Positions 1 through 64,000 are shown, numbered from the stretch's first letter. The stretch is 64,000 nucleotides of DNA from Candidatus Woesearchaeota archaeon (GCA_047603125.1 JBLKOU010000001.1:8171-72170), one strand, 5' to 3'. The notes: a model not told the origin generated them from the letters alone. A program made the numbers and translations.

Positions 1-1218
1 CAAGAAGAGGTTGGTGAAACAGAGCAGGAAACGGTTAGTGAACAACCTGTGCAAGAAGAACAAGAGTCGGTAGAACAACCTGTGCGAGAACAAGAACAGA
101 GAGAACAACCCGCTGAGAGTGAACCGGTAAGTCCTCCCGAACAAGAAACACTATCAACACCCCAACAAACAAGTCAAATAGAACAAGATAGCTCTGTTTT
201 TTCTTTACAAACGGCACAACTTTTTACTCGCTCTATTATAATTATTCCAATTTTAATTTTATTACAAATTGCAAGCTCTTTATTTAGCGCATCACTATAT
301 TCAGAAAAAATTCAGCAACGTTTGCTTATTTTAAAAACAATTCCGCTTGCATTTTTTTGGTTTGTTTTGGGTAAGGTGACTGTGTATGCAACTCCTGTAT
401 TACTTGCTATAATTGCAACGATGTGGTTTGGAGATGCATTATCCTGGATGGTTTTCGTCTCATTTTTCATTGTCAGTCTTGTATATTTTTCCTATGGATT
501 TTTGGTAGCTGGTCTGGCGCAAAGCCAAAAAGAAAGTTCGTTTTATAATGTTGCGGGGATATCCCTACTCACACTCATCATTTTAGTTCCAACATTTGTT
601 GCACCGTTTTCACAACTTGGAGATATTTCTCCATTTACGAGCATCGTTTCAACTGCAAACATACTCTCATTAATTCCATTTTTATTTCTTGCGTTTGTAT
701 TTTTGATTGTTGGGTCCATAGTGTGGTCCCAAGAGACAATTATAGAAACGACGTCTTTAGCAAAAAAATTTCAGCTGTATAAAAACACACTCACTCGTCC
801 ATGGGGTCCAGTTTTGTTTGGTCTACTCGTTGTGCCGCTAGTGTGGCTTGTGCAATTACTTGGTATTGGGATTGTACTTGCAACATCTGTTTCTTTTTTG
901 GCATTAGTATTTGTCGGTTCTATTTTAGAAGAGTTTGCTCGAAACGCAATATTAACGCAAAAAAAAGATGCATTTTTAGTGGCATTGGGTTTTACATTTG
1001 CTGAGAAGTTTGTTTTGTTACTTACTATTTCCACATATTTGCAGGGTTTTGAATTTCTTATTTTAGGCGGGGTAATTGTTCCATTTTTAGCGCATAGTTT
1101 TTATGGGCTCCTTTTTTTATTTTTCCATAAATATATTCAATCGTACGGGGCATCTTGTATGATTACAGGAATTATTCATGGGTTTGTAAACTTACTTATT
1201 TTAGGGGTGTTACTATGA
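1..1218 (+). CDS. CPBP-family (CAAX protease/Abi-like) intramembrane metalloprotease, 5'-partial, with acidic Q/E-rich N-terminal low-complexity region
   Basis: Frame 1 is open from nt 1 (no in-window start needed; ORF track start at 49 is GTG); multi-TM hydrophobic body; motifs EEFAR (EExxxR), FLAHSF and HGFVN (HxxxN) near C-terminus typical of CPBP glutamic-type proteases. Confidence 0.6.
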   Translation, partial: QEEVGETEQETVSEQPVQEEQESVEQPVREQEQREQPAESEPVSPPEQETLSTPQQTSQIEQDSSVFSLQTAQLFTRSIIIIPILILLQIASSLFSASLYSEKIQQRLLILKTIPLAFFWFVLGKVTVYATPVLLAIIATMWFGDALSWMVFVSFFIVSLVYFSYGFLVAGLAQSQKESSFYNVAGISLLTLIILVPTFVAPFSQLGDISPFTSIVSTANILSLIPFLFLAFVFLIVGSIVWSQETIIETTSLAKKFQLYKNTLTRPWGPVLFGLLVVPLVWLVQLLGIGIVLATSVSFLALVFVGSILEEFARNAILTQKKDAFLVALGFTFAEKFVLLLTISTYLQGFEFLILGGVIVPFLAHSFYGLLFLFFHKYIQSYGASCMITGIIHGFVNLLILGVLL

Positions 1219-2222
1219 TTATACAAAAATTATTTTCTGATATGATTCGAGAAAAAAATTTCGTCTTTTTACTCATACTCTTACTCATTGTTGTACTTGG
1301 AATTGCGGTTTTGATTTCCTTAGTTGAGTATGTACACCATCCTGAAATGCTTTTATCTACAAGCCCAACAATTGGCTTTGTGAATCATATTCCTGGACAA
1401 ATTCCTTTTTTTGTCAATCAAGAATTTTTTACAGATGAGCAAATGGCGCATGAACAATTTATGGGTGGTGGTATAGATGCCTATGTGACCTTTGATCAAT
1501 TAATGGATGGTACGTATAATGTGACCATTATAGTCGATCAAGATGATCCACGTTCACAAGCACATATTTCCCTTCTTCGATTTTATTTAGAAACCGCGGA
1601 GTATAGATTACAGACACAACTCACTGGAGAATTATGGCCGAATCAGCTTCGCACAAATTTAGATAGAACTCGGGGGAAAAGTATGACTTATGATTTAGTT
1701 GTTCTGTACATGATTCCTATTTTGTTGTTAGTTGTTTCTTTTTTATTAGGAAACTACCTTATCGATGTTATTAGTGACGAATTTGAAAAAAAGACATTTG
1801 CGATATTACAAACTGCCATTCCTCTACACACCCTGATTCGTGATCTTATTATTTTTGTTCAGCTCATACATATACCTGTGCTGCTTCTATTTATGGGAAT
1901 ACTCTATTTACAATTTTCTTTTCTACAACAGTTTTGGTTGGTGTTTTTGTTTGTCAGCATTCTGGGGACATTCTTTTTTCTGTATGCTTTATTTTGTATT
2001 TTTTATGCAAAGCAAAAAGAGTACGCGCAATTGTTTTATAATATTGGGATATTTGCACTCTTAGGGGCGAGTCCGTTTTTGAGCTTTTTCCCACTCTATT
2101 TAATTACGCAGCTTATAGTGGGTGAGTTTTTACTCTTGATAATTTTAGGATATCTACTATGTGTTGTTTTTGCATACTTTGGATTATTATCATACTTACA
2201 AAAAGAATACTACGTTTATTAG
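1215..2222 (+). CDS. multi-pass membrane protein (possibly ABC-2-type permease-like), hypothetical
   Basis: ATGA start/stop overlap with upstream gene at 1215-1218 (MIIQKLF...); N-terminal TM, ~150-aa soluble loop, then 5-6 TM helices. Confidence 0.45.
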   Translation: MIIQKLFSDMIREKNFVFLLILLLIVVLGIAVLISLVEYVHHPEMLLSTSPTIGFVNHIPGQIPFFVNQEFFTDEQMAHEQFMGGGIDAYVTFDQLMDGTYNVTIIVDQDDPRSQAHISLLRFYLETAEYRLQTQLTGELWPNQLRTNLDRTRGKSMTYDLVVLYMIPILLLVVSFLLGNYLIDVISDEFEKKTFAILQTAIPLHTLIRDLIIFVQLIHIPVLLLFMGILYLQFSFLQQFWLVFLFVSILGTFFFLYALFCIFYAKQKEYAQLFYNIGIFALLGASPFLSFFPLYLITQLIVGEFLLLIILGYLLCVVFAYFGLLSYLQKEYYVY

Positions 2223-2231
2223 TCTGTTAAC

Positions 2232-2372
2232 TTATGCAACTGCGCTTACGATTTGGATGAGTCCTACAATTATAAAATACCCACCAACTAAGAGTCGTAA
2301 CGCTTTTGGAAACGCAAGGATAATGAGTCCAAAAAGCAAAGTTAACATTCCGATAATGAGTCCGGTTGCCAT
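2232..2372 (-). CDS. small hydrophobic protein (46 aa, two predicted TM helices), not in ORF track
   Basis: Minus-strand ATG at 2372; translation MATGLIIGMLTLLFGLIILAFPKALRLLVGGYFIIVGLIQIVSAVA, stop at 2232; competes with a compositionally odd +strand 103-aa ORF. Confidence 0.25.
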   Translation of the reverse strand: MATGLIIGMLTLLFGLIILAFPKALRLLVGGYFIIVGLIQIVSAVA

Positions 2373-2481
2373 AGTAAACCTATATTTTTCTTATTTAAAA
2401 AGCTATTGCGCGCCAGTAAAAAGGTTTTGTATCCTTATTGAACCACAAAGTATAAAAATAGAGCATTTGTGACCCATAGCT

Positions 2482-3090
2482 ATGGAAAAACTCACACAAG
2501 AACAACTTCGCGAACATATTGAAGAGGGATATATTCATTTTAGCACAATTGTTGAAATAATGGGAAAACCTAAGGAACATATTGAGCAAACTGCGCAAAA
2601 AATTGTTGAAAAGCTCAATGAAGACTCGCGCTTTATGGTTTTACAAGCAGGCGTGTCAGAAGCTGAATTAGTTGAGGATTCCAAGACGATGTATTCTTTA
2701 TTTATTGACTTTGAAATGCTTGCTCAAGATATGTCACGCTTATATGACTTTATTTTTGCGTATATGCCTTCATCAGTAGAAATACTCGAGCCTCAAACGC
2801 TTACGTTTAATACGAGTCAGGCAACAGGGATCTTAAATGATATTAACAGTCGCATTCATGATATGGATATGGAAGTAAAAAAATTGCGCCAAGTGCAAAA
2901 GCATATGTCCCAATCTATTGAAGTATTAATTTCTAATGCTATTACACTTTCTCTTCGCATCGGAAATGCAACATTAGAGCAGATTAGTGGTGAGACGGGT
3001 GTGGAAAAAGAACAGCTCAAACCTTTTTTAGAACGACTTGAAAAAGCAAAAAAGATTAAAAGGGAAGAAGACACATATATGTTACAATGA
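2482..3090 (+). CDS. hypothetical protein translationally coupled to scpB (possible ScpA/kleisin-like partner)
   Basis: 202 aa, ATGA overlap with ScpB start at 3087; alpha-helical charged sequence; no recognisable catalytic motif. Confidence 0.4.
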   Translation: MEKLTQEQLREHIEEGYIHFSTIVEIMGKPKEHIEQTAQKIVEKLNEDSRFMVLQAGVSEAELVEDSKTMYSLFIDFEMLAQDMSRLYDFIFAYMPSSVEILEPQTLTFNTSQATGILNDINSRIHDMDMEVKKLRQVQKHMSQSIEVLISNAITLSLRIGNATLEQISGETGVEKEQLKPFLERLEKAKKIKREEDTYMLQ

Positions 3091-3851
3091 GCACCCAAGC
3101 AGCGGTCGAGGCAATATTATTTGCCGCAGGAACATATGTTTCTAAAGAGAGAATTTGTGAGTTAGCGCAGATTTCTTCAAAAGAATGTGAGAGCATCTTA
3201 CAAGAGTTACATGCAAAATATGAACCCCATGAAACATTTGATTTAGTTATGCTGGGTGATACGGTAAAATTAACGGTTAAAAAAGATTATTTGAGCGTTG
3301 TTGAAAAAATTGCACCGGATACGGAATTATCAAAGACAGTCATTGAGACACTTGCAATTTTAGCGTGGAAATCACCGATGCTTCAGTCCGAGCTTGTCAA
3401 AGTCAGAAGTACAAAGGCATATGAGCATATTGGTGAGCTTCGTCAAAAAGGTCTTGTTTCCAAAGAAAAATATGGTAATACATATATATTAAAATTAACA
3501 CCGAAATTTTTTGAGTATTTTGATATTCAAGGCCGCCAAGATATTGAGCAATTGTTTGAGAAGTATCAAAAAGAAAAAGAGCCGGTTCAAACTAAAGTAG
3601 AAGAGTATAGGGAAAAAGAACAAGAGCAGCCCGAGAAAATAGTAGAAGGTCCATCACTTGATCAAATTAAGGATGATGAGAGAAAAACGCAAAAAGAATT
3701 CTTGCATGATTTTGAAAAAAAATTATCGGATGTAACAGAAAAAACAACTAAAGTTGTTCAAGAACTTCGTCATTTACATGAAGAACAAAAACAAGATTTA
3801 GAGCACGAGCCACAAGACACCGATGAGCAAAAAGAAGATAAGCAAGTTTAG
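3087..3851 (+). CDS. scpB: segregation and condensation protein B (ScpB) with C-terminal acidic/charged tail
   Basis: N-terminal EAILFAAGTYVS...ICELAQ and tandem winged-helix pattern typical of ScpB; E/K/Q-rich tail. Confidence 0.7.
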   Translation: MSTQAAVEAILFAAGTYVSKERICELAQISSKECESILQELHAKYEPHETFDLVMLGDTVKLTVKKDYLSVVEKIAPDTELSKTVIETLAILAWKSPMLQSELVKVRSTKAYEHIGELRQKGLVSKEKYGNTYILKLTPKFFEYFDIQGRQDIEQLFEKYQKEKEPVQTKVEEYREKEQEQPEKIVEGPSLDQIKDDERKTQKEFLHDFEKKLSDVTEKTTKVVQELRHLHEEQKQDLEHEPQDTDEQKEDKQV

Positions 3852-3865
3852 TAATTTCTTTAGAT

Positions 3866-4003
3866 ATGATTGTCCTTGTTCGTTGTACACAGTGTAGGCA
3901 AACTCAAAATTATCAAGCGCAGCCGCCCATAAGAAAGCAGCGTAAGCGATGTGTGTATTGTGGCAAATCGTTTCTTATTCGTGGCGCTCTTGTAAGAATG
4001 TGA
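3866..4003 (+). CDS. small C4 zinc-ribbon protein (45 aa; RpoP/Rpb12- or L40e-like), not in ORF track
   Basis: ATG at 3866; MIVLVRCTQCRQTQNYQAQPPIRKQRKRCVYCGKSFLIRGALVRM; CxxC-x16-CxxCG pattern; overlaps 3' end of convergent Nudix gene by 29 nt. Confidence 0.4.
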   Translation: MIVLVRCTQCRQTQNYQAQPPIRKQRKRCVYCGKSFLIRGALVRM

Positions 4004-4523
4004 GATACTTGGTGATGAGGGGTTGGAGTTTGGGTTGCGCAAATGTTTTTGATTCGGTGAAACTTATTGCGCGCGCAAGTCTCGTATTAGGTAAAATCAG
4101 ATTTTTTCTTTCAGGCTTTGCAAATGCGCCAAAGTATTGTGTGGTTTTGTAAGAGGTTTCATCTGAAAAGTGCGCTTCTTCACGAACGGCGTCTTGAAAT
4201 GAGTTTAGAGAAAATTTTGTGGGGTTGTTTTCAATAAAGAATTCTTCGTGTGTTTCTCGTAATGCTGCTTCTAAGTCTGTTTCGGGAAAATTATTGCATA
4301 TTTTTATCCTGCCTGCGGGAAATATAAAGGAGTGTGCTTGGCCTGTTTTGGAAAACATCCAAAAATAAGGACTTCCTTCGAGTACAAGTGCGAGTCCTGC
4401 GCATTTTTCATAGACTATGCGCGTACCGTTTCTTGGTGCTCCAAGCATGTAAAAATCATCCGATTTGATCATAGGTGTGTATATGTTTTCTAACCTTAAA
4501 TAGCTAGTGAATTTCGTGTTCAA
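3975..4523 (-). CDS. NUDIX hydrolase
   Basis: Nudix box G-x5-E-x7-REthEE (GRIKICNNFPETDLEAALRETHEEF). Confidence 0.7.
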   Translation of the reverse strand: MNTKFTSYLRLENIYTPMIKSDDFYMLGAPRNGTRIVYEKCAGLALVLEGSPYFWMFSKTGQAHSFIFPAGRIKICNNFPETDLEAALRETHEEFFIENNPTKFSLNSFQDAVREEAHFSDETSYKTTQYFGAFAKPERKNLILPNTRLARAISFTESKTFAQPKLQPLITKYLTFLQERHE

Positions 4524-4603
4524 AAACGATAAGTATTTAAAGGCAAATGATTGTCAAATGAGTAGAAAAAACAAAATTTTCTCGACGAGAAAAGTGACTT
4601 ATC

Positions 4604-7051
4604 ATGACTGACGATCAAATTCCAAAACCTCCTGCTATAGTAGAGACATTAATCGATTCTGAGTTATCTACCTCTTTTCTCTCGTATGCAATGAGTGTTA
4701 TTGTCAGTCGTGCTTTACCTGATGTTCGCGATGGGCTCAAACCCGTTCATAGAAGGATTTTGTATGCGATGCAGGATTTGGGTTTAGCTTCTAATCGTTC
4801 TTATAGAAAATCTGCGCGTATTGTTGGAGAAGTACTTGGTAAATATCACCCCCATGGTGATAGTGCAGTTTATGATTCGATGGTACGGCTTGCACAGCCG
4901 TTTTCGCTACGATACCCGCTAGTTGACGGACAGGGTAACTTTGGGTCCATGGATGGGGATAGAGCTGCTGCAATGCGTTATACAGAAGCAAGAATGGCAA
5001 AGGCTGCAGAGGCTATTTTAGAAGATATTGATAAAAAAACAGTTTCGTATGTACCTAATTTTGATGATTCGCTTGAAGAACCGTCCGTCTTGCCAGGGAA
5101 ATTTCCCTATTTATTGGTCAATGGTTCGACGGGAATTGCAGTAGGGATGGCAACAAATCTTGCTCCTCATAATCTAAAAGAAATAACAGCTGCATTAATT
5201 GCACTCATTGATAATCCTGAATTAGAATACACTGATTTAATGAATTACGTTACGGGTCCTGATTTTCCAACGGGTGCGCTTATTTGTGGGCGTTCGGGAA
5301 TAGCACAAGCGTATAAAACGGGGCATGGGAAAGTGTATGTTCGTGCCAAAACACATCAAGAAGTTGTTCATGCGCGTCAGGCAATTATTGTTGATGAAAT
5401 TCCTTATCAAGTAAATAAAGCGATGCTTATTGAGCAAATTGCAAATCTTGTAAAAGATAAAGTAATTGAAGGTATCTTTGACATTCGAGATGAGAGTGAT
5501 CGAAACGGCGTTCGCATGGTCATCGAATTAAAAAAGGATGGTCAGCCGGATATTATTTTAAATCAATTGTTTAAGCATACGCGTTTACAAGTGACTTTTA
5601 GTATTGCAAATTTATGTTTGGTTGATTCTGTTCCGAAAATTCTCACACTTAAAGAATTATTACAGCATCATATTGCGCATCGATTTGATGTAGTAACAAA
5701 ACGTATTGAGTTTGATCTGAAAAAAGCAAAGGATCGTGCGCATATTTTAGAGGGTCTGAAAAAAGCAATTGATGCAATTGATTTAACAATTAAAATTATT
5801 CGTGGCTCATCTTCAGTTGAGCAAGCGCGTAATGGATTAATGGAAGCACTTGAAATTGATCACATTCAAGCGCAAGCAATTTTGGATATGCGTTTACAAA
5901 AATTAACAGGCTTAGAGCGTGAAAAACTCATTGATGAGTTTAATCAATTGCTCTTATACATTGCAAATTTAGAAGAAATTTTAGCAGTTGATCAGAAACG
6001 ATATGACATTATAAAAGAAGAATTACAAGAACTCTCTGATAAATTTGGCGATGAGCGACGCACACAAATTATTGATGGCGATATTGGTGTGGATGATGAA
6101 GATTTAATTGAAGACGAAGATGTTGTAGTCACAATCACAAAAGATGGATATATTAAACGCATTGGTCTTGATACATACAGAGCACAAAATCGCGGCGGTC
6201 GAGGTATTGTTGGAACAACAACAAAAGATGATGATATTGTTAATTCACTTTTTGTTACGCGATCAAAAGCATTTATTTTGTTTTTCACAAATACGGGAAG
6301 GGTTCATTGGAAAAAAGTTTATCAAATACCTGAAGGTTCACGCCAAGCAAAAGGCCGTGCCATTGTTAATTTGCTTGCACTTGAAAAAGATGAATTCATT
6401 ACAGCAAGTATTCCTGTTCAAGAGTTCACAGAGGGTTCCTACTTAGTCTTATGTACAAAAAAAGGAACAGTGAAAAAATCATCCTTGCAAAGTTATGCAA
6501 GACCCCGTGCAGGTGGAATTCGTGCAATTGTCCTAAATGAGGGTGATGAGTTGATTCGTGCAGTTATGACAAACGGTGAAGATCAATTGCTCATTGCAAC
6601 AAAAAATGGACTTGCGGTGAGATTTCATGAAAAAGATGCACGTGAACTTGGTCGCGTGAGTCAGGGTGTGCGCGGTATTCGATTGCAAGAAAATGATCAT
6701 GTTATTGATATGGTTGTAGCAGCAGAGGATAAAACGCTTTTAACAATCACAGAAAATGGATATGGGAAACGAACACCAATTCCTGAGTATAGGCTCATTG
6801 GTCGTGGTGGAAAGGGGGTTATTAATATTAACTGTTCGCAGCGTAATGGCCCGGTTGTTGCAATCAAAGTTGTTGATGATGAGACTGGTTTATTATTTAT
6901 TTCTCAAAAGGGTATTGTTATGAGAACAAGAGCGGATCAAATTTCGGTTATTGGTCGAAATACGCAGGGTGTACGCATTATGCGTCTTGATGAAGATGAT
7001 ATTGTCGTTGCGTGTGCAAGAATTGTTCTTGAAGAAGTTTCAACGGATTGA
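4604..7051 (+). CDS. gyrA: DNA gyrase subunit A
   Basis: 815 aa; N-terminal signature ...[29 protein letters not shown], catalytic Tyr region, C-terminal beta-pinwheel repeats. Confidence 0.95.
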
Positions 7052-7624
7052 TTTATACATAACTTTTTTTTCAAACGGCCGTTTTTTGAAAAATTGTGAA
7101 AAGGAACGTGTGATTAAACTATCCCAATTATCTAAGAGTGTTTGTACTTCATCGACTTGAATTCCTGTTTTGATACTGATTTGTTCAGCGCTAAAATACT
7201 GTTTTGGGTGTGCATTCAAAAAATCAATGATAATATTGCTGCGTTTGGTGTCAATCCACAGGCCTTGATTGAGAAATTTTGTAATATTTTCTGTGAGTTT
7301 GTCATTTTTAGAAACACACAAAAGTGTGGGCTCAATAATTTTTTGCCTATTTCCTTCATAAATCATTGTTGTTTTAATGAGCTTTCCCATTTCTAATTTT
7401 TTGATGGAGTCATGAAGTGTTGACATTGAATGACCAATATGTTCTTTAATTGCGGGTGCTGTGGTTTTTTCATGTTTTGCAAGAAATTTAAGTATTTCTC
7501 GACAAATTGGTTGGGACCAGAGCTCGCGAATAGTTTGTTCATGTTTGAGGGTAATGTTTCGAGGTATAAAGTCAAGAATATGCTCACTTTTCGGGTCGTA
7601 GTATAAGATAACTTCTTGGGTCAT
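7040..7624 (-). CDS. winged-helix (ArsR/MarR-like) transcriptional regulator
   Basis: wHTH segment [44 protein letters not shown]. Confidence 0.5.
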
Positions 7625-7717
7625 AGGATATTTATTAATTAGGGATTATATAAATTTTGTTAATCCGAATAAGTGAATAAGTAGGTCATTATAGGAGCAA
7701 ATTTGAGCTTTTTTCAA

Positions 7718-8596
7718 TTAAAATAAGAAACTGAGAAAAAAACCAACTATGCTTCCCGCACCAACAAAGGGAATTGCAGGATAAAATCGTCCTTTTGTGG
7801 AGATGGCGTATAAAATCATAAGGCTGATGGTTGCAAAAATTCCAATACTTATACCCGTAAATACCGAACCGGTGTATTTCATAGCTGCTCCTGCAAAAAC
7901 AAGCGGGATAAATAAATCTCCACCGCCAAGAACGGCACCATCAACTGTTTTTTTTGTATTGTTTTTGATAGGTTGTTGCTCTGTTTTGGAGGAAATTTTG
8001 TGTGCATGTCCAAATGAGAGTCCTGCAAATAATCGGTTTTTGAGCTGTGCTTTTGCCAGCGTGACCATGTGTTTTGATTTATTAACCATGTATATGTCGT
8101 ACATTGCCAGAAAAAAGATCAGGGCAAAAGCTGAATAAATATTGATAATGGGAACAAAAATAGCTGCAATCCCGGGATAAATAAATAATTCTGTTGCATT
8201 ATTAATTGTTTGATGTTTGTTCGTGATTTTGAGATAGGCAAATAAAATGGCAAGTGTGAATGGAACATAAATAACGGAGATAAATGCAGTAAATGGTGTG
8301 AATGAAAAATAGAGCGCGATAACAATACTCAAAAAAAACCATAATTTCCAGATGCGGATGAATTGATATTTGATGAGTGTGAATAGCAAGATGGTCCCTA
8401 ATATAATTGCAACAATGATGGTAAGAAAGGTAAACGTTTCATTTTCAACTTGTGGTGGGGCAACAACATAGGTGTCGTGAATAACAGTTTGCTGTTCAGT
8501 TGCACTGCTAGGAAAATCAATATAGTAGGAAAGGATAAAAATGCCGATAAGTTGTGTTACAAGAAAGAATAGTACGACTTTTTTCTGTGCATTCAT
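7718..8596 (-). CDS. GxGD-type intramembrane aspartyl protease, presenilin/signal-peptide-peptidase homologue
   Basis: ~9 TM helices, 292 aa; YD (LAMYDIYMV), GxGD (LGGGDLFIPL) and PAL-like (FYPAIPF) motifs in presenilin-like order and spacing. Confidence 0.5.
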   Translation of the reverse strand: MNAQKKVVLFFLVTQLIGIFILSYYIDFPSSATEQQTVIHDTYVVAPPQVENETFTFLTIIVAIILGTILLFTLIKYQFIRIWKLWFFLSIVIALYFSFTPFTAFISVIYVPFTLAILFAYLKITNKHQTINNATELFIYPGIAAIFVPIINIYSAFALIFFLAMYDIYMVNKSKHMVTLAKAQLKNRLFAGLSFGHAHKISSKTEQQPIKNNTKKTVDGAVLGGGDLFIPLVFAGAAMKYTGSVFTGISIGIFATISLMILYAISTKGRFYPAIPFVGAGSIVGFFLSFLF

Positions 8597-8645
8597 GGTG
8601 TTGATGAAGGTGTATAGGTTAAAAATGTTTTGGCAACATTAATAT

Positions 8646-9122
8646 ATGATAAGGGTGCTTCTTTTAGTTATGCAACCGCCATTTTTATATATACAATTTC
8701 GCATTATTAGTTTTCCAGGGGATTCAGTTGATCAGCTTCGCGCGTTATTACAGAGCCTTGTTCCTTTGGATTTCAAAAAAGAACAGTTACAAATAGAGGA
8801 GCAAGTATTTACTGATCAGTTTGATAATAAACGTTTCATTCTCACACTTTCTTTACAAAAAACCCGTCATATTCGTGCGTGTGCGAATGAGTTATTTCCA
8901 AGTCAGGTTCGAAATTCCATACTTGAAACTCTTGACTCTCGTATTGATGAAGGCTGTCATTTGTATATTCGATATAAAAAAGATGCACTTTTAGAAACAC
9001 GCTTTTTATTAACAGACGGTGGTAATTGTGTGCACCTGACTTTTGCAGTTGCGTCATATCCAAAAAAAAGAGATATTGCTTGTCAGGCGGTCGAAAAGTA
9101 TTTAAAAGCATTTGACGTATAG
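8646..9122 (+). CDS. hypothetical protein
   Basis: 158-aa ORF; likely start at internal M (MQPPFLY, ~8673); no recognised motifs. Confidence 0.35.
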   Translation: MIRVLLLVMQPPFLYIQFRIISFPGDSVDQLRALLQSLVPLDFKKEQLQIEEQVFTDQFDNKRFILTLSLQKTRHIRACANELFPSQVRNSILETLDSRIDEGCHLYIRYKKDALLETRFLLTDGGNCVHLTFAVASYPKKRDIACQAVEKYLKAFDV

Positions 9123-9128
9123 TGTACT

Positions 9129-9326
9129 ATGGCAAGAAGACCACTTTCGGACTCATTTTTATTAGTAGCAATTCTTGGAGCAATTATTAGTGGTTATTAT
9201 ACGGTTTATGGTGCAATTTCGCCACCCTGGGGCTTTACATTAGTGTTAATGTTTATTATTTTTATTATCGCATCAATTGTTTCTGTAACACCAACAGATG
9301 AGCAATGGATGCACGAATCTCAATAA
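9129..9326 (+). CDS. small membrane protein (2 TM)
   Basis: 65 aa, two hydrophobic helices. Confidence 0.3.
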   Translation: MARRPLSDSFLLVAILGAIISGYYTVYGAISPPWGFTLVLMFIIFIIASIVSVTPTDEQWMHESQ

Positions 9327-9341
9327 GAGGGGGTAAACACA

Positions 9342-9641
9342 ATGATGGATGAATCAATACATTTAGCGGGATTTACAAATGTGAAATCAACGCAAGTAGA
9401 CATATTACACAAGAAAATAGGCCACTATGCATCAGTATTTCGCTTAAAAGGTGGTACTTTTGAAGAGCTACGTTTGACCAGAAAAGATATAGGGCCAAGT
9501 GAGCATCCAATTCACGATGTTCAGGTCAATCTTGTTCGTGGTTCGCAAGTTCTTCATGCAAGTTCGCAGGACAGAACGGTAACAACGGCTGTTGAGCAAG
9601 CTTTGCGTTTGATTGAGGATCAAATTGCTAAAGCTCAATGA
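9342..9641 (+). CDS. hypothetical protein with strong Shine-Dalgarno
   Basis: GAGGGGG 8 nt upstream of ATG; 99 aa. Confidence 0.45.
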   Translation: MMDESIHLAGFTNVKSTQVDILHKKIGHYASVFRLKGGTFEELRLTRKDIGPSEHPIHDVQVNLVRGSQVLHASSQDRTVTTAVEQALRLIEDQIAKAQ

Positions 9642-9927
9642 GTTGCTTTGCATTCCCATGGTAGAAGAAGGTTTGAATTTGTTTATCGTGGGTGTTTTCT
9701 AACAATTTTTTTATTTTTTCTAATTGTCGTTTTGCTTTCTTTAGACGATAGCTGCATTTGACTTCATACACGCGGATTCTATGCTTGTCTACTTGTAAAA
9801 GGTCAATTTCTGCAATAATTCGTTTTCTTGTAGAAAAGAGCTGATGATTTCTAATGATTTGAGAATTGTTCGTATTAAGCTTTGCTATAAGCTCATCTAG
9901 GTACTGGTCGTGTTTTAGGATTTGCAC
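9628..9927 (-). CDS. hypothetical basic protein (possible PD-(D/E)xK-like small nuclease fold)
   Basis: 99 aa; IAEIDLL...VYEVKCS pattern; weak. Confidence 0.35.
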   Translation of the reverse strand: MQILKHDQYLDELIAKLNTNNSQIIRNHQLFSTRKRIIAEIDLLQVDKHRIRVYEVKCSYRLKKAKRQLEKIKKLLENTHDKQIQTFFYHGNAKQLIEL

Positions 9928-10079
9928 ACCTCAGTATATGCTCTTTGTAGGTTGAAGTATATAAATGCTGTGTTTTTTGGGTGTGGGTGTATCCTCGTTG
10001 TTCAAAACGATAATTTTGTTCATTCATGATAAATAATTTTTTAATGAGATATTGAAACAGAAATAAAAAAGAAAAAAAG

Positions 10080-11303
10080 TTAATTAATAACAACAATCCC
10101 TACGCGGGAGTCTTGTGCTTTGAGTTTGGTTTCTCGACCAACTGTAAACTTCGCACGTGTTTTTTCTGCTGCTTTTACTAATTGACTCGTAATTTCTCCA
10201 TCAACAATAACTGCATGCACACCACCTTCAAGTCCTTCAATTGTCGATGTTGCTTCCGTGAGTGGCACTTTGCCGAGGATATTCATTTGTTCGTCCAAGA
10301 TGAGTGCTGCGTGTGAACCAACAAGGTCTTCAAGCATTGAGTTAAAGAGTTCCATCTCTTGATCATTTGCTTTTGGTGCGCGAACTGTTCGTTTTTGTGT
10401 GCTTTGTGTATTTTGATTGCGTTTATTATTTGTATTATTTTGTTGCGAATGACTTCGAAGTGAGTCTTTTGATGCAAGCTCTCCTTTCATCTGATCAGGA
10501 GTAACTTTTGCACGTAACGCTTTATGAATTTCTTTTTGCGTTAACTCTTCCACTTCTTTTCCATCGGGTGCTTTTGTGACAAAATCAATTTCTGTTACTG
10601 CAATTAATTCTTTAATATTGAGTAATCCTCCGCGGTCTCCATCAACAAAGACTGTAACTGTTTTTGTTTTACATAAATCAATGAGTGTTTGTGGAACTTT
10701 TGAACCATTCATTCCGATGACATTTTTGAATCCATATTTAAGAAGATGGACAACATCTGCGCGGCCTTCAACAACGATGATTTCATCACTCTCTGCAATG
10801 CCTGGGCCTGCAGGAAGCTTTTCACTTCCATATGTTGTAATTTCCATTGTTCGAACTGATTCAGCAACCGTATCTGCTAGTTCTTGCGAATCGGGCATGA
10901 TTGTATCGTTCATATTTTTCAATAATTCTTTTGCGCGCTCAACAATGTTTCGTCGCTTAGAAATTCGTACATCTTCAATTTTTTGTACGCGAATATGTGA
11001 ATTACATGGGCCTATGCGTTCAATAATTTCAAGTGCGGCAGCAACTATAACTGTTTCTGCTTTATCTAGTGATGAGGGGATAGTAATATCTCCTGTTGTT
11101 TTTCCTCCTTTTGATGTTGTTAACACTTCTATTCTTCCAATTCGACCGCTTCGTTGTAATTCTCGAAGCTCTAATTCTGAGCCTAAAAGACCTTCTGTTT
11201 GACCAAAGATTGCTCCGATAATATCGGGTCTATCTACGACCCCGTCAATTGTAATTGTTGCATGAACTATATATTTTCCTGAAATTGGACTAATTTTTGC
11301 CAT
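10080..11303 (-). CDS. dnaG: archaeal DnaG-type primase (TOPRIM domain)
   Basis: N-terminus MAKISPISGKYIVHATITIDGVVDRPDIIGAIFGQTEGLLG identical in pattern to archaeal DnaG; TOPRIM region EGRADV...DGDRGG. Confidence 0.9.
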   Translation of the reverse strand: MAKISPISGKYIVHATITIDGVVDRPDIIGAIFGQTEGLLGSELELRELQRSGRIGRIEVLTTSKGGKTTGDITIPSSLDKAETVIVAAALEIIERIGPCNSHIRVQKIEDVRISKRRNIVERAKELLKNMNDTIMPDSQELADTVAESVRTMEITTYGSEKLPAGPGIAESDEIIVVEGRADVVHLLKYGFKNVIGMNGSKVPQTLIDLCKTKTVTVFVDGDRGGLLNIKELIAVTEIDFVTKAPDGKEVEELTQKEIHKALRAKVTPDQMKGELASKDSLRSHSQQNNTNNKRNQNTQSTQKRTVRAPKANDQEMELFNSMLEDLVGSHAALILDEQMNILGKVPLTEATSTIEGLEGGVHAVIVDGEITSQLVKAAEKTRAKFTVGRETKLKAQDSRVGIVVIN

Positions 11304-11359
11304 TTTTTATTTCCTCCTTACTATTACAAGAACTTAAGAATGTGAATGAAAAGCTATGT

Positions 11360-11510
11360 AAAAATAGCCCGAAACACTAACCATGATGCGTCATAGCTGG
11401 GCATTACGCCTTTTGCTCTGTCAAGCACTCCCGTGTCGGGCTAGGTAGCGAGTGTGAATCTTAAGTGTGAATTGTAATAATGATAATCACTAGGTATGAC
11501 GCATCCTTTT
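11360..11510. other. structured intergenic element with two interleaved long-range complementary pairs (candidate ncRNA or regulatory structure)
   Basis: GCCCGAAACAC (11367-11377) pairs with GTGTCGGGC (11433-11441); GATGCGTCAT (11385-11394) pairs with ATGACGCATC (11496-11505); tandem GTGTGAAT motifs; lies between dnaG start and PPIase stop. Confidence 0.25.
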
Positions 11511-11573
11511 ATAAAGTTTATTATTTTAAACGTGGTGATTTCTAGTGATTATTTCTCGTTTTCTCGACGAGAA

Positions 11574-12578
11574 CTATCGGTATTCAATCACTGCTGCGTC
11601 AATAATACCTGCCACATATGCAGGAGCAAGGGACTGGAATTGAATTTGTCGGATATTTTCTTCAAGTGCTCCCCGAGTCTGATCGAATGTGAGTGTTTGT
11701 GCTTCTTGTCGATCGTATACTGCAATAATATGGTAGCCAAATGGTGTACTAACGGGGCCGATAATTTCTCCAATTTCTGTGGCAAATGCTGCCTGTTCGA
11801 ATTCAGCAACAGTAAGACCGCGAGTAACAGGACCTAAATCTCCGCCAAATTGTGCAGAATTTTGATCAAAGGAGTATTCTTGGGCAAATTGCGCAAAATT
11901 TTCCAGTGTAATTTGTTCATAGATATTTTGTGTCAATGTCAATGCCTGCCCTTGTGTAAGTTCACTTTGACATTGCTGGGATTGTTCATGACAGATAAGA
12001 ATGTGTGCTGCATAAACTGCTTCAGGAACAGAGAGGATTTGCTGGTTTGTCTGTTCATCAAATTCGATATTGTCGAGTGTTGAAAATAATTCTTGGAGTT
12101 GTTGCTCTTGAACTGGAATGTTTTGATAAACAGCGAAGTCTAAGAATGCTTCAATATATAATTCGTCCGTTATTCGCTTTGCAAAAATTTGCTCGAAGCG
12201 ATCTTGTGTGAGTCCGGACTGTTCAATTCGTTGTATATATTGCTCACTTGTTAATGTCTGTTCTAGTTGTGCTATTGAATCGCTAATAATTTGGTCAACA
12301 CGTGTTTGATTGAGCGTAACCTCGTTTTTCTTTGCTAAATTGACTAACAATGTTCTGTGTGCTAAGTCTTGTTGTATTTGTTCAAATGTCACATTAGGCT
12401 CGAGTACTTGTGCTTGTGCAAATACTGTTTGCAGTTCTTGTTGTGAGATTCTGTATGTCTGATCTCCGGTGTGAATGATAATTGCAGATCGATCTTGTAC
12501 AACAAATACGATCACAAAAGCGAGTAGTATAACCATTGCGATGGTAAAGAGTGCTTTATTTTGTTTGATTACTTTCAT
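11574..12578 (-). CDS. membrane-anchored PpiC/parvulin-type peptidyl-prolyl isomerase (PrsA/SurA-like)
   Basis: N-terminal TM anchor; parvulin motifs GGDLGPVTRGLTVAEFEQAAF and FGYHII. Confidence 0.75.
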   Translation of the reverse strand: MKVIKQNKALFTIAMVILLAFVIVFVVQDRSAIIIHTGDQTYRISQQELQTVFAQAQVLEPNVTFEQIQQDLAHRTLLVNLAKKNEVTLNQTRVDQIISDSIAQLEQTLTSEQYIQRIEQSGLTQDRFEQIFAKRITDELYIEAFLDFAVYQNIPVQEQQLQELFSTLDNIEFDEQTNQQILSVPEAVYAAHILICHEQSQQCQSELTQGQALTLTQNIYEQITLENFAQFAQEYSFDQNSAQFGGDLGPVTRGLTVAEFEQAAFATEIGEIIGPVSTPFGYHIIAVYDRQEAQTLTFDQTRGALEENIRQIQFQSLAPAYVAGIIDAAVIEYR

Positions 12579-12655
12579 AGTGTCAAACCCCTTAAGTGCT
12601 TCTTTTTCCTTTCTGATTTAAATGTTTTATTACAGGGGCTTCTTTCAATTTTTTT

Positions 12656-12700
12656 AAAAGAGCATGCAGATTTGGCTTAAGAGTCTCGCTTTGAGAATAT
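12656..12700 (+). repeat. repeat family A copy A1 (5' inverted-repeat module only: AAAAGAGCAYGCAGA..TCCCGCTTTGAGA)
   Basis: Matches the first 45 nt of copies at 15302, 31626 and the reverse complement of 26098-26141. Confidence 0.7.
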
Positions 12701-12749
12701 CATCCAACCGGGTTTGTGTAAAAAATCGAATTTTTATTTTACAGCAATA

Positions 12750-12860
12750 TTACGATTAATTCGGACTCGCGTATCTTGCCGACGAGGCGCTGCATAAATC
12801 GCGCCATGTCGTAATGAAGCATCAAGGTAATATTGCTTATCTCTTTTAATTTTTACACAA
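12750..12860. repeat. repeat family C module C1 (palindrome-rich, ends ..CAAGGTAATATTGCTTATCTCTTTTAATTTTT)
   Basis: Related to 40600-40730 and 42700-42850 (GCGCCAAGGnnTTATnnTTTTnTTTTG.CGCTAACTAA). Confidence 0.45.
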
Positions 12861-12923
12861 AGCCCATCCAACCATAAGGTTTATAAAGTCGTATTCCTGA
12901 AAAGGGTAAAAAGGGGGATTTTT

Positions 12924-14045
12924 ATGTTTAAAAAAGAACTAATTAACGTATTGTTTCTACTATTATTAGTAGTGTTAGCTTTCTGGTATTTCGGGGAAGT
13001 TAATGTCGATGATCAAGGACGTGCAATTTCTGCATATGACCCTTTTGGTCAACCAATGAAGACAGAATCGGTGTTTAGCGCTGTGTTTTTAATACCGATT
13101 CTTGCAGTGCTCTTATATACATTTATTATATTTCTTTCAGAAATTGCTGTACATAAACCGCACCTCGATAGATTTTTTGCAAAATTCTTTAGCTTTAAGC
13201 TTATTGTAATCTTTTTGTTCTTTGCAGTCTATTTATCAAAAATATTTGCAAATCAGCAAATGCTCTATATGGAACAATGGATCTTAATTCCAGCAGTAGC
13301 AATTGGATTTTGGTATGTAGGTCATATGTTTGAGCATTTGAAAGGAGATTATTTTGCACCATGGATTCGAAACCGAAGTCAACTTTGGGAAGACACACAT
13401 ATTATTGGTGAATGGTTGTTTAAAATTTGTGCAATTTTAATTTTGTTTGCGCTCTTTGTACCAGATCTCTTATTCGTGTTCTTAGTTGTACCACTTGTTG
13501 CTGTTTTGTTAATGATTTTTGTGTACAGTTTTGTTATTTTTTCAAAAGAACATGCACATCATAAACATCATGAAGAAGTGATGAAGCTAATTCATAAGTC
13601 GCATGATTCATCAACACATCATGTTGTTTCAAAAGCTGCAACGCCTCAAACTGTTGTTGAGCCTGAACCAAAAGTTGCTGTAAAAAAAGCAGCGAAGAAG
13701 GCAAAAAAGACACGCAAAAAGGCTGCAAAGAAAAAAACGACAAAGAAAAAGAAAACAACACGTAAAAAAGCGGTGACAAAAAAAGCAGCTGCAAAGCGTA
13801 CTACAAAGGCTGCGAAAAAAACTGCGAAAAAATCTTCTACGACTAAAAAAGCAAAGACGCGCAAAAAGGCTGCCAAAAAAACAACTGCAAAACGTTCGAC
13901 AAAGGTTGCAAAAAAAGCAGTGAAAAAAGCGTCTGTGCAAAAGAAGCGTACGTCAAAAAAAGCAAAAAAGGCTGTAACAAAAAAAGCAGCGAAAAAGCAA
14001 ACGAAAAAACGTGTTACAAAAAAAGCCGTTAAGAAACGGCGGTAA
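12924..14045 (+). CDS. polytopic membrane protein with histone-H1-like lysine/alanine-rich C-terminal tail
   Basis: GGGGG SD; ~6 TM helices then ~140 aa of KKAAKKTxKK repeats. Confidence 0.6.
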   Translation: MFKKELINVLFLLLLVVLAFWYFGEVNVDDQGRAISAYDPFGQPMKTESVFSAVFLIPILAVLLYTFIIFLSEIAVHKPHLDRFFAKFFSFKLIVIFLFFAVYLSKIFANQQMLYMEQWILIPAVAIGFWYVGHMFEHLKGDYFAPWIRNRSQLWEDTHIIGEWLFKICAILILFALFVPDLLFVFLVVPLVAVLLMIFVYSFVIFSKEHAHHKHHEEVMKLIHKSHDSSTHHVVSKAATPQTVVEPEPKVAVKKAAKKAKKTRKKAAKKKTTKKKKTTRKKAVTKKAAAKRTTKAAKKTAKKSSTTKKAKTRKKAAKKTTAKRSTKVAKKAVKKASVQKKRTSKKAKKAVTKKAAKKQTKKRVTKKAVKKRR

Positions 14046-14331
14046 TTTTTTTTGCAAAAACCATATTATTATTTTTTGTTCCCACAATATGAACCCGAGT
14101 ATGGTTCATATAAAGTGGTTTTCTTATATAAATCTGTGTTTGTGTTTCTTGCATGACTTGAATGATTGTTGAACCATCTTCGCGAACAGTACTATCTATG
14201 ATTGTTGCATAAAAGGATGTATCTTCATGTGTGAGAATGGCTTCTGTTTGTGGGTGTTTGAGTGTGGTGAGTAAGAGTAAACTGAGAATAAAAAAGGTCA
14301 GACTGAGTTTTATGAGTGTTTTTTCATCCAT
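14029..14331 (-). CDS. hypothetical membrane-anchored/exported protein
   Basis: 100 aa with N-terminal hydrophobic segment. Confidence 0.35.
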   Translation of the reverse strand: MDEKTLIKLSLTFFILSLLLLTTLKHPQTEAILTHEDTSFYATIIDSTVREDGSTIIQVMQETQTQIYIRKPLYMNHTRVHIVGTKNNNMVFAKKITAVS

Positions 14332-14388
14332 GTAATTTGTGAATGTTTTTGGGTTTAAATAAATAAAGAGAAAAAAAGTGAAAACTTT

Positions 14389-14988
14389 TCAAGAAAGTTG
14401 TTCATTTACAAATTCCCAGTTAATGCGTGTGAGAATTTGTTTGAGGTATTCTGGACGTTTGTTTTGATATGTCAGGTAATATGCATGTTCCCAAACATCG
14501 ATGCCAAGTAATGGCTTCTTTCCTTGGCTTAGAGGAGTATCTTGATTTGGTGTTGAGATAATTTCAAGAGAACCATCGCTATTTTGAACAAGCCATGCCC
14601 ATCCTGAACCAAAGCGTGTAAGTGCTGCGTTAGTTAATTCTTTTTCAAATGCATCATAAGAGCCAAATGTTTGTTCGATGAGTGTGGCAATTTTTCCTTT
14701 ACATTCCTGTTTTTGTGGGCTGAGCATTTGCCAGAAAAGTGTGTGATTATAATGTCCGCCACCATTGTTTTGTACGGCTGTTTTTATGCTATCTGGTAGA
14801 GTTTCTAAATTCTTTAAAAGTTCTTGTATATCTTTTTCAACCAAATCTGGATGGTCTTTAATTGCGTCATTGAGCTTATCAATATAGGTTTGGTGATGCT
14901 TTGTATGGTGAATGCGCATCGTTTTCTCGTCGATAACTGGTTCGAGTGCGTTGTATTCATATGCTAATGATGGTAGTGTGTGTATCAT
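14389..14988 (-). CDS. sod: Fe/Mn superoxide dismutase
   Basis: HHTKHHQTYIDKLN and DVWEHAYYL signatures; start moved to ATG 14988 (MIHTLPSLAYEYNALEP). Confidence 0.9.
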   Translation of the reverse strand: MIHTLPSLAYEYNALEPVIDEKTMRIHHTKHHQTYIDKLNDAIKDHPDLVEKDIQELLKNLETLPDSIKTAVQNNGGGHYNHTLFWQMLSPQKQECKGKIATLIEQTFGSYDAFEKELTNAALTRFGSGWAWLVQNSDGSLEIISTPNQDTPLSQGKKPLLGIDVWEHAYYLTYQNKRPEYLKQILTRINWEFVNEQLS

Positions 14989-15043
14989 AGGGATGTGTAT
15001 GTTTTCATCTTTTAAAAAATTAGTGAAGGTTTGATTTTTCTTT

Positions 15044-15225
15044 ATTGAGAGTTTCGCGGGTATAATACCCCGGACTTTAGTCCGCAAACTCTCAATTCAA
15101 AAGTTCGCGATTAGGTGAGAAGCGTAATACCCCGTCCCTTTAGGGCGGGGATACCTAGAAAAATTCCTAGTTTTCTGGGTTTGAAAAACTTGTGTTTTTC
15201 AATTAGCTTCGAGCAGCGAACTTTT
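15044..15225. other. inverted-repeat-rich structured intergenic region (three local hairpins closed by a 10-bp long-range helix)
   Basis: IR 15044-15059/15082-15096; GC-rich hairpin 15130-15150; AU hairpin 15181-15202; AAAAGTTCGC (15099-15108) pairs with GCGAACTTTT (15216-15225). Confidence 0.3.
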
Positions 15226-15301
15226 GTTATTCTAGTCGAGAGTGCCATATATCTTTGTTTGAAAGCTATTTTTACTTGTTTTATGTAATAATTATTTTTT
15301 T

Positions 15302-15409
15302 AAAAGAGCACGCAGATTTTGCTCAAGAGTCCCGCTTTGAGATTTGTGCGAAAATTCGTCTGCAAACAATCGCCAAATTTTCTGATTTTACTGCAAGGTG
15401 CTCTTTTTT
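15302..15409 (+). repeat. repeat family A copy A2 (complete short form, ~108 nt, terminal inverted repeats AAAAGAGCACGCAG / CTGCAAGGTGCTCTTTT)
   Basis: Near-identical to 31626-31732; TIRs are reverse complements. Confidence 0.8.
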
Positions 15410-15474
15410 CTTATTCCTTGGACGGGGTTTTCTTTAGCAAAACATTTTAAAAGGGTAAATCTCTCAAGAATGCT

Positions 15475-16503
15475 ATGTGGTATCAAACTTTAGGGTTTTC
15501 TTCGTATCCTTTGGATCCAAGAAGTAATCCCAATTTAATTGGCGTTTCTGATAAGGAAGAAGAGCTTGTAAATTATATTCGCTCAGGAACAATGTGCCTA
15601 CTTTCTGGCTTTACAGGAAGTGGGAAGACGAGTATGCTTGAACGGGTATCGAAGAGAAAAGATTTGTCCCAGTTTCGATTTATTTTTATATCTGCAGACG
15701 GCGTGAAAAAAAATTATGATATTCAGGATGCTATTAAGGAAGCGCGCTCCTTTGTTGATCTGATTACTTTTAAAAAACCGCGAAATATTGTTGTACTTTT
15801 GGATGAATCACACCTTGCGAACAGAATATTAACTGAGTCGATTAAGAGTAAATGGAATTACATTTATCCAGATGGAACAAAGATGATTCAATCCGTTGTT
15901 GTTTCTCAAATTGAATCGCAATTAGGGACGAATTTCTCAGGTTCATTTGTTGACCGATTAGGAAAGCGTGTTGTTAAAATGCGCCGGCTCACACATGAGG
16001 AGTTACAAGAAGTTTTGCGTTTGCGGTTAGATAATGGCAAGCAAAATTATATTGATTATTTTGCAAAGTCAGGTTTGAATTTTCTTTGCACAAGTGCAGA
16101 TGGTTCCGTTCGTCAATTATTAGAGTATACTGATGTATTATTTCGAAAACTTGTTGAAATGGATGCATTTGCAAAAGATGATTTTGAAATTGATAAACCT
16201 GTTGTATTTAATTTGTTACAAGCAAGTGGGCTTGTCAGCGAGCAAAAACCGAAATTCAACAAAGGACAATTTGACAAGGTCTTAGCAAATAAGCGGTATA
16301 TGGCAGCAGTTGAAATGTTTGAGCAGTTTGGTGCATTAAGTTGTGTTACACTGGCAGAAAAGCTGGATGTGACAAAACAAACGGCACAAAAACTCTTGCG
16401 TGAGCTCAAGCAAAAAGAAGTTATTTTGCAATCACATATTGAAGATGGGGAAGAGTGCTTTGTGTTGACACCTCGTGTGAAACATGAATTGGTACGACAA
16501 TGA
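15475..16503 (+). CDS. AAA+ ATPase with C-terminal winged-helix domain (divergent Orc1/Cdc6-like?)
   Basis: Walker A GFTGSGKTS, Walker B VVLLDES, C-terminal wHTH; Orc1/Cdc6 assignment is inference. Confidence 0.55.
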   Translation: MWYQTLGFSSYPLDPRSNPNLIGVSDKEEELVNYIRSGTMCLLSGFTGSGKTSMLERVSKRKDLSQFRFIFISADGVKKNYDIQDAIKEARSFVDLITFKKPRNIVVLLDESHLANRILTESIKSKWNYIYPDGTKMIQSVVVSQIESQLGTNFSGSFVDRLGKRVVKMRRLTHEELQEVLRLRLDNGKQNYIDYFAKSGLNFLCTSADGSVRQLLEYTDVLFRKLVEMDAFAKDDFEIDKPVVFNLLQASGLVSEQKPKFNKGQFDKVLANKRYMAAVEMFEQFGALSCVTLAEKLDVTKQTAQKLLRELKQKEVILQSHIEDGEECFVLTPRVKHELVRQ

Positions 16504-16850
16504 TTAGTGTTTGGATTATACTTGCAAGTTTGTATATATTATTTGGTTATGCGTGGTATTTCTGGTTGTTTCGCATACAAAAAAAGAAAACGCTCGAGCA
16601 GGTTGTTGTTCTAGCTGTTTCTGGACTGCTGGTGAGTGGTTTTTTAGTTATGAGTTATATATTCTTGCAAATTACTGATGCGCTTTTTGGGGCGCTTTTA
16701 GCATTTGTCGTGGCAATGTTTTTATTTGGCTTTCCATTTCGTGTTGTGAGTGCATTTTCAAACAGGCCAATCTGGTGGTATTTTTCTCATCTGGGGTTTT
16801 TTGTTATTACTTTTACAATCCTCGGTGGCCTGTGTGGGTTATTATTGTAG
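16500..16850 (+). CDS. membrane protein (3-4 TM), hypothetical
   Basis: ATGA overlap with upstream gene; hydrophobic. Confidence 0.4.
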   Translation: MISVWIILASLYILFGYAWYFWLFRIQKKKTLEQVVVLAVSGLLVSGFLVMSYIFLQITDALFGALLAFVVAMFLFGFPFRVVSAFSNRPIWWYFSHLGFFVITFTILGGLCGLLL

Positions 16851-16916
16851 TGTTTTCTTTGAAAAGCTGAGGAAATTTTTGTAAAATTTATAAACACTGA
16901 ACGTTTTCACACATTC

Positions 16917-17558
16917 ATGCGATATTCAATACAACGATCCAAAGTGGATCAAGAAAAGAAGCGACAAAAACGCCTTGTTGTTGTTGCGATTTTAATTATA
17001 GTGATGATGCTTTTTTCCATTTTCGCCTACGTAGGATTCTATGTGGTTGATGGTGGCGTGGGTGGTGCACAAACTATCCAAGATTCTGGTCTCACATTTC
17101 GTTCAGGAATGATGGGTGATCAATTTGTGTACCAAGCGCAAATAAATAGGGAACAGTACCTTTTTTCCTTGCTTCCAAGTGAGTTAGAAGCATATCCGGT
17201 TCCGGCTGAAGTTCGCGCTCGATTAGCTCAAGAGTCGGCATTTATTCTTGCACTTCAGCCTGAATTACTGACTGATCCACAAGTACAGCTGAGCATTGGC
17301 TTATTTGATCAATCCATGGGACAAATTGTCGTGGATTATGCGCTGACAAATCAAAGTGATATTTTTGATGAGCAAATTCCTATAGTGACTTGTCAAGATA
17401 CTGAGCAATTTGTTGTGCAATTACAACAAGGTCCTGAAAATGGTTTTTTTCTGGACGGAGATTGTTTGACAATTCAAGCTATTAGCTCGTTTGATGTTCG
17501 GTATTTATTTCATGCACTCTCTTACACACATTTAGGAGTATTACCTTATGAGCAGTAA
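16917..17558 (+). CDS. hypothetical membrane-anchored protein
   Basis: N-terminal TM after basic stretch. Confidence 0.4.
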   Translation: MRYSIQRSKVDQEKKRQKRLVVVAILIIVMMLFSIFAYVGFYVVDGGVGGAQTIQDSGLTFRSGMMGDQFVYQAQINREQYLFSLLPSELEAYPVPAEVRARLAQESAFILALQPELLTDPQVQLSIGLFDQSMGQIVVDYALTNQSDIFDEQIPIVTCQDTEQFVVQLQQGPENGFFLDGDCLTIQAISSFDVRYLFHALSYTHLGVLPYEQ

Positions 17559-18276
17559 AAAAAAGACAGAAAAAGACGTGACGTCGGATTCAAGTGATTC
17601 CATTGATGAACAAGTTGAGCAGGTTGAAAAACTTCGTGATGAAATTGATACAAATAATTATGCTCTTTTTGTTCTTATAGGCTTTTTAATATTAATACTG
17701 GGGATTTTTTTTGGCATTGGGCTGTATTTGCAATCAAGTCCAACACCTCACTATGTGGATATAGAACGCTATAATGATTTTGTGTTTTACAAAGATCAGG
17801 CAGGTGGCTGGGAAGTTGAAATTTACAAGGAAGATCAGCCTTATCACATATCGTTTTTTTTCTCGCCAAGCCAGGTTGAAAATATTTCACTTGATCCACT
17901 TGCGTACAGAGAGTTTTATTTACGCGATACTATCTATATTGCAATTGATCCACAGCTTCACGAGTATGACTTAATGCCTTCGGCAGCCTCAGCGAGTGTT
18001 GAGATTGGAAAAATTGTTGGGCAACGATATAATTTGCTCAATAAGAATACACCTGCCGCGCTCACACGACCGTACAGCAATGATTCAGATGTTCGCATTT
18101 TCAATTGCTCACAGATAACACCAACAACAGGTGTTGTAGAGTTTTTGTACGGAAATGAAACGCAAATTGATGTAGATGGCGGTTGTATTCAAATTCGAGC
18201 AAACTCAACTGCTGAGTTTCGTCGTGCTGCAACAAGGGTTGCATTTCAAATATTGGGAATCATGAGAGATGAGTGA
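17548..18276 (+). CDS. hypothetical membrane-anchored protein
   Basis: Overlaps upstream gene by 11 nt; acidic N-terminus then TM. Confidence 0.4.
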   Translation: MSSKKKTEKDVTSDSSDSIDEQVEQVEKLRDEIDTNNYALFVLIGFLILILGIFFGIGLYLQSSPTPHYVDIERYNDFVFYKDQAGGWEVEIYKEDQPYHISFFFSPSQVENISLDPLAYREFYLRDTIYIAIDPQLHEYDLMPSAASASVEIGKIVGQRYNLLNKNTPAALTRPYSNDSDVRIFNCSQITPTTGVVEFLYGNETQIDVDGGCIQIRANSTAEFRRAATRVAFQILGIMRDE

Positions 18277-18874
18277 TCATTATTATAGCCACGAACAACA
18301 AACTCCTATAGAAGAGACCACGTTTTCACATGTAATTGCTGGAAAAAAATTAACGATTACGACTGCAACGGGTCTATTCTCAAAAGAGCATGTGGATACG
18401 GGCTCTCAATTACTTTTAGAATATGCGCTCTTAAAACCGAATTGGCGAGTGCTTGATTTGGGTTGCGGGTATGGGATTGTTTCGTTAGGCGTGCTTTGTC
18501 GAGAACCGACATGCAAAGTCGTTGCAAGCGATATTACGCAACGTGCAGTCGAGTACACACAAAAAAATGCACAGCAAAATGGGCTTTCTCTTGTTGTCAA
18601 AAAAAGTGATGGTTTGGAAAATGTGGAACAAACCTTTGATACTATTTTACTGAATCCTCCCCAGTCTGCAGGTAAAGACGTTTGTGAGCGTCTCATACGA
18701 CAGGGTTATGAGCAGCTCGTTGTGGGCGGTATAATTCAAGTCGTTATACGAACAAAGAAAGGTGGTTCATCCATGCAGACTTTTTTACAGTCGCAATTTG
18801 GAAATGTACGTCCCATTGCTAAAAAAGGCGGGTTTAGAATTTTAGTAGCAAAAAAAGAAAAAAGTCACACCTAG
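18269..18874 (+). CDS. class I SAM-dependent methyltransferase, small MTase (RsmC/RlmG-type MTS domain)
   Basis: VLDLGCGYGIVSL SAM-binding motif I and ILLNPPQ (NPPQ) motif IV. Confidence 0.7.
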   Translation: MSDHYYSHEQQTPIEETTFSHVIAGKKLTITTATGLFSKEHVDTGSQLLLEYALLKPNWRVLDLGCGYGIVSLGVLCREPTCKVVASDITQRAVEYTQKNAQQNGLSLVVKKSDGLENVEQTFDTILLNPPQSAGKDVCERLIRQGYEQLVVGGIIQVVIRTKKGGSSMQTFLQSQFGNVRPIAKKGGFRILVAKKEKSHT

Positions 18875-18881
18875 GTGTGTT

Positions 18882-19073
18882 TTATTGTACAACAACACGA
18901 ATTTTCTTCTCAGAACTTGCATCACTTCGCAAGTTAACTAATGTAAATTTTTTGATTCCTTGCTTTTTTGCATAATCTTGTGCTGCTTGTTCTGTTTTGA
19001 ATGTTTTCGGACGAGGTGTTCGGTTTCGACCATTTTTTATGATGAGTTCTCGTTTTTTTAAGTGTGCACTCAT
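18882..19073 (-). CDS. small basic hypothetical protein downstream of rpl31e
   Basis: 63 aa; 4-nt overlap with L31e stop. Confidence 0.35.
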   Translation of the reverse strand: MSAHLKKRELIIKNGRNRTPRPKTFKTEQAAQDYAKKQGIKKFTLVNLRSDASSEKKIRVVVQ

Positions 19074-19567
19074 TTTTTTACCTCAGCTTTTTGCGCCTGT
19101 TTTTTTGCGGATTTTTCGCTTTCTTGCTTTTTTGGAGCAGGTTTTGGTTTTTGTGCAGCTGTTTTTACAGGTTTTGTTTCTTCAGGCTTTGCTTGTTTTT
19201 CTTGGCTTGGTTGTTGTTTTGGTTTTTCCTTTTGAGGTTCGTCTTCAATAACAACCTTTGGTTTAGGTGCTTGTGGTTTTTGTGGCTCTTCTTGTTTTTT
19301 CTCCACAACCGGTGCAGCTTCACCATATAAGCGTGCCATAACAACGCCTTTTTGGTCTTTTGTTGCAATAACTTTGACTTTATGAACAGGGTTAGTTATT
19401 CCATTTTGCCAAATATATTCGTTGAGTTTTGGTGTGAGTTTTACCTCGTCTGATTTCATATGTCGCTCTAAAAACGCATAGAGTGCACTAATTGCGCGCT
19501 TTGTTTTTTTCAGTCGTGGTGCAACTCGTGTTTTTTTTCGAAGTGTAATTGTGTATGTTCGTTCCAT
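19070..19567 (-). CDS. rpl31e: 50S ribosomal protein L31e with K/P/E-rich C-terminal extension
   Basis: TYTITLRKKTRVAPRLKKTKRAISALYAFLERHMKSDEVKLTPKLNEYIWQNGI matches L31e; start ATG 19567 (or GTG 19576). Confidence 0.8.
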   Translation of the reverse strand: MERTYTITLRKKTRVAPRLKKTKRAISALYAFLERHMKSDEVKLTPKLNEYIWQNGITNPVHKVKVIATKDQKGVVMARLYGEAAPVVEKKQEEPQKPQAPKPKVVIEDEPQKEKPKQQPSQEKQAKPEETKPVKTAAQKPKPAPKKQESEKSAKKQAQKAEVKK

Positions 19568-19576
19568 CTCATTCAC

Positions 19577-19750
19577 CTACGCTTTTGTTCGTGTTCGTCG
19601 CCAGTTACGCTTAACCGTTGTGTGACGTCCAGGATGAACTTTCTTTCCTTTTCCATAAATTTTTAGCACTGTCCAAAATGGCGCCCACCGTGTCATTTTT
19701 CCGAGTTTGATGAGTCGAATTTTTCTGCTTACATGTTTATTTGTTGCCAT
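19577..19750 (-). CDS. rpl39e: 50S ribosomal protein L39e (57 aa), not in ORF track
   Basis: MATNKHVSRKIRLIKLGKMTRWAPFWTVLKIYGKGKKVHPGRHTTVKRNWRRTRTKA; C-terminal KRNWRR motif and RLxKL/xPxW pattern of L39e; abuts L31e start, overlaps S19e stop by 14 nt. Confidence 0.7.
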   Translation of the reverse strand: MATNKHVSRKIRLIKLGKMTRWAPFWTVLKIYGKGKKVHPGRHTTVKRNWRRTRTKA

Positions 19751-20171
19751 TTTCTTTCACCGTATGTGCTGTTTTATCAAGGAGTTGAATACCTTGTGCC
19801 GTTATAATTCGACCTTTTCGATTTTGGATTTGTGTTTGTCGGATAAGTTTTGCAGCTTCTAATTGCTGAAGAACTTTTCGTAAAATATTTCCAGATCCTA
19901 ATTTGAATCGTGATGGCTTATGGCCACGTCGTTTTTTTCCACCGTATTTGACTCGAAGCTTATTTGTTCCAATAGGTCCTAAGTTTGCAACAGTTCGCAA
20001 AACCGCAGCACTTCGAAGATACCACCAGTCTTCTTGAATTGGTGGTCGTTCTTTATGAACTCCTGTTTTAACAAAAGCTGCCCATTGTGGTGGCGTAATT
20101 GCATCTTGTTCTTTTAGTTTTTTCGCGACTTCTTTTATGAGGTCACTTGGATTTACGTCTAAATAACTCAT
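19737..20171 (-). CDS. rps19e: 30S ribosomal protein S19e
   Basis: MSYLDVNPSDLIKEVAKKLKE...PPQWAAFVKTGVHKERPP...WWYLRSAAVLR; start at internal ATG 20171. Confidence 0.85.
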   Translation of the reverse strand: MSYLDVNPSDLIKEVAKKLKEQDAITPPQWAAFVKTGVHKERPPIQEDWWYLRSAAVLRTVANLGPIGTNKLRVKYGGKKRRGHKPSRFKLGSGNILRKVLQQLEAAKLIRQTQIQNRKGRIITAQGIQLLDKTAHTVKENGNK

Positions 20172-20285
20172 TGTGTTTCTCCTTCCAAACACAGAAATGT
20201 GTTTGTCTGTTGTGTTTTGCTCTCGCAAAAGGATGGTGCATAAAGTATGCACTAATGGGCAGAAATGGGGGTTTATTTATAAATG

Positions 20286-20954
20286 TTATTGTTGAGAGGG
20301 GTCATGTTTTCCAGCATCAAACAAAGACAGCTCTTTTTGCCCTTTTGGATGATAGAGTGCAGCCTTTTTTGCTCGAAAGGGATGGTGTTCTAGACAGCTC
20401 GCTTGATAATCACCATATGAACCGACCAGAATGGTCTGATCCGAGTCAGCAATCCGTTTGGTATAGGGTGCGTCCCGTCCACAGGCCTTTTTATTGACTT
20501 GGGTTGTGCAGACGCTTTTGAGTTTTTGAGTAGAATCGGCAATTGCTAAAAGTGCACCAATATGATCCTTATTATCGGCAAAAGAGAACGGGTCGAGTCG
20601 AAAATTGGTATCGAGCGCAGCGATATAAATAATTCGCCCAGTTGCACGCAAATATTGGCAGACTTCAATTATTTGTGAGTCAAAAAACATTGCCTCGTCA
20701 ATTCCAACGATTTTTGTTTGATCATGTACTTGTTCAATAATATCCTGGGCGCAGGTGAGTGCTTGACAAGTAAGGCGATGTTTTTTCGTGTGATCTACTA
20801 TTTGTGTTTCGCTGTATCGATTATCGATTGCGGGTTTGAAGACTTGAACGGGAATTTGTGCAAATTCGTACCGTTTGAGGTAACGAAGGAGTTCTGTGCT
20901 CTTTCCTGAGTACATGGGTCCAACAATGCAGTGAATTCTTGGTGTTAAATCCAT
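20286..20954 (-). CDS. tdk: thymidine kinase
   Basis: P-loop GPMYSGKSTELL, VGIDEAMFF, C-terminal Cys zinc ribbon. Confidence 0.9.
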   Translation of the reverse strand: MDLTPRIHCIVGPMYSGKSTELLRYLKRYEFAQIPVQVFKPAIDNRYSETQIVDHTKKHRLTCQALTCAQDIIEQVHDQTKIVGIDEAMFFDSQIIEVCQYLRATGRIIYIAALDTNFRLDPFSFADNKDHIGALLAIADSTQKLKSVCTTQVNKKACGRDAPYTKRIADSDQTILVGSYGDYQASCLEHHPFRAKKAALYHPKGQKELSLFDAGKHDPSQQ

Positions 20955-21041
20955 AGTAAGAGAGTAATTTTATTTTAATTTTATATACATTTAGTCCATA
21001 GAATATGAGTGTTTGAAACCATACTCAAAATGTAATGGATA

Positions 21042-21518
21042 TTATGAGAACAAAAAGAGCGCAAATATGCCCCCTGCTGATAGGCTGACAAATAACACTG
21101 TGCTGAGATGCTCAACAACTCCACCATTTTTTATGCGTCCATGAATGCGAATGGGAAACGGCCAGAATGGATAAATGCCTTTTCTTGTCAGTGCGTCTAA
21201 GAGAAGATGGGAACTATAGCCTATAAGAAATGCTCCAAGGTAGAGTGGGTTTAAAGAAAAGGGCGTTATTTTCGTTACACCCCAAAAAAGAATAATCCAC
21301 AGTATAATTCCTAGTAGTGAGTGGGTGAGTGTTCGATGGGGTAGTATCCAGTTAATAAACCAGAAATATTTTCCAACGCTACTTTTTCTGTTATCAATGT
21401 CTGGAAGGAGTGCGCTAAAGACAATAATGATGATAGTAATTAGGAGGGATGTCTCAAAAACAATGGTATAACACGTTGCAAGAAATAAAGCAAAAGCAAT
21501 ATGTGCGGGCGCGTTCAT
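21042..21518 (-). CDS. membrane-bound metal-dependent hydrolase (YdjM/DUF457 family)
   Basis: LPDIDNRKS...HRTLTHS...GYSSHLLLD His/Asp pattern of DUF457. Confidence 0.6.
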   Translation of the reverse strand: MNAPAHIAFALFLATCYTIVFETSLLITIIIIVFSALLPDIDNRKSSVGKYFWFINWILPHRTLTHSLLGIILWIILFWGVTKITPFSLNPLYLGAFLIGYSSHLLLDALTRKGIYPFWPFPIRIHGRIKNGGVVEHLSTVLFVSLSAGGIFALFLFS

Positions 21519-21525
21519 TTAGGTA

Positions 21526-22536
21526 TTGGCGAGCAAAGATTATTTAAAGTTTTGCTGTTTTACTTCAATTATGGCAGACATGATCGCATATGAAGCAATT
21601 ATTGAGGCAATACGTGAGAAGACAAAGCTAGACAAATCTACAATTGAGCAAAAAATTCAAGCTAAACAGGATGAATTCTCCGGTCTTATTTCTCAAGAAG
21701 GTGCTGCCCATATTGTCGCAAATGAATTGGGCGTGAATATGCTTGAACAACTTCAAAAACCAGTACTCATTGAGCAAATAAAGCCCCCTATGAGGCGTAT
21801 TTATCTTAAAGCGCGTGTCTTGCAAAAGTATGAACTTGTTGAGTTTGAAAAAGAATCTCGTTCGGGGAAAGTGCAATCGTTGCTATTAGGTGATTCCACA
21901 GGTACTATTCGGTTTACTTGTTGGCATGCGGATGTGCAAAAGCTCGAAGCGATTGATCCGGATGATACAATTAGTATTGAAAATGCCATATCTCGTGAAA
22001 ATCAAGGGCGAGTTGAGTTGCATGCAACGCCAGATACAACAATTAAAAAAATAGATGAGACAATAGAAGTCAAATTATTTTCACCACAATCTCAAGATGC
22101 GCCTGTGAGTACACTTGCACAAGTTGAACAAAAAACAGGTATGGTAACGGTTCATGGCGTGATTGTACAGATGAATCCTTTGGCGTTTTATTATGTTGAT
22201 CCACAAACAAATAAAAAAATAAAAGAAGATCAAATTGATGCGAATGTTCATCAAAAAGCCTGTCTTTGTAGTGTGCTCATAGATGATGGGACACATACGA
22301 TGCGTGTTGTTTTTTTTCGGGATGTTTGTGCGCAATTATTTGAAACATCAATTGAACAATTATATCAAGCAAAAGAGGCAGGAGAACTAGAAGCCTTGCA
22401 AAAACCAGTGTTTGGAAAGATGATACAAGTTCGAGCACGGATTAATGAGAACAATCTTTCTCAGGCAAAAGAATTAATCGCACTATCTGTTGAGGAGTAT
22501 ACATGGGAGCATCACGAGAACAATTTAAAGTCTTAA
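21526..22536 (+). CDS. RPA-like single-stranded DNA-binding protein (two OB folds)
   Basis: N-terminal GLISQEGAAHIVANELGV motif characteristic of euryarchaeal RPA; OB-fold-like segments; true start may be ATG 21571. Confidence 0.55.
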   Translation: MASKDYLKFCCFTSIMADMIAYEAIIEAIREKTKLDKSTIEQKIQAKQDEFSGLISQEGAAHIVANELGVNMLEQLQKPVLIEQIKPPMRRIYLKARVLQKYELVEFEKESRSGKVQSLLLGDSTGTIRFTCWHADVQKLEAIDPDDTISIENAISRENQGRVELHATPDTTIKKIDETIEVKLFSPQSQDAPVSTLAQVEQKTGMVTVHGVIVQMNPLAFYYVDPQTNKKIKEDQIDANVHQKACLCSVLIDDGTHTMRVVFFRDVCAQLFETSIEQLYQAKEAGELEALQKPVFGKMIQVRARINENNLSQAKELIALSVEEYTWEHHENNLKS

Positions 22537-23222
22537 ACGACGTGTTTGATGAGTTTACAGAACGAAATATTTTACGTTTAAGCGCTCAAGGATATTTTGA
22601 TCAGATTATTCGTTCCTGTTCCCTCGGAAAAGAAGCGCATATTTTTCTTGCAAAAACGCGAGATAATCGTCATGTTATTGTAAAAATTTACCGCTTAGAG
22701 AATTGTAATTTTAATAAAATGTATTCTTATATTAAAAGCGATCCTCGTTATCAGGATATTAAAGGAAAGAAAAGACAAATTATTTTTCAATGGGTTCAGC
22801 GAGAGTTTAGAAATTTACACCTTGCACGAGAAGCCGGTGTTCGTGTTCCGACGGTGCATACCTGCATGCATAATATTTTGGTTATGGAAGTTATTGGAAA
22901 TGAGCATGAACTTGCACCCCAGCTCAAAAATGTTTTGATTACAGAGGATATGTTTGAAGATTTACTTAATCAAGTTCGTTTGTTATATCAGAAAGCAAAG
23001 TTGGTTCACGGGGATTTGTCCAAATTTAATGTGCTTTTAGATGTTGACAAACCAGTAATTATTGATATGAGTCAGACAACATCTGTTCTTGATCCCAATG
23101 CAAAAGAATATTTGGAACGGGATATTAAAAATCTCGTTTCATATGCAAAAGGTCTTGGTTTTTCGTATACATTTGAGCAGATTTATCGATTTATTGTGAC
23201 GCCAGTTGATTTTTCTAAATAA
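22503..23222 (+). CDS. RIO-type serine/threonine protein kinase (Rio1-like)
   Basis: GKEAHIFLAK, LVHGDLSKFNVL and IIDMSQ catalytic/metal loops. Confidence 0.85.
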   Translation: MGASREQFKVLNDVFDEFTERNILRLSAQGYFDQIIRSCSLGKEAHIFLAKTRDNRHVIVKIYRLENCNFNKMYSYIKSDPRYQDIKGKKRQIIFQWVQREFRNLHLAREAGVRVPTVHTCMHNILVMEVIGNEHELAPQLKNVLITEDMFEDLLNQVRLLYQKAKLVHGDLSKFNVLLDVDKPVIIDMSQTTSVLDPNAKEYLERDIKNLVSYAKGLGFSYTFEQIYRFIVTPVDFSK

Positions 23223-23269
23223 AAATGAGTTACCGACACATTTAAAAAAGGTGCGAGATTCACATTCAT

Positions 23270-23875
23270 ATGACACCATCGCCTCCACAAGAAGATCTTA
23301 TTATTGAACATATACTCCGTGTCCCGAAAAGCCGTATCGCTGTTATTATTGGTACTGACGGAGTTACAAAGCGCCAAATTGAGTCGCAAACACAAACGCG
23401 TCTGACTATTGATTCCCATGAGGGAGATATTACGATTCAAGGTCGAGATGCAGTCAAATGTTTTGTTTCCAGAGACATTGTTAAAGCAATTGGTCGTGGT
23501 TTTAATCCTGAAATTGCATTATTTTTACTCAAATCTGATTATGCGTTTGAACTCATTGATATGGGTGAAGTTACGCGAAATAAAAATGATTTATTACGTG
23601 TGAAAGGTCGTATTATTGGAAAAGAAGGAAAGACTCGAGAAATTCTTGAAAAACAAACAGAAACACATATCTCGGTATTTGGAAAGACGGTTGGCATAAT
23701 CGGCGAAGTGGAGCATGTACTTGCTGCAAGACAAGCAGTCGATATGATTTTAGATGGTTCCCCTCACGCAAATGTCTACAAATGGTTGGAATCCAAAAAA
23801 CGAGCGCTCACTAAAACGCAATTATTGGGTAATTCTGTTGAAATCAAAGATGAGTTTAAAAAATACGTTGAGTGA
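23270..23875 (+). CDS. KH-domain RNA-binding protein (archaeal Dim2/Pno1-like), partner of RIO kinase
   Basis: Two KH-type GxxG regions (IIGTDGVTKRQI, IIGKEGKTREIL); conserved rio-KH gene order in archaea. Confidence 0.7.
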   Translation: MTPSPPQEDLIIEHILRVPKSRIAVIIGTDGVTKRQIESQTQTRLTIDSHEGDITIQGRDAVKCFVSRDIVKAIGRGFNPEIALFLLKSDYAFELIDMGEVTRNKNDLLRVKGRIIGKEGKTREILEKQTETHISVFGKTVGIIGEVEHVLAARQAVDMILDGSPHANVYKWLESKKRALTKTQLLGNSVEIKDEFKKYVE

Positions 23876-23908
23876 AATCCACAACTTTTTTAATATACTT
23901 TTCGCGTC

Positions 23909-24748
23909 ATGCTGTTAATGGATACGTATCGCAAATTTACAAAGGCAACACTTGCATGGTATAAACGGTATGGGCGAGATTTGCCTTGGCGAAACACGCA
24001 AGATCCTTATCACATTTTTGTCAGCGAGTGCATGTTACAGCAAACACAAGTTTCTCGAGTCATTCCTAAATATGAAGCCTTTTTGCAAGCATTTCCAACA
24101 GTCACTCATTTAGCCAATGCTTCATTACGCGATGTGATTGTTTTGTGGAGTGGATTAGGATATAATCGTCGAGCAAAATATTTATGGCAGGCAGCAAATG
24201 TTATTGTCAAAACACATAGTGGACATATTCCTGATGATCCCCAAAAACTTGAACAATTACCAGGTTTTGGTGCGTATAGTGCAAACGCGATTGCTGCATT
24301 TGCGTTTAATAAACCGGTTGTTGTTATTGATGCCAACATTAAACGCGTGTTTAATTATGTTTTTGGCTTGGAGCAGTCTGAAATTGCAAATGCAGTGGCA
24401 AGATGTGTTCCCAAAAATCATTCCCGGGATTTTTATAATGCATTGATGGATATTGGCTCACTATATTATAAGTCGACGAGCACATATGAAACGTATCCAT
24501 ATGCTTCTTTTTGTTTTTTTTATAATAAAAAATCCATTCCTCCTTTAAAAAAAGTGAAGCAAAAATCATTCAAGGATTCTGATAGATTTTATAGGGGGCA
24601 AATTCTCAAACAGCTTGTTCAAGCACAAGAATTGGATGCTGCCACATTAAATAAAGATACTCGGTACGCAATTGCATTATCCCAATTATGTGAGGAGGGT
24701 CTTGTCATGTGTGAAAAAAACCGTGTGTTTTTACCAAAAAGCTCATAA
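23909..24748 (+). CDS. HhH-GPD DNA glycosylase, MutY/Nth-like, apparently lacking the 4Fe-4S Cys loop
   Basis: LPWR..DPYHIFVSECMLQQTQV, LPGFGAYSANAIAAFAF, catalytic VIDANIKRV; no C-x6-C-x2-C-x5-C cluster downstream. Confidence 0.7.
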   Translation: MLLMDTYRKFTKATLAWYKRYGRDLPWRNTQDPYHIFVSECMLQQTQVSRVIPKYEAFLQAFPTVTHLANASLRDVIVLWSGLGYNRRAKYLWQAANVIVKTHSGHIPDDPQKLEQLPGFGAYSANAIAAFAFNKPVVVIDANIKRVFNYVFGLEQSEIANAVARCVPKNHSRDFYNALMDIGSLYYKSTSTYETYPYASFCFFYNKKSIPPLKKVKQKSFKDSDRFYRGQILKQLVQAQELDAATLNKDTRYAIALSQLCEEGLVMCEKNRVFLPKSS

Positions 24749-24750
24749 AT

Positions 24751-25212
24751 ATGAAGGTTTCTCCCCTAAGTATGATTTCGGAAGGTTTTGTTGTTGGAAG
24801 ATTTTTATTGGACGGGAAAACGACGTTTTTAAATAAAAAACTTCAATCGGTGCTTCCAAATATGATATTTGCACAAATAATTGATAGACCTGACCGGCAT
24901 CACGAAAGTTTAGAAGACAGTGCTTATTTTCTCACGCAATCGTATTTACAAACTCCTGAGTATAAATGGGGTCGAAATCGTGGTATATTGCCTGTATTTA
25001 ATGTTTCAGTGGATATATTAGTGGATGAACAAGTAGAACGCTCCTCTCAACTAGTATCTTTGGGTTTCAAGCCTATATTTGAGTATACGCCAAATGGTGT
25101 GAGAGACATCTGTTTGCAAAATGCGCGAAATTATTCGCATGAACAGGCAGAACATTTTTGTCATTTTTCTTCTCGATTTTTAGATAAGTATGTTTCTATG
25201 CGAAATAATTAA
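24751..25212 (+). CDS. hypothetical protein
   Basis: 153-aa ORF immediately after glycosylase gene. Confidence 0.35.
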   Translation: MKVSPLSMISEGFVVGRFLLDGKTTFLNKKLQSVLPNMIFAQIIDRPDRHHESLEDSAYFLTQSYLQTPEYKWGRNRGILPVFNVSVDILVDEQVERSSQLVSLGFKPIFEYTPNGVRDICLQNARNYSHEQAEHFCHFSSRFLDKYVSMRNN

Positions 25213-25225
25213 TATTGTCTGCTGA

Positions 25226-25921
25226 CTATGCAAAGTGGGAGAGTGTTGAACCCACATAGAATGCAATGAGTGCTGCTGCTCCTCCCAGAATAAGAATTTG
25301 TAGTCCGCTTGCAAACCAATGTTTATCGGTAAGTGCTGCTTTAAACGTTCCGAGGCCAAAAATAGTTGCGCCCGTGAGGCTTGTTGCAACAACAAATGGG
25401 TTTGCAATAAACATTGCAGAAAATAAATCAAGCACATAGGAGAATAATGGAACAAATCCAAAAAATAAAAATGAGAAAAAAGTCACTAGGGATGTTTTGA
25501 GCGGAGATTCTTGATGATTTTCAATGTGAAGCTCTTCATCCATAATCGTGTCTGCAAAGGTTTGCTTGTGTTTTACGAGTGTGTGTACGAGTTTATTTGC
25601 TTCATCTTTTGTGTAGTGATGCTTTCGATAAAATTTTTCTAGTTCTTCTTCTGATGCATTCAAGTGTGAGAGAATATCTTTTGTTACTTGTTTTCGTTCT
25701 TTATTTGTGTACTTATTTTTGGCTTCAATTCCTAAATAATTACTAATTGCGATTGTAAAACCGTGGGCAAGTAAATTAGCACTGCCAATAATGAGAATAA
25801 TATTTGCACCAAGTGAGGCTCCAGTAATACCTGATACGACGGCAAAGGTGGTGATTGTTCCAGTTAAACCTCCGTGGATAACATCCTGAATAAATCCTCC
25901 TTCATCCGGTCGTTGTTTCAT
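25226..25921 (-). CDS. VIT1/CCC1-family membrane iron/manganese transporter
   Basis: N-terminal GGLTGTITTFAVVSG and C-terminal TM cluster typical of the VIT family. Confidence 0.7.
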   Translation of the reverse strand: MKQRPDEGGFIQDVIHGGLTGTITTFAVVSGITGASLGANIILIIGSANLLAHGFTIAISNYLGIEAKNKYTNKERKQVTKDILSHLNASEEELEKFYRKHHYTKDEANKLVHTLVKHKQTFADTIMDEELHIENHQESPLKTSLVTFFSFLFFGFVPLFSYVLDLFSAMFIANPFVVATSLTGATIFGLGTFKAALTDKHWFASGLQILILGGAAALIAFYVGSTLSHFA

Positions 25922-25991
25922 TTGTGAAATATTTAGGGCTTATCTTTTTTAAAAATGTTTAGGATGATAAGGCTTCATCCAAAAAATAAGA

Positions 25992-26141
25992 AAAAAGAGC
26001 ACCTTGCAGCAAAATCAGAAAATTTAGTGATTGTTTGAAAGCTTCTTTCAAACTTGAGGATGAGAATCCGAAAAGTTGCAACTAATTTTTCGCATACTTC
26101 TCAAAGCGGGACTCTTGAGCCAAGTCTGCGTGCTCTTTTTT
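25992..26141 (-). repeat. repeat family A copy A4 (long form with ~45-nt internal hairpin module B inserted)
   Basis: Reverse complement carries both TIRs; internal perfect hairpin GTTTGAAAG-CTT-CTTTCAAAC; shares module B with 42619-42696. Confidence 0.8.
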
Positions 26142-26238
26142 GAAAACAATTATTGGATGAAGTCGGACGAAAAATAAAAGAATATACGCATGCACAAGCA
26201 ATAATTTTATAAACACATATCAGGCAGCTCATACTACG

Positions 26239-27888
26239 ATGAGTAAAGCAGAGCAATTAGCAACCAAGCAGCGTGAAATTGGTGTTGCAGAATTTTTTGC
26301 ACGAAATAGACATCTTCTTGGATTTGATAATAAAGTAAAAGCACTCATGACAACAATTAAAGAGGCTGTCGATAACTCCCTTGACGCATGTGAGGAGGCA
26401 GAAATACTTCCTGAAATTATTGTTGAAGTCATTGACATGGGCAATGATCGTTTTAAAGTAGTTATCGAGGATAATGGCCCTGGTATTGTGAAAAAACAAA
26501 TTCCAAAAATCTTTGCAAAACTCTTATATGGTTCGAAGTTTCATTCATTAAAAATGAGCCGTGGTCAACAAGGTATTGGTATCTCTGCATCTGTTTTATA
26601 TGGTCAGCTTACAACGGGCAGACCCGCAAAAATTACATCGAAAACGGGACCAACAGATCCTGCGCATTATTATGAATTGAAATTAAACACAAAAACAAAC
26701 GAGCCTGAAATTGTCACTGACACAATTATAGATTGGCCAAAGGAAAGTGGAACAAAAATTGAAATTGATTTGGAGGCAACATATCAAAAAGGCGCACGCT
26801 CGATTGATACGTATTTAAAACAAACAGCCATCACAAATCCGCATTGTACAATTATTTATACAAATCCGAAAGCTGAGCAAATTATTTTTCCACGAGCAAT
26901 TGAAGTTATTCCGGCAGCTGCTCAAGAAATTAAACCGCACCCATATGGGGTTGAATTAGGAACATTGCAGTCGATGTTAGAAATTACACCGGCAAAAACA
27001 GTTCAATCATTTTTACAAACTGAATTTTCACGTGTAAGCGCACAAGTTGCAAAAGAAATTTGTGAGAACGCAGCTTTATTGCCAAATACATCTCCGAAGA
27101 AAATAACGCGGGATCAAGCAGAAAAAATTATTCGTGCAATTGCCAAAACTAAGATTATGGCGCCGCCAACTGACTGTATTTCTCCAATTGGTCAAGATCA
27201 GCTAGAAAAAGGGTTGAAAAAAGAAATTAATGCGGAATTTTATACAACGATTACACGCTCACCAAGTGTGTATCGAGGAAACCCTTTTATTATAGAAGTT
27301 GCAATTGCCTACGGAGGAGATCAGCCTGCAGATCAGCTTGCAAATGTGATGCGATTTGCAAACCGAGTTCCACTTTTATATCAACAAGGAGGCTGTGCGG
27401 TAAATAAAGCAGTCTCAAGTTTAAATTGGAAGCCGTATGGGTTACAACAGAGTAGAGGTTCTGTACCTGCAGGTCCATTGACAATTGCTGTTCATATCGC
27501 TTCGGTCTGGGTTCCGTTTACTTCAGAGAGTAAGGAAGCGATTGCGCATTATCCTGAAATTATAAAGGAAATGAAATTAGCATTACAAGAAGTTGGAAGA
27601 AAACTGGGAACATATATTAATAAGAAAAAACGTGTTGGTGTTGAATTAAAAAAACGCTCCTACATTCAAAAATATATCCCACATGTAAGTGCTGCGTTGT
27701 TAAAATTATTAGAATTACCTGATGATAAAAAGGCAGATTTAGAAGAAAAGCTCGCTGCAATTTTAGAAAAAACGCGAGGAGAAATTGAAGAGCTTGCTTT
27801 TGATGCATCAAAAAATAAAGATTTTGACAAAGAATTTGCATCGATAGGAAGAAATGATCAAGAGGAGGAAACAGAAGATGAGTTCTAA
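26239..27888 (+). CDS. top6B: DNA topoisomerase VI subunit B
   Basis: GHKL ATPase Bergerat motifs ([20 protein letters not shown]), transducer domain. Confidence 0.95.
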
Positions 27889-28975
27889 GCAACCAAAGGC
27901 ATCATTAAAGCCAATTCAAGATGTAGCAAATCAAATTTACACAAATATTCTTGCATATAAACCGCCTATTTTATCGATGCCACTTCGTTCACTTTCAAAT
28001 GTATCGTATAATCCGAATGTTGGGTTTTTTGAATTAACAGGAAAATATAAGGATAGAAAATTAACGGCCTCAACAATTAAAACATTTGCACAAACTTTGC
28101 ACATGCTTACACTTGCAAAAGAATTAGCACTAGCAGCTGATGAGGCAACAAAAAGAGAAGCGTATTATATTTCAAAAAATTGGGGTGAAGCTAAGTTTAA
28201 TGAGCAGCCAGAATCCGATCTTGTCATGGATGATGTTGAGGCGATGCTTAGTGTAAACCGAGAAGTTATTGGTTTTATTCCAGAAGAGAAAGGTGGTGCT
28301 GTTGCTGGAAAGCTTGTTGTTCTTGATAAAGATGTCGATTCAGGTGAGCAGCTTCGCATTGATTGTACGAAATTTGGAAGTGGGGCATATTCTATTCCGA
28401 GCAAAGTTGAAGATCTTGGATTTGAGACTGATGCAACATTTATTTTAGCAATTGAAACGAGTGGTATGTTTCAACGATTAGCAAAACAAAATTATTGGAA
28501 AAAGGCAAATTGTATTCTCGTTGCAATGGGTGGTGTTCCAACAAGGGCAACACGGCGTTTTATTAGACGTTTATCAGATGAGAAAAATTTGCCAGTTTAT
28601 GTTTTTACTGATGGAGATTTTTATGGGTATTTTAATATTTATAGAACATTAAAAGTCGGTTCTGGAAATGCAGCACATATTAACGAATTTTTCTGTGTGC
28701 CAAATGCGCGTTTTATTGGTGTAACGCCCCAAGATATTATTGATTATAATTTACCAACGCATGCACTCAAAGATATTGATATTAAGCGCGGTCGAGATGC
28801 AGCAAAAAACGATCCATTTGTCCAAACGCATAAAGAATGGCAGCAAGCAATTGAGCAGATGACAAAGCTCAAAAAGCGTGTAGAGCAGCAAGCGTTTGCC
28901 AAGTATGGGCTTAATTATGTTATCGACACGTATTTACCTGAGAAGTTAGGCAATAAGAAAAAATGGTTGCCTTGA
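27854..28975 (+). CDS. top6A: DNA topoisomerase VI subunit A (Spo11-like)
   Basis: TOPRIM/5Y-CAP with [13 protein letters not shown]...[14 protein letters not shown]; may start at ATG 27878. Confidence 0.95.
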
Positions 28976-28980
28976 AGATA

Positions 28981-29766
28981 TCACATTAGATTAAACGCAA
29001 GTACTTCCACAAGCGCGGCTATTATTATTGTTAAAATTGCAAGTGTTCCGATGATTGCAGAATCTACTACAACATGATAGAATTTTGTACTTCCAATTTT
29101 CTCCCTGATTACTGCTTTGCTTAACACTCCTCCTGCAATGGCAATAAGGATATAACCAAGGCCTTCTAGTATAGTATGTGGAAGTACAGTGAGAAGTTGG
29201 ATGAAAAAAGATTGTGTTTGCTGTAATAAAAACACGACGCCAAAAAACATACCCCAAGTTGCAGCATTTATTGTGAGATAAAAAATCGATCCTGCGCCGT
29301 ATATGAGTGAAAGTGCAAACACTGCAAATAAGACTATGAGGTTATTTTGTAGGATGATGAGAAAAACATCTGGTGACGACGCACTTCCAACCATTCCTGT
29401 TAAGTGCAATAAATCTGAAAAGTATCTTGTTGCAAATTGAACGCCGAATATAAGTGGGATTGCGATATATGCTGTGAACACGCCAAAAAAAACAAAGAAA
29501 TATACTTTGATTATATCTATGTGATCTTTAAAAAGAAGGGTTGGTGATAATTTCTTTTCTCTAATCTCGACATTCTCTTCTTCTTTTAATAATGCATTGA
29601 GGGAAGGCAATAATAGCGCAGTAGTGAGCCCGATGCTCGCAATTCCAGTAAAACTGGGAAGTATTAGGTATGCTGCAAGAATACTAATGAGTGTATATCC
29701 CAAACCGAGAAAAAAAGAATGTTCTTTTTTTTCTATCCATTGAAGTTTAAAGTATTGCTCGAGCAT
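28981..29766 (-). CDS. polytopic membrane protein (SpoIIM/DUF95-like), hypothetical
   Basis: 6-7 TM helices. Confidence 0.4.
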   Translation of the reverse strand: MLEQYFKLQWIEKKEHSFFLGLGYTLISILAAYLILPSFTGIASIGLTTALLLPSLNALLKEEENVEIREKKLSPTLLFKDHIDIIKVYFFVFFGVFTAYIAIPLIFGVQFATRYFSDLLHLTGMVGSASSPDVFLIILQNNLIVLFAVFALSLIYGAGSIFYLTINAATWGMFFGVVFLLQQTQSFFIQLLTVLPHTILEGLGYILIAIAGGVLSKAVIREKIGSTKFYHVVVDSAIIGTLAILTIIIAALVEVLAFNLM

Positions 29767-29832
29767 ACTCTCTTTCTAAAAGATATATTTATAAACTTTT
29801 GTTTCTAAAATTGTATTAAGAGGTTTATTTTA

Positions 29833-30126
29833 ATGAAAAATCAGACACAACAAACAAATACAAATAACTCGAATTTTGCTTTTCTTGCCATAGTTGCAAT
29901 AGTAGCCATTGTTGCTATTGTCGTCCTTGTTAATCAAGGTTCGAGTATTGGTGCGGTGCATTATGTTACGCCGGATTCGGCTGGTGAATTAATAGAGATA
30001 TACGATCCTGAAACAGGTGATTTGATAGGATATGCATCTTGGACTATCTCTCCGTACTCATATACTAGTGAACATACCCACCAACAGTCAACAGTACGTG
30101 GTGTGGCTGTTAGTAGAAGCAAATAG
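29833..30126 (+). CDS. small exported/membrane-anchored protein with AIV tripeptide repeats
   Basis: AAGAGG SD; AIVAIVAIVAIV hydrophobic repeat. Confidence 0.4.
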   Translation: MKNQTQQTNTNNSNFAFLAIVAIVAIVAIVVLVNQGSSIGAVHYVTPDSAGELIEIYDPETGDLIGYASWTISPYSYTSEHTHQQSTVRGVAVSRSK

Positions 30127-30138
30127 AGAGAAGATTAT

Positions 30139-30810
30139 GTGAATTTGCATGTTTTCAGACTGATGAAAACTCATTATTTTTGGTCTTTTTTATTCTTATT
30201 TTTTCCCTGGATTGTAGTCCGTCCTAGTTCTCTTGAGATGCTTTCTCTTTTTTTATGGAGTTGTTATGCTGCAAGTTTCATATTCGGTTTAAGTTTATTA
30301 AACCACTTTCGAAAAGGCTGTTTTTTTGTTTTTATAGTTGTATTATCGGTGACCCTCGATTGGGCGGTAGACTTTTTATTTATGGGTCCTAGAAGTCAAT
30401 TGATGTGGCGGTTGCATGGAACATTTGATTTCATTCTTGCATTTCTTTTACATTTTTTGCTGGTTATAGTTCCGATAGTTTGGTTTTTTAAGAATATCTC
30501 GTTTATAAAGAAATATGATTCTGCAGTGTATCTAAACGTATTTTTGATAACATGTATATTGTCGTTATTCATAATTTTCATTCCTTTTTTGTATACAAAT
30601 CCTGCTTATAATATTAATTATGTTTTCGTGGATTGGCATGGTGTTGAAAAATCGATGTTCGATAATTTTCTGGTTCTTGGTTTTTATTTATTACGAATTG
30701 GTCTAAGCCTGCTAGTTATTTTTTATTTATTGAAATATTCTATATTAGAGAAAGCATTTAGTTTAATTAAGCGATATGTTTTGAAAAAGGGCTTCTCCAA
30801 ACATTTTTAA
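30139..30810 (+). CDS. polytopic membrane protein, hypothetical
   Basis: GTG start; 6 TM helices. Confidence 0.4.
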   Translation: MNLHVFRLMKTHYFWSFLFLFFPWIVVRPSSLEMLSLFLWSCYAASFIFGLSLLNHFRKGCFFVFIVVLSVTLDWAVDFLFMGPRSQLMWRLHGTFDFILAFLLHFLLVIVPIVWFFKNISFIKKYDSAVYLNVFLITCILSLFIIFIPFLYTNPAYNINYVFVDWHGVEKSMFDNFLVLGFYLLRIGLSLLVIFYLLKYSILEKAFSLIKRYVLKKGFSKHF

Positions 30811-30834
30811 ATTTCTTTTATTTTATTTTCTGGT

Positions 30835-31575
30835 ATGTATATGTGGCTCCTTTTTGCAATAGGTCTTATTTCTGGCATGTGTAGCTATATTTTTGGAATT
30901 GGTGGGGGAATTATAATCATACCTGCGCTTGTCTTATTTGCAAAAATGAGTATGCAACGTGCCGTCCCACTCTCATTGATTTCTATGATTCCAATTACAA
31001 TCATTTCAGCAACAACGCATTATTGGCAGGTCGGAAGTCAAGTTTCGGCATTTGTTGTTGTACTTTTAACGAGCGGAGCTTTACTTGGTTCATTTATAGG
31101 CTCGCATAGTGTTCATACTATCTCACATAAACTTGCAACAAGAATTCTTTGTGCTTTTTTAATTCTTATCGCATTTGTATTGGCAGAAGTCTTTTCTTTT
31201 GCGCCCGTTGCGCAGTTATCTTTTCTATTATTATTAGCAATTGGTTTTGGAATAGGATTTATTTGTGGATTTTTTGGAATGTCGGGTGGCTTTTTGCTCG
31301 TTCCCCTCTTGGTTATGCTTTTTTCATTTCCTTACTCGGTTGCAATTGCGACATCTCTTTTGAGTCTTACACCAATTCTTATTGCAAGTACGCTGTTTCA
31401 CCATGTTAATCTTCGATTTTATTTACATTCAACTGTTCAAATTGTTGTTGGTGCGTTTTTTGGAGTATTGCTGGGTTTCTTTCTGTCTCATTTAATTCCC
31501 GCACAGGGCTATACGTGGTTTTTCTCTCTATTTTTAGTATTTGTTGCAATTCGTCTTTGGTTTCGCGAGGGATAA
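30835..31575 (+). CDS. TauE/SafE (TSUP/DUF81) family anion exporter
   Basis: Two-repeat 4+4 TM architecture with GIGGGIIIIPAL and FFGMSGGFLLVPLL motifs. Confidence 0.7.
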   Translation: MYMWLLFAIGLISGMCSYIFGIGGGIIIIPALVLFAKMSMQRAVPLSLISMIPITIISATTHYWQVGSQVSAFVVVLLTSGALLGSFIGSHSVHTISHKLATRILCAFLILIAFVLAEVFSFAPVAQLSFLLLLAIGFGIGFICGFFGMSGGFLLVPLLVMLFSFPYSVAIATSLLSLTPILIASTLFHHVNLRFYLHSTVQIVVGAFFGVLLGFFLSHLIPAQGYTWFFSLFLVFVAIRLWFREG

Positions 31576-31625
31576 GATAGGGTAGTGCATTATCAAGAAC
31601 GGTTTCATCCAATAATTGTTTTCAG

Positions 31626-31732
31626 AAAAGAGCACGCAGACTTGACTCAAGAGTCCCGCTTTGAGAAGTATGCGAAAATTCGCTTGTATGAATCACCGAA
31701 TTTTCTAATTATACTGCAAGGTGCTCTTTTTT
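31626..31732 (+). repeat. repeat family A copy A3 (complete short form with TIRs)
   Basis: ~90% identical to 15302-15409. Confidence 0.8.
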
Positions 31733-31765
31733 CTTATTTTTTGGATGAAGCCATCAAGAACCAAA

Positions 31766-31779
31766 TGTTTATAAATAAA
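31766..31779 (+). promoter_or_regulatory. candidate archaeal TATA box for tRNA-Arg
   Basis: TTTATAAATA centred ~30 nt upstream of tRNA 5' end. Confidence 0.3.
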
Positions 31780-31802
31780 CTGATTTTGCAAATAAATATA
31801 AG

Positions 31803-31877
31803 GGACCAGTAGCTCAGTCTGGATAGAGCGACGGCCTTCTAAGCCGTAGGTCGGGGGTTCAAATCCCCTCTGGTTCA
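31803..31877 (+). tRNA. tRNA-Arg (anticodon TCT)
   Basis: Cloverleaf by eye: acceptor GGACCAG/CUGGUUC, D arm GCUC..GAGC, anticodon stem ACGGC/GCCGU with loop CUUCUAA, T arm GGGGG-UUCAAAU-CCCCU; no encoded CCA. Confidence 0.85.
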
Positions 31878-31909
31878 TTTTTTGAAAAAAGTTAGCTGGT
31901 ATGACTAAT

Positions 31910-32281
31910 TTAATATTCGATGCAAGTTATTCCTGGAATTTTTTCAAAATGTTTTTTGTTTCTCGTAAGAATTTTAGAAACACCGTTTGTGAGGTATGCA
32001 CTTGCAATAAGACAATCAAATCTTCCAATTTCGTCTCCTTTTTTCTGAAGTTCCTTGAATATATATGAGGCAAGCTTTATAGACTCAAAGCAGTTTGGTA
32101 TCTGCGTCGTATGCTTTTCAAAATCGAGTATGAGCATTTCTTCTTTCTTTGTTTTAGTTGCGCTCAAGCATTCAAAAAAAACAAGGTGGCTCATTGCCAA
32201 AACTTCAGTCATTTCTAGTGATTCTTGTGAAATGTTTTTTCTTTGTAAATCGATGAGAAAACTAGAGTCAACTCCGATCAT
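31910..32281 (-). CDS. vapC: PIN-domain ribonuclease toxin VapC
   Basis: MIGVDSSFLIDL (N-terminal Asp) and GRFDCLIASAYLTNGVSKILTRNKKHF (C-terminal Asp) PIN signature; start set at internal ATG 32281. Confidence 0.7.
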   Translation of the reverse strand: MIGVDSSFLIDLQRKNISQESLEMTEVLAMSHLVFFECLSATKTKKEEMLILDFEKHTTQIPNCFESIKLASYIFKELQKKGDEIGRFDCLIASAYLTNGVSKILTRNKKHFEKIPGITCIEY

Positions 32282-32648
32282 TGAGTTCACTCTCCATTTT
32301 TTTTCGATTATATTGGATTCTGTTGTTAAAATCGTTACCTTCTTTTTTGGATAAGGTTCCATAAAACTTATGCAAAAATTTATTAGCAGGTTGCGTCCTT
32401 TTTGTTAAGTCTAAAATTACTTGTGAGTAACTTCGTAACCCCTTTATTTGATTTAATGCCTCAATTGCCTGGGCGTTGAGTTCTATGGTCTTTTGGTTAT
32501 AATTGACTTGACTATCTTGGAGTATTATGTCTGAAAAACTTTTTTTTCCCTTTTTTCTTTTCAGATATTTGTACGCCTCATCCTTGATTGTAATATTTTT
32601 TACTATAACAAGTACTTGTGCAAGTAAAGAGTTATATATTTTATGCAA
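32268..32648 (-). CDS. vapB: VapB-like antitoxin (overlaps vapC start by 14 nt)
   Basis: ITIKDEAYKYLKRKKGKKSFSDIILQ matches the archaeal antitoxin motif (TIxxDEVYExLKxLKG.xSFSDVI); TTG start at 32648 uncertain. Confidence 0.45.
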   Translation of the reverse strand: MHKIYNSLLAQVLVIVKNITIKDEAYKYLKRKKGKKSFSDIILQDSQVNYNQKTIELNAQAIEALNQIKGLRSYSQVILDLTKRTQPANKFLHKFYGTLSKKEGNDFNNRIQYNRKKMESELNDRS

Positions 32649-32694
32649 ATCCTGAAGAAATCTTTTTAAAGGGGGTGTATTTTGCTATATTTAT

Positions 32695-32765
32695 GGGCGG
32701 ATGGCCAAGCAGTAAGGCAAGAGGCTGCAACCCTCTCATCCCGGGTGCAATTCCCGGTCCGCCCT
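32695..32765 (+). tRNA. tRNA-Cys (anticodon GCA)
   Basis: Acceptor GGGCGGA/UCCGCCC, anticodon stem AGAGG/CCUCU with loop CUGCAAC, T arm CCGGG-UGCAAUU-CCCGG; 71 nt. Confidence 0.7.
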
Positions 32766-32804
32766 TTTCTTTTCTAAAAAGCAACAATTCATATATTACG
32801 ATAG

Positions 32805-33125
32805 TTGAAGAATGGTATGGAATTAATAGAACAATATGTGAGAGGCATACGAGTTCAATTTCTGGGATTTTCTTTGTTTCTTATGCTCATTTCTGCGCTT
32901 TTTTTTCTCATTCGTGAACCATTGGTTGGAGGATTGATTCTTACCTGGAGTTTACTCTATTTGCTTTGTTGGCACATATTCAAAAAACCAGGAAACGGGC
33001 GATGGTTATTTGCACTTATTCTTGCGATTCTCGCGACACCTTTGATTCCTATTGGCACAATTTTTGCTTTGTTTGTTCTTGTTCGGTTATTATCAAGGGA
33101 AGTACGTGATTATTATTTTCAATAG
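32805..33125 (+). CDS. small membrane protein (3 TM), hypothetical
   Basis: Hydrophobic 106-aa ORF. Confidence 0.35.
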   Translation: MKNGMELIEQYVRGIRVQFLGFSLFLMLISALFFLIREPLVGGLILTWSLLYLLCWHIFKKPGNGRWLFALILAILATPLIPIGTIFALFVLVRLLSREVRDYYFQ

Positions 33126-33234
33126 AGACGCCGGAATCTTGCAATTTAGTGCCAGGTGTTTTTGTGTCTTCTTGTTTGGATGGGAACTTGAGTAATCCAA
33201 AAGATTCTTAAAGGAAAATTAACCAAATATATGT

Positions 33235-34323
33235 ATGAAGTGGTTTTTGCTCCTCGGTATCCTGGTATTACTTCCAATAAGTCTAAGTTTTTCAGAGCAA
33301 TATCTAAATGTTAACAGGAATACGTATCTGACAGTTCAGCCTCCGTATGAGCTTGTTCCTCAAATTGAATTATTAATGGATAGAAGCGCACAAATGCTTA
33401 CAGTACAAGTACAAGAAGAAGATGCTTCGGATAATCCCGGCGATTTATACAATCGATATACGGTAAATGCAAGCGCACCTTTTACACAAATCCGTGCAAT
33501 GATTCGCATGGAGAGAAGTGTAGAGCATGACCCTATTGTTTATGCCTATGAAAATCAAACACGAAAAGAGTTTACACCGGTTTTAGTGATGAGTGATAGT
33601 CGATATAGGACATTTTCTGTTTCTCTTCCTGGAGTACATGAATTTTATGTAGGTTTTGCAAGAGAGGAAGAGACAATCACGGTTCTAGAAGAAGAAACCG
33701 AAGATCAAAATAATCAAACAGTTCAAAATCAAACGCAGGACTCTCAACCGTCACCACCAACACTTGCAGGGGCAACTTCTCAACAGCCATCTTCGCAAGT
33801 ATTTGTCTATGTTGGCTTAGGAATCTTTGCACTTGTTGGAGTTTTTGTTGGAGTGGCAGTTGTTCGAAAAAAACGTGCGATGCGCACATACGATCATGAA
33901 AAAGTTGAGTTTCGTTTTCAAGGACAAACAGATATGCCTGTTCAGGATGAAAAAACAGAACCGCATAAAATTATCACTTCTCTTGAAGATGCAATTAAAG
34001 ATTTAGCTCGACAGCAAAAAACGGTTGGGGAGATGATGCTTGTTTTGATTAACCAAGGATTTGACGTTTCGCAGATATTGGACACAATTCGGGCAGTTGA
34101 GCCACAACTCTTAAAACAAACACCGCTTGCTCGTTTAGCAGCGGATATTGTTGCAAATAAGCAAACACATTTAGGTGATGACTTGCATCTACAGGCTTGG
34201 GAGAAGAAAATTCGGTATTTACTCTCTTTTGTTGCTCATAAAAAAAGTCAAGGGATGACAAAAGAGCAATTGTACAAAATCCTTTCTAATTGGCCCAAAG
34301 AAATATTGGATGAGATAGTATGA
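33235..34323 (+). CDS. bitopic membrane protein: signal peptide, extracellular domain, TM, cytoplasmic domain; hypothetical
   Basis: N-terminal signal; TM FVYVGLGIFALVGVFVGVAVV followed by RKKR. Confidence 0.45.
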   Translation: MKWFLLLGILVLLPISLSFSEQYLNVNRNTYLTVQPPYELVPQIELLMDRSAQMLTVQVQEEDASDNPGDLYNRYTVNASAPFTQIRAMIRMERSVEHDPIVYAYENQTRKEFTPVLVMSDSRYRTFSVSLPGVHEFYVGFAREEETITVLEEETEDQNNQTVQNQTQDSQPSPPTLAGATSQQPSSQVFVYVGLGIFALVGVFVGVAVVRKKRAMRTYDHEKVEFRFQGQTDMPVQDEKTEPHKIITSLEDAIKDLARQQKTVGEMMLVLINQGFDVSQILDTIRAVEPQLLKQTPLARLAADIVANKQTHLGDDLHLQAWEKKIRYLLSFVAHKKSQGMTKEQLYKILSNWPKEILDEIV

Positions 34324-35057
34324 AGCCATACACACTATTATTTGAGGATGCAAGTATGTATTTACTTGACACATTGGAACAAGATTTTCATTGCTCAGCA
34401 GGTGTTGTTCCAAAAGAACAACTCATTGTTGGAAAAACAGTTATGACGAAAAAAGGTGTGCAAGGGCATCTTTCAAAAACTCGTTTTGTGGATGGCTTTC
34501 GAAAATTAAAACGCGGCGCACAAATAATTACGCCAAAAGATATTGGCCATATTCTTGCACATACATTCGTTGATAAGCAAACGGTCTGTATTGATGCAGG
34601 TGCAGGAAGCGGTGCAATGTCGTGCGCACTCGCACATTATGCAAAAAAAGTATATTGTTATGATGTTCGCGAAGATCATTTGGCACTTGCACTTGATAAT
34701 GCACAAAAGCTTGGTTTGAAAAATGTAGTTGGCACATTACATGATGTGTATTCTGGTTTTAAACATAAAGCCGATGTTATTGTTCTGGATTTACCCGAAC
34801 CCTATAAATGTGTTGAGTCAAGTGCAAAAGCTCTTTCTATTGGTGGTTATTTAGTATGCTATGTTCCAGGTGCAAATCAGATGCATCAAGTAAGTGTTGC
34901 ACTAATGAATCATCCGAGTTTTCATGTGTTAAAATCAATAGAGTTAATAGAGCGTGAATGGAAAATTGGTGAGAAAGTACTGCGCCCGCAAACAAATAGT
35001 TGTATGCACACAGGATTTTTAGTGTTCGCAAAGAAAGTAAAAGATGTTGAGAATTAA
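34320..35057 (+). CDS. trmI: tRNA (adenine-N1)-methyltransferase TrmI (Gcd14 family)
   Basis: GCD14-like N-terminal beta domain; SAM motif VCIDAGAGSGAMS; VIVLDLPEP. Confidence 0.7.
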   Translation: MKPYTLLFEDASMYLLDTLEQDFHCSAGVVPKEQLIVGKTVMTKKGVQGHLSKTRFVDGFRKLKRGAQIITPKDIGHILAHTFVDKQTVCIDAGAGSGAMSCALAHYAKKVYCYDVREDHLALALDNAQKLGLKNVVGTLHDVYSGFKHKADVIVLDLPEPYKCVESSAKALSIGGYLVCYVPGANQMHQVSVALMNHPSFHVLKSIELIEREWKIGEKVLRPQTNSCMHTGFLVFAKKVKDVEN

Positions 35058-36817
35058 ATTTTATATAATTCGTTTTTTTGAATTTGCTCTTGTTCCATTT
35101 GTGAATGAGCTTTATTTGCCCGTGGTCTGTTTGTCTGTTCATCTCTACGAAATGTGAGTTGCACGTCTTGTAAAAAAGTGTTCATTCCTTCTTGTAGGCC
35201 AAATGGACCCATGACGTGACCTGATTTTGCAGGTTCACCTTCAAATACGAGGAGTTTATCACTGAGATAATCAATAAAAAGAAGGTCGTGGTCTATGATG
35301 AGTGCAGTTTTCCCATTTTCGACAGCAAAATCCTTGAGTATCTTTGAGACAACAAGTCGTTGTTCTGTATCTAAATATGCACTTGGCTCATCAAGCACAT
35401 AGAGGTTTGCTTCTTGGCTTAAACAGTACGCGATTGCAACATTTTGTAATTGTCCTCCGGAAAGAGAATTGAGAGGCTGGAGCGCAATCTTATCAAGTTG
35501 AAGTGGTTTTACTAAAATATGTTCGAATTTTTCAAATGCAGTTGAAAGAACATTCATAACAAGTTCTTCGCTTTGCGTATCAATATGTTGCGGTTTGTAT
35601 GAGATTTTTGTCTGTAAGTCAATTGTCCCATCTGTTGGTTTTTCTACACCAGCAAGCAATTTTGCAAATGTGGTTTTTCCAATACCGTTTTCTCCTAAAA
35701 TTCCAATTACATCTTTTCTTTGCAATTCTCCAGGTTTTACGGTGAGTGTAAACGATCCTTGCTTTTTTGTAAGCTGCGGCCATTGCGTTAAGGTTGCCTG
35801 TTCTTTATCTGAGCGTTCTTGACGAGTATGAAAGTGTATTTGATGATCGCGAAATTGGACATTCTCTTCTTTTAAATATCCATCCAAATACATATTAATT
35901 CCTGCTTTTGCAGATTTTGCTTGACTGACAATTCCGTATGCCGTTTGACTTCCATAAATGATGTGAATAACATCGGACATATAATCAAGCATAATTAAGT
36001 CGTGTTCAATGACCATAACGGCTGTGTGTTCATCAGCAAGTTCTCGGATAAATTTTGCCAATATGATGCGCTGTTTAATATCTAAAAAGCTAGAGGGCTC
36101 ATCAAAAATATAGACATTTGCTGTTTTTGTGGCAGTTGCACCGATTGCAACACGTTGGAGTTCTCCTCCAGAGAGTGTTTGTATGTCTTGGGTGAGTAAA
36201 GGTGCAAGATGTAATTTTTCAATAACCATTTGCAGACGAGTTTGATCTGAAGCTGCTTTTTCTAAGAGTGTTTGTACAGTGCCTTGAAACTGTGTTGGAA
36301 TAAAATTAATTGCTTGCGGTTTATATGCAACAGTGATTTTTTTATCTCTGAGTTGCTCAAAATATGTTTGGGCAATTGTTCCCTTATAATGATTGATAAG
36401 CTTTTGATATGTGGTGTCCGGCTCATTTTCTCCGAGGTTTGCAAACTCGATGCCACTTAATATTTTTACTGCTGTCGATTTTCCAATACCGTTTCTTCCA
36501 ACAAGCCCAACAACTTTTCCCATAACGGGGATAGGAAGATTATAGAGACGAAAACCATTTTCGCCATATCGATGAATGGGGTTACTTTGCGCTTCTTGGG
36601 GAAGTCTGACAAGTTTAATCGCGTTAAATGGACATTTTTTTGCACAGATTTGATGTGCTTGTGTTGTCACATCTTCTCCAATAGCTGCTTTTCCATCTTC
36701 GCCTATATGAAATCCTACGCCACCCATTCGATTTACAGGATCAAATTTAATACATTCATGTGCACAAGTGTGCGGACTACATCTTTGCTTATCGACAATA
36801 GCAAGTCTTTTTTCCAT
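35054..36817 (-). CDS. abcE1: ABCE1 (RNase L inhibitor/Rli1) ribosome-recycling ATPase
   Basis: N-terminal tandem 4Fe-4S ferredoxin cysteines (CSPHTCAHEC...CAKKCP) followed by two ABC domains; start at ATG 36817. Confidence 0.9.
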   Translation of the reverse strand: MEKRLAIVDKQRCSPHTCAHECIKFDPVNRMGGVGFHIGEDGKAAIGEDVTTQAHQICAKKCPFNAIKLVRLPQEAQSNPIHRYGENGFRLYNLPIPVMGKVVGLVGRNGIGKSTAVKILSGIEFANLGENEPDTTYQKLINHYKGTIAQTYFEQLRDKKITVAYKPQAINFIPTQFQGTVQTLLEKAASDQTRLQMVIEKLHLAPLLTQDIQTLSGGELQRVAIGATATKTANVYIFDEPSSFLDIKQRIILAKFIRELADEHTAVMVIEHDLIMLDYMSDVIHIIYGSQTAYGIVSQAKSAKAGINMYLDGYLKEENVQFRDHQIHFHTRQERSDKEQATLTQWPQLTKKQGSFTLTVKPGELQRKDVIGILGENGIGKTTFAKLLAGVEKPTDGTIDLQTKISYKPQHIDTQSEELVMNVLSTAFEKFEHILVKPLQLDKIALQPLNSLSGGQLQNVAIAYCLSQEANLYVLDEPSAYLDTEQRLVVSKILKDFAVENGKTALIIDHDLLFIDYLSDKLLVFEGEPAKSGHVMGPFGLQEGMNTFLQDVQLTFRRDEQTNRPRANKAHSQMEQEQIQKNELYKI

Positions 36818-36920
36818 GTGCGTGTGAACTTGTTTGTGTTTTATAAAGGTAGTGGGTCTATGGGCGTAATTGTGGTGATATTTCAATAAGTTTAAAAAAC
36901 CAAACAAAGTATAGTTTGTT

Positions 36921-39900
36921 ATGAGGTTTGCGTTATTTGTATTCGGACTCTTTTTACTCGCATCAGTGAGTATTTCCTTTGCACAAACACAGACCTATTT
37001 TGTGGAATTTGTGGATCAGAGTCCAGAATTAGAGTCGAGTCAGACCCTTCGAATACAATCTATGAATCAAATGTCACGGCAAGATATTCGCGAAGTGGCA
37101 CTTTCTCGGTTAGTTGATGATGAGGTGCGTGATACTCGATCAGGAGATATGCGCGTACAGCATTCGCAGATAGAGGAGTCATCATTGACTATTAGACATG
37201 TTTATGAACGCTATGGGAATATGATTGCCATGGATTTAACTCCTGAGCAAAAGTCTCAATTATTAGATTCAGAACTGGTAACAAGAATAACAAAAAGTTT
37301 GCCGGTGCAAGCGTTTTTAAGCGATACAATTGATTTACTTGATATACCTGCGATATGGGCTTTAGAAATAAATGGTGAGCCAGTGGTGGGTTCTCAAGTA
37401 ACAATTGCTGTAATTGATACTGGTATTGATTATACGCATAGTGCATTTGGTAATTGTGAGCGAACAGCAAATATTTCGGATGGAAGTTGCAGTAGAGTCA
37501 TAGGGGGTTATAATTATATAGATGGAAATGATGATCCTTTTGATGATAACGGTCATGGAACACATGTGGCTGCGATTGTCGGAGGGAATTGGGCTCAGCC
37601 AGGAGTGGCGCCCGGTGTTGATTTTCTTGCATATAAAGTATTGAATTCTACAGGTGGTGGAGATTTTAACGATGTTGTTGCTGCCATTGAGCGTGCGGTT
37701 GAAGATGGTGCCGATATTCTTGTTTTGAGTTTGGGAGCATATTGTGTGAACGGATATAATGGTAGTTGCGGACCAGAAGATGTTGTAAGTCAGCTTGTGA
37801 ATAATGCAACACTTCTTGATAATGTGAGTGTTGTTGTAGCAGCAGGGAATTGTGGGGGATCTCAATCGACTCAATGTCCTGATATTTATGGGGATCGCTC
37901 TATTGCAACACCAGGAGCAGCAAAGCACGCGTTGACGGTTGGTTCTATAACAAAATCAAATACGATTTCAGGTTTTAGTTCTCGCGGCCCTGTTGAGTGG
38001 ACAAATGCTTCAGGTGAGCAAAATATGACGAAGCCAAATATTGTTTCCTATGGAAGTTCAATTTCAGCGGCATGTTCTAGTGAAGATACTTTTTGTCCTC
38101 CTATACCTAATGCCAATATTTCTAAATCGGGCACATCTATGGCGGCTCCGCATGTTGCTGGTGCAGTAGCTCTTATTCGTCAAGTGGCGCCAGCACTATC
38201 TTCGGTGCAAATTAATGAGTTGTTGACATCAACGGCGCAAGATTTAGGATATGATAATAATACTCAAGGGATGGGGATGCTCAATATTACGAGGGCTTTG
38301 GGTGAAATTATTCCCATTGAGTTAGATATAATGGTTTATGAGAATGAAACTGCAGTTTTAGCAAATATCTCTGTAAATGGAACAAATTTGCAAAATTACA
38401 CGTTTTTATTTGCTCCAAATGCGTCGGCGCAATTTGTACAAATAACAAACAATACTGATCCTATAGAAAATGAACAGGTGTTCTCTCTTTTGAAAACCGA
38501 TATTGAAGATGGACAAACGCTTCACTTTGAATTAACAGCTTTCAATGTACAAGAGCAACAATTTTCATTAATCCAAAATTATACTTATTATGAAGCGCCG
38601 TTAATTACTGTTCATTCACCAATAAACCAAACAATATATGAGGCAAGTCCTATAGTTAATGTGAGCGTGACAAGCGCATCAGAAATTGATGAAATTTGGT
38701 TTTTACATAATGGTACGAATATGTCATATAATGACTCACCAAATTATACTTTTTCTCAAGGGATACACAATATAACTGTTTTTGCAAATAATACTTTTGG
38801 ACAACAATCCAGTGTCTTTATTGAGTTCACAGTTAATGATACTCTTGCACCAAGATTGACAATTCATTCTCCTCTCAATACGACATATCATGTTTCTCAA
38901 ATTCCTATAAACATTTCGGCAATAGACCCTCATCTTGACCAAATTTGGTTTTTTAATGGGACACATAATGTCACGTATGAAGATCCAATAACACTCTACT
39001 TTTCAGATGGGGTTCATACGCTAATAGCATATGCTAATGATACATTTGGAAATACAAATCAAACAAATGTGACATTTACAGTGGATACGACACCACCAGT
39101 TATTACATTAGAATCTGCTAATCTCACAAATGCAAGTAAGCCTCTTTATTATTTGCACGCTTCTACAAATAGGAATCTCACTCAAGCTAATATTACGTAT
39201 TTTAATAAAACATATCCTGCCCTCATAAATGAAACGAATGTAACATATCCTTTGTATGTTCCTGTTTTTAATGAAAGTTTTTCTGTTCAAATTTCTGTTC
39301 AAGATGTATTTAATAGAACTGCACAAAAAAATGTTTCTTTGCAAGTAAATTTCAACGGAACCATAAATGGCTCTGTTTTTGGAGATGCTTTTTCAATTGC
39401 AAGTGATGTTGAGGTTTCAGTTAATGTTACGAATCAAACAGATGTGCAGCCAATTCGTATCAATCGTATGCAAACAAATCGCTCGATAGTAGAATTTTCA
39501 CATAATTTTACACAGGGATCATTGTTTTTGAATGCAATTCGCATTCGTGTGGATGAACAGGAAAATGCATCGCGCGTGTTAGTTTCAGGCGTAAATAAAA
39601 CAAAAACGGTGTATTTAGAGTTGCAAGGAAATACTTCTCGATTTTCAAGTATTTGTGTGGTTGATCGTTTAGAGTTTGATTTTGTATCTGATTGCCCACT
39701 GTATGTGGACAAATTTCCGAACAGTACTGGTTCATATAATTTTACTCGCGATAATCAAACAATTCGCTTAGAAGGGTTGCAACATTCGCAAGTGCAGCAA
39801 GTTTGTACGGAGAGTTGGAGCTGTGTGGAGTGGTCAAGTTGTAGTAGTTCTGGTGAGCAAACCTGTGACGTTTATGATGATGCAAACAGTTGTGGTACTA

Positions 39901-40274
39901 CGCACAACCAACCAGTATTGACACAGAGTTGTACACCGCCATCCCAAGACCCAGGTAATGGTGGCGGAGATTCTCCAGGAGGCCCGGGCAGTTCAGGTTT
40001 TGTTCCTGCGAGTGCACCATCAACTCAAGAGCAGACACAGCAAACTGTTGAAACACCTTCTCAAAATCAAACATTTGAAGAAGAGCCACAAGAGGATTCA
40101 CGAGATCAACAAGAGCAACAGCCAGCACAAGAAGCTCAACCTGCTGTGCAACAAGGTGAACTAACAACGCCCGCACCGCCAGTATCTTTTTGGATATTTT
40201 TTGGAATTGCAACGCTTGTGAGTGCGGTAATCGTGGGCTTTATTTTACGCCATCGTCGAGAGAAATACATTTAA
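36921..40274 (+). CDS. secreted S8 subtilisin-like serine protease fused to large glycosylation-sequon-rich repeat domains with C-terminal TM anchor (cell-surface/S-layer-like)
   Basis: Signal peptide; catalytic triad VIDTGIDYTHSAF (Asp), HGTHVAAIVGG (His), GTSMAAPHVAGA (Ser); >50 N-x-S/T sequons; Cys-rich module; PGNGGGDSPGGPGSSG linker; TM + RHRREKYI. Confidence 0.9.
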   Translation: MRFALFVFGLFLLASVSISFAQTQTYFVEFVDQSPELESSQTLRIQSMNQMSRQDIREVALSRLVDDEVRDTRSGDMRVQHSQIEESSLTIRHVYERYGNMIAMDLTPEQKSQLLDSELVTRITKSLPVQAFLSDTIDLLDIPAIWALEINGEPVVGSQVTIAVIDTGIDYTHSAFGNCERTANISDGSCSRVIGGYNYIDGNDDPFDDNGHGTHVAAIVGGNWAQPGVAPGVDFLAYKVLNSTGGGDFNDVVAAIERAVEDGADILVLSLGAYCVNGYNGSCGPEDVVSQLVNNATLLDNVSVVVAAGNCGGSQSTQCPDIYGDRSIATPGAAKHALTVGSITKSNTISGFSSRGPVEWTNASGEQNMTKPNIVSYGSSISAACSSEDTFCPPIPNANISKSGTSMAAPHVAGAVALIRQVAPALSSVQINELLTSTAQDLGYDNNTQGMGMLNITRALGEIIPIELDIMVYENETAVLANISVNGTNLQNYTFLFAPNASAQFVQITNNTDPIENEQVFSLLKTDIEDGQTLHFELTAFNVQEQQFSLIQNYTYYEAPLITVHSPINQTIYEASPIVNVSVTSASEIDEIWFLHNGTNMSYNDSPNYTFSQGIHNITVFANNTFGQQSSVFIEFTVNDTLAPRLTIHSPLNTTYHVSQIPINISAIDPHLDQIWFFNGTHNVTYEDPITLYFSDGVHTLIAYANDTFGNTNQTNVTFTVDTTPPVITLESANLTNASKPLYYLHASTNRNLTQANITYFNKTYPALINETNVTYPLYVPVFNESFSVQISVQDVFNRTAQKNVSLQVNFNGTINGSVFGDAFSIASDVEVSVNVTNQTDVQPIRINRMQTNRSIVEFSHNFTQGSLFLNAIRIRVDEQENASRVLVSGVNKTKTVYLELQGNTSRFSSICVVDRLEFDFVSDCPLYVDKFPNSTGSYNFTRDNQTIRLEGLQHSQVQQVCTESWSCVEWSSCSSSGEQTCDVYDDANSCGTTHNQPVLTQSCTPPSQDPGNGGGDSPGGPGSSGFVPASAPSTQEQTQQTVETPSQNQTFEEEPQEDSRDQQEQQPAQEAQPAVQQGELTTPAPPVSFWIFFGIATLVSAVIVGFILRHRREKYI

Positions 40275-40297
40275 ACAAGTGGTTCTTTTTTGTGTAC

Positions 40298-40462
40298 ATG
40301 AAGTGCGCAATTACAGGAAAACCAATCGAAAAAACATTTCTCGATAAGCTTATTGGAACTGTCATTAAAGATGAGAATGGAAAAAAGTATTATGTGAGTG
40401 CACAGGCACAGCAAAAATATAAAACAAAAGCTGAACTTTTAAAACAGCTCTCATCCAAATAG
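40298..40462 (+). CDS. small hypothetical protein (54 aa)
   Basis: Internal ATG of 90-aa ORF; MKCAITGKPIEKTFLDKLIG... Confidence 0.25.
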   Translation: MKCAITGKPIEKTFLDKLIGTVIKDENGKKYYVSAQAQQKYKTKAELLKQLSSK

Positions 40463-40466
40463 AACA

Positions 40467-40538
40467 AGCCCCTGGCGTGATTTGAACACGCGACCTTTTG
40501 CTTACGAGGCAAACGCTCTACCACTGAGCTACAGAGGC
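40467..40538 (-). tRNA. tRNA-Thr (anticodon CGT)
   Basis: Reverse complement GCCUCUGUAGCUCAGUGGUAGAGCGUUUGCCUCGUAAGCAAAAGGUCGCGUGUUCAAAUCACGCCAGGGGCU; anticodon loop CUCGUAA; no CCA encoded. Confidence 0.85.
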
Positions 40539-40564
40539 TTATTTTTACTGAAAACAAGTCCCTC

Positions 40565-40574
40565 TTTATAATAA
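40565..40574 (-). promoter_or_regulatory. candidate TATA box for tRNA-Thr
   Basis: TTATTATAAA (minus strand) 27-36 nt upstream of tRNA 5' end. Confidence 0.3.
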
Positions 40575-40599
40575 TTTTGGAGATTTAGTCTAAGACAGA

Positions 40600-40730
40600 A
40601 GTAAATTCTAATGCGACGATTCTGAACAGTGGTTCATCTTGCGAATTTCTCCGGCGCAGAGCTTCGCGAAATTCTGATTATGCGCCAAGGCATTATAATT
40701 TTTTATTGTCGCTAACTAATTTTTTGACTG
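40600..40730. repeat. repeat family C module C2 (contains GGCGCA...TGCGCC inverted repeat and GCGCCAAGGCATTATAATTTTTTATTGTCGCTAACTAA tail)
   Basis: Homologous to 42700-42850 and partly 12750-12860. Confidence 0.5.
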
Positions 40731-40760
40731 TAAATTAAGAATGACTATATTTTTTTTATA

Positions 40761-41390
40761 CTAAGTTCGCATGCGAAAAATTTCATCCGCCTTTTCTTTT
40801 TCTACATCTAATGGCTCAAATTCTCCAAGGTCTTGTTTTGGAACGACTACTTGTGTTCGAGAAAGAGCTTTTGAATTAAGTAAAACCCAATTTGTGGAGT
40901 CATAGACAAGTGTAACATCGTGCAGATTTGTATCCTCCCATTGTTTGCCTCTTGCAGTATATGGGAGTGTAGAAATTGCTCCGACACGCATCCATTCAAT
41001 CCCTTTAGGATGACAACGAAGGAGTATGCTTCTATTTAAATCTCCACTGAGACCACAAGCTCCGGTACATGTTTCGTCTCCATGAATATCTGTTTGAACT
41101 GCATTTCTATAATATGCCTCTAATCCCCAGTATCCTCGAAGTCGTTGTGTGAGTGATAGATGGCGTGCATCATAGACAAGTGTGCGATTTGTCAGTGTGC
41201 CAATTGTATTGAGTAAGGTGTGGACTGGAAGTTCTGTTTGCTGAGCGAGCCATTGGTATTTTTCTTGAGAAGGTGGTGCAAGATTAAGTGGCGGGAGTTT
41301 TGGACGCAGTTGCACAATCTTTTCAATTCCATATCGTTCGTACGGTAATTCAAGTCTCACATGGGTTCCAAAATCGTATAAATCATCCAT
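40761..41390 (-). CDS. conserved hypothetical protein with HGDETCTGACG Cys motif
   Basis: 209 aa, no family assignable by eye. Confidence 0.45.
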   Translation of the reverse strand: MDDLYDFGTHVRLELPYERYGIEKIVQLRPKLPPLNLAPPSQEKYQWLAQQTELPVHTLLNTIGTLTNRTLVYDARHLSLTQRLRGYWGLEAYYRNAVQTDIHGDETCTGACGLSGDLNRSILLRCHPKGIEWMRVGAISTLPYTARGKQWEDTNLHDVTLVYDSTNWVLLNSKALSRTQVVVPKQDLGEFEPLDVEKEKADEIFRMRT

Positions 41391-41558
41391 GTTGGTATGA
41401 TTGATTTTGTTTTATAAGAATTATGTGTGTAACTATTTGAAAATTTTTCGGTTTTTACGCATTAATAATTATCTAAATAAGCTCTCTGTAAGCATACTTT
41501 TGGAAAAAATATAGCAAATATTTTTAAATAAAGAGTGCCAAAAGGACTATAAAAAGAG

Positions 41559-42599
41559 GTGTATGGGGTGTCTAGTTTTTTTACAACGGGGTATGGGCAA
41601 GTTCTTATTGTCTTTGCAATTCTATTCTTAACACACATTATTACTAGACTTATTCGAAAATTATTGAATTTTTACTTTGAAAAACATAATAAACGACATC
41701 AATCTCGCGTATCATTAACACAGCAAGCTCTTGTTCGTCATTTTATCGGCTTTATTATTTATTTGTTAGGTATTGGAGTTGCTATTTATACCGTTCCATC
41801 CTTGCGTTCATTGTCTATTTCATTGTTTGCGGGGGCGGGTGTTCTTGCAATTATCGTTGGTTTTGCATCCCGTGAGGCATTTTCAAATATTGTGAGTGGT
41901 ATTTTTATAGGAATTTTTATTCCATTTCGTGTTGGAGATATTATTTCATTAAAAGATGATATTTTGGGTGTTGTGGAAGATATTAATATGCGTCACACAA
42001 CACTTCGTACATTTGAGAACAAGCGAGTTATTATTCCAAATATGGTGATGAATGACGCAATTATTACCAATTTTAGTATTAATGATGAGCAAATGTGTCG
42101 CTTTGTTGATTTTGATATTAGCTATGACTCGGATATTGATCTTGCGATGAAAATTATGCAAGAACAGGCAGAAAAACATCCGTATTGTTTAGATATACGA
42201 ACCGGTGATCAGAAAAAACAACAAGTTCCAAAAGTTACTGTTCGAGTTATTAAACTCGGTGAGCATTATATTCGATTACGTGCATGGGTGTGGGCTGCAA
42301 ATCCAAGCGAAGCGTTTGTTCTTGGTTGTGACTTGAATAAGTCCATAAAAGAAGAATTTGATGCACAGGGTGTTGAAATTCCATTCCCTTACAGAACAAT
42401 GGTGATGAAAAAGGATTTACCAAAAGCAAAAAAATTGAGTGCGAAGCAAAAAAAAGCAGTGCAAAAACGTTTTGCAAATGCACTTTCTCCTATTCCAAAA
42501 GCAGTAGAAGATGATTCTGTTCAAAAACATGAAACGCTTTTGAATAAGTTAGCAAATATTAAACAATCGCTTTCTTCGAATTCACAAAAAGAAAAATAG
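41559..42599 (+). CDS. mscS: MscS-family small-conductance mechanosensitive channel
   Basis: 3 TM then FASREAFSNIVSGIFIGIFIPFRVGDIISL...GVVEDINMRHTTLRTFENKRVIIPN. Confidence 0.85.
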   Translation: MYGVSSFFTTGYGQVLIVFAILFLTHIITRLIRKLLNFYFEKHNKRHQSRVSLTQQALVRHFIGFIIYLLGIGVAIYTVPSLRSLSISLFAGAGVLAIIVGFASREAFSNIVSGIFIGIFIPFRVGDIISLKDDILGVVEDINMRHTTLRTFENKRVIIPNMVMNDAIITNFSINDEQMCRFVDFDISYDSDIDLAMKIMQEQAEKHPYCLDIRTGDQKKQQVPKVTVRVIKLGEHYIRLRAWVWAANPSEAFVLGCDLNKSIKEEFDAQGVEIPFPYRTMVMKKDLPKAKKLSAKQKKAVQKRFANALSPIPKAVEDDSVQKHETLLNKLANIKQSLSSNSQKEK

Positions 42600-42618
42600 A
42601 TGTAACGCCATTCTTAGA

Positions 42619-42696
42619 AAAAAGAGCACCTTGGCGAAAGGTTAGAAAATTCAGTGATTGGTTGAAAGCTTCTTTCAAACTTGAGGATGAGAATCC
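42619..42696 (-). repeat. repeat family A copy A5 (partial: one TIR plus hairpin module B)
   Basis: Matches 25992-26080 over ~78 nt, then continues into family C module. Confidence 0.7.
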
Positions 42697-42699
42697 GAA

Positions 42700-42850
42700 A
42701 AGTTGCTAGTAAATAGTCGACGACATTAATTTCGCATAACTCGGCGATTTCACGACAGCTGTCAAGTTTGCAAAATCAGAGCTGCATGAATCGCTCTGAT
42801 TTTTGATTTTACGCCAAGGAGTTATGCTTTTCTTTTGCCGCTAACTAAAA
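42700..42850. repeat. repeat family C module C3 (contains 10-bp inverted repeat AAATCAGAGC/GCTCTGATTT)
   Basis: Tail TTACGCCAAGGAGTTATGCTTTTCTTTTGCCGCTAACTAAAA matches C2. Confidence 0.5.
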
Positions 42851-42903
42851 TGTGAAAGGTTTTTTAATACATTTTTTAAAGAAAAGTTAGATTCACTAGA
42901 ATA

Positions 42904-43488
42904 ATGAAACCGTTAATTGTTTGTGCGAATCCTCACAGAAATGGTCATTGTAAATATATTCTTGATGTTATATGTGAGCAAGTTGGTGATTATGAACTTT
43001 TGGATTTATATCATGAGGAGTTTGATCCTCGCTTACACGAATCTGAATTGTATACAATTGGAAATGAGGCTTCTAAACAAACAAAGCAACTCCAAAATAA
43101 AGTAGAACAAAGTCCATTATTAATATTCATTTATCCCGTCTGGTGGAATAGTATGCCTGCAATGCTTAAAGGGTATTTTGACCGGGTGTATAGTGCAGGG
43201 TTTGCGTTTGAGTACAAAAGAATACCTGTGTTTAATATTCATGCACCAAAACCATTATTGAAAGGAAAACAAGCACTTATTTTTACAACAATGGGAGCAA
43301 AACATTGGATGGCTCCAACAATACTACGAAACCGATTCAAAAAACAGATACAATCTGATATTATGCGATTTTGTGGAATTCGCTCAAAAATATATTCTCT
43401 CTATGATTGTAAACAAAAGACATTGGAACAACGAAAGCCACACATTCGGCAGATGGTTATTCGTGCAATCAGAACCTATTTAAAATAA
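42904..43488 (+). CDS. flavodoxin-like fold NAD(P)H-dependent oxidoreductase (Flavodoxin_2/quinone reductase-like)
   Basis: MKPLIVCANPHRNGHC..., LIFIYPVWWNSMPAMLKGYFDRV. Confidence 0.55.
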   Translation: MKPLIVCANPHRNGHCKYILDVICEQVGDYELLDLYHEEFDPRLHESELYTIGNEASKQTKQLQNKVEQSPLLIFIYPVWWNSMPAMLKGYFDRVYSAGFAFEYKRIPVFNIHAPKPLLKGKQALIFTTMGAKHWMAPTILRNRFKKQIQSDIMRFCGIRSKIYSLYDCKQKTLEQRKPHIRQMVIRAIRTYLK

Positions 43489-43588
43489 AAAAGATTTCTT
43501 CTTCGGATGCCAACACTTGATAAAGCAAAATGGGCGGGGGAATACGTGATTTTCGGGAGAAAACCGTTTATTTATCGGAGATTAAATT

Positions 43589-43831
43589 TTATCCGTCAAG
43601 AAACTTCTCGGTTACGCCGATATGCACAAAATTTGCAACCTGAATGGCAGAGTTCTTTTTGAAATGCGTATTCTTTAAGCTTGGATGATCGGGTAGGGCA
43701 ATCGCAATATTGTGATGATAAACTCCTTCGTGCAATTGAATTAGCAGATCGTAAGTGTCAAAAACATATCCTTGCGCTTCAATGGGTAGGAAAAGATACC
43801 CATGTAATTTCTCGAGCCTATTTTCGTGCAT
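43589..43831 (-). CDS. hypothetical protein
   Basis: 80-aa ORF downstream of ferredoxin-like gene. Confidence 0.3.
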   Translation of the reverse strand: MHENRLEKLHGYLFLPIEAQGYVFDTYDLLIQLHEGVYHHNIAIALPDHPSLKNTHFKKNSAIQVANFVHIGVTEKFLDG

Positions 43832-43895
43832 TTGATGACTATTCGCAAGCAGTTAATAATCATCGCTCGGACTGGTCAGGTTTTCCCGATACACT

Positions 43896-44150
43896 TTAGT
43901 ATCGGAGTTTAATGTGTCCGGATTTGGCTTTACACTGGCAAGCAAGCCGCTCTTTCGGGTTCATGCCCATATCTTTTTCTTCTTGGGTTAATTCACTTAA
44001 ATTTTCTTCTCCCTGCTCAACTTCAACAAAGCAAGAACCGCAAATACCTTCCGTGCACCCGAATGGAACTCCTGCTCTTTCAGCTTCTTCTTTAAAGAAC
44101 TGTCCGTCGGGAATATCAAATTCCATGTCATTTATGATTACTTTTGCCAT
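43896..44150 (-). CDS. small [2Fe-2S] ferredoxin-like protein
   Basis: GCTEGICGSC...C.C cysteine pattern (C-x4-C-x2-C...C); divergent from suf operon. Confidence 0.55.
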   Translation of the reverse strand: MAKVIINDMEFDIPDGQFFKEEAERAGVPFGCTEGICGSCFVEVEQGEENLSELTQEEKDMGMNPKERLACQCKAKSGHIKLRY

Positions 44151-44229
44151 TATTTATGATGATTTTGTGAGTTTTTAAATATTTTATGGAGTGGCGGGGC
44201 TTTTAAAAAATATTACATAATCTTTATTA

Positions 44230-47200
44230 ATGGTCAGGAGTTTTCGATTATGTATGCACACGCAAGAAGAATTCACCATAGATAGGCAGCGCTATGATAG
44301 CGCAAATGAGGAGCGTTTACTCTATCGTGCAAAGGATGGGATTAGCGAGCAGCTTGTTAGAGAAATCTCAAAAAGCAAAAATGAGCCTGAGTGGATGCTT
44401 CAAAAGCGATTAAAGGGTTTTGAGCTGTTTTTAAAGATGGAAAATCCAACATGGGGGCCATCGCTTGAAAAATTAGATTTATCAAAAATTTCTTACTTTT
44501 TGCGTCCAGATGCAAAGAAAAATGCTACGAGTTGGGATGATGTCCCTGATGATATCAAAAATACATTTGATAAGCTGGGAATTCCAAAAGCAGAACGAGA
44601 AGCATTGGCTGGAGTTGGTGCACAATATGATTCTGAAACCGTGTATCATAATTTACAAAAAGAATTACAAGATCAAGGAGTGGTGTTTATTGATTGCGAT
44701 GAGGCTGTTCACAAATATCCTGATTTAGTAAAAAAATATTTTATGACAAGCTGTGTTCCTATGAATTTACATCGATATAGTGCGCTTCATGCTGCTGTTT
44801 GGTCGGGAGGGACATTTATTTATATTCCTAAGGGAGTCAAAGTAGAAAAGCCATTGCAAGCATACTTTCGTATGAATGCACGAAAAGGTGGGCAATTTGA
44901 GCATACGCTTATTATTGTTGATGAGGGTGCGGAGGTTTCTTATATTGAAGGGTGTTTTGGGGCAGGGACGCAGATAACGACAAATCCTGATTATAAGCCA
45001 ATTGAGCAAATTCGCTCAGGTGAAAAAATACTGACAAGCGAAGGAGAGTTTAAGCATTCAAAAGATATTCAAGCACAGCCATATACGGGTAAAATGGCAA
45101 AAATCCAACTCTGGGGTGATACGACGCAAACAATTAACGTGACGCAAGAACATCCATTTTTATATGTTGATAAAAAGCATGCTCGTGAGAAAAATAAGCA
45201 GTTTACTCCTCGCTGGAACATGCCAGCATATTTTCAAAAAGGAGATTATTTATGTATGCCGATTAATCAAGTTGTAAAACACAACGACGAACATACATTT
45301 GTGTATTTACGCCATATTGATGGGAAACGTGAACGCGTAGAATGGCCAGTTCAGGTGTCTGCAGAATTATTTCGGTTAATAGGGTACTATTTAGCACAAG
45401 GAAGTGTGAGTAGTAATGCGTATTTGAATTTTTCATTTCATTTTCAAGAGCGAGAGTATATTGAAGATGTGAAAAGATGTTTGAAAAAAGTATTTGGGAT
45501 AAAAAAAATACTGGAAATGCACCATAAAAAAAATAATGGGACGAGTTTAGTCGTTTGTTCTGTTGATTTGGCAAGAATCTTTAAAGAATTTGGAAAGAGC
45601 GCAAATACAAAATCATTGCCTGCATGGGTGATTTATGAAAAACCGCATCTACAAAAAGAACTGATTAAGGGCTGGTTTAGAGGGGATGGAAATTATTTTA
45701 AGAAAAAAACAGTTTCAGGGTTAAAAGAAGCAATACGAATAAATACGGTGAGTGAAAAATTGGCAAAACAGGCTCGTGATTTATTATTGCGTCAAGGCAT
45801 AGTTTCCTTTATTAATTCACAAGATCGTCAATCGACAAATAGACAAACTATGTATACTATAGGAATTGGCGGTGAATTTCTTCCCAAAATGGGGGAGCTT
45901 GTTGGAATTTCAATTTCAAAAACACTGAATGGGAAAAAGCGTGCGAGTATGTTCGGGATTGACAAGAAATTTGCATATATTCCTATACGTTCGATTACAT
46001 TTGAACAAGTAACAAATTATCCGGTATATAATTTTGGTGTGACTGATCATCAAACATTTACTGCTGGTGGCGTTGCCGTTCATAATTGCTCAGCTCCGGT
46101 ATACACTGAGAATTCGCTCCATGCAGGATGTGTAGAAATTCATGTCCTCAAAGGTGCAAGAGCAAGATATTCAAGTATTGAGAATTGGTCCAAAAATACG
46201 TATAATCTTAATACAAAGCGTGCCGTTGTTCATGATGATGGAATAATTGAATGGATTAACGGCAATTTAGGTTGCCTAACAGATTCATCAAAGGTATTTA
46301 CTAATCCCCGCGGTCCAAAAAATATATCTGCAATTTCACCGGGAGACAAAGTGCTCAGCTATGATTTTCAAGCAAAAAAAATTGTTCCTGGCACGGTTAA
46401 GCAAATGGTTTATAATGGGGATAGGGAGATTTTTGAAATAACGGCTGCAGGAAGAAGTTTAGAAGCAACTCAAAATCATCCTTTTTTAACATTAAGTAAG
46501 ACTCAAGATAATCCAAAAAAAAATTTTTATTCATATCAATGGAAACCATTGTCTCAGTTACAAGTGGGCGATATGATTTGTGTTACAAAAAACATTCCAA
46601 ACAAAGGCGAGTCTTTTCGTATACCTGCATTATCAGAATATTTACACGTTCAATCCAAAAATCAATATGCGTCTTTTTCCATGTCAACCAAACACCTCCA
46701 TAATTCGAAGATTACTATTCCAAAAAAGACCAATCCTGATTTGATGTGGCTATTAGGATTATTAATAGGGGATGGTTTTGTGGATGTTTCGCAAAATAAA
46801 ATTAATATTGCAACACATTATCTTGAAGATTATAGAGAATCGCAACTCATACGAATTCTTAAAGAGCAATTTAATTATACTGTAACTGAGAAAAAAGAAC
46901 GTTTTGTCATTATTAATTCGAAAAAACTTTGTGAATTATTTACAGTTCTTGGAGTATCGGGTACAGCAAAAACAAAACGTATACCTAATTGGGTTTATAC
47001 GCTTCCTGAAATTGAGATGGAGGCTTTTTTGGGAGGCTATTTTGATGCTGATGGACACGTACAAAAAAATGGTGCGTATTTAACAAGTTGTAATAAATCT
47101 TTATTAGAAGATTTTCGTTTATTGGCAATTCAATTAGGGTATGGTATTTCAAGAATATTTAAACATATGTCTGAGGGTACGAGAACAATTTTAGGGGTTG

Positions 47201-47997
47201 ATTGTATTGCTTCAGATAGTTTTCGATTGTTACTCAGTGGAGAAAAAATTTGTTCACTTGATTCGCGTTCGAAAAAGAAAAAGGCAAAGCTTTTACAAAT
47301 TACGTCAAAAAGAAATTTTCGAACAGCAAAGAATCAAAATTTCTCTTCAAAAACAACGGATGAAATTGGCTTTGCAAGAATTGATGCTATTATAAAAAAA
47401 GGTATACGTCCCACATTTGATATTGAGGTTGAAAAATATCACAATTTTATTGCTAATGGGCTGATTGTACATAATAGCGGAGTCACGATGCTCTACCCGG
47501 GTTCAATGTTGATGGGTGATCGTTCAAAATCTGATTTTATTGGTATTGCGCTAGCTAATAAAGATCAAAACCAAGATACTGGTTGTAAAATTATTCATAT
47601 CGGTGAGCAGACATCATCAACGATTACTTCCAAATCAATTAGTCTTAATGGCGGTATTTCAACATATCGTGGATTAGTGAGTATCCGAAAAGGTGCGAAA
47701 GGAGCAGCAACTAGTGTGGAGTGTGATGCGCTCATGATTGATAATGAGAGTCAATCAAATACATATCCGTATATGGATATTCATGAAAAAGATGTTGACG
47801 TTGCACATGAGGCTACTGTAGGAAAAATAAGTGAAGAGCAAATATTTTATTTAATGAGTCGTGGGTTGAGTGAAGAAGTTGCAAAGCAAATGATAGTTTC
47901 TGGTTTTATAGAACCAATTGTCAAAGAATTGCCACTTGAGTATGCAGTTGAATTAAATAAACTCATTGAATTAGAAATGGAGGGGAATTTAGGATGA
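44230..47997 (+). CDS. sufB: Fe-S cluster assembly protein SufB interrupted by two inteins
   Basis: Extein segments match SufB (DEGAEVSYIEG|CSAPVYTENSLHAG..., IEWINGNLG|SGVTMLYPGSMLMGD..., C-terminal SRGLSEEVAKQMIVSGF); 1255 aa = ~476 extein + 378 + 401 intein residues. Confidence 0.9.
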   Translation: MVRSFRLCMHTQEEFTIDRQRYDSANEERLLYRAKDGISEQLVREISKSKNEPEWMLQKRLKGFELFLKMENPTWGPSLEKLDLSKISYFLRPDAKKNATSWDDVPDDIKNTFDKLGIPKAEREALAGVGAQYDSETVYHNLQKELQDQGVVFIDCDEAVHKYPDLVKKYFMTSCVPMNLHRYSALHAAVWSGGTFIYIPKGVKVEKPLQAYFRMNARKGGQFEHTLIIVDEGAEVSYIEGCFGAGTQITTNPDYKPIEQIRSGEKILTSEGEFKHSKDIQAQPYTGKMAKIQLWGDTTQTINVTQEHPFLYVDKKHAREKNKQFTPRWNMPAYFQKGDYLCMPINQVVKHNDEHTFVYLRHIDGKRERVEWPVQVSAELFRLIGYYLAQGSVSSNAYLNFSFHFQEREYIEDVKRCLKKVFGIKKILEMHHKKNNGTSLVVCSVDLARIFKEFGKSANTKSLPAWVIYEKPHLQKELIKGWFRGDGNYFKKKTVSGLKEAIRINTVSEKLAKQARDLLLRQGIVSFINSQDRQSTNRQTMYTIGIGGEFLPKMGELVGISISKTLNGKKRASMFGIDKKFAYIPIRSITFEQVTNYPVYNFGVTDHQTFTAGGVAVHNCSAPVYTENSLHAGCVEIHVLKGARARYSSIENWSKNTYNLNTKRAVVHDDGIIEWINGNLGCLTDSSKVFTNPRGPKNISAISPGDKVLSYDFQAKKIVPGTVKQMVYNGDREIFEITAAGRSLEATQNHPFLTLSKTQDNPKKNFYSYQWKPLSQLQVGDMICVTKNIPNKGESFRIPALSEYLHVQSKNQYASFSMSTKHLHNSKITIPKKTNPDLMWLLGLLIGDGFVDVSQNKINIATHYLEDYRESQLIRILKEQFNYTVTEKKERFVIINSKKLCELFTVLGVSGTAKTKRIPNWVYTLPEIEMEAFLGGYFDADGHVQKNGAYLTSCNKSLLEDFRLLAIQLGYGISRIFKHMSEGTRTILGVDCIASDSFRLLLSGEKICSLDSRSKKKKAKLLQITSKRNFRTAKNQNFSSKTTDEIGFARIDAIIKKGIRPTFDIEVEKYHNFIANGLIVHNSGVTMLYPGSMLMGDRSKSDFIGIALANKDQNQDTGCKIIHIGEQTSSTITSKSISLNGGISTYRGLVSIRKGAKGAATSVECDALMIDNESQSNTYPYMDIHEKDVDVAHEATVGKISEEQIFYLMSRGLSEEVAKQMIVSGFIEPIVKELPLEYAVELNKLIELEMEGNLG
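44953..46086 (+). mobile_element. SufB intein 1 with LAGLIDADG homing-endonuclease domain
   Basis: Starts Cys (CFGAGTQ), ends HN before +1 Cys (CSAPVY); DOD motifs LIGYYLAQGSV and IKGWFRGDGNY. Confidence 0.85.
46273..47475 (+). mobile_element. SufB intein 2 with LAGLIDADG homing-endonuclease domain
   Basis: Starts Cys (CLTDSS), ends GLIVHN before +1 Ser (SGVTM); DOD motifs LLGLLIGDGFVD and FLGGYFDADGHV. Confidence 0.85.
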
Positions 47998-48932
47998 AGT
48001 ATGGCTTGTATATACGTGTCGATCCCTTCGTTGAGCTAGATTTTTCAAATGCAAGTCAAAAGTATAAACCAACTATTCAAGGCGATGCAGTTGAAATTAC
48101 TCGAAAAAAAAATGCAGGGGAGTTTGATGCAGACGTACCTGAATATACGCATATCAGTAGCAATAAAAATCAACGCATACTTATTACTGATGATGTTGCA
48201 AAAACGATTTCTCACGGTGTTATAGTTGAATGTTTTACCAATTGTCAAATTCATTATCAACTGACTTCAAAAGCTCAAGCTCTTGTGAAATTACCAATTA
48301 TTATTATTGCACATGCAAATAGTCATGTTGAATTTTTTGGAACAATTCGCCCAGAAAATTCTCATGCGGTGATTTCTCGAACGGCTAGAGTTTTAGAAGG
48401 TGCAAGAGTGGACTGGAATGAGTTACATATTGGTGGAGATTTTATTCGAGCGCCTTATTTGAATCTTTTAGAAAAACCAGAAGCCACAGGTAATATTCGT
48501 GTGTATTCGGTTGCAAGAGATGAGCATAAACACGACATTTATACTGAATCGCGACATATTGCCAATCATACCAATAGCGATATTATTACACGAAGCGTTC
48601 TTTTAGATAAATCGCAAACATTGAGTAGAGGGCTTGTTCGAATTGAAAAGGATGCATTTGGTTCACAAGGATATGAAAAACAAGACGCACTCCTTTTAGG
48701 TGAGCACGCGCAAGCTGATGCCATACCAAATTTAGAAATACAAAACCACGATGTCAGTTGTAGTCATGGTTCAACTGTAGGTCGCATTGATCAAGATGCG
48801 CTTTTCTATTTGAGAAGTCGTGGGATTTCATTGGAACAAGCGCAGCGTCTCATTATTTATAGTTACTTTGCTCCCTTTTTAGAAAATCAAGAGTCTGTTG
48901 CAAAAATACTTCAAGAGGTCTTAGAATTATGA
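47994..48932 (+). CDS. sufD: Fe-S cluster assembly protein SufD
   Basis: C-terminal helical SufBD signature (DALFYLRSRGISLEQAQRLIIYSYF); ATGA coupling to sufB. Confidence 0.85.
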   Translation: MKYGLYIRVDPFVELDFSNASQKYKPTIQGDAVEITRKKNAGEFDADVPEYTHISSNKNQRILITDDVAKTISHGVIVECFTNCQIHYQLTSKAQALVKLPIIIIAHANSHVEFFGTIRPENSHAVISRTARVLEGARVDWNELHIGGDFIRAPYLNLLEKPEATGNIRVYSVARDEHKHDIYTESRHIANHTNSDIITRSVLLDKSQTLSRGLVRIEKDAFGSQGYEKQDALLLGEHAQADAIPNLEIQNHDVSCSHGSTVGRIDQDALFYLRSRGISLEQAQRLIIYSYFAPFLENQESVAKILQEVLEL

Positions 48933-50077
48933 TGCAAAAGGCAGATTTTCCTTTCTTTGAAAAAAATCCAAATTTACTTTATTTAGATTCTGCTGCGACA
49001 TCTCTCAAGCCACAAGTGATGATTGATGCTGTTCAACAGTACTATACTGCACAAAGTGTAAGTGTGCATCGTGGATTATATCCTTTAGCAAAAAAAGTAA
49101 CGGATGAATTTGAAATGGCACGATCAATTATTGCGCAGGCAATAAACGCGAGACCCGAACAAATCGTTTTTGTGCCAAGTGTTACGTATGCATTGACAAT
49201 GCTTGCTAATAATCTTGCTTGCGGTAAACGGGTGTTATTGACAGACTTAGAACATCATGCAAATCTTGTCTGCTGGCTTGAGCAAAAAAAGAAGGGCGCG
49301 CATATTGATTTTTTATCGTTGACTCAAACCTTTGATGTGGAGTATGATGTGAACAAAATAAAAAACGCATCTATTATTTCTACAACGCATGTCTCAAATG
49401 TGACCGGAACAGTTGTTGATGTGAAACGACTGCGTCAATTTTCGCCAAATGCAACAATTATTGTCGATGGGGCACAAGCATTTGGACATATGCCTGTAGA
49501 TGTACAAGAATTAGATTGTGATTTTTATGTTTTTAGTGCACATAAATCGCTTGGGCCAACGGGCCTGGGTATGTTGTATGTGAAAGATCCTGAAGCTTTG
49601 AATCCTTTTGTTTTTGGGGGCAATATGGTTGAGCAAGTAACACAAAAGGGTGCGACATTTGTTAAAGCTCCCCATGTATTTGAAGCAGGAACACCTGCGA
49701 TTGCACAAGTCCTTGGTTTTGCAAAGTCGGTTGCATATTTACAAGAGCATTCAATTGAGCGTATTCACTCCTACATTTGTGGGTTGACAAATTTTGCAAA
49801 AGAACAACTCTCACAAATTCAAGGTTGTACATTGTATGTGCATGAACAGAGTCCGGGAATACTCTCATTTTCTGTTTCTGGTAAGCATGCACAAGATATA
49901 GTAACATTTTTAGGAGAAAGAGGCGTTTGTGTTCGTTCGGGTCATCACTGTGCAATGCCACTTATTGAAAAAATTTGTAAAGAGGGTACTGTTCGTGTAA
50001 GTTTACATGCATATAATACAAAAGAGGATATACAATTGTTTTGTAAATATTTACAAGAAGTATTACAGGTGATATAA
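48929..50077 (+). CDS. sufS: cysteine desulfurase SufS (class V aminotransferase)
   Basis: LYLDSAATSLKP, PLP-Lys region FYVFSAHKSLGPTGLGMLYV, C-terminal catalytic Cys (SGHHCAMP). Confidence 0.9.
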   Translation: MMQKADFPFFEKNPNLLYLDSAATSLKPQVMIDAVQQYYTAQSVSVHRGLYPLAKKVTDEFEMARSIIAQAINARPEQIVFVPSVTYALTMLANNLACGKRVLLTDLEHHANLVCWLEQKKKGAHIDFLSLTQTFDVEYDVNKIKNASIISTTHVSNVTGTVVDVKRLRQFSPNATIIVDGAQAFGHMPVDVQELDCDFYVFSAHKSLGPTGLGMLYVKDPEALNPFVFGGNMVEQVTQKGATFVKAPHVFEAGTPAIAQVLGFAKSVAYLQEHSIERIHSYICGLTNFAKEQLSQIQGCTLYVHEQSPGILSFSVSGKHAQDIVTFLGERGVCVRSGHHCAMPLIEKICKEGTVRVSLHAYNTKEDIQLFCKYLQEVLQVI

Positions 50078-50808
50078 TGTTAGAAATAAAAGATCTTCAT
50101 GTAGAAATTGATGGAAAAAAAATATTGAAAGGATTAAACTTGACAATACAAAAGGGAAAGGTTCATGCACTTATGGGACCAAATGGCTCAGGAAAATCAA
50201 CACTAGCAAATGTTATTATGGGTCATCCAAAATATGAGATAACGCAGGGTCAGATTTTACTTGATGGAAAAGATATTACAGAATTAGAAGCAGATGAGCG
50301 TTCTCGAGCAGGTTTATTTTTATCGTTTCAGTATCCTCAAGAAATCCCTGGTTTGACAATTAATCAATATCTTCGAGCGATTACTAATGAACATCGAGAG
50401 AAAAAATTATCAATATTACAATTCAAAAAAGAATTAGGTGAAAAGCTTGCACTTTTAGATATGAGTCCTGAATTTACGTCTCGGTATTTAAATCACGGCT
50501 TTTCTGGTGGAGAAAAAAAACGAAGTGAGATTTTACAATTATTGCTCGTAAATCCGCGAGTAGCAATATTGGATGAAACTGATAGTGGTCTTGATATTGA
50601 TGCACTCAAAGCAGTTTCTCAAGGGGTAAATGTCTATATGGGTGGCGAGAAGGCAGTGCTCATAATTACACATTATAAGAGAATTCTCGAGCATATCAAA
50701 CCGGACAAACTTTCAATACTCATTGATGGAAAAATCGCACTTGATGGTGATGGTTCCCTTGTTGACCAATTAGAAGCAAAAGGGTATGGCTGGATTGAGC
50801 ATGATTGA
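50077..50808 (+). CDS. sufC: Fe-S cluster assembly ATPase SufC
   Basis: Walker A GPNGSGKST, signature FSGGEKKR, Walker B ILDETDSGLD. Confidence 0.9.
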   Translation: MLEIKDLHVEIDGKKILKGLNLTIQKGKVHALMGPNGSGKSTLANVIMGHPKYEITQGQILLDGKDITELEADERSRAGLFLSFQYPQEIPGLTINQYLRAITNEHREKKLSILQFKKELGEKLALLDMSPEFTSRYLNHGFSGGEKKRSEILQLLLVNPRVAILDETDSGLDIDALKAVSQGVNVYMGGEKAVLIITHYKRILEHIKPDKLSILIDGKIALDGDGSLVDQLEAKGYGWIEHD

Positions 50809-50816
50809 TTGCATGG

Positions 50817-51521
50817 TCATTTTTGAAATGTTTTATGGACAGTGATGTCTGTAAATTTTCCATTTTCTATATTGCGCGAAATTTCTTGAATAGTGAATGT
50901 TTTTTCTTGAAATGTATTAACGTGGAGTAATAAGTCAGGAATATGATTAATTTTGGGAATATGATTAATATCAAACCATTGCAGTTCTCCTTCTTTATGA
51001 TTTTCTAACTGTGTTCCTTTCGGATTATCAACTCGGACGCTATAGAGTATATGACTGTAAGTAAATTGGTTATCTTCATAGGTATGGATGTGTTTTATTC
51101 CAGAAAATGTTAAATCTCCGGTTAGTCCTGTCTCTTCTAAGAGTTCAGTTGCTGCTGTTTGAGAAAGAAATTGGTCAAACTCAATCTTTCCTCCAGGGAG
51201 TCCCCAAAGATTCTTGAAAGGTTCTTTTGCACGCTTCATGAGAAGTATTTTATTATCTTTGAAAATACCCAAAACGACAACACTCAATGGTTGTTTTGTT
51301 TTCTTTCCGCTCTCCCCATTGATAAATGTGACATGCCCTTTTCCTTTTGTTGTTAATGAATATGAGCCGTCTTCTTGCTTGAAAATCAGGTTCTGTTCTT
51401 CAAGCATTTGAATGTGGTATGCAAATGTATTTGATCTTCCTTTTTTTTGCCACAATTCGTTAAACGATTGTTTTGAGTGGTAGAGGAGTTGTTTGAGTAT
51501 TTGTTCTTGAATTTCGTTCAT
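50817..51521 (-). CDS. winged-helix DNA-binding domain fused to NUDIX hydrolase (NrtR-like, inverted domain order)
   Basis: N-terminal HTH (ILKQLLYHSKQSFNELWQ...) plus Nudix box GGKIEFDQFLSQTAATELLEETG. Confidence 0.65.
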   Translation of the reverse strand: MNEIQEQILKQLLYHSKQSFNELWQKKGRSNTFAYHIQMLEEQNLIFKQEDGSYSLTTKGKGHVTFINGESGKKTKQPLSVVVLGIFKDNKILLMKRAKEPFKNLWGLPGGKIEFDQFLSQTAATELLEETGLTGDLTFSGIKHIHTYEDNQFTYSHILYSVRVDNPKGTQLENHKEGELQWFDINHIPKINHIPDLLLHVNTFQEKTFTIQEISRNIENGKFTDITVHKTFQK

Positions 51522-51581
51522 GGGATTAGGGTAGTTGCTTGTTATATATAAATTACTATCTCAAAATAATTTGACAAGCGA

Positions 51582-52643
51582 TTAGTCTTTCTCTTCAATA
51601 ATCCCGCCACCATAGCAATAAAAGTCATCATAGAATACGGCAAACTGTCCTGGCGCAATTCCTTGGTCATTTCCGTCAATTTGAACAAAGTATTCATCAT
51701 TTTCTTGTTTGATTGTGCAGGAGTAGATTTGTTTTCCATGCCTGAGTTTTACTTTGAGTTTTGTTAAAGGGGGCTGAGTGGGAATCCAGTTTATGTTTTT
51801 TACCCAAAATGAGTTTCGTTGTTTTTGCTCATAGTTGTTTGAGATATATATGATATTTTTTTGTGCGTCTTTTTTAACAACATACCATGGGCCATGATTG
51901 AGTCCTTCCCCAATTGCGCGTCGTTGTCCGAGCGTATAAAACCAATAACCTTTATGTGTTCCAACTTTTTTTTGCGTATCTATATCAATGATGTCTCCAG
52001 GTTTAGTGCCGAGATAATGTTCTAAAAAATCGCTGTATTTAATTTTTCCAAGAAAGCAGATTCCTTGCGAGTCTTTTCTGTCTTTGTTTGGAAGTTGAAA
52101 CGTTTGAGCGAGTTGGCGAATTTCTTGTTTGGTATAAGGTGCAAGCGGAAATAACGCTCGCGCAAGTTGTTTTTGTGACATACGTGCAAGAAAATAGGTT
52201 TGATCTTTTATTGGATCGCGAACGCGTTTGAGTTTGTAGCCGTGGGGTGTTTTTTCTATATCTGCATAATGTCCTGTTGCAACTTTTTCAAATGAGTCAT
52301 CAATTGCATCAAAAAAGGCATCAAATTTTACAGTGGCATTACAGAGCATGTCAGGGTTAGGCGTCCTGCCTTGCTTTACCTCTGCAATTGCATAGCTGAC
52401 TACTCGTTCCCAATAGTGTTTTTGCAAATTAATAATTTTTAGAGGGATGTGTAATTGTGAACAAACCTTTTGTACATATTCGAGATCTTCTTGCCAGGGA
52501 CAAGTTCCTAAATAGGAAACATCATCTTCTAGCCAAATTTTCAGATAAAATGCGTGCACATCATGACCTTGTTTTTGCAAAAGTGCAAGGGCTACTGATG
52601 AGTCAACTCCTCCTGAGACAAGTACGGCTATTTTCATACTCAT
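51582..52643 (-). CDS. mnmA: tRNA-specific 2-thiouridylase MnmA (bacterial type)
   Basis: PP-loop SGGVDSS, TPNPDMLCN catalytic Cys region; start at ATG 52643/52637. Confidence 0.85.
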   Translation of the reverse strand: MSMKIAVLVSGGVDSSVALALLQKQGHDVHAFYLKIWLEDDVSYLGTCPWQEDLEYVQKVCSQLHIPLKIINLQKHYWERVVSYAIAEVKQGRTPNPDMLCNATVKFDAFFDAIDDSFEKVATGHYADIEKTPHGYKLKRVRDPIKDQTYFLARMSQKQLARALFPLAPYTKQEIRQLAQTFQLPNKDRKDSQGICFLGKIKYSDFLEHYLGTKPGDIIDIDTQKKVGTHKGYWFYTLGQRRAIGEGLNHGPWYVVKKDAQKNIIYISNNYEQKQRNSFWVKNINWIPTQPPLTKLKVKLRHGKQIYSCTIKQENDEYFVQIDGNDQGIAPGQFAVFYDDFYCYGGGIIEEKD

Positions 52644-52734
52644 TGGTATATTTGGTTTATTTAAAAAGATAGTTGGTTTTTTGTGTGAGTTGTCTTTCAG
52701 AATACTTTTAAACAATGAGTTTTTTTGTAAATAT

Positions 52735-52965
52735 ATGAAAACGAAAAAAATACTCTTGCAACTACCCACATGTCCGTATTGTGCACGAGCACGAGGGGCA
52801 TTAGATGAGAAAAAAATTGAGTATGAGATTATGAATGTTAAACCTGATGATCGTACGCTTGTAAAGCTGCTTTCAGGTCAAGAATCCGTACCGATTTTAG
52901 TTGAAGTTGTAGGGAGCGAGAACCAAGATGTTGATATAGAGAAATGGGCACATGAAAACTTTTGA
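52735..52965 (+). CDS. glutaredoxin-like thioredoxin-fold protein
   Basis: CPYC active site; start at internal ATG 52735. Confidence 0.7.
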   Translation: MKTKKILLQLPTCPYCARARGALDEKKIEYEIMNVKPDDRTLVKLLSGQESVPILVEVVGSENQDVDIEKWAHENF

Positions 52966-53401
52966 TTTTTCGCTAAAAGATAAGGATGGAGTTGTCCATG
53001 CGTTGAGTAAGTGCTCGCATGAAATAGTTGTATTGTTTTTTTATCCAAAAGATAATACACCGGGTTGTTCAATTGAGTCTAAAGAATTTTCTCATTTGTA
53101 TGAGCAGTTTTTATCTCAGGGTATTCAGGTGTTTGGAATTTCAGGTGGTGATCAACAATCAAAGGAGAAATTCTGTGAGAAATATAATTTGCAAATGCCA
53201 ATGTTAATTGACACGGACTTTTCTGTTAGCAAAGAATTTGGTGTTTATGGTGAGAAATCATTTATGGGAAAAAAATATATGGGTCTAAGTCGAGAAACAT
53301 TTGTGCTTGATAAAAATCGAAAAGTAGTGAAACATTTTCCCAAAGTTAAACCCTTAGGACACGCAAAGGAAGTATTAGAGTGGATACAAGACAATATGTA
53401 A
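52952..53401 (+). CDS. bcp: peroxiredoxin Bcp (AhpC/TSA family)
   Basis: FFYPKDNTPGCS peroxidatic Cys motif. Confidence 0.85.
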   Translation: MKTFDFSLKDKDGVVHALSKCSHEIVVLFFYPKDNTPGCSIESKEFSHLYEQFLSQGIQVFGISGGDQQSKEKFCEKYNLQMPMLIDTDFSVSKEFGVYGEKSFMGKKYMGLSRETFVLDKNRKVVKHFPKVKPLGHAKEVLEWIQDNM

Positions 53402-53829
53402 CGGTTGCATTTATTATTGCAAGTATTGTTAATTTTTTTCTTTCTGTATTTATTTATCTTTCAAAAATTCAAGCAAATCTAGGGGCTGATGGTGCACTTA
53501 CCGGCTGTTTTTTGGATGGTGGTTGTGGGACTGTGCAAACAAGTCATTATGCGACGACGCTTGGTATTTCTAATCCATTATATGGGGTTGTTGCGTTCTT
53601 TTTCTTGACTGTATTTTTCACGTGGTCTCTGTTTGCAAACCCGAAGTATGGGTTAATTGCTTTTGTTGATGGTGTTATGGCGCTTGGAACATTGTTTTCT
53701 GTGTGGTTGCTGTATGTGCAGTATATTATCTTGCAAGAAACATGCATCTATTGTTTATGGGTGGATAGTATTATGATTGGTATGTTTATCGTATACTTTG
53801 CATATTGGCGCTGGTTTTTTGTGAAATAG
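53380..53829 (+). CDS. vitamin K epoxide reductase (VKOR) family membrane oxidoreductase
   Basis: Loop Cys pair TGCFLDGGCG and TM CxxC (TCIYCLW); 4-5 TM. Confidence 0.7.
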   Translation: MDTRQYVTVAFIIASIVNFFLSVFIYLSKIQANLGADGALTGCFLDGGCGTVQTSHYATTLGISNPLYGVVAFFFLTVFFTWSLFANPKYGLIAFVDGVMALGTLFSVWLLYVQYIILQETCIYCLWVDSIMIGMFIVYFAYWRWFFVK

Positions 53830-53920
53830 GTGTGTGGATACTCTGAGAATGTTTTATAAAGGTGTTTGCTAAAAAAATACCTATGGCAGATTTGAAATTA
53901 GTAAGCATGGGATTTTTTAT

Positions 53921-54253
53921 GTGCATCATTGGATTACTTATTCTTGGGCTCCTTGGATTTTATTCGGGCTGATGGTTTTAGGCATTGGCTTAGGAAAGGG
54001 CGAGGATTCTTTTTCTTTTAAACCATTGCTGATTATATTTGTCGTAGTTTTTCTGCTTGGAGCGTTTGTCGTCCAGTCAACAAAACCCTTGGCTGTCTAT
54101 TCATTTTCTGAAACGTGTGATTCTTCAGGTCCTGTAATTTATCCTATGGAGTATTATAGTGAGTGCCAGCGTGCATGTGCGAAGTTTGATAATGCGCATT
54201 CACACATTGAATGTACGAGCGGCGTTTTGCATTGTGTGTGCAGGGAACGGTGA
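53921..54253 (+). CDS. membrane-anchored protein with Cys-rich C-terminal domain (possible VKOR substrate/partner)
   Basis: 2 TM then 7 Cys in 50 aa. Confidence 0.4.
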   Translation: MHHWITYSWAPWILFGLMVLGIGLGKGEDSFSFKPLLIIFVVVFLLGAFVVQSTKPLAVYSFSETCDSSGPVIYPMEYYSECQRACAKFDNAHSHIECTSGVLHCVCRER

Positions 54254-54349
54254 AAAGTTTAGGTGTTGGGTTGCTAAATATATTGTAATCTTGCTCTAAT
54301 GAACTAAAAAATCACAACATTTATAAAGAGAACATACATACCGGTTGGT

Positions 54350-54904
54350 ATGTCAACAAAAGACAAGATACTTGCAACGGCATTTATGCTATTTGCAAGA
54401 CAGGGTTTTGAAGCAACAGGTGTGAATCAAATAGTCTCCAAAGCAAAAGTCACAAAGGGCGCGCTCTATCATCACTTTTCAAGTAAGGATGAGTTATTGT
54501 TGGCAGTCATAGATTATATTCAGGAAGCTGGACGTGAGCAGCTTCAATTTCAAGCAAAAAATAAAACTGATTTTAAAAAAAAGCTTTTGGATTTTTCTCA
54601 GACGCATCAAAATTTCATACGAAAGAATGCTGATTTATTGAATTTTAATTTGGAATTACTTATGCTTGCTAGAAAAAATGCTGATCTGAAAAAAACAATA
54701 TTGGCAAAAAGTGATGAAAGTTTACAAATCATTGTCAGCATTGTCGAACAAGGAAAGGCTTATGGGTACTTTTCCAATCAAGACCCAAAACTATTAGTAT
54801 TAAAAATTGTCATGATGTTAAAATCAATGGGAATCTTTTTTTCCATGGGTATTAAAGAAGATTATACGAGTGTTTGGAAATCGTTTGTGGGTGATGTGTT
54901 ATGA
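54350..54904 (+). CDS. TetR-family transcriptional regulator
   Basis: N-terminal HTH ILATAFMLFARQGFEATGVNQIVSKAKVTKGALYHHF. Confidence 0.8.
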   Translation: MSTKDKILATAFMLFARQGFEATGVNQIVSKAKVTKGALYHHFSSKDELLLAVIDYIQEAGREQLQFQAKNKTDFKKKLLDFSQTHQNFIRKNADLLNFNLELLMLARKNADLKKTILAKSDESLQIIVSIVEQGKAYGYFSNQDPKLLVLKIVMMLKSMGIFFSMGIKEDYTSVWKSFVGDVL

Positions 54905-55632
54905 CGGATGTCGTTATTGAATTAAAGGATGTGAAAAAAATATACAAAATGGGTAAAACCAAAGTCCATGCGCTTGACGGTGTAACATTACAAGTAAAAA
55001 AAGGAGAGTTTGTCTCTATTGTTGGAAAGTCGGGGAGTGGAAAATCGACGCTTGTTAATCAAGTAGGATGCCTTGATACGCCAACTACGGGAGAAGTATT
55101 GCTTTCTGGAAAAAATATTGCAAAATTACATGAAAGTCGACTTGCACAAATTCGTGGGAAAAAAATTGGTTTTATATTTCAAACATTTAATCTCATGCCG
55201 ACATTGAGCGTGTATGAAAATATTGCATTGCCAATGGCGTTTCAGGGAATAAGTGATAGTGCGATGGATAAAAATGTTAAAATGGCGCTTGAGCTTGTTG
55301 ATCTTCAAGACCGTGCGCACCATAAACCTGCGGAATTATCTGGTGGGCAGCGACAGAGAGTTGCAATTGCGCGTGCACTTGCAAATAATCCAGAAGTTAT
55401 TCTTGCAGATGAGCCAACTGGAAACCTCGATAGTAAAACGGGAAGACAGATAATGGAGTTTTTACTGCAACTACATGAGAAAAATAGTGTTACTATAATT
55501 ATGGTAACACATGATGACGATTTAGCCAAATGGGCACAGAGAACAGTAGTGCTTTCTGATGGTAAAATAATCAAAGAACTAAAACATACAAAGGCGGTGC
55601 GAACTGCCGCAATAAAAGCATATAGAGGTTGA
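54901..55632 (+). CDS. ABC transporter ATP-binding protein (MacB/LolD/FtsE type)
   Basis: Walker A GKSGSGKST, signature LSGGQRQRVAIARAL, Walker B ILADEPTGNLD. Confidence 0.9.
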   Translation: MTDVVIELKDVKKIYKMGKTKVHALDGVTLQVKKGEFVSIVGKSGSGKSTLVNQVGCLDTPTTGEVLLSGKNIAKLHESRLAQIRGKKIGFIFQTFNLMPTLSVYENIALPMAFQGISDSAMDKNVKMALELVDLQDRAHHKPAELSGGQRQRVAIARALANNPEVILADEPTGNLDSKTGRQIMEFLLQLHEKNSVTIIMVTHDDDLAKWAQRTVVLSDGKIIKELKHTKAVRTAAIKAYRG

Positions 55633-56867
55633 ACATGAAAAAAATATATACTGCAATAGTACTGATGTTAATGCTTCCCATAGTCGCATTTGCAACAGAT
55701 GATCAAACATTGCTTCGCGTTGAGTTTTTAAACCAACGACCTGATCCTGTAGAGCCAGGTTCATTTGTCGAGCTTCGATGGCGTGTCAATAATTTAGGGG
55801 GAGAATCAAAGAATTTTGTTTTTGAAATAGTCCCTTCTGATACATTTCGCATTAGTGAAGGAGAACGCCAGATTGAAAGAACAATTGGAGGGTTTGCAAG
55901 TAGCAATAATGCGGCAACGATATTTTATCGAGTAGCTGTAGATCAGGGTGCAACAGAAGGTGATAATAAAATTCGTCTGCGATACTATTCAAAAGATCAG
56001 CCCCATGTTGTGCGAGAAATTGAGCAAACAGTTCGCATTGAATCCCAGCAAGGATTAGTACAAATTGCAAATGTTCAAGTAGATCCTGCAAAAATAAAAA
56101 TTGGTGAAACATTTGAAGTTTCTTTAGATGTGAATAATTTAGGAACGCAGTTTTTAAATAATGTTCAACTTCGACTTATTACAGATAACACTGGTTTTGT
56201 TCCAATTGGTTCGTCCAATCAAAAAGTTATTCGTCAAATTCCCGGTCAAGGAGAAGGGTCATTTTCCTTTACATTTTTAGCAGACTCTTCGACACAGGTT
56301 CGAGCGTATACAATACCTGCGATTTTAACATATACGGATAACCTGGGTCGTGCTTATGAGCAGTCAACAAACATTGGTTTATCCATTGATGGAACACCAA
56401 AATACTTGACCAATATCGAGAGAAGTGAAATCATTACATCCGGTTCATCAGGAGAAATTGTTGTTTCTGTTTCTAATATAGGAAAGGGAAATATGAATTT
56501 TGTTGTGCTTGAACTCATGGATACGCAAGATTACACGGTGTTGACGCCACGTTCCTCAGCAAAAGATTATTTGGGAAATTTAGAAAGCGATGATTTTCAG
56601 ACATCTCAATACCAGATTCATGTAAAAAACACGGATAAAGAAGAAATTCCGCTTCGCTTTACTATGTATTATAATGATGCATATAATAAAGCCTATACTG
56701 ATCAATTTGAAATTCCGCTCCGTGTTTTCACACCAGATCAGGCACGTGAAGTTGGTTTGATTTCAAATGGTGGACCTGGATTTTTCACATACATTATACT
56801 CTTAGTCATTGTCGGTTTTGGAGTGTACTGGTATCGAAAGAAACGTCGTTTACAAGAAGAGGAGTAA
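55629..56867 (+). CDS. exported beta-rich protein with C-terminal TM anchor (DUF11/CARDB-like), ABC-associated
   Basis: Signal peptide, repetitive beta-strand pattern, C-terminal TM + RKKRR. Confidence 0.5.
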   Translation: MNMKKIYTAIVLMLMLPIVAFATDDQTLLRVEFLNQRPDPVEPGSFVELRWRVNNLGGESKNFVFEIVPSDTFRISEGERQIERTIGGFASSNNAATIFYRVAVDQGATEGDNKIRLRYYSKDQPHVVREIEQTVRIESQQGLVQIANVQVDPAKIKIGETFEVSLDVNNLGTQFLNNVQLRLITDNTGFVPIGSSNQKVIRQIPGQGEGSFSFTFLADSSTQVRAYTIPAILTYTDNLGRAYEQSTNIGLSIDGTPKYLTNIERSEIITSGSSGEIVVSVSNIGKGNMNFVVLELMDTQDYTVLTPRSSAKDYLGNLESDDFQTSQYQIHVKNTDKEEIPLRFTMYYNDAYNKAYTDQFEIPLRVFTPDQAREVGLISNGGPGFFTYIILLVIVGFGVYWYRKKRRLQEEE

Positions 56868-56881
56868 ACATATTTTTGTAA

Positions 56882-58099
56882 TTGACAATGATAAATCCTC
56901 GAGTATTCAAACTAGCAGTACATGCGATTCAATCGCGAAGTATACGTAGTTGGATTACTATTTTGGGAATCATTGTTTCAATTGCAGTTATTTTTATTTT
57001 ATTGACATTAACATCTGGTTTAACAGGTGCGATTGTTGAATTATTTGAAGATTTTGGAACAAATAGAATTTTTATTGCAAGTAGTGAAGCACAGATGGGT
57101 GACCCCAGTTCTCTCATGCGCTCTCGTCTTACTGATTCGTTGATTGATAGAATTGAACGAGAGCCCTATGTTGATGTAGCAATTGCCGGCAAGATGGACA
57201 TGACAATGGTGCGGTATAGAAATACCGATCGTTTTATTGCGCTATATGGATTGCCAAACACCAATGTGGATAAAGTCGCTCGCGCGTATGCATTTGATAG
57301 AGATCTTGACTCGGGAACATTTTGGAGAACCAATGAGCACAATGTCATTATTTTAGGATACAATGTTGCAAACAATCCTGACGATTATTTTGGTCGTGAA
57401 ATATTTTTACGAAATTCCATGACTATTGGGAATCAGTCCTTTCGAGTCATTGGTGTGTATAAACGCTTAGGAACGCCTGATGATGACTTAATTTATTTGC
57501 CGCTAGAAGATTTACGTCAACTAACTGGGGAGCAAGAACGCATAGATTTTATTGATGTGATTGTCAATCCGGGGTATGATATGCGTGTGGCAGAAGATCG
57601 GTTGACTCGTTTATTAGATCGACTTGTTGGTGAAGAAAATGTAATGATTATGACGCCAGAAGGAATACTTCGCCAGTTTGAGCAGATTCTTGGTATTGTG
57701 CAAGGGCTCTTATTGGCAATAGCATCAATTAGTTTATTGGTAGGTGCAATAGGTATTGCAAATACGATGTTTACGAGTGTTTTAGAGCGTGAAAAAGAAA
57801 TAGGCGTTCTCAAAGCTGTTGGTGCAAAAAATAGTGATATTTTGCAGTTGTTTATGTTTGAGAGTGGACTTATTGGACTTATAGGGGGCATTATTGGTGT
57901 GCTTATTGGAATCGGAGCATCGTACTTAATTGGTTTTATTGTCAGCTCCATTGGTTTTGAGTATTTACTCATCACTATATCGCCACTTTATGTGGCGTTT
58001 TGTTTATTGTTTGCATTTATTGTCGGAGCACTTTCGGGGTTTTTACCAAGTTATGTCGCATCCAGAAAAAAAATTGTGGACACATTGAGGGAACAATAA
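56882..58099 (+). CDS. ABC transporter permease, FtsX/MacB family
   Basis: TM1, large extracytoplasmic domain, three C-terminal TM with FtsX-family pattern. Confidence 0.8.
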   Translation: MTMINPRVFKLAVHAIQSRSIRSWITILGIIVSIAVIFILLTLTSGLTGAIVELFEDFGTNRIFIASSEAQMGDPSSLMRSRLTDSLIDRIEREPYVDVAIAGKMDMTMVRYRNTDRFIALYGLPNTNVDKVARAYAFDRDLDSGTFWRTNEHNVIILGYNVANNPDDYFGREIFLRNSMTIGNQSFRVIGVYKRLGTPDDDLIYLPLEDLRQLTGEQERIDFIDVIVNPGYDMRVAEDRLTRLLDRLVGEENVMIMTPEGILRQFEQILGIVQGLLLAIASISLLVGAIGIANTMFTSVLEREKEIGVLKAVGAKNSDILQLFMFESGLIGLIGGIIGVLIGIGASYLIGFIVSSIGFEYLLITISPLYVAFCLLFAFIVGALSGFLPSYVASRKKIVDTLREQ

Positions 58100-58100
58100 A

Positions 58101-59297
58101 ATGGTATTGCTTTCACTTATAATAAAACAGATGACGCAACGAAAATTGCGCTCAAGTTTAACAATTGTAGGAATTTTTATAGGAATTAGTGCCCTTGTCT
58201 CCCTTATTTTACTTGCGGGTGCACTTGAGCGTGGTGTTGGTGCACAATTGGATAGTTTTGGTGCGGATGTTATTTTAATAGCGCCTTTGACTGCGGTAGG
58301 AGGTGGTCCGCCATCGGGTATTGGTTCATTTACAACGACGGAAACTGAAATTGTTCGTTCTATTCCACAAGTTCTCTCCGTAAGTGAATTACTCAATGAA
58401 CGAGTCGATATGCGTTTAGGAAGAGAAGAGAAACGAAAACGTGTGCAAGGCGTTACACTTGGTTCTGGTAGGGATATACAAACCTTTGAAGAATTTATTC
58501 GCGTCGATGTTCGAGCAGGTCGGCATTTGCAACAAGGGGATACTCGATCATTAGTTGTTGGAGATAGATTTGCACGAGAATTTTTTGAAAAAGAATTATT
58601 TGTTGGAAGTTCTGTTCGAATTAATGAGCAACGGTTCACAATCATCGGTATTTTTGAACGTCAGGGAACACAGGATGTGGATAATGCTGTATATACGTCA
58701 ATTGAAGATATGCGAAATATTGTTGGAGATAATCGCGCACTCACAGCATTATCTGCACGCATTGCGCCAGGCGTTGATTTAGAGATTATGGAAGAGCGTA
58801 TAAAAACACGCTTAGAACGTGCTCGCGGTGTTGAAGATGTTGCAGTGACAACTGCGGCACAAATTCGTGAGCAAATTGGAAGCTTTTTGCTTGCAATAAA
58901 TATTGTTGTTATCAGTGTTGCACTCATTAGTTTATTTGTTGGCGCACTTGGCGTAACAAATTCATTATATACTTCAGTATTGCAACGAACACGCGAGATT
59001 GGAACGATGAAGGCGATTGGCGCAAAAAATTCACAAATTTTGAAAATTTTTGTTCTCGAATCTGCCTTTTTTGGACTTGTCGGAGGACTCATTGGTATTG
59101 CACTAGGGGTGTTACTTGCAGGAAGCTTTATGGCTATACTTAATACATTTGGCTTTATTCGTTTAACATTGGATATTGAATTAGAACTCCTTATTGGAGC
59201 ACTTATTTTTAGTGTGGGGTTGGGGATAGTGGCCGGATTTTTGCCGGCGTACCGGGCTTCTTTGCAAAAACCCGTGGATGCGCTTCGCTATGAGTGA
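58101..59297 (+). CDS. ABC transporter permease, FtsX/MacB family (second copy)
   Basis: Paralogue of the preceding gene, same architecture. Confidence 0.8.
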   Translation: MVLLSLIIKQMTQRKLRSSLTIVGIFIGISALVSLILLAGALERGVGAQLDSFGADVILIAPLTAVGGGPPSGIGSFTTTETEIVRSIPQVLSVSELLNERVDMRLGREEKRKRVQGVTLGSGRDIQTFEEFIRVDVRAGRHLQQGDTRSLVVGDRFAREFFEKELFVGSSVRINEQRFTIIGIFERQGTQDVDNAVYTSIEDMRNIVGDNRALTALSARIAPGVDLEIMEERIKTRLERARGVEDVAVTTAAQIREQIGSFLLAINIVVISVALISLFVGALGVTNSLYTSVLQRTREIGTMKAIGAKNSQILKIFVLESAFFGLVGGLIGIALGVLLAGSFMAILNTFGFIRLTLDIELELLIGALIFSVGLGIVAGFLPAYRASLQKPVDALRYE

Positions 59298-60003
59298 GGG
59301 GAATATTATTGTACTTGAGAATTTTTCGAATCTTAAAATCAAGCTCTTGTTTTTCTCCATCACTTAAGACTGCGTTTTTATTATAGAACTCAATTTTCAT
59401 TGGTTCATAGCGAAACGTTCTATCTTGAACAGCAAGTTCGCTGTGAATAGGGTCTGCTTTGGCGTTATACACAATACTTGGAAGCACATATTTTGGTGTT
59501 TGATAGAGTTTTGTAATGGCGCTGGTAATTGTTCGTAAAATAGGTGTCTTTTGAAATGATTCAGGAATATTTGGCTTTGCCGTTGAGCGCATTTTAATAG
59601 CGTATTGCATGAATTGTTGGTGGGCTCGAAAATCTGTTTGCGAGTGAAATGTATCAAACGTGGAGTGGGAGTGTCCAACGCCAGTGATTCGCTTTTTTTT
59701 CGACTGAAAATAATTGAGTGCTTCTTGGACTTGACTTGCTGGTATGTCATATGTTGTTGGTGTAATGGTTTGTTTGGTTGCAAGGTGTATGTCGTTAATG
59801 TCAATAATTGTTTGATGCCTTTTATGCGTTACATTTCCGCCATAAATGAATCCGACTTCTGTTTTTGCTTGTCCTAATTGATGAATACGAGTAGAAATAT
59901 ATTGAGACGCAAGATGAATTTTATAATCCATGCGAACAACCGGTGTATTGAGGTTGTTGAGTTGTTGTGCAAGTTCGTTTTCGGGTCTTTGTCTTAGTTC
60001 CAT
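59209..60003 (-). CDS. JAB/MPN (JAMM) metallopeptidase, deubiquitinase-like
   Basis: Complete JAMM motif E...GHSHSTFDTFHSQTD (HxHx7Sx2D); overlaps E1 gene by 10 nt; 3' end overlaps convergent FtsX gene by 89 nt. Confidence 0.75.
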   Translation of the reverse strand: MELRQRPENELAQQLNNLNTPVVRMDYKIHLASQYISTRIHQLGQAKTEVGFIYGGNVTHKRHQTIIDINDIHLATKQTITPTTYDIPASQVQEALNYFQSKKKRITGVGHSHSTFDTFHSQTDFRAHQQFMQYAIKMRSTAKPNIPESFQKTPILRTITSAITKLYQTPKYVLPSIVYNAKADPIHSELAVQDRTFRYEPMKIEFYNKNAVLSDGEKQELDFKIRKILKYNNIPLTHSEAHPRVFAKKPGTPAKIRPLSPTPH

Positions 60004-61274
60004 TTTGTATACCTGAGTTTTCTTTTTTCAAAGGGTGTGTACGAGAACATGAATTCTGGTGTGATGGGGTTATTTGTTGTCGTTCGTTGCCTAGCAAGAA
60101 GTGTCATTGCTGCACCTATGAACATGTTTGGAATAATAACGGACGGATTGACTTGTCTTGCACAGCTTTGCGTTCTTTGTTGTCTTCGGGGCTGATCTTT
60201 GTGCAAATGGAGTTTTCTTTGCTCACTTAATGTCGGAGTTTTATTTGGAAGATACGATGTGATCATTCCGACAGTTGTATTACATGAACCTTCGATAAGA
60301 GGAATGGAGTACGTGCTTGCAAGCTCGCTTGCAATTTTTCTTGAAGCGACAGTATCAGTGCAGCAAAATATGAGGTCGAAGTTTGAAAAGTCTCCAAAAT
60401 TACTTTTCGTGAGTTTTGCTTGAACGGGCGTGATATTTGACAGCTCTTGTGCGAGTGCTTGTACTTTTGGTTTGCCGACATGGCGCGTGTATAAAATTTG
60501 TCTGTTGAGGTTACTCTCTTCAACTTTATCAAAATCAATAACGGTGATTTTTGAGCGCGTATCTCTTGAAAGCGAAGCGGCACAATAGGTTCCAATTCCT
60601 CCTGCACCGATGATAAGAACATTTCCTAGGTCTTTTGCAAGTCTTGTGCAGCTATGGCCATCAAAGAGTTGTGCATAAGGGTTAAACGAAATACTGTGTC
60701 CTTGTTGTAGGTGGTATTCGTTTTGAAATGGAATGTTTTTTTTGCGAATTTCATCAAGAACAGTCGCGCCCATACAATACTGCACTGCTAAGTCGGGCGG
60801 AGTTAATTGATGGCTCATTGTTTGTAAATATTGTGCACTTGGTGAATTTTTTTCTAAGAATCGCATGCGTGTTTGATGTCCGTTTTGTGTGAGTATAAAC
60901 GATTCTTTTCTTCCAAAGTCTTGATATGCGTGAACATGATCCTGGCAAATAATGTGTCGTTTTGTTTGAAAATATGAAGCAAGTTCAGGAAATGGTTTAG
61001 TTCGCATGACATTGACGGTATTTGTTGCGTCATAGTCTTGGAGTATGGCGTGAAAACTTTGCGCATTACTTTTTTTTTCTTTTTTTGAAAATCCAGGGAC
61101 GGGAAAAATATCATTTTCATCATTGTCATAGACGTGAATATTTTGTACACCTAGGCCGATGAGTCCCTGCGTAATAACTTGGGTGAGTTCTGTGATTGGG
61201 TAGAGGGCAACTGATTCTTGTTCAATGCGCGCATACTCTTGTTTGAAAGCCTCGGCGTTAGCAGCTGTTCTCAT
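59994..61274 (-). CDS. E1-like ubiquitin-activating enzyme (ThiF/MoeB fold) with ~200-aa N-terminal extension
   Basis: Rossmann/ATP loop VLIIGAGGIGTY...VIDFDKVEESNLNRQ; candidate catalytic Cys in DLIFCCTDTVASR. Confidence 0.8.
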   Translation of the reverse strand: MRTAANAEAFKQEYARIEQESVALYPITELTQVITQGLIGLGVQNIHVYDNDENDIFPVPGFSKKEKKSNAQSFHAILQDYDATNTVNVMRTKPFPELASYFQTKRHIICQDHVHAYQDFGRKESFILTQNGHQTRMRFLEKNSPSAQYLQTMSHQLTPPDLAVQYCMGATVLDEIRKKNIPFQNEYHLQQGHSISFNPYAQLFDGHSCTRLAKDLGNVLIIGAGGIGTYCAASLSRDTRSKITVIDFDKVEESNLNRQILYTRHVGKPKVQALAQELSNITPVQAKLTKSNFGDFSNFDLIFCCTDTVASRKIASELASTYSIPLIEGSCNTTVGMITSYLPNKTPTLSEQRKLHLHKDQPRRQQRTQSCARQVNPSVIIPNMFIGAAMTLLARQRTTTNNPITPEFMFSYTPFEKRKLRYTKWN

Positions 61275-62158
61275 GCTATCACCCGTGATGTAAGTTCTCG
61301 CATTCTTTGCGCTGTTGGAACAGTTGGGTGAGGTGGATTTTTCAAAACCATACGTGCATGCTCAAGAGTAATTTTTACTTGTTCACTTCGATCTCGATTT
61401 TCTAATGAATATCGTTTTTCTTTTACAAAACCTGAAATTTGAAAACGTCTATCTCCGTTGTAACAAATATCTCCGTTTTCAAAAACATAAAAATGCTCAT
61501 AGGGAATATTTTTCACATAGGGGTATTTGAGAAGGGTAATTTCTTTGTTTTGTTCATTAATGGAGAAATCTGCTTGAATATGTGCTGGCGCAAATTGATA
61601 GGTTCGGTTTTTGTAGCGCATGCGAATGGGTTCAGTTACATAGCTAATGGATAAGAGTGTATTTTGTGCTTGTGCAGTTTTTTTTATTTGGTATGGTGAA
61701 TTATTTGCGTTTGTTGCAGGTTGTCGCATAGGTTGTGTAAGTCCTTTGAAAAAGCGTTGACCATTAATGTGTAAATCGTATGAGAGTAGCGCTGAATGAA
61801 AATTGGTGATTGTTCTATTGTATAGAAGAACGGGTCGTTCGTGAAATGTTTTTTGTTTGATTTGTCTGGCGGTGGTTAATTGTTCGATGAGTTGATCGAC
61901 ACAGGACTGTTTTGTTGAGAGTCTAGTGAAAAACTCTGCAGTTTCACTTTTTTCTAAATTCCAAAATTTTTCTTTTGAAGTTTTGTAGTGATTTGGTTGT
62001 CTGTTCTTTTGTGAGGGTCGTAAAATATATGCGTCATTTTCAAAAAAAAGAATGGGAGTAGATTCAAAGGGAATCATACGCTCCTCCAAACGAACTGACT
62101 GAATATCGCAAATCAACGTGTTTGTAGTTTTCTCCATCCAGTTGTAGATGTTCAACAA
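61271..62158 (-). CDS. E2-like (UBC-fold) ubiquitin-conjugating enzyme homologue with N-terminal extension
   Basis: KYPYVKNIPYEHFYVFENGDICYNGD aligns to the UBC active-site region YPFKPPKVxFxTKIYHPNIxxNGxICLDIL; downstream NPPHP resembles the UBC PNPxxP; start may be ATG 62077. Confidence 0.5.
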   Translation of the reverse strand: MLNIYNWMEKTTNTLICDIQSVRLEERMIPFESTPILFFENDAYILRPSQKNRQPNHYKTSKEKFWNLEKSETAEFFTRLSTKQSCVDQLIEQLTTARQIKQKTFHERPVLLYNRTITNFHSALLSYDLHINGQRFFKGLTQPMRQPATNANNSPYQIKKTAQAQNTLLSISYVTEPIRMRYKNRTYQFAPAHIQADFSINEQNKEITLLKYPYVKNIPYEHFYVFENGDICYNGDRRFQISGFVKEKRYSLENRDRSEQVKITLEHARMVLKNPPHPTVPTAQRMRELTSRVIA

Positions 62159-62585
62159 GACTGCCTAGGTGATTGCTAACTTTGTCTTCAAGGCGCATTT
62201 CTAAGTTGTAATTGCCATCTGACTTTCCAAAAAGTTTGACATCGGGAACTTGTACTTCATTGCGATAAGTACCTGCAATTTCTCTTTGACTGGGTGTGTA
62301 TTCTGCGTTATGCTCGTTTGCATTTGGGTCGAGAATCCTCTCAACCAGGTCTTTAAAGGTGTAGTTTGGTTTGATATCAACAAAACGGTAAATACCTTCA
62401 TGTTCGAGTTCTTCTCCACTGGGAAGTATCATTGTCGCAAGGTCATCTGGATTACCCCGCGAGAGTCGTGCGAGTATGGGTTGGGCCATATACTTGCTAT
62501 TGCCGGATGGCTCTAATAATTTTAGAACGATTTCTTGAAAGATTTTCTGGTTTTTTTGTTCACGTTCTCGACGGGGGCAAAGCAA
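62064..62585 (-). CDS. candidate tandem ubiquitin-like (ISG15-like) protein precursor with C-terminal GG plus 5-residue tail
   Basis: Ends ...KHVDLRYSVSSFGG-AYDSL (compare Ub ...LHLVLRLRGG); second half has a beta-grasp-like beta-beta-alpha pattern; likely start ATG 62489. Confidence 0.35.
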   Translation of the reverse strand: MLCPRREREQKNQKIFQEIVLKLLEPSGNSKYMAQPILARLSRGNPDDLATMILPSGEELEHEGIYRFVDIKPNYTFKDLVERILDPNANEHNAEYTPSQREIAGTYRNEVQVPDVKLFGKSDGNYNLEMRLEDKVSNHLGSLVEHLQLDGENYKHVDLRYSVSSFGGAYDSL

Positions 62586-62623
62586 AACATTTATATACTT
62601 AAAAGCCGGTTTTTTTTTCTAGA

Positions 62624-64000
62624 ATGTTTTCACGGGGTCAGGTAGCTGTTTTTGTAATAGTGGGTGTGGTAGTGTTGTTGCTCGCATCGGTGTATTTTAT
62701 GTACCAATCTGCCCTTGATGTTGGTGATTCTGAGGTTTCTCGAACGGTTTCTGAAGTTGTGCCTGATGAGTTTATTCGCGTTCGTGAGTTTGTTCAGCAA
62801 TGTTTAAATGATATTGGTCTACGTGGTCTTGAAAAAGCAGCGTCCCAAGGCGGATATATTTATCCTGAGCGGTTTGGTATACAGGCGCAGCATTTTGCTC
62901 CGACCACTTCAAATGCATTTACGCTTGCCCAGGGTTCTAATCCTGTTCCGTATTGGTATTACTTGGCAACGCCTAATGATTGTTCGGGTAATTGTATTTT
63001 TTTATCAGAGCAACCATATTTGCGTGGGCCTGAGCCTGATAGTATACAATCCCAGTTAAATTCCTACGTCCGTGAAGAGTTGCCGTTTTGTATTCGTGGT
63101 TTTACTGCGCTTGGTGATGAGGGTTTTACTGTTGAAGTGCTTGGGGACTTTGAAGTTTTTACATATTTTCATGATCAAAATGTTCAATTCTTTTTAGAGT
63201 ATCCTCTTGAAGTGACTTTTCAAGAATCGACATCCCGTGTGAGTGAGTATCAAGTGTATGTGGATGTTCCATTCATGCGTTTGTATGAGTTGGCTGCGAT
63301 GCTTACTGGTTTGCAATCTGAATTTCGGTATTTAGAACACACAACTATGGAGTTAATTTCTTTGTATAGTGGGTTAGATAGAAATAAACTTCCGCCGACA
63401 AGCGGGAGTACATATGAGTATGTTGCCGCACTGTTTTGGCCAGTTACGCAAGTAGAGTTTATGCTTCGTGATATTTTGCAAACATATGTCAGTGCGGTGC
63501 AAGTGCAAGGGGTTTCTAATTATATGGATCGTACTGAGCAGTTTATGCACCTCGATGGTCCGCAGAGTCGTGTGCTTGCAATTCAGCGTTTGTATGAAAA
63601 ATTTGATTTGCCTTTGGGTGTGATTCCCTATGATGGGCCAGTTACTGTTCCTCAAAATTTAATTGAACGGTATGGCGAGGAGTTAGCTGAGACGATTGTT
63701 CGAAGTACACAGCGGGCAGAACCAAATCCTGATTTTGTTCAACGTTTTGGTCGTTTTGAAGTGTATCACTCATATAGTGGTCAACAAATGTATTTTAATG
63801 TTAATGATGATGGCGGTTTGATAAAGCCAAATTCGCTCTCCGTTGATTTTTTTGGTCTCTTACCGTTTGGTTTTCAACAATACGATGTGTTGTATGATGT
63901 TGCATACCCAGTACTTGTTGAAGTATATGATCCTGACGCACTTGGTGGACAAGGGTTTACGTTTGCATTTGGTTTAGAGACAAATGTCGAGAATAATGAG
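62624..64000 (+). CDS. exported/membrane-anchored protein, 3'-partial (runs off window), not in ORF track
   Basis: ATG 62624, N-terminal TM (VAVFVIVGVVVLLLASVYF), >458 codons open to nt 64000; G+T-rich codon usage distinct from neighbours. Confidence 0.6.
   Translation, partial: MFSRGQVAVFVIVGVVVLLLASVYFMYQSALDVGDSEVSRTVSEVVPDEFIRVREFVQQCLNDIGLRGLEKAASQGGYIYPERFGIQAQHFAPTTSNAFTLAQGSNPVPYWYYLATPNDCSGNCIFLSEQPYLRGPEPDSIQSQLNSYVREELPFCIRGFTALGDEGFTVEVLGDFEVFTYFHDQNVQFFLEYPLEVTFQESTSRVSEYQVYVDVPFMRLYELAAMLTGLQSEFRYLEHTTMELISLYSGLDRNKLPPTSGSTYEYVAALFWPVTQVEFMLRDILQTYVSAVQVQGVSNYMDRTEQFMHLDGPQSRVLAIQRLYEKFDLPLGVIPYDGPVTVPQNLIERYGEELAETIVRSTQRAEPNPDFVQRFGRFEVYHSYSGQQMYFNVNDDGGLIKPNSLSVDFFGLLPFGFQQYDVLYDVAYPVLVEVYDPDALGGQGFTFAFGLETNVENNE

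What the first reader, a model, noticed from the sequence alone, without database searches (positions are those of the whole stretch)
59209..62585. Four-gene ubiquitin-like conjugation cassette (JAMM peptidase, E1, E2, candidate tandem Ubl with GG-tail) in an archaeal genome
Four tightly overlapping minus-strand genes form this cassette. The first encodes a JAB/MPN protein with a perfect HxHx7Sx2D JAMM motif. The second is a ThiF-fold E1 with GAGGIGT and an FCC Cys loop. The third has a recognisable UBC active-site region (YP-x3-P...F...NGxIC, then NPPHP) behind an N-terminal extension. The fourth is a ~140-170-aa protein ending in FGG followed by a pentapeptide, as Ubl precursors do before processing. 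This content (Ubl, E2, JAB, E1) matches the bacterial Bil and Bub type ubiquitination-like antiviral operons and the E1-E2-JAB operons predicted from comparative genomics. It is distinct from archaeal SAMP/UbaA systems, which lack an E2. Such a cassette in a small archaeal genome, next to a gene of atypical composition, suggests a horizontally acquired defence or regulatory conjugation system that may be undescribed in this lineage.
Basis: partly seen in the sequence, partly recalled or inferred. Interest (0 to 1): 0.85.

Follow-up and report, generated by a model that had tools for sequence, protein, structure and literature searches.

The report
Rare archaeal ubiquitin-like conjugation gene cassette
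A tiny symbiont-type archaeon carries a compact four-gene set that looks like a stripped-down ubiquitin-tagging machine (tag precursor, candidate carrier enzyme, activating enzyme, trimming protease), but two of the four proteins resemble nothing known, so the tagging function is well motivated and still unproven.

Summary
An exhaustive HMMER scan of 1.84 billion proteins found only two relatives of the second protein. Both lie in the same four-gene order in other metagenomic lineages, one also archaeal.

- **Firm:** an active ThiF-type E1 whose invariant Cys371 aligns with UBA5 Cys250; a JAMM peptidase with invariant E, HxH, S and D; a small protein ending in an invariant GG plus a variable 2-5-residue tail.
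- **Suggestive:** the E1 N-terminal half is a degenerate adenylation domain. The 268-aa protein has one invariant Cys in a 15-residue UBC-like motif.
- **Not shown:** a UBC fold or a beta-grasp fold. Both AlphaFold models failed, and no profile or PDB search hit.
- **Not supported:** "tandem Ubl", the "FCC" catalytic loop, atypical composition, a defence island, Bil/Bub membership.

Best reading (about 0.6): a Ubl-E2-E1-DUB conjugation module of a new, very rare, fast-evolving archaeal family. Main rival: a JAMM-processed sulfur-carrier system. Biological role unknown.

The parts
62064..62489 (-). Gene 1: 141-aa small protein (NCBI MFT4311679.1, 'hypothetical'), the candidate Ubl precursor. 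The invariant Gly135-Gly136 codons are at 62087-62082. They are followed by the tail AYDSL (62081-62067) and the stop codon.
   Evidence: The homologues in L034 and L036 end ...LGGG-RA and ...YYGG-RNAR, and G135/G136 are invariant. No family or PDB hit. AF2 pLDDT was 36.
61271..62077 (-). Gene 2: 268-aa Cys-bearing protein (MFT4311678.1, 'hypothetical'), the candidate E2. The conserved core is roughly aa 155-265. Invariant residues are Y185, P186, P192, Y193, H195 (61495-61493), V198, C205 (61465-61463), R211 and F212. Its ATG lies inside the tail codons of gene 1, and the GGAGGA that encodes the Gly-Gly pair doubles as a Shine-Dalgarno-like site 5 nt upstream.
   Evidence: Motif-level UBC match. 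No profile or PDB hit. AF2 pLDDT was 34.7.
60660..61274 (-). Gene 3, N-terminal half (E1 aa 1-205): probably a degenerate (inactive) adenylation domain. It keeps an LxGLGVxxI..D.D-like alpha1-beta2 motif but has lost the GxGGxG loop.
   Evidence: hhalign gives a colinear 87-column match to a ThiF profile (P=0.0035, probability 9%). None of 150 column shuffles reached that score. No Pfam or PDB hit on its own.
59994..60659 (-). Gene 3, C-terminal half (E1 aa 206-426; whole protein MFT4311677.1, 'HesA/MoeB/ThiF family'): the active adenylation domain. It carries G223-AGGIG-228 (60608-60591), NLNRQ with R258, FCCTD with D307 (60356-60354), and a short crossover loop with invariant Cys371 (60164-60162).
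   Evidence: ThiF at E=1.2e-34. Invariant columns. Cys371 aligns with the catalytic Cys250 of UBA5. Residues verified.
59209..60003 (-). Gene 4: 264-aa JAMM/MPN+ metallopeptidase (MFT4311676.1, 'hypothetical'). It has E49 (59859-59857) and the motif H111-x-H113-x7-S121-x2-D124 (59673-59632), plus a conserved C-terminal extension. The last ~30 aa are not conserved and overlap the convergent ABC permease gene by 89 nt.
   Evidence: All three family members hit Pfam Prok-JAB below threshold (best E=0.0081). The best PDB match is weak (E=0.2-0.3): the Caldiarchaeum Rpn11-like protein 6fjv, across the JAMM motif.
62490..62623 (.). 134-bp divergent intergenic region with A/T-rich TATA-like boxes. 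GTATATAAATGTTT lies about 95-110 nt upstream of the gene 1 ATG, and AAAATTATTA lies at about -33 to -24. This probably serves as a shared promoter region.
   Evidence: Read directly from the sequence. A near-identical GTATATAAATATTT box occurs in the equivalent L034 intergenic region. Function not tested.
62624..64000 (+). Divergently transcribed neighbour, possibly linked to the cassette. It is a large protein (>=458 aa, running off the window) with an N-terminal RGQ+hydrophobic segment (pilin-like signal or TM). It matches no known family.
   Evidence: Its homologue (35% identity over 425 aa, E=7e-74) occupies the same divergent position next to the cassette in L034. It is not seen within the 312 bp available upstream of the cassette in L036.

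Best explanation
This is a self-contained ubiquitin-like protein conjugation module of a previously unclassified, very rare archaeal family. The steps below mark what is shown and what is inferred.

1. The 141-aa precursor is trimmed after Gly136 by the JAMM peptidase, which removes AYDSL. This is inferred from the invariant GG, the variable tails and the co-inherited JAMM gene.
2. The E1 adenylates Gly136 in its C-terminal active adenylation domain. All ATP/Mg-binding residues are present, which is shown at sequence level. The E1 then forms a thioester on Cys371 in a short UBA5/MoeB-type crossover loop. The alignment is shown; the chemistry is inferred.
3. The E1 N-terminal half is a degenerate adenylation domain that probably replaces the second subunit of a ThiF dimer, as in BilD and eukaryotic E1s. 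Support is weak to moderate.
4. The tag passes to Cys205 of the 268-aa protein, which acts as an E2 and possibly as a target selector, because no E3 is encoded. This is inferred.
5. The tag ends on target lysines, and the JAMM enzyme can reverse the modification. This is inferred.

The biological role is unknown. Rarity and fast divergence fit an accessory or conflict system, but nothing in the context shows defence.
For: - **Conserved order.** The order small protein / Cys protein / ThiF E1 / JAMM is conserved in three lineages that share only 22-40% identity.
- **Coupling.** The genes are translationally coupled, and the E2-like/E1 ATGA overlap occurs in all three lineages.
- **GG terminus.** The C-terminal GG is invariant and the tails are variable: AYDSL, RA or GRA, and RNAR.
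- **E1.** ThiF at E=1.2e-34, with invariant GxGGxG, NLNRQ, CTD and Cys371, which aligns with UBA5 Cys250.
- **E1 N-terminal half.** Colinear match to the Rossmann part of a ThiF profile, above all 150 shuffles.
- **JAMM.** Residues invariant, and 3 of 3 members hit Prok-JAB below threshold.
- **Gene 2.** Only two Cys residues, one of them invariant (C205), with an invariant His 10 residues upstream, the same spacing as H75-C85 of UbcH5. hhalign's single best local alignment to a UBC profile lands exactly there (P=0.0099), and none of 200 shuffles reach it.
- **Precedent.** JAMM pre-processing of a Ubl, and E1 to E2 transfer without an E3, are shown in Bil operons.
Against: - No significant match of gene 2 to any E2 model (Pfam UQ_con/Prok-E2, NCBIfam, PADLOC) or to any solved E2. 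hhalign probability is only 2-4%.
- No similarity of gene 1 to ubiquitin, ThiS or MoaD; the score is at noise level.
- Both AlphaFold models are unusable (pLDDT 36 and 35), so neither the UBC fold nor the beta-grasp fold has been seen.
- E1 + JAMM + a GG-tailed carrier also occurs in sulfur-carrier pathways that have no conjugation role.
- Only three lineages are known, so conservation statistics are thin.
Confidence: 0.6

Rival explanations
1. This is a JAMM-processed sulfur-carrier system of the CysO/Mec+/MoeZ or QbsE/QbsD/QbsC type (known from the literature; my own knowledge). The small GG protein would be adenylated and thiocarboxylated by the E1. The 268-aa Cys protein would be a sulfurtransferase or the enzyme that consumes the thiocarboxylate. 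No protein conjugation would occur.
For: - An E1, a JAMM peptidase and a GG+tail carrier are all that such systems need, and those are the only three securely identified parts here.
- The E1's closest named families are ThiF, MoeB and Uba4 as well as UBA5.
- SufBDSC and MnmA lie 6-15 kb away in the window.
- The E2 identity of gene 2 is unproven.
Against: - The E1 carries no rhodanese domain.
- No biosynthetic partner (CysM, ThiG or MoaE type) sits in or beside the cassette in any of the three lineages.
- The sulfur genes in the window belong to other operons and are absent near the cassette in L034 and L039.
- The carrier is 136 aa, about twice the size of ThiS, MoaD or CysO.
- The cassette proteins diverge much faster (22-40% identity) than housekeeping proteins of the same two genomes (DnaG 66%, SOD 62%).
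- The family is extremely sporadic.
- The gene 2 motif resembles a UBC active site.
Confidence: 0.2
2. This is a peptide or protein C-terminal modification pathway of the MccB/PaaA type (RiPP-like). The E1 would adenylate the C-terminus of the 141-aa protein for an intramolecular or small-molecule reaction. Its N-terminal half would act as a substrate clamp. Gene 2 and the JAMM peptidase would be tailoring and maturation enzymes.
For: MccB and PaaA are among the E1's PDB matches (E=2.6e-16 and 1.5e-14). The E1 has a large extra N-terminal domain.
Against: - The N-terminal half aligns colinearly with a ThiF Rossmann domain rather than a peptide clamp.
- The substrate is a 136-aa protein with a conserved GG, not a short peptide.
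- No exporter or immunity gene is conserved with the cassette. The adjacent ABC genes are convergent, belong to a TetR operon in the window only, and are absent in L034 and L039.
Confidence: 0.07
3. The defence sub-hypothesis of the first reader: the cassette is an antiviral Bil-like system that tags virion proteins.
For: - Gene content parallels BilABCD, which is antiviral.
- The family is very sporadic and fast-evolving.
- It moves as a unit relative to housekeeping genes between two related genomes.
Against: - There are no defence genes nearby. The neighbours are Suf, MnmA, peroxiredoxin, VKOR, a TetR/ABC exporter and a surface protein.
- No PADLOC hit beyond the generic adenylation domain.
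- No CapW/CapH/CapP-type regulator.
- Composition is normal.
- No sequence-level relationship to Bil proteins could be shown.
Confidence: 0.25

Closest known systems
Bacterial Bil (BilABCD) operons, Type I/II (Iyer-Burroughs-Aravind class 6d; Millman 2022; Chambers/Corbett; PMC10557695, PMC11601596)
   Same: - Four separate genes encode a Ubl, an E2, a JAMM peptidase and an E1, with no E3.
- The Ubl precursor has residues after the reactive Gly, and the JAMM enzyme removes them.
[quoted passage not shown]
   Different: - Gene order is Ubl-E2-E1-JAB rather than Ubl-E2-JAB-E1.
- The E1 has no ~80-aa helical CYS domain. The window has a ~28-aa crossover loop with the Cys placed as in UBA5/MoeB.
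- There is no conserved four-Cys zinc site.
- The Ubl and E2 show no detectable sequence similarity to any library or PDB entry.
- The host is archaeal (DPANN), and there is no defence context.
UBA5-UFC1-UFM1 (eukaryotic non-canonical E1/E2)
   Same: UBA5 is the best solved-structure match of the E1 (E=3e-18), and the catalytic Cys lies in the adenylation-domain crossover loop. The partner E2 lacks a canonical HPN motif (my own knowledge for UFC1).
   Different: UBA5 is a homodimer without an IAD. No similarity of gene 1 or gene 2 to UFM1 or UFC1 was detected. UFM1 is processed by Cys proteases, not by JAMM.
Caldiarchaeum subterraneum / Asgard eukaryote-like Ub-E1-E2-RING-Rpn11 operons (PMC3082918, PMC5654768)
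   Same: An archaeal operon that combines a modifier, an E1, an E2-like protein and a JAMM/Rpn11-like peptidase. The Caldiarchaeum Rpn11-like protein is the nearest, though weak, PDB match of the JAMM protein.
   Different: Those systems have readily recognisable ubiquitin and UBC domains and a RING E3. Here there is no Pfam ubiquitin or UQ_con hit and no RING gene.
Archaeal SAMP/UbaA/HvJAMM1 sampylation
   Same: An archaeal ThiF-type E1, a GG-ended small modifier and a JAMM desampylase. NCBIfam gives a weak desampylase hit at E=0.0084.
   Different: SAMP systems have no E2, their genes are usually dispersed, and the E1 is a ~270-aa single-domain enzyme. The UbaA model scores 51.7 bits against a cutoff of 450. 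A canonical UbaA/MoeB-like E1 from another Woesearchaeota MAG (L031) looks quite different.
Bub operons (class 6e/DUF6527; PMC11601596)
   Same: A Ubl, E2, E1 and peptidase theme. BubCD appears among the E1's PDB matches (E=2.3e-13).
   Different: Bub uses Ubl-E2 or E2-E1 fusions and a DUF6527 serine protease. It works through oxyester intermediates and lacks catalytic Cys residues. Here all genes are separate, Cys is invariant in both the E1 and gene 2, and there is no DUF6527.

Membership tests
E1 / ThiF-MoeB-UBA adenylating enzymes | Significant match to the ThiF adenylation domain, with the nucleotide-binding GxGxxG, the Arg of NLNRQ and the Mg-binding Asp | tested here: met
   PF00899 at E=1.2e-34. 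G223-G228, R258 and D307 are invariant in three lineages.
E1 / ThiF-MoeB-UBA adenylating enzymes | Catalytic Cys in or after the crossover loop | tested here: met
   Invariant Cys371 (SCxR..NPS) aligns with Cys250 of UBA5 in the HMMER alignment.
E2 / UBC superfamily | Significant sequence-profile match to a UBC or prokaryotic E2 family | tested here: not met
   No Pfam, NCBIfam, PADLOC or PHROG hit at E<=1 for any of three members. No PDB hit at E<=10 with profiles A1 and A11.
E2 / UBC superfamily | Invariant catalytic Cys in a G-x-[IV]-C context downstream of a YP...P segment, with His or Asn about 8-10 residues upstream | tested here: met
   Y185, P186, P192, H195 and C205 are invariant. hhalign aligns H195/C205 with H75/C85 of UbcH5 (P=0.0099), and 0 of 200 shuffles reach that score. 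The canonical HPN triad itself is absent.
E2 / UBC superfamily | UBC alpha/beta fold | tested here: inconclusive
   AF2 with a 3-sequence MSA gave pLDDT 34.7, and Foldseek hits were noise. The low-confidence model shows a beta-meander followed by C-terminal helices, which proves nothing.
Ubiquitin-like beta-grasp modifiers | Beta-grasp fold or profile match to ubiquitin, ThiS, MoaD or similar | tested here: inconclusive
   No Pfam or PDB hit. hhalign against Ub/NEDD8/ThiS/MoaD is at noise level. AF2 pLDDT was 36.
Ubiquitin-like beta-grasp modifiers | Conserved C-terminal Gly-Gly, exposed directly or after removal of a short tail | tested here: met
   G135 and G136 are invariant, and the tails are AYDSL, RA and RNAR.
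JAMM/MPN+ metallopeptidases | The E ... HxH-x7-S-x2-D zinc site within an MPN domain | tested here: met
   E49, H111, H113, S121 and D124 are invariant. Prok-JAB is hit by 3 of 3 members, though below the gathering score (best E=0.0081).
Bil (BilABCD) operons | Separate Ubl, E2, JAMM and E1 genes in one operon | tested here: met
   The gene content matches, with the caveat that E2 and Ubl are candidates only. The order differs.
Bil (BilABCD) operons | E1 with IAD-AAD plus an inserted ~80-aa helical CYS domain and a four-Cys Zn site | tested here: not met
   An IAD is likely. However, the crossover loop is about 28 aa in the window, the Cys sits as in UBA5, and no conserved CxxC pairs are present.
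Bil (BilABCD) operons | Sequence homology of the Ubl, E2 and JAB proteins to BilA, BilB and BilC | not testable with these tools
   No Bil sequences or profiles could be obtained; the paper supplements are not held. Indirectly, no PDB chain of any E2 or Ubl was hit.
Bub operons | Ubl-E2 or E2-E1 fusions, a DUF6527 serine protease, and no catalytic Cys | tested here: not met
   All genes are separate, there is no DUF6527 hit, and invariant Cys residues are present.
SAMP/UbaA sampylation | UbaA-type E1 (NCBIfam NF047750) and no E2 | tested here: not met
   The score is 51.7 bits against a cutoff of 450. An extra conserved Cys protein is present in the operon.
JAMM-dependent sulfur-carrier systems (CysO/Mec+, QbsCDE) | An adjacent thiocarboxylate-using biosynthetic enzyme and/or a rhodanese domain on the E1 | tested here: not met
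   No rhodanese or biosynthetic gene lies in or beside the cassette in any of the three lineages.

The most novel reading that the evidence does not exclude
DPANN archaea carry an independent, minimal and complete ubiquitination-type machine. Its E2 and modifier have diverged beyond recognition from all known UBC and beta-grasp families, or have a different fold. Its E1 combines a eukaryote/Bil-like IAD-AAD pseudo-dimer with a UBA5-like in-loop cysteine. It is genetically linked to a large pilin-signal surface protein, which suggests tagging connected to cell-surface, host-contact or virus-conflict biology.
Probability: 0.3. Interest if true: 0.8.

Novelty: new variant of a known kind. Interest (0 to 1): 0.6.

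Why it matters
Ubl-E2-E1-DUB operons are central to the debate over where ubiquitination arose. Archaeal examples are so far limited to eukaryote-like systems (Caldiarchaeum, Asgard) and to the E2-less SAMP pathway.

A fourth type would widen the known sequence space of E2s and Ubls. In this one the E2 and Ubl are invisible to every current profile, the E1 architecture is hybrid, and the hosts are genome-reduced DPANN archaea. That would imply that profile-based censuses undercount such systems. It would also offer a very small four-protein system for mechanistic work.

If instead gene 2 is not an E2, the cassette would define a new partner enzyme for a JAMM-processed carrier protein.

Tried and rejected
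- **Structure prediction.** AlphaFold2 on the small protein alone gave pLDDT 36. On gene 2 with the only available 3-sequence alignment it gave pLDDT 34.7. Both are unusable, and Foldseek on the latter returned noise.
- **Indexed homology search.** Searches with gene 2, gene 1 and the gene 2 profile returned only self or P0005.
- **GTDB genome scan with the E1.** It found only generic MoeB/ThiF cores. L002 and L031 were inspected and are ordinary UbaA/MoeB loci.
- **Other collections.**
  - The metagenome scan with the JAMM profile found only further contigs of the P0004 lineage.
  - Three IMG/VR scans found no cassette relatives.
  - tblastn of gene 2 against phages found none.
  - tblastn of the E1 against plasmids found only ThiF/MoeB genes in unrelated contexts.
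- **Spurious hits.** P0003 (2262 aa, repetitive) from the HMMER scan was rejected as low-complexity. P0004's Pfam 'ATPTG10-like' hit is sub-threshold and unrelated.
- **Unsupported features.**
  - P0004's C-terminal 'FGG' was considered as a possible fusion signal, but it is not conserved.
  - The 'tandem Ubl' has no internal repeat.
  - The 'FCC' catalytic loop was reassigned.
  - Compositional anomaly was rejected.
- **Bil/Bub sequences.** The paper supplements are not held, so these sequences could not be obtained.
- **Timed-out run.** A first shuffle control timed out and was rerun successfully.

Full report
**1. What is in the sequence**

Four consecutive minus-strand ORFs occupy window 59209-62585. 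Reading the DNA and comparing with database entries gives the real gene starts.
- The small gene starts at the ATG at 62489 and encodes 141 aa, not 173.
- The second gene starts at the ATG at 62077 and encodes 268 aa, not 295.
- Both lengths equal the products deposited for a Candidatus Woesearchaeota MAG. NCBI annotates three as 'hypothetical' and the E1 as 'HesA/MoeB/ThiF family': MFT4311679, -78, -77 and -76.

The genes are tightly coupled.
- Gene 2's ATG lies inside the five tail codons of gene 1, a 14-nt overlap. The GGAGGA that encodes the Gly-Gly pair sits 5 nt upstream, like a Shine-Dalgarno site.
- Genes 2 and 3 overlap by ATGA.
- Genes 3 and 4 overlap by 10 nt.

No ORF lies upstream on the same strand. 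A divergent plus-strand gene starts at 62624, and the 3' end converges on an ABC permease gene.

The window is archaeal: it encodes topoisomerase VI subunit B, RLI/ABCE1 and an archaeal-type DnaG.

**2. What the library searches say**

- **Gene 3 (E1).** It is a ThiF-type adenylating enzyme: PF00899 at E=1.2e-34 over aa 218-377. NCBIfam matches to ThiF, MoeB and UbaA are all far below their cutoffs. PADLOC matches are confined to the adenylation core of CBASS E1-E2 models.
- **Gene 4 (JAMM).** It gives only a sub-threshold Prok-JAB hit at E=0.015.
- **Genes 1 and 2.** They hit nothing in Pfam, NCBIfam, PADLOC, PHROGs or PDB sequences, either as single sequences or as profiles.

**3. Relatives and conserved synteny**

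The indexed search of 5.8 billion proteins returned only the query for genes 1 and 2. An exhaustive HMMER scan of 1.84 billion cluster representatives with gene 2 found two true relatives, P0004 (391 aa) and P0005 (292 aa), plus one repetitive false positive.

Both relatives sit in the same four-gene arrangement.

| Lineage | Small protein | Gene 2 homologue | ThiF E1 | JAMM |
|---|---|---|---|---|
| Window | 141 aa | 268 aa | 426 aa | 264 aa |
| L034 | 145 aa | 292 aa | 425 aa | 282 aa |
| L035-L039 | 148 aa | 391 aa | 460 aa | ~311 aa |

The gene 2/E1 ATGA overlap is kept in all three lineages. Pairwise identities across the cassette are only 22-40%.

L034 is labelled 'Acidobacteriota', but it carries an archaeal DnaG (NF003108, 474 bits) that is 66% identical to the window's DnaG, and an SOD that is 62% identical. 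It is therefore a related archaeon.
- The cassette proteins evolve much faster than housekeeping proteins of the same two genomes.
- In L034 the cassette abuts the DnaG-PPIase-SOD block, which lies about 45 kb away in the window. The cassette has therefore kept its integrity through rearrangement.

No relatives were found in IMG/VR, phage or plasmid collections or among GTDB species representatives.

**4. Conserved residues**

- **Small protein.** It has an invariant C-terminal G135-G136 followed by AYDSL, RA or RNAR, and a conserved N-terminal P-I-L-x-x-[LI]-[ST]-R-x-x-x-D segment.
- **E1.** Invariant features are GxGGxGTYC, NLNRQ, the FCCTD motif and S-C371-x-R-x-x-N-P-S.
  - The Asp of FCCTD corresponds to the Mg-binding Asp of MoeB 'DCTDN' (my own knowledge).
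  - In the HMMER alignment to UBA5, the best PDB match at E=3e-18, C371 pairs with the catalytic Cys250 in 'EGVCAAS'.
  - The crossover loop is short, about 28 aa in the window. No four-Cys zinc site is conserved, unlike BilD.
- **E1 N-terminal ~205 aa.** This half has no hits on its own.
  - hhalign aligns it colinearly over 87 columns, from beta1 to the 'CTD' position, with a ThiF profile: P=0.0035, probability 9%.
  - That score exceeds all 150 column-shuffled controls, which had mean 11.4 and maximum 22.7 against the observed 26.5.
  - The domain keeps a GLGVxxI..D.D alpha1-beta2 motif but lacks the glycine loop.
  - I read it as a probable inactive adenylation domain.
- **JAMM protein.** E49, H111, H113, S121 and D124 are invariant, and all three members independently hit Prok-JAB.
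- **Gene 2.** It has only two cysteines.
  - C205 is invariant within Y185-P186-x5-P192-Y193-x-H195-x2-V198-x6-C205-x5-R211-F212.
  - 'NPPHP' is not conserved.

**5. Is gene 2 an E2, and is gene 1 a Ubl?**

Both structure predictions failed, with pLDDT 36 and 34.7, and fold search was uninformative.

hhalign's only alignment is YEHFYVFENGDICYN against IYHPNINSNGSICLD. It places H195 on H75 and C205 on C85 (P=0.0099, probability 2-4%). None of 200 column-shuffled UBC profiles reached that score: mean 12.0, maximum 18.0, observed 21.5. This is motif-level support and does not demonstrate homology.

For gene 1, comparison with Ub, NEDD8, ThiS and MoaD is at noise level; 28 of 150 shuffles equal or exceed it. 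There is no internal repeat. With 136 mature residues, a tandem beta-grasp is unsupported.

The Ubl and E2 labels therefore rest on three things: operon logic, the GG terminus, and the invariant Cys motif.

**6. Context**

The neighbours are housekeeping genes:
- an intein-containing SufB, then SufD, SufS and SufC;
- a NUDIX protein and MnmA;
- peroxiredoxin and VKOR;
- a TetR-ABC-CARDB-MacB-like exporter operon.

GC content is 0.394 for the cassette and 0.371 for the window, with no step in the profile. No defence genes or defence-associated regulators were seen.

The one recurrent neighbour is the divergent large protein with an RGQ-hydrophobic N-terminus. It is 35% identical over 425 aa to the protein in the same position in L034. 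In the third lineage the 312 bp available upstream of the cassette are non-coding.

**7. Interpretation**

The most economical model is a Ubl conjugation cascade.
1. The JAMM peptidase trims after Gly136.
2. The E1 adenylates Gly136 and forms a Cys371 thioester.
3. The modifier transfers to Cys205 of gene 2.
4. It is conjugated to targets without an E3, and JAMM reverses the modification.

This parallels what was shown biochemically for BilABCD.

The cassette works like Bil but is not a demonstrable member:
- the gene order differs;
- the E1 lacks the CYS domain and the zinc site;
- no sequence relationship of the Ubl or E2 could be shown.

It is not Bub, which uses fusions, DUF6527 and oxyester chemistry. 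It is not SAMP/UbaA. It is not the eukaryote-like Caldiarchaeum type, since there are no ubiquitin or UQ_con hits and no RING gene.

The main rival is a JAMM-processed sulfur-carrier pathway. It needs only the three secure components. Several points argue against it:
- no rhodanese domain or biosynthetic partner in any lineage;
- the size of the carrier;
- the fast divergence;
- the UBC-like motif.

The defence reading remains speculative. Rarity and fast evolution fit it, but the context does not.

**8. Verdict**

The conjugation interpretation is the best available, at about 0.6.

I rate it a new variant of a known kind, with interest 0.6.

Noticed in passing
window 62624-64000 (+) and L034 5552-7783 (-): A large protein of unknown family, with a pilin-like RGQ+hydrophobic N-terminus, is divergently adjacent to the cassette in two archaeal lineages (35% identity over 425 aa, E=7e-74). 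L034 has two more large no-Pfam secreted or TM proteins behind it. It may be functionally linked to the cassette.
   Followed up: partly
L034 (GCA_035299465.1, DATGWN010000067.1): The contig is labelled 'Acidobacteriota bacterium', but it encodes an archaeal-type DnaG (NF003108, 474 bits) that is 66% identical to the window's DnaG, and it shares other genes with this Woesearchaeota window. The MAG label or the binning is probably wrong.
   Followed up: partly
window 44230-47997 (+): SufB is 1255 aa long and interrupted by intein sequence (Intein_splicing, Hint and LAGLIDADG homing-endonuclease domains). SufD, SufS and SufC follow it.
   Followed up: no
window 59209-59297: The JAMM gene and the convergent MacB-like ABC permease gene (58101-59297) overlap by 89 nt at their 3' ends. 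The overlapping ~30 aa of the JAMM C-terminus are not conserved in homologues.
   Followed up: partly
window 62583-62601 and L034 ~7820-7835: A nearly identical GTATATAAAT(G/A)TTT TATA-like box occurs in the divergent intergenic region upstream of the cassette in both archaeal lineages.
   Followed up: no
window 54350-59297 (+): A TetR regulator, an ABC ATPase, a CARDB-domain protein and two MacB-like permeases form an exporter operon directly downstream of, and convergent with, the cassette. The arrangement is not conserved in L034 or L039.
   Followed up: partly
window 4604-7051 (+) and 26239-27888 (+): The window encodes both gyrase subunit A (NF004043, 1184 bits) and topoisomerase VI subunit B.
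   Followed up: no
window 36921-40274 (+): A 1117-aa subtilisin/S8-family protease gives a weak partial similarity to the anti-phage peptidase IteS model (41.6 bits against a cutoff of 900), so it is probably a generic S8 protease.
   Followed up: no
P0004 (L035-L037), C-terminus: The gene 2 homologue of the third lineage is 391 aa and itself ends ...LFGG-SLRI, which resembles a GG+tail terminus. This is not conserved in the other two lineages and may be coincidence.
   Followed up: partly
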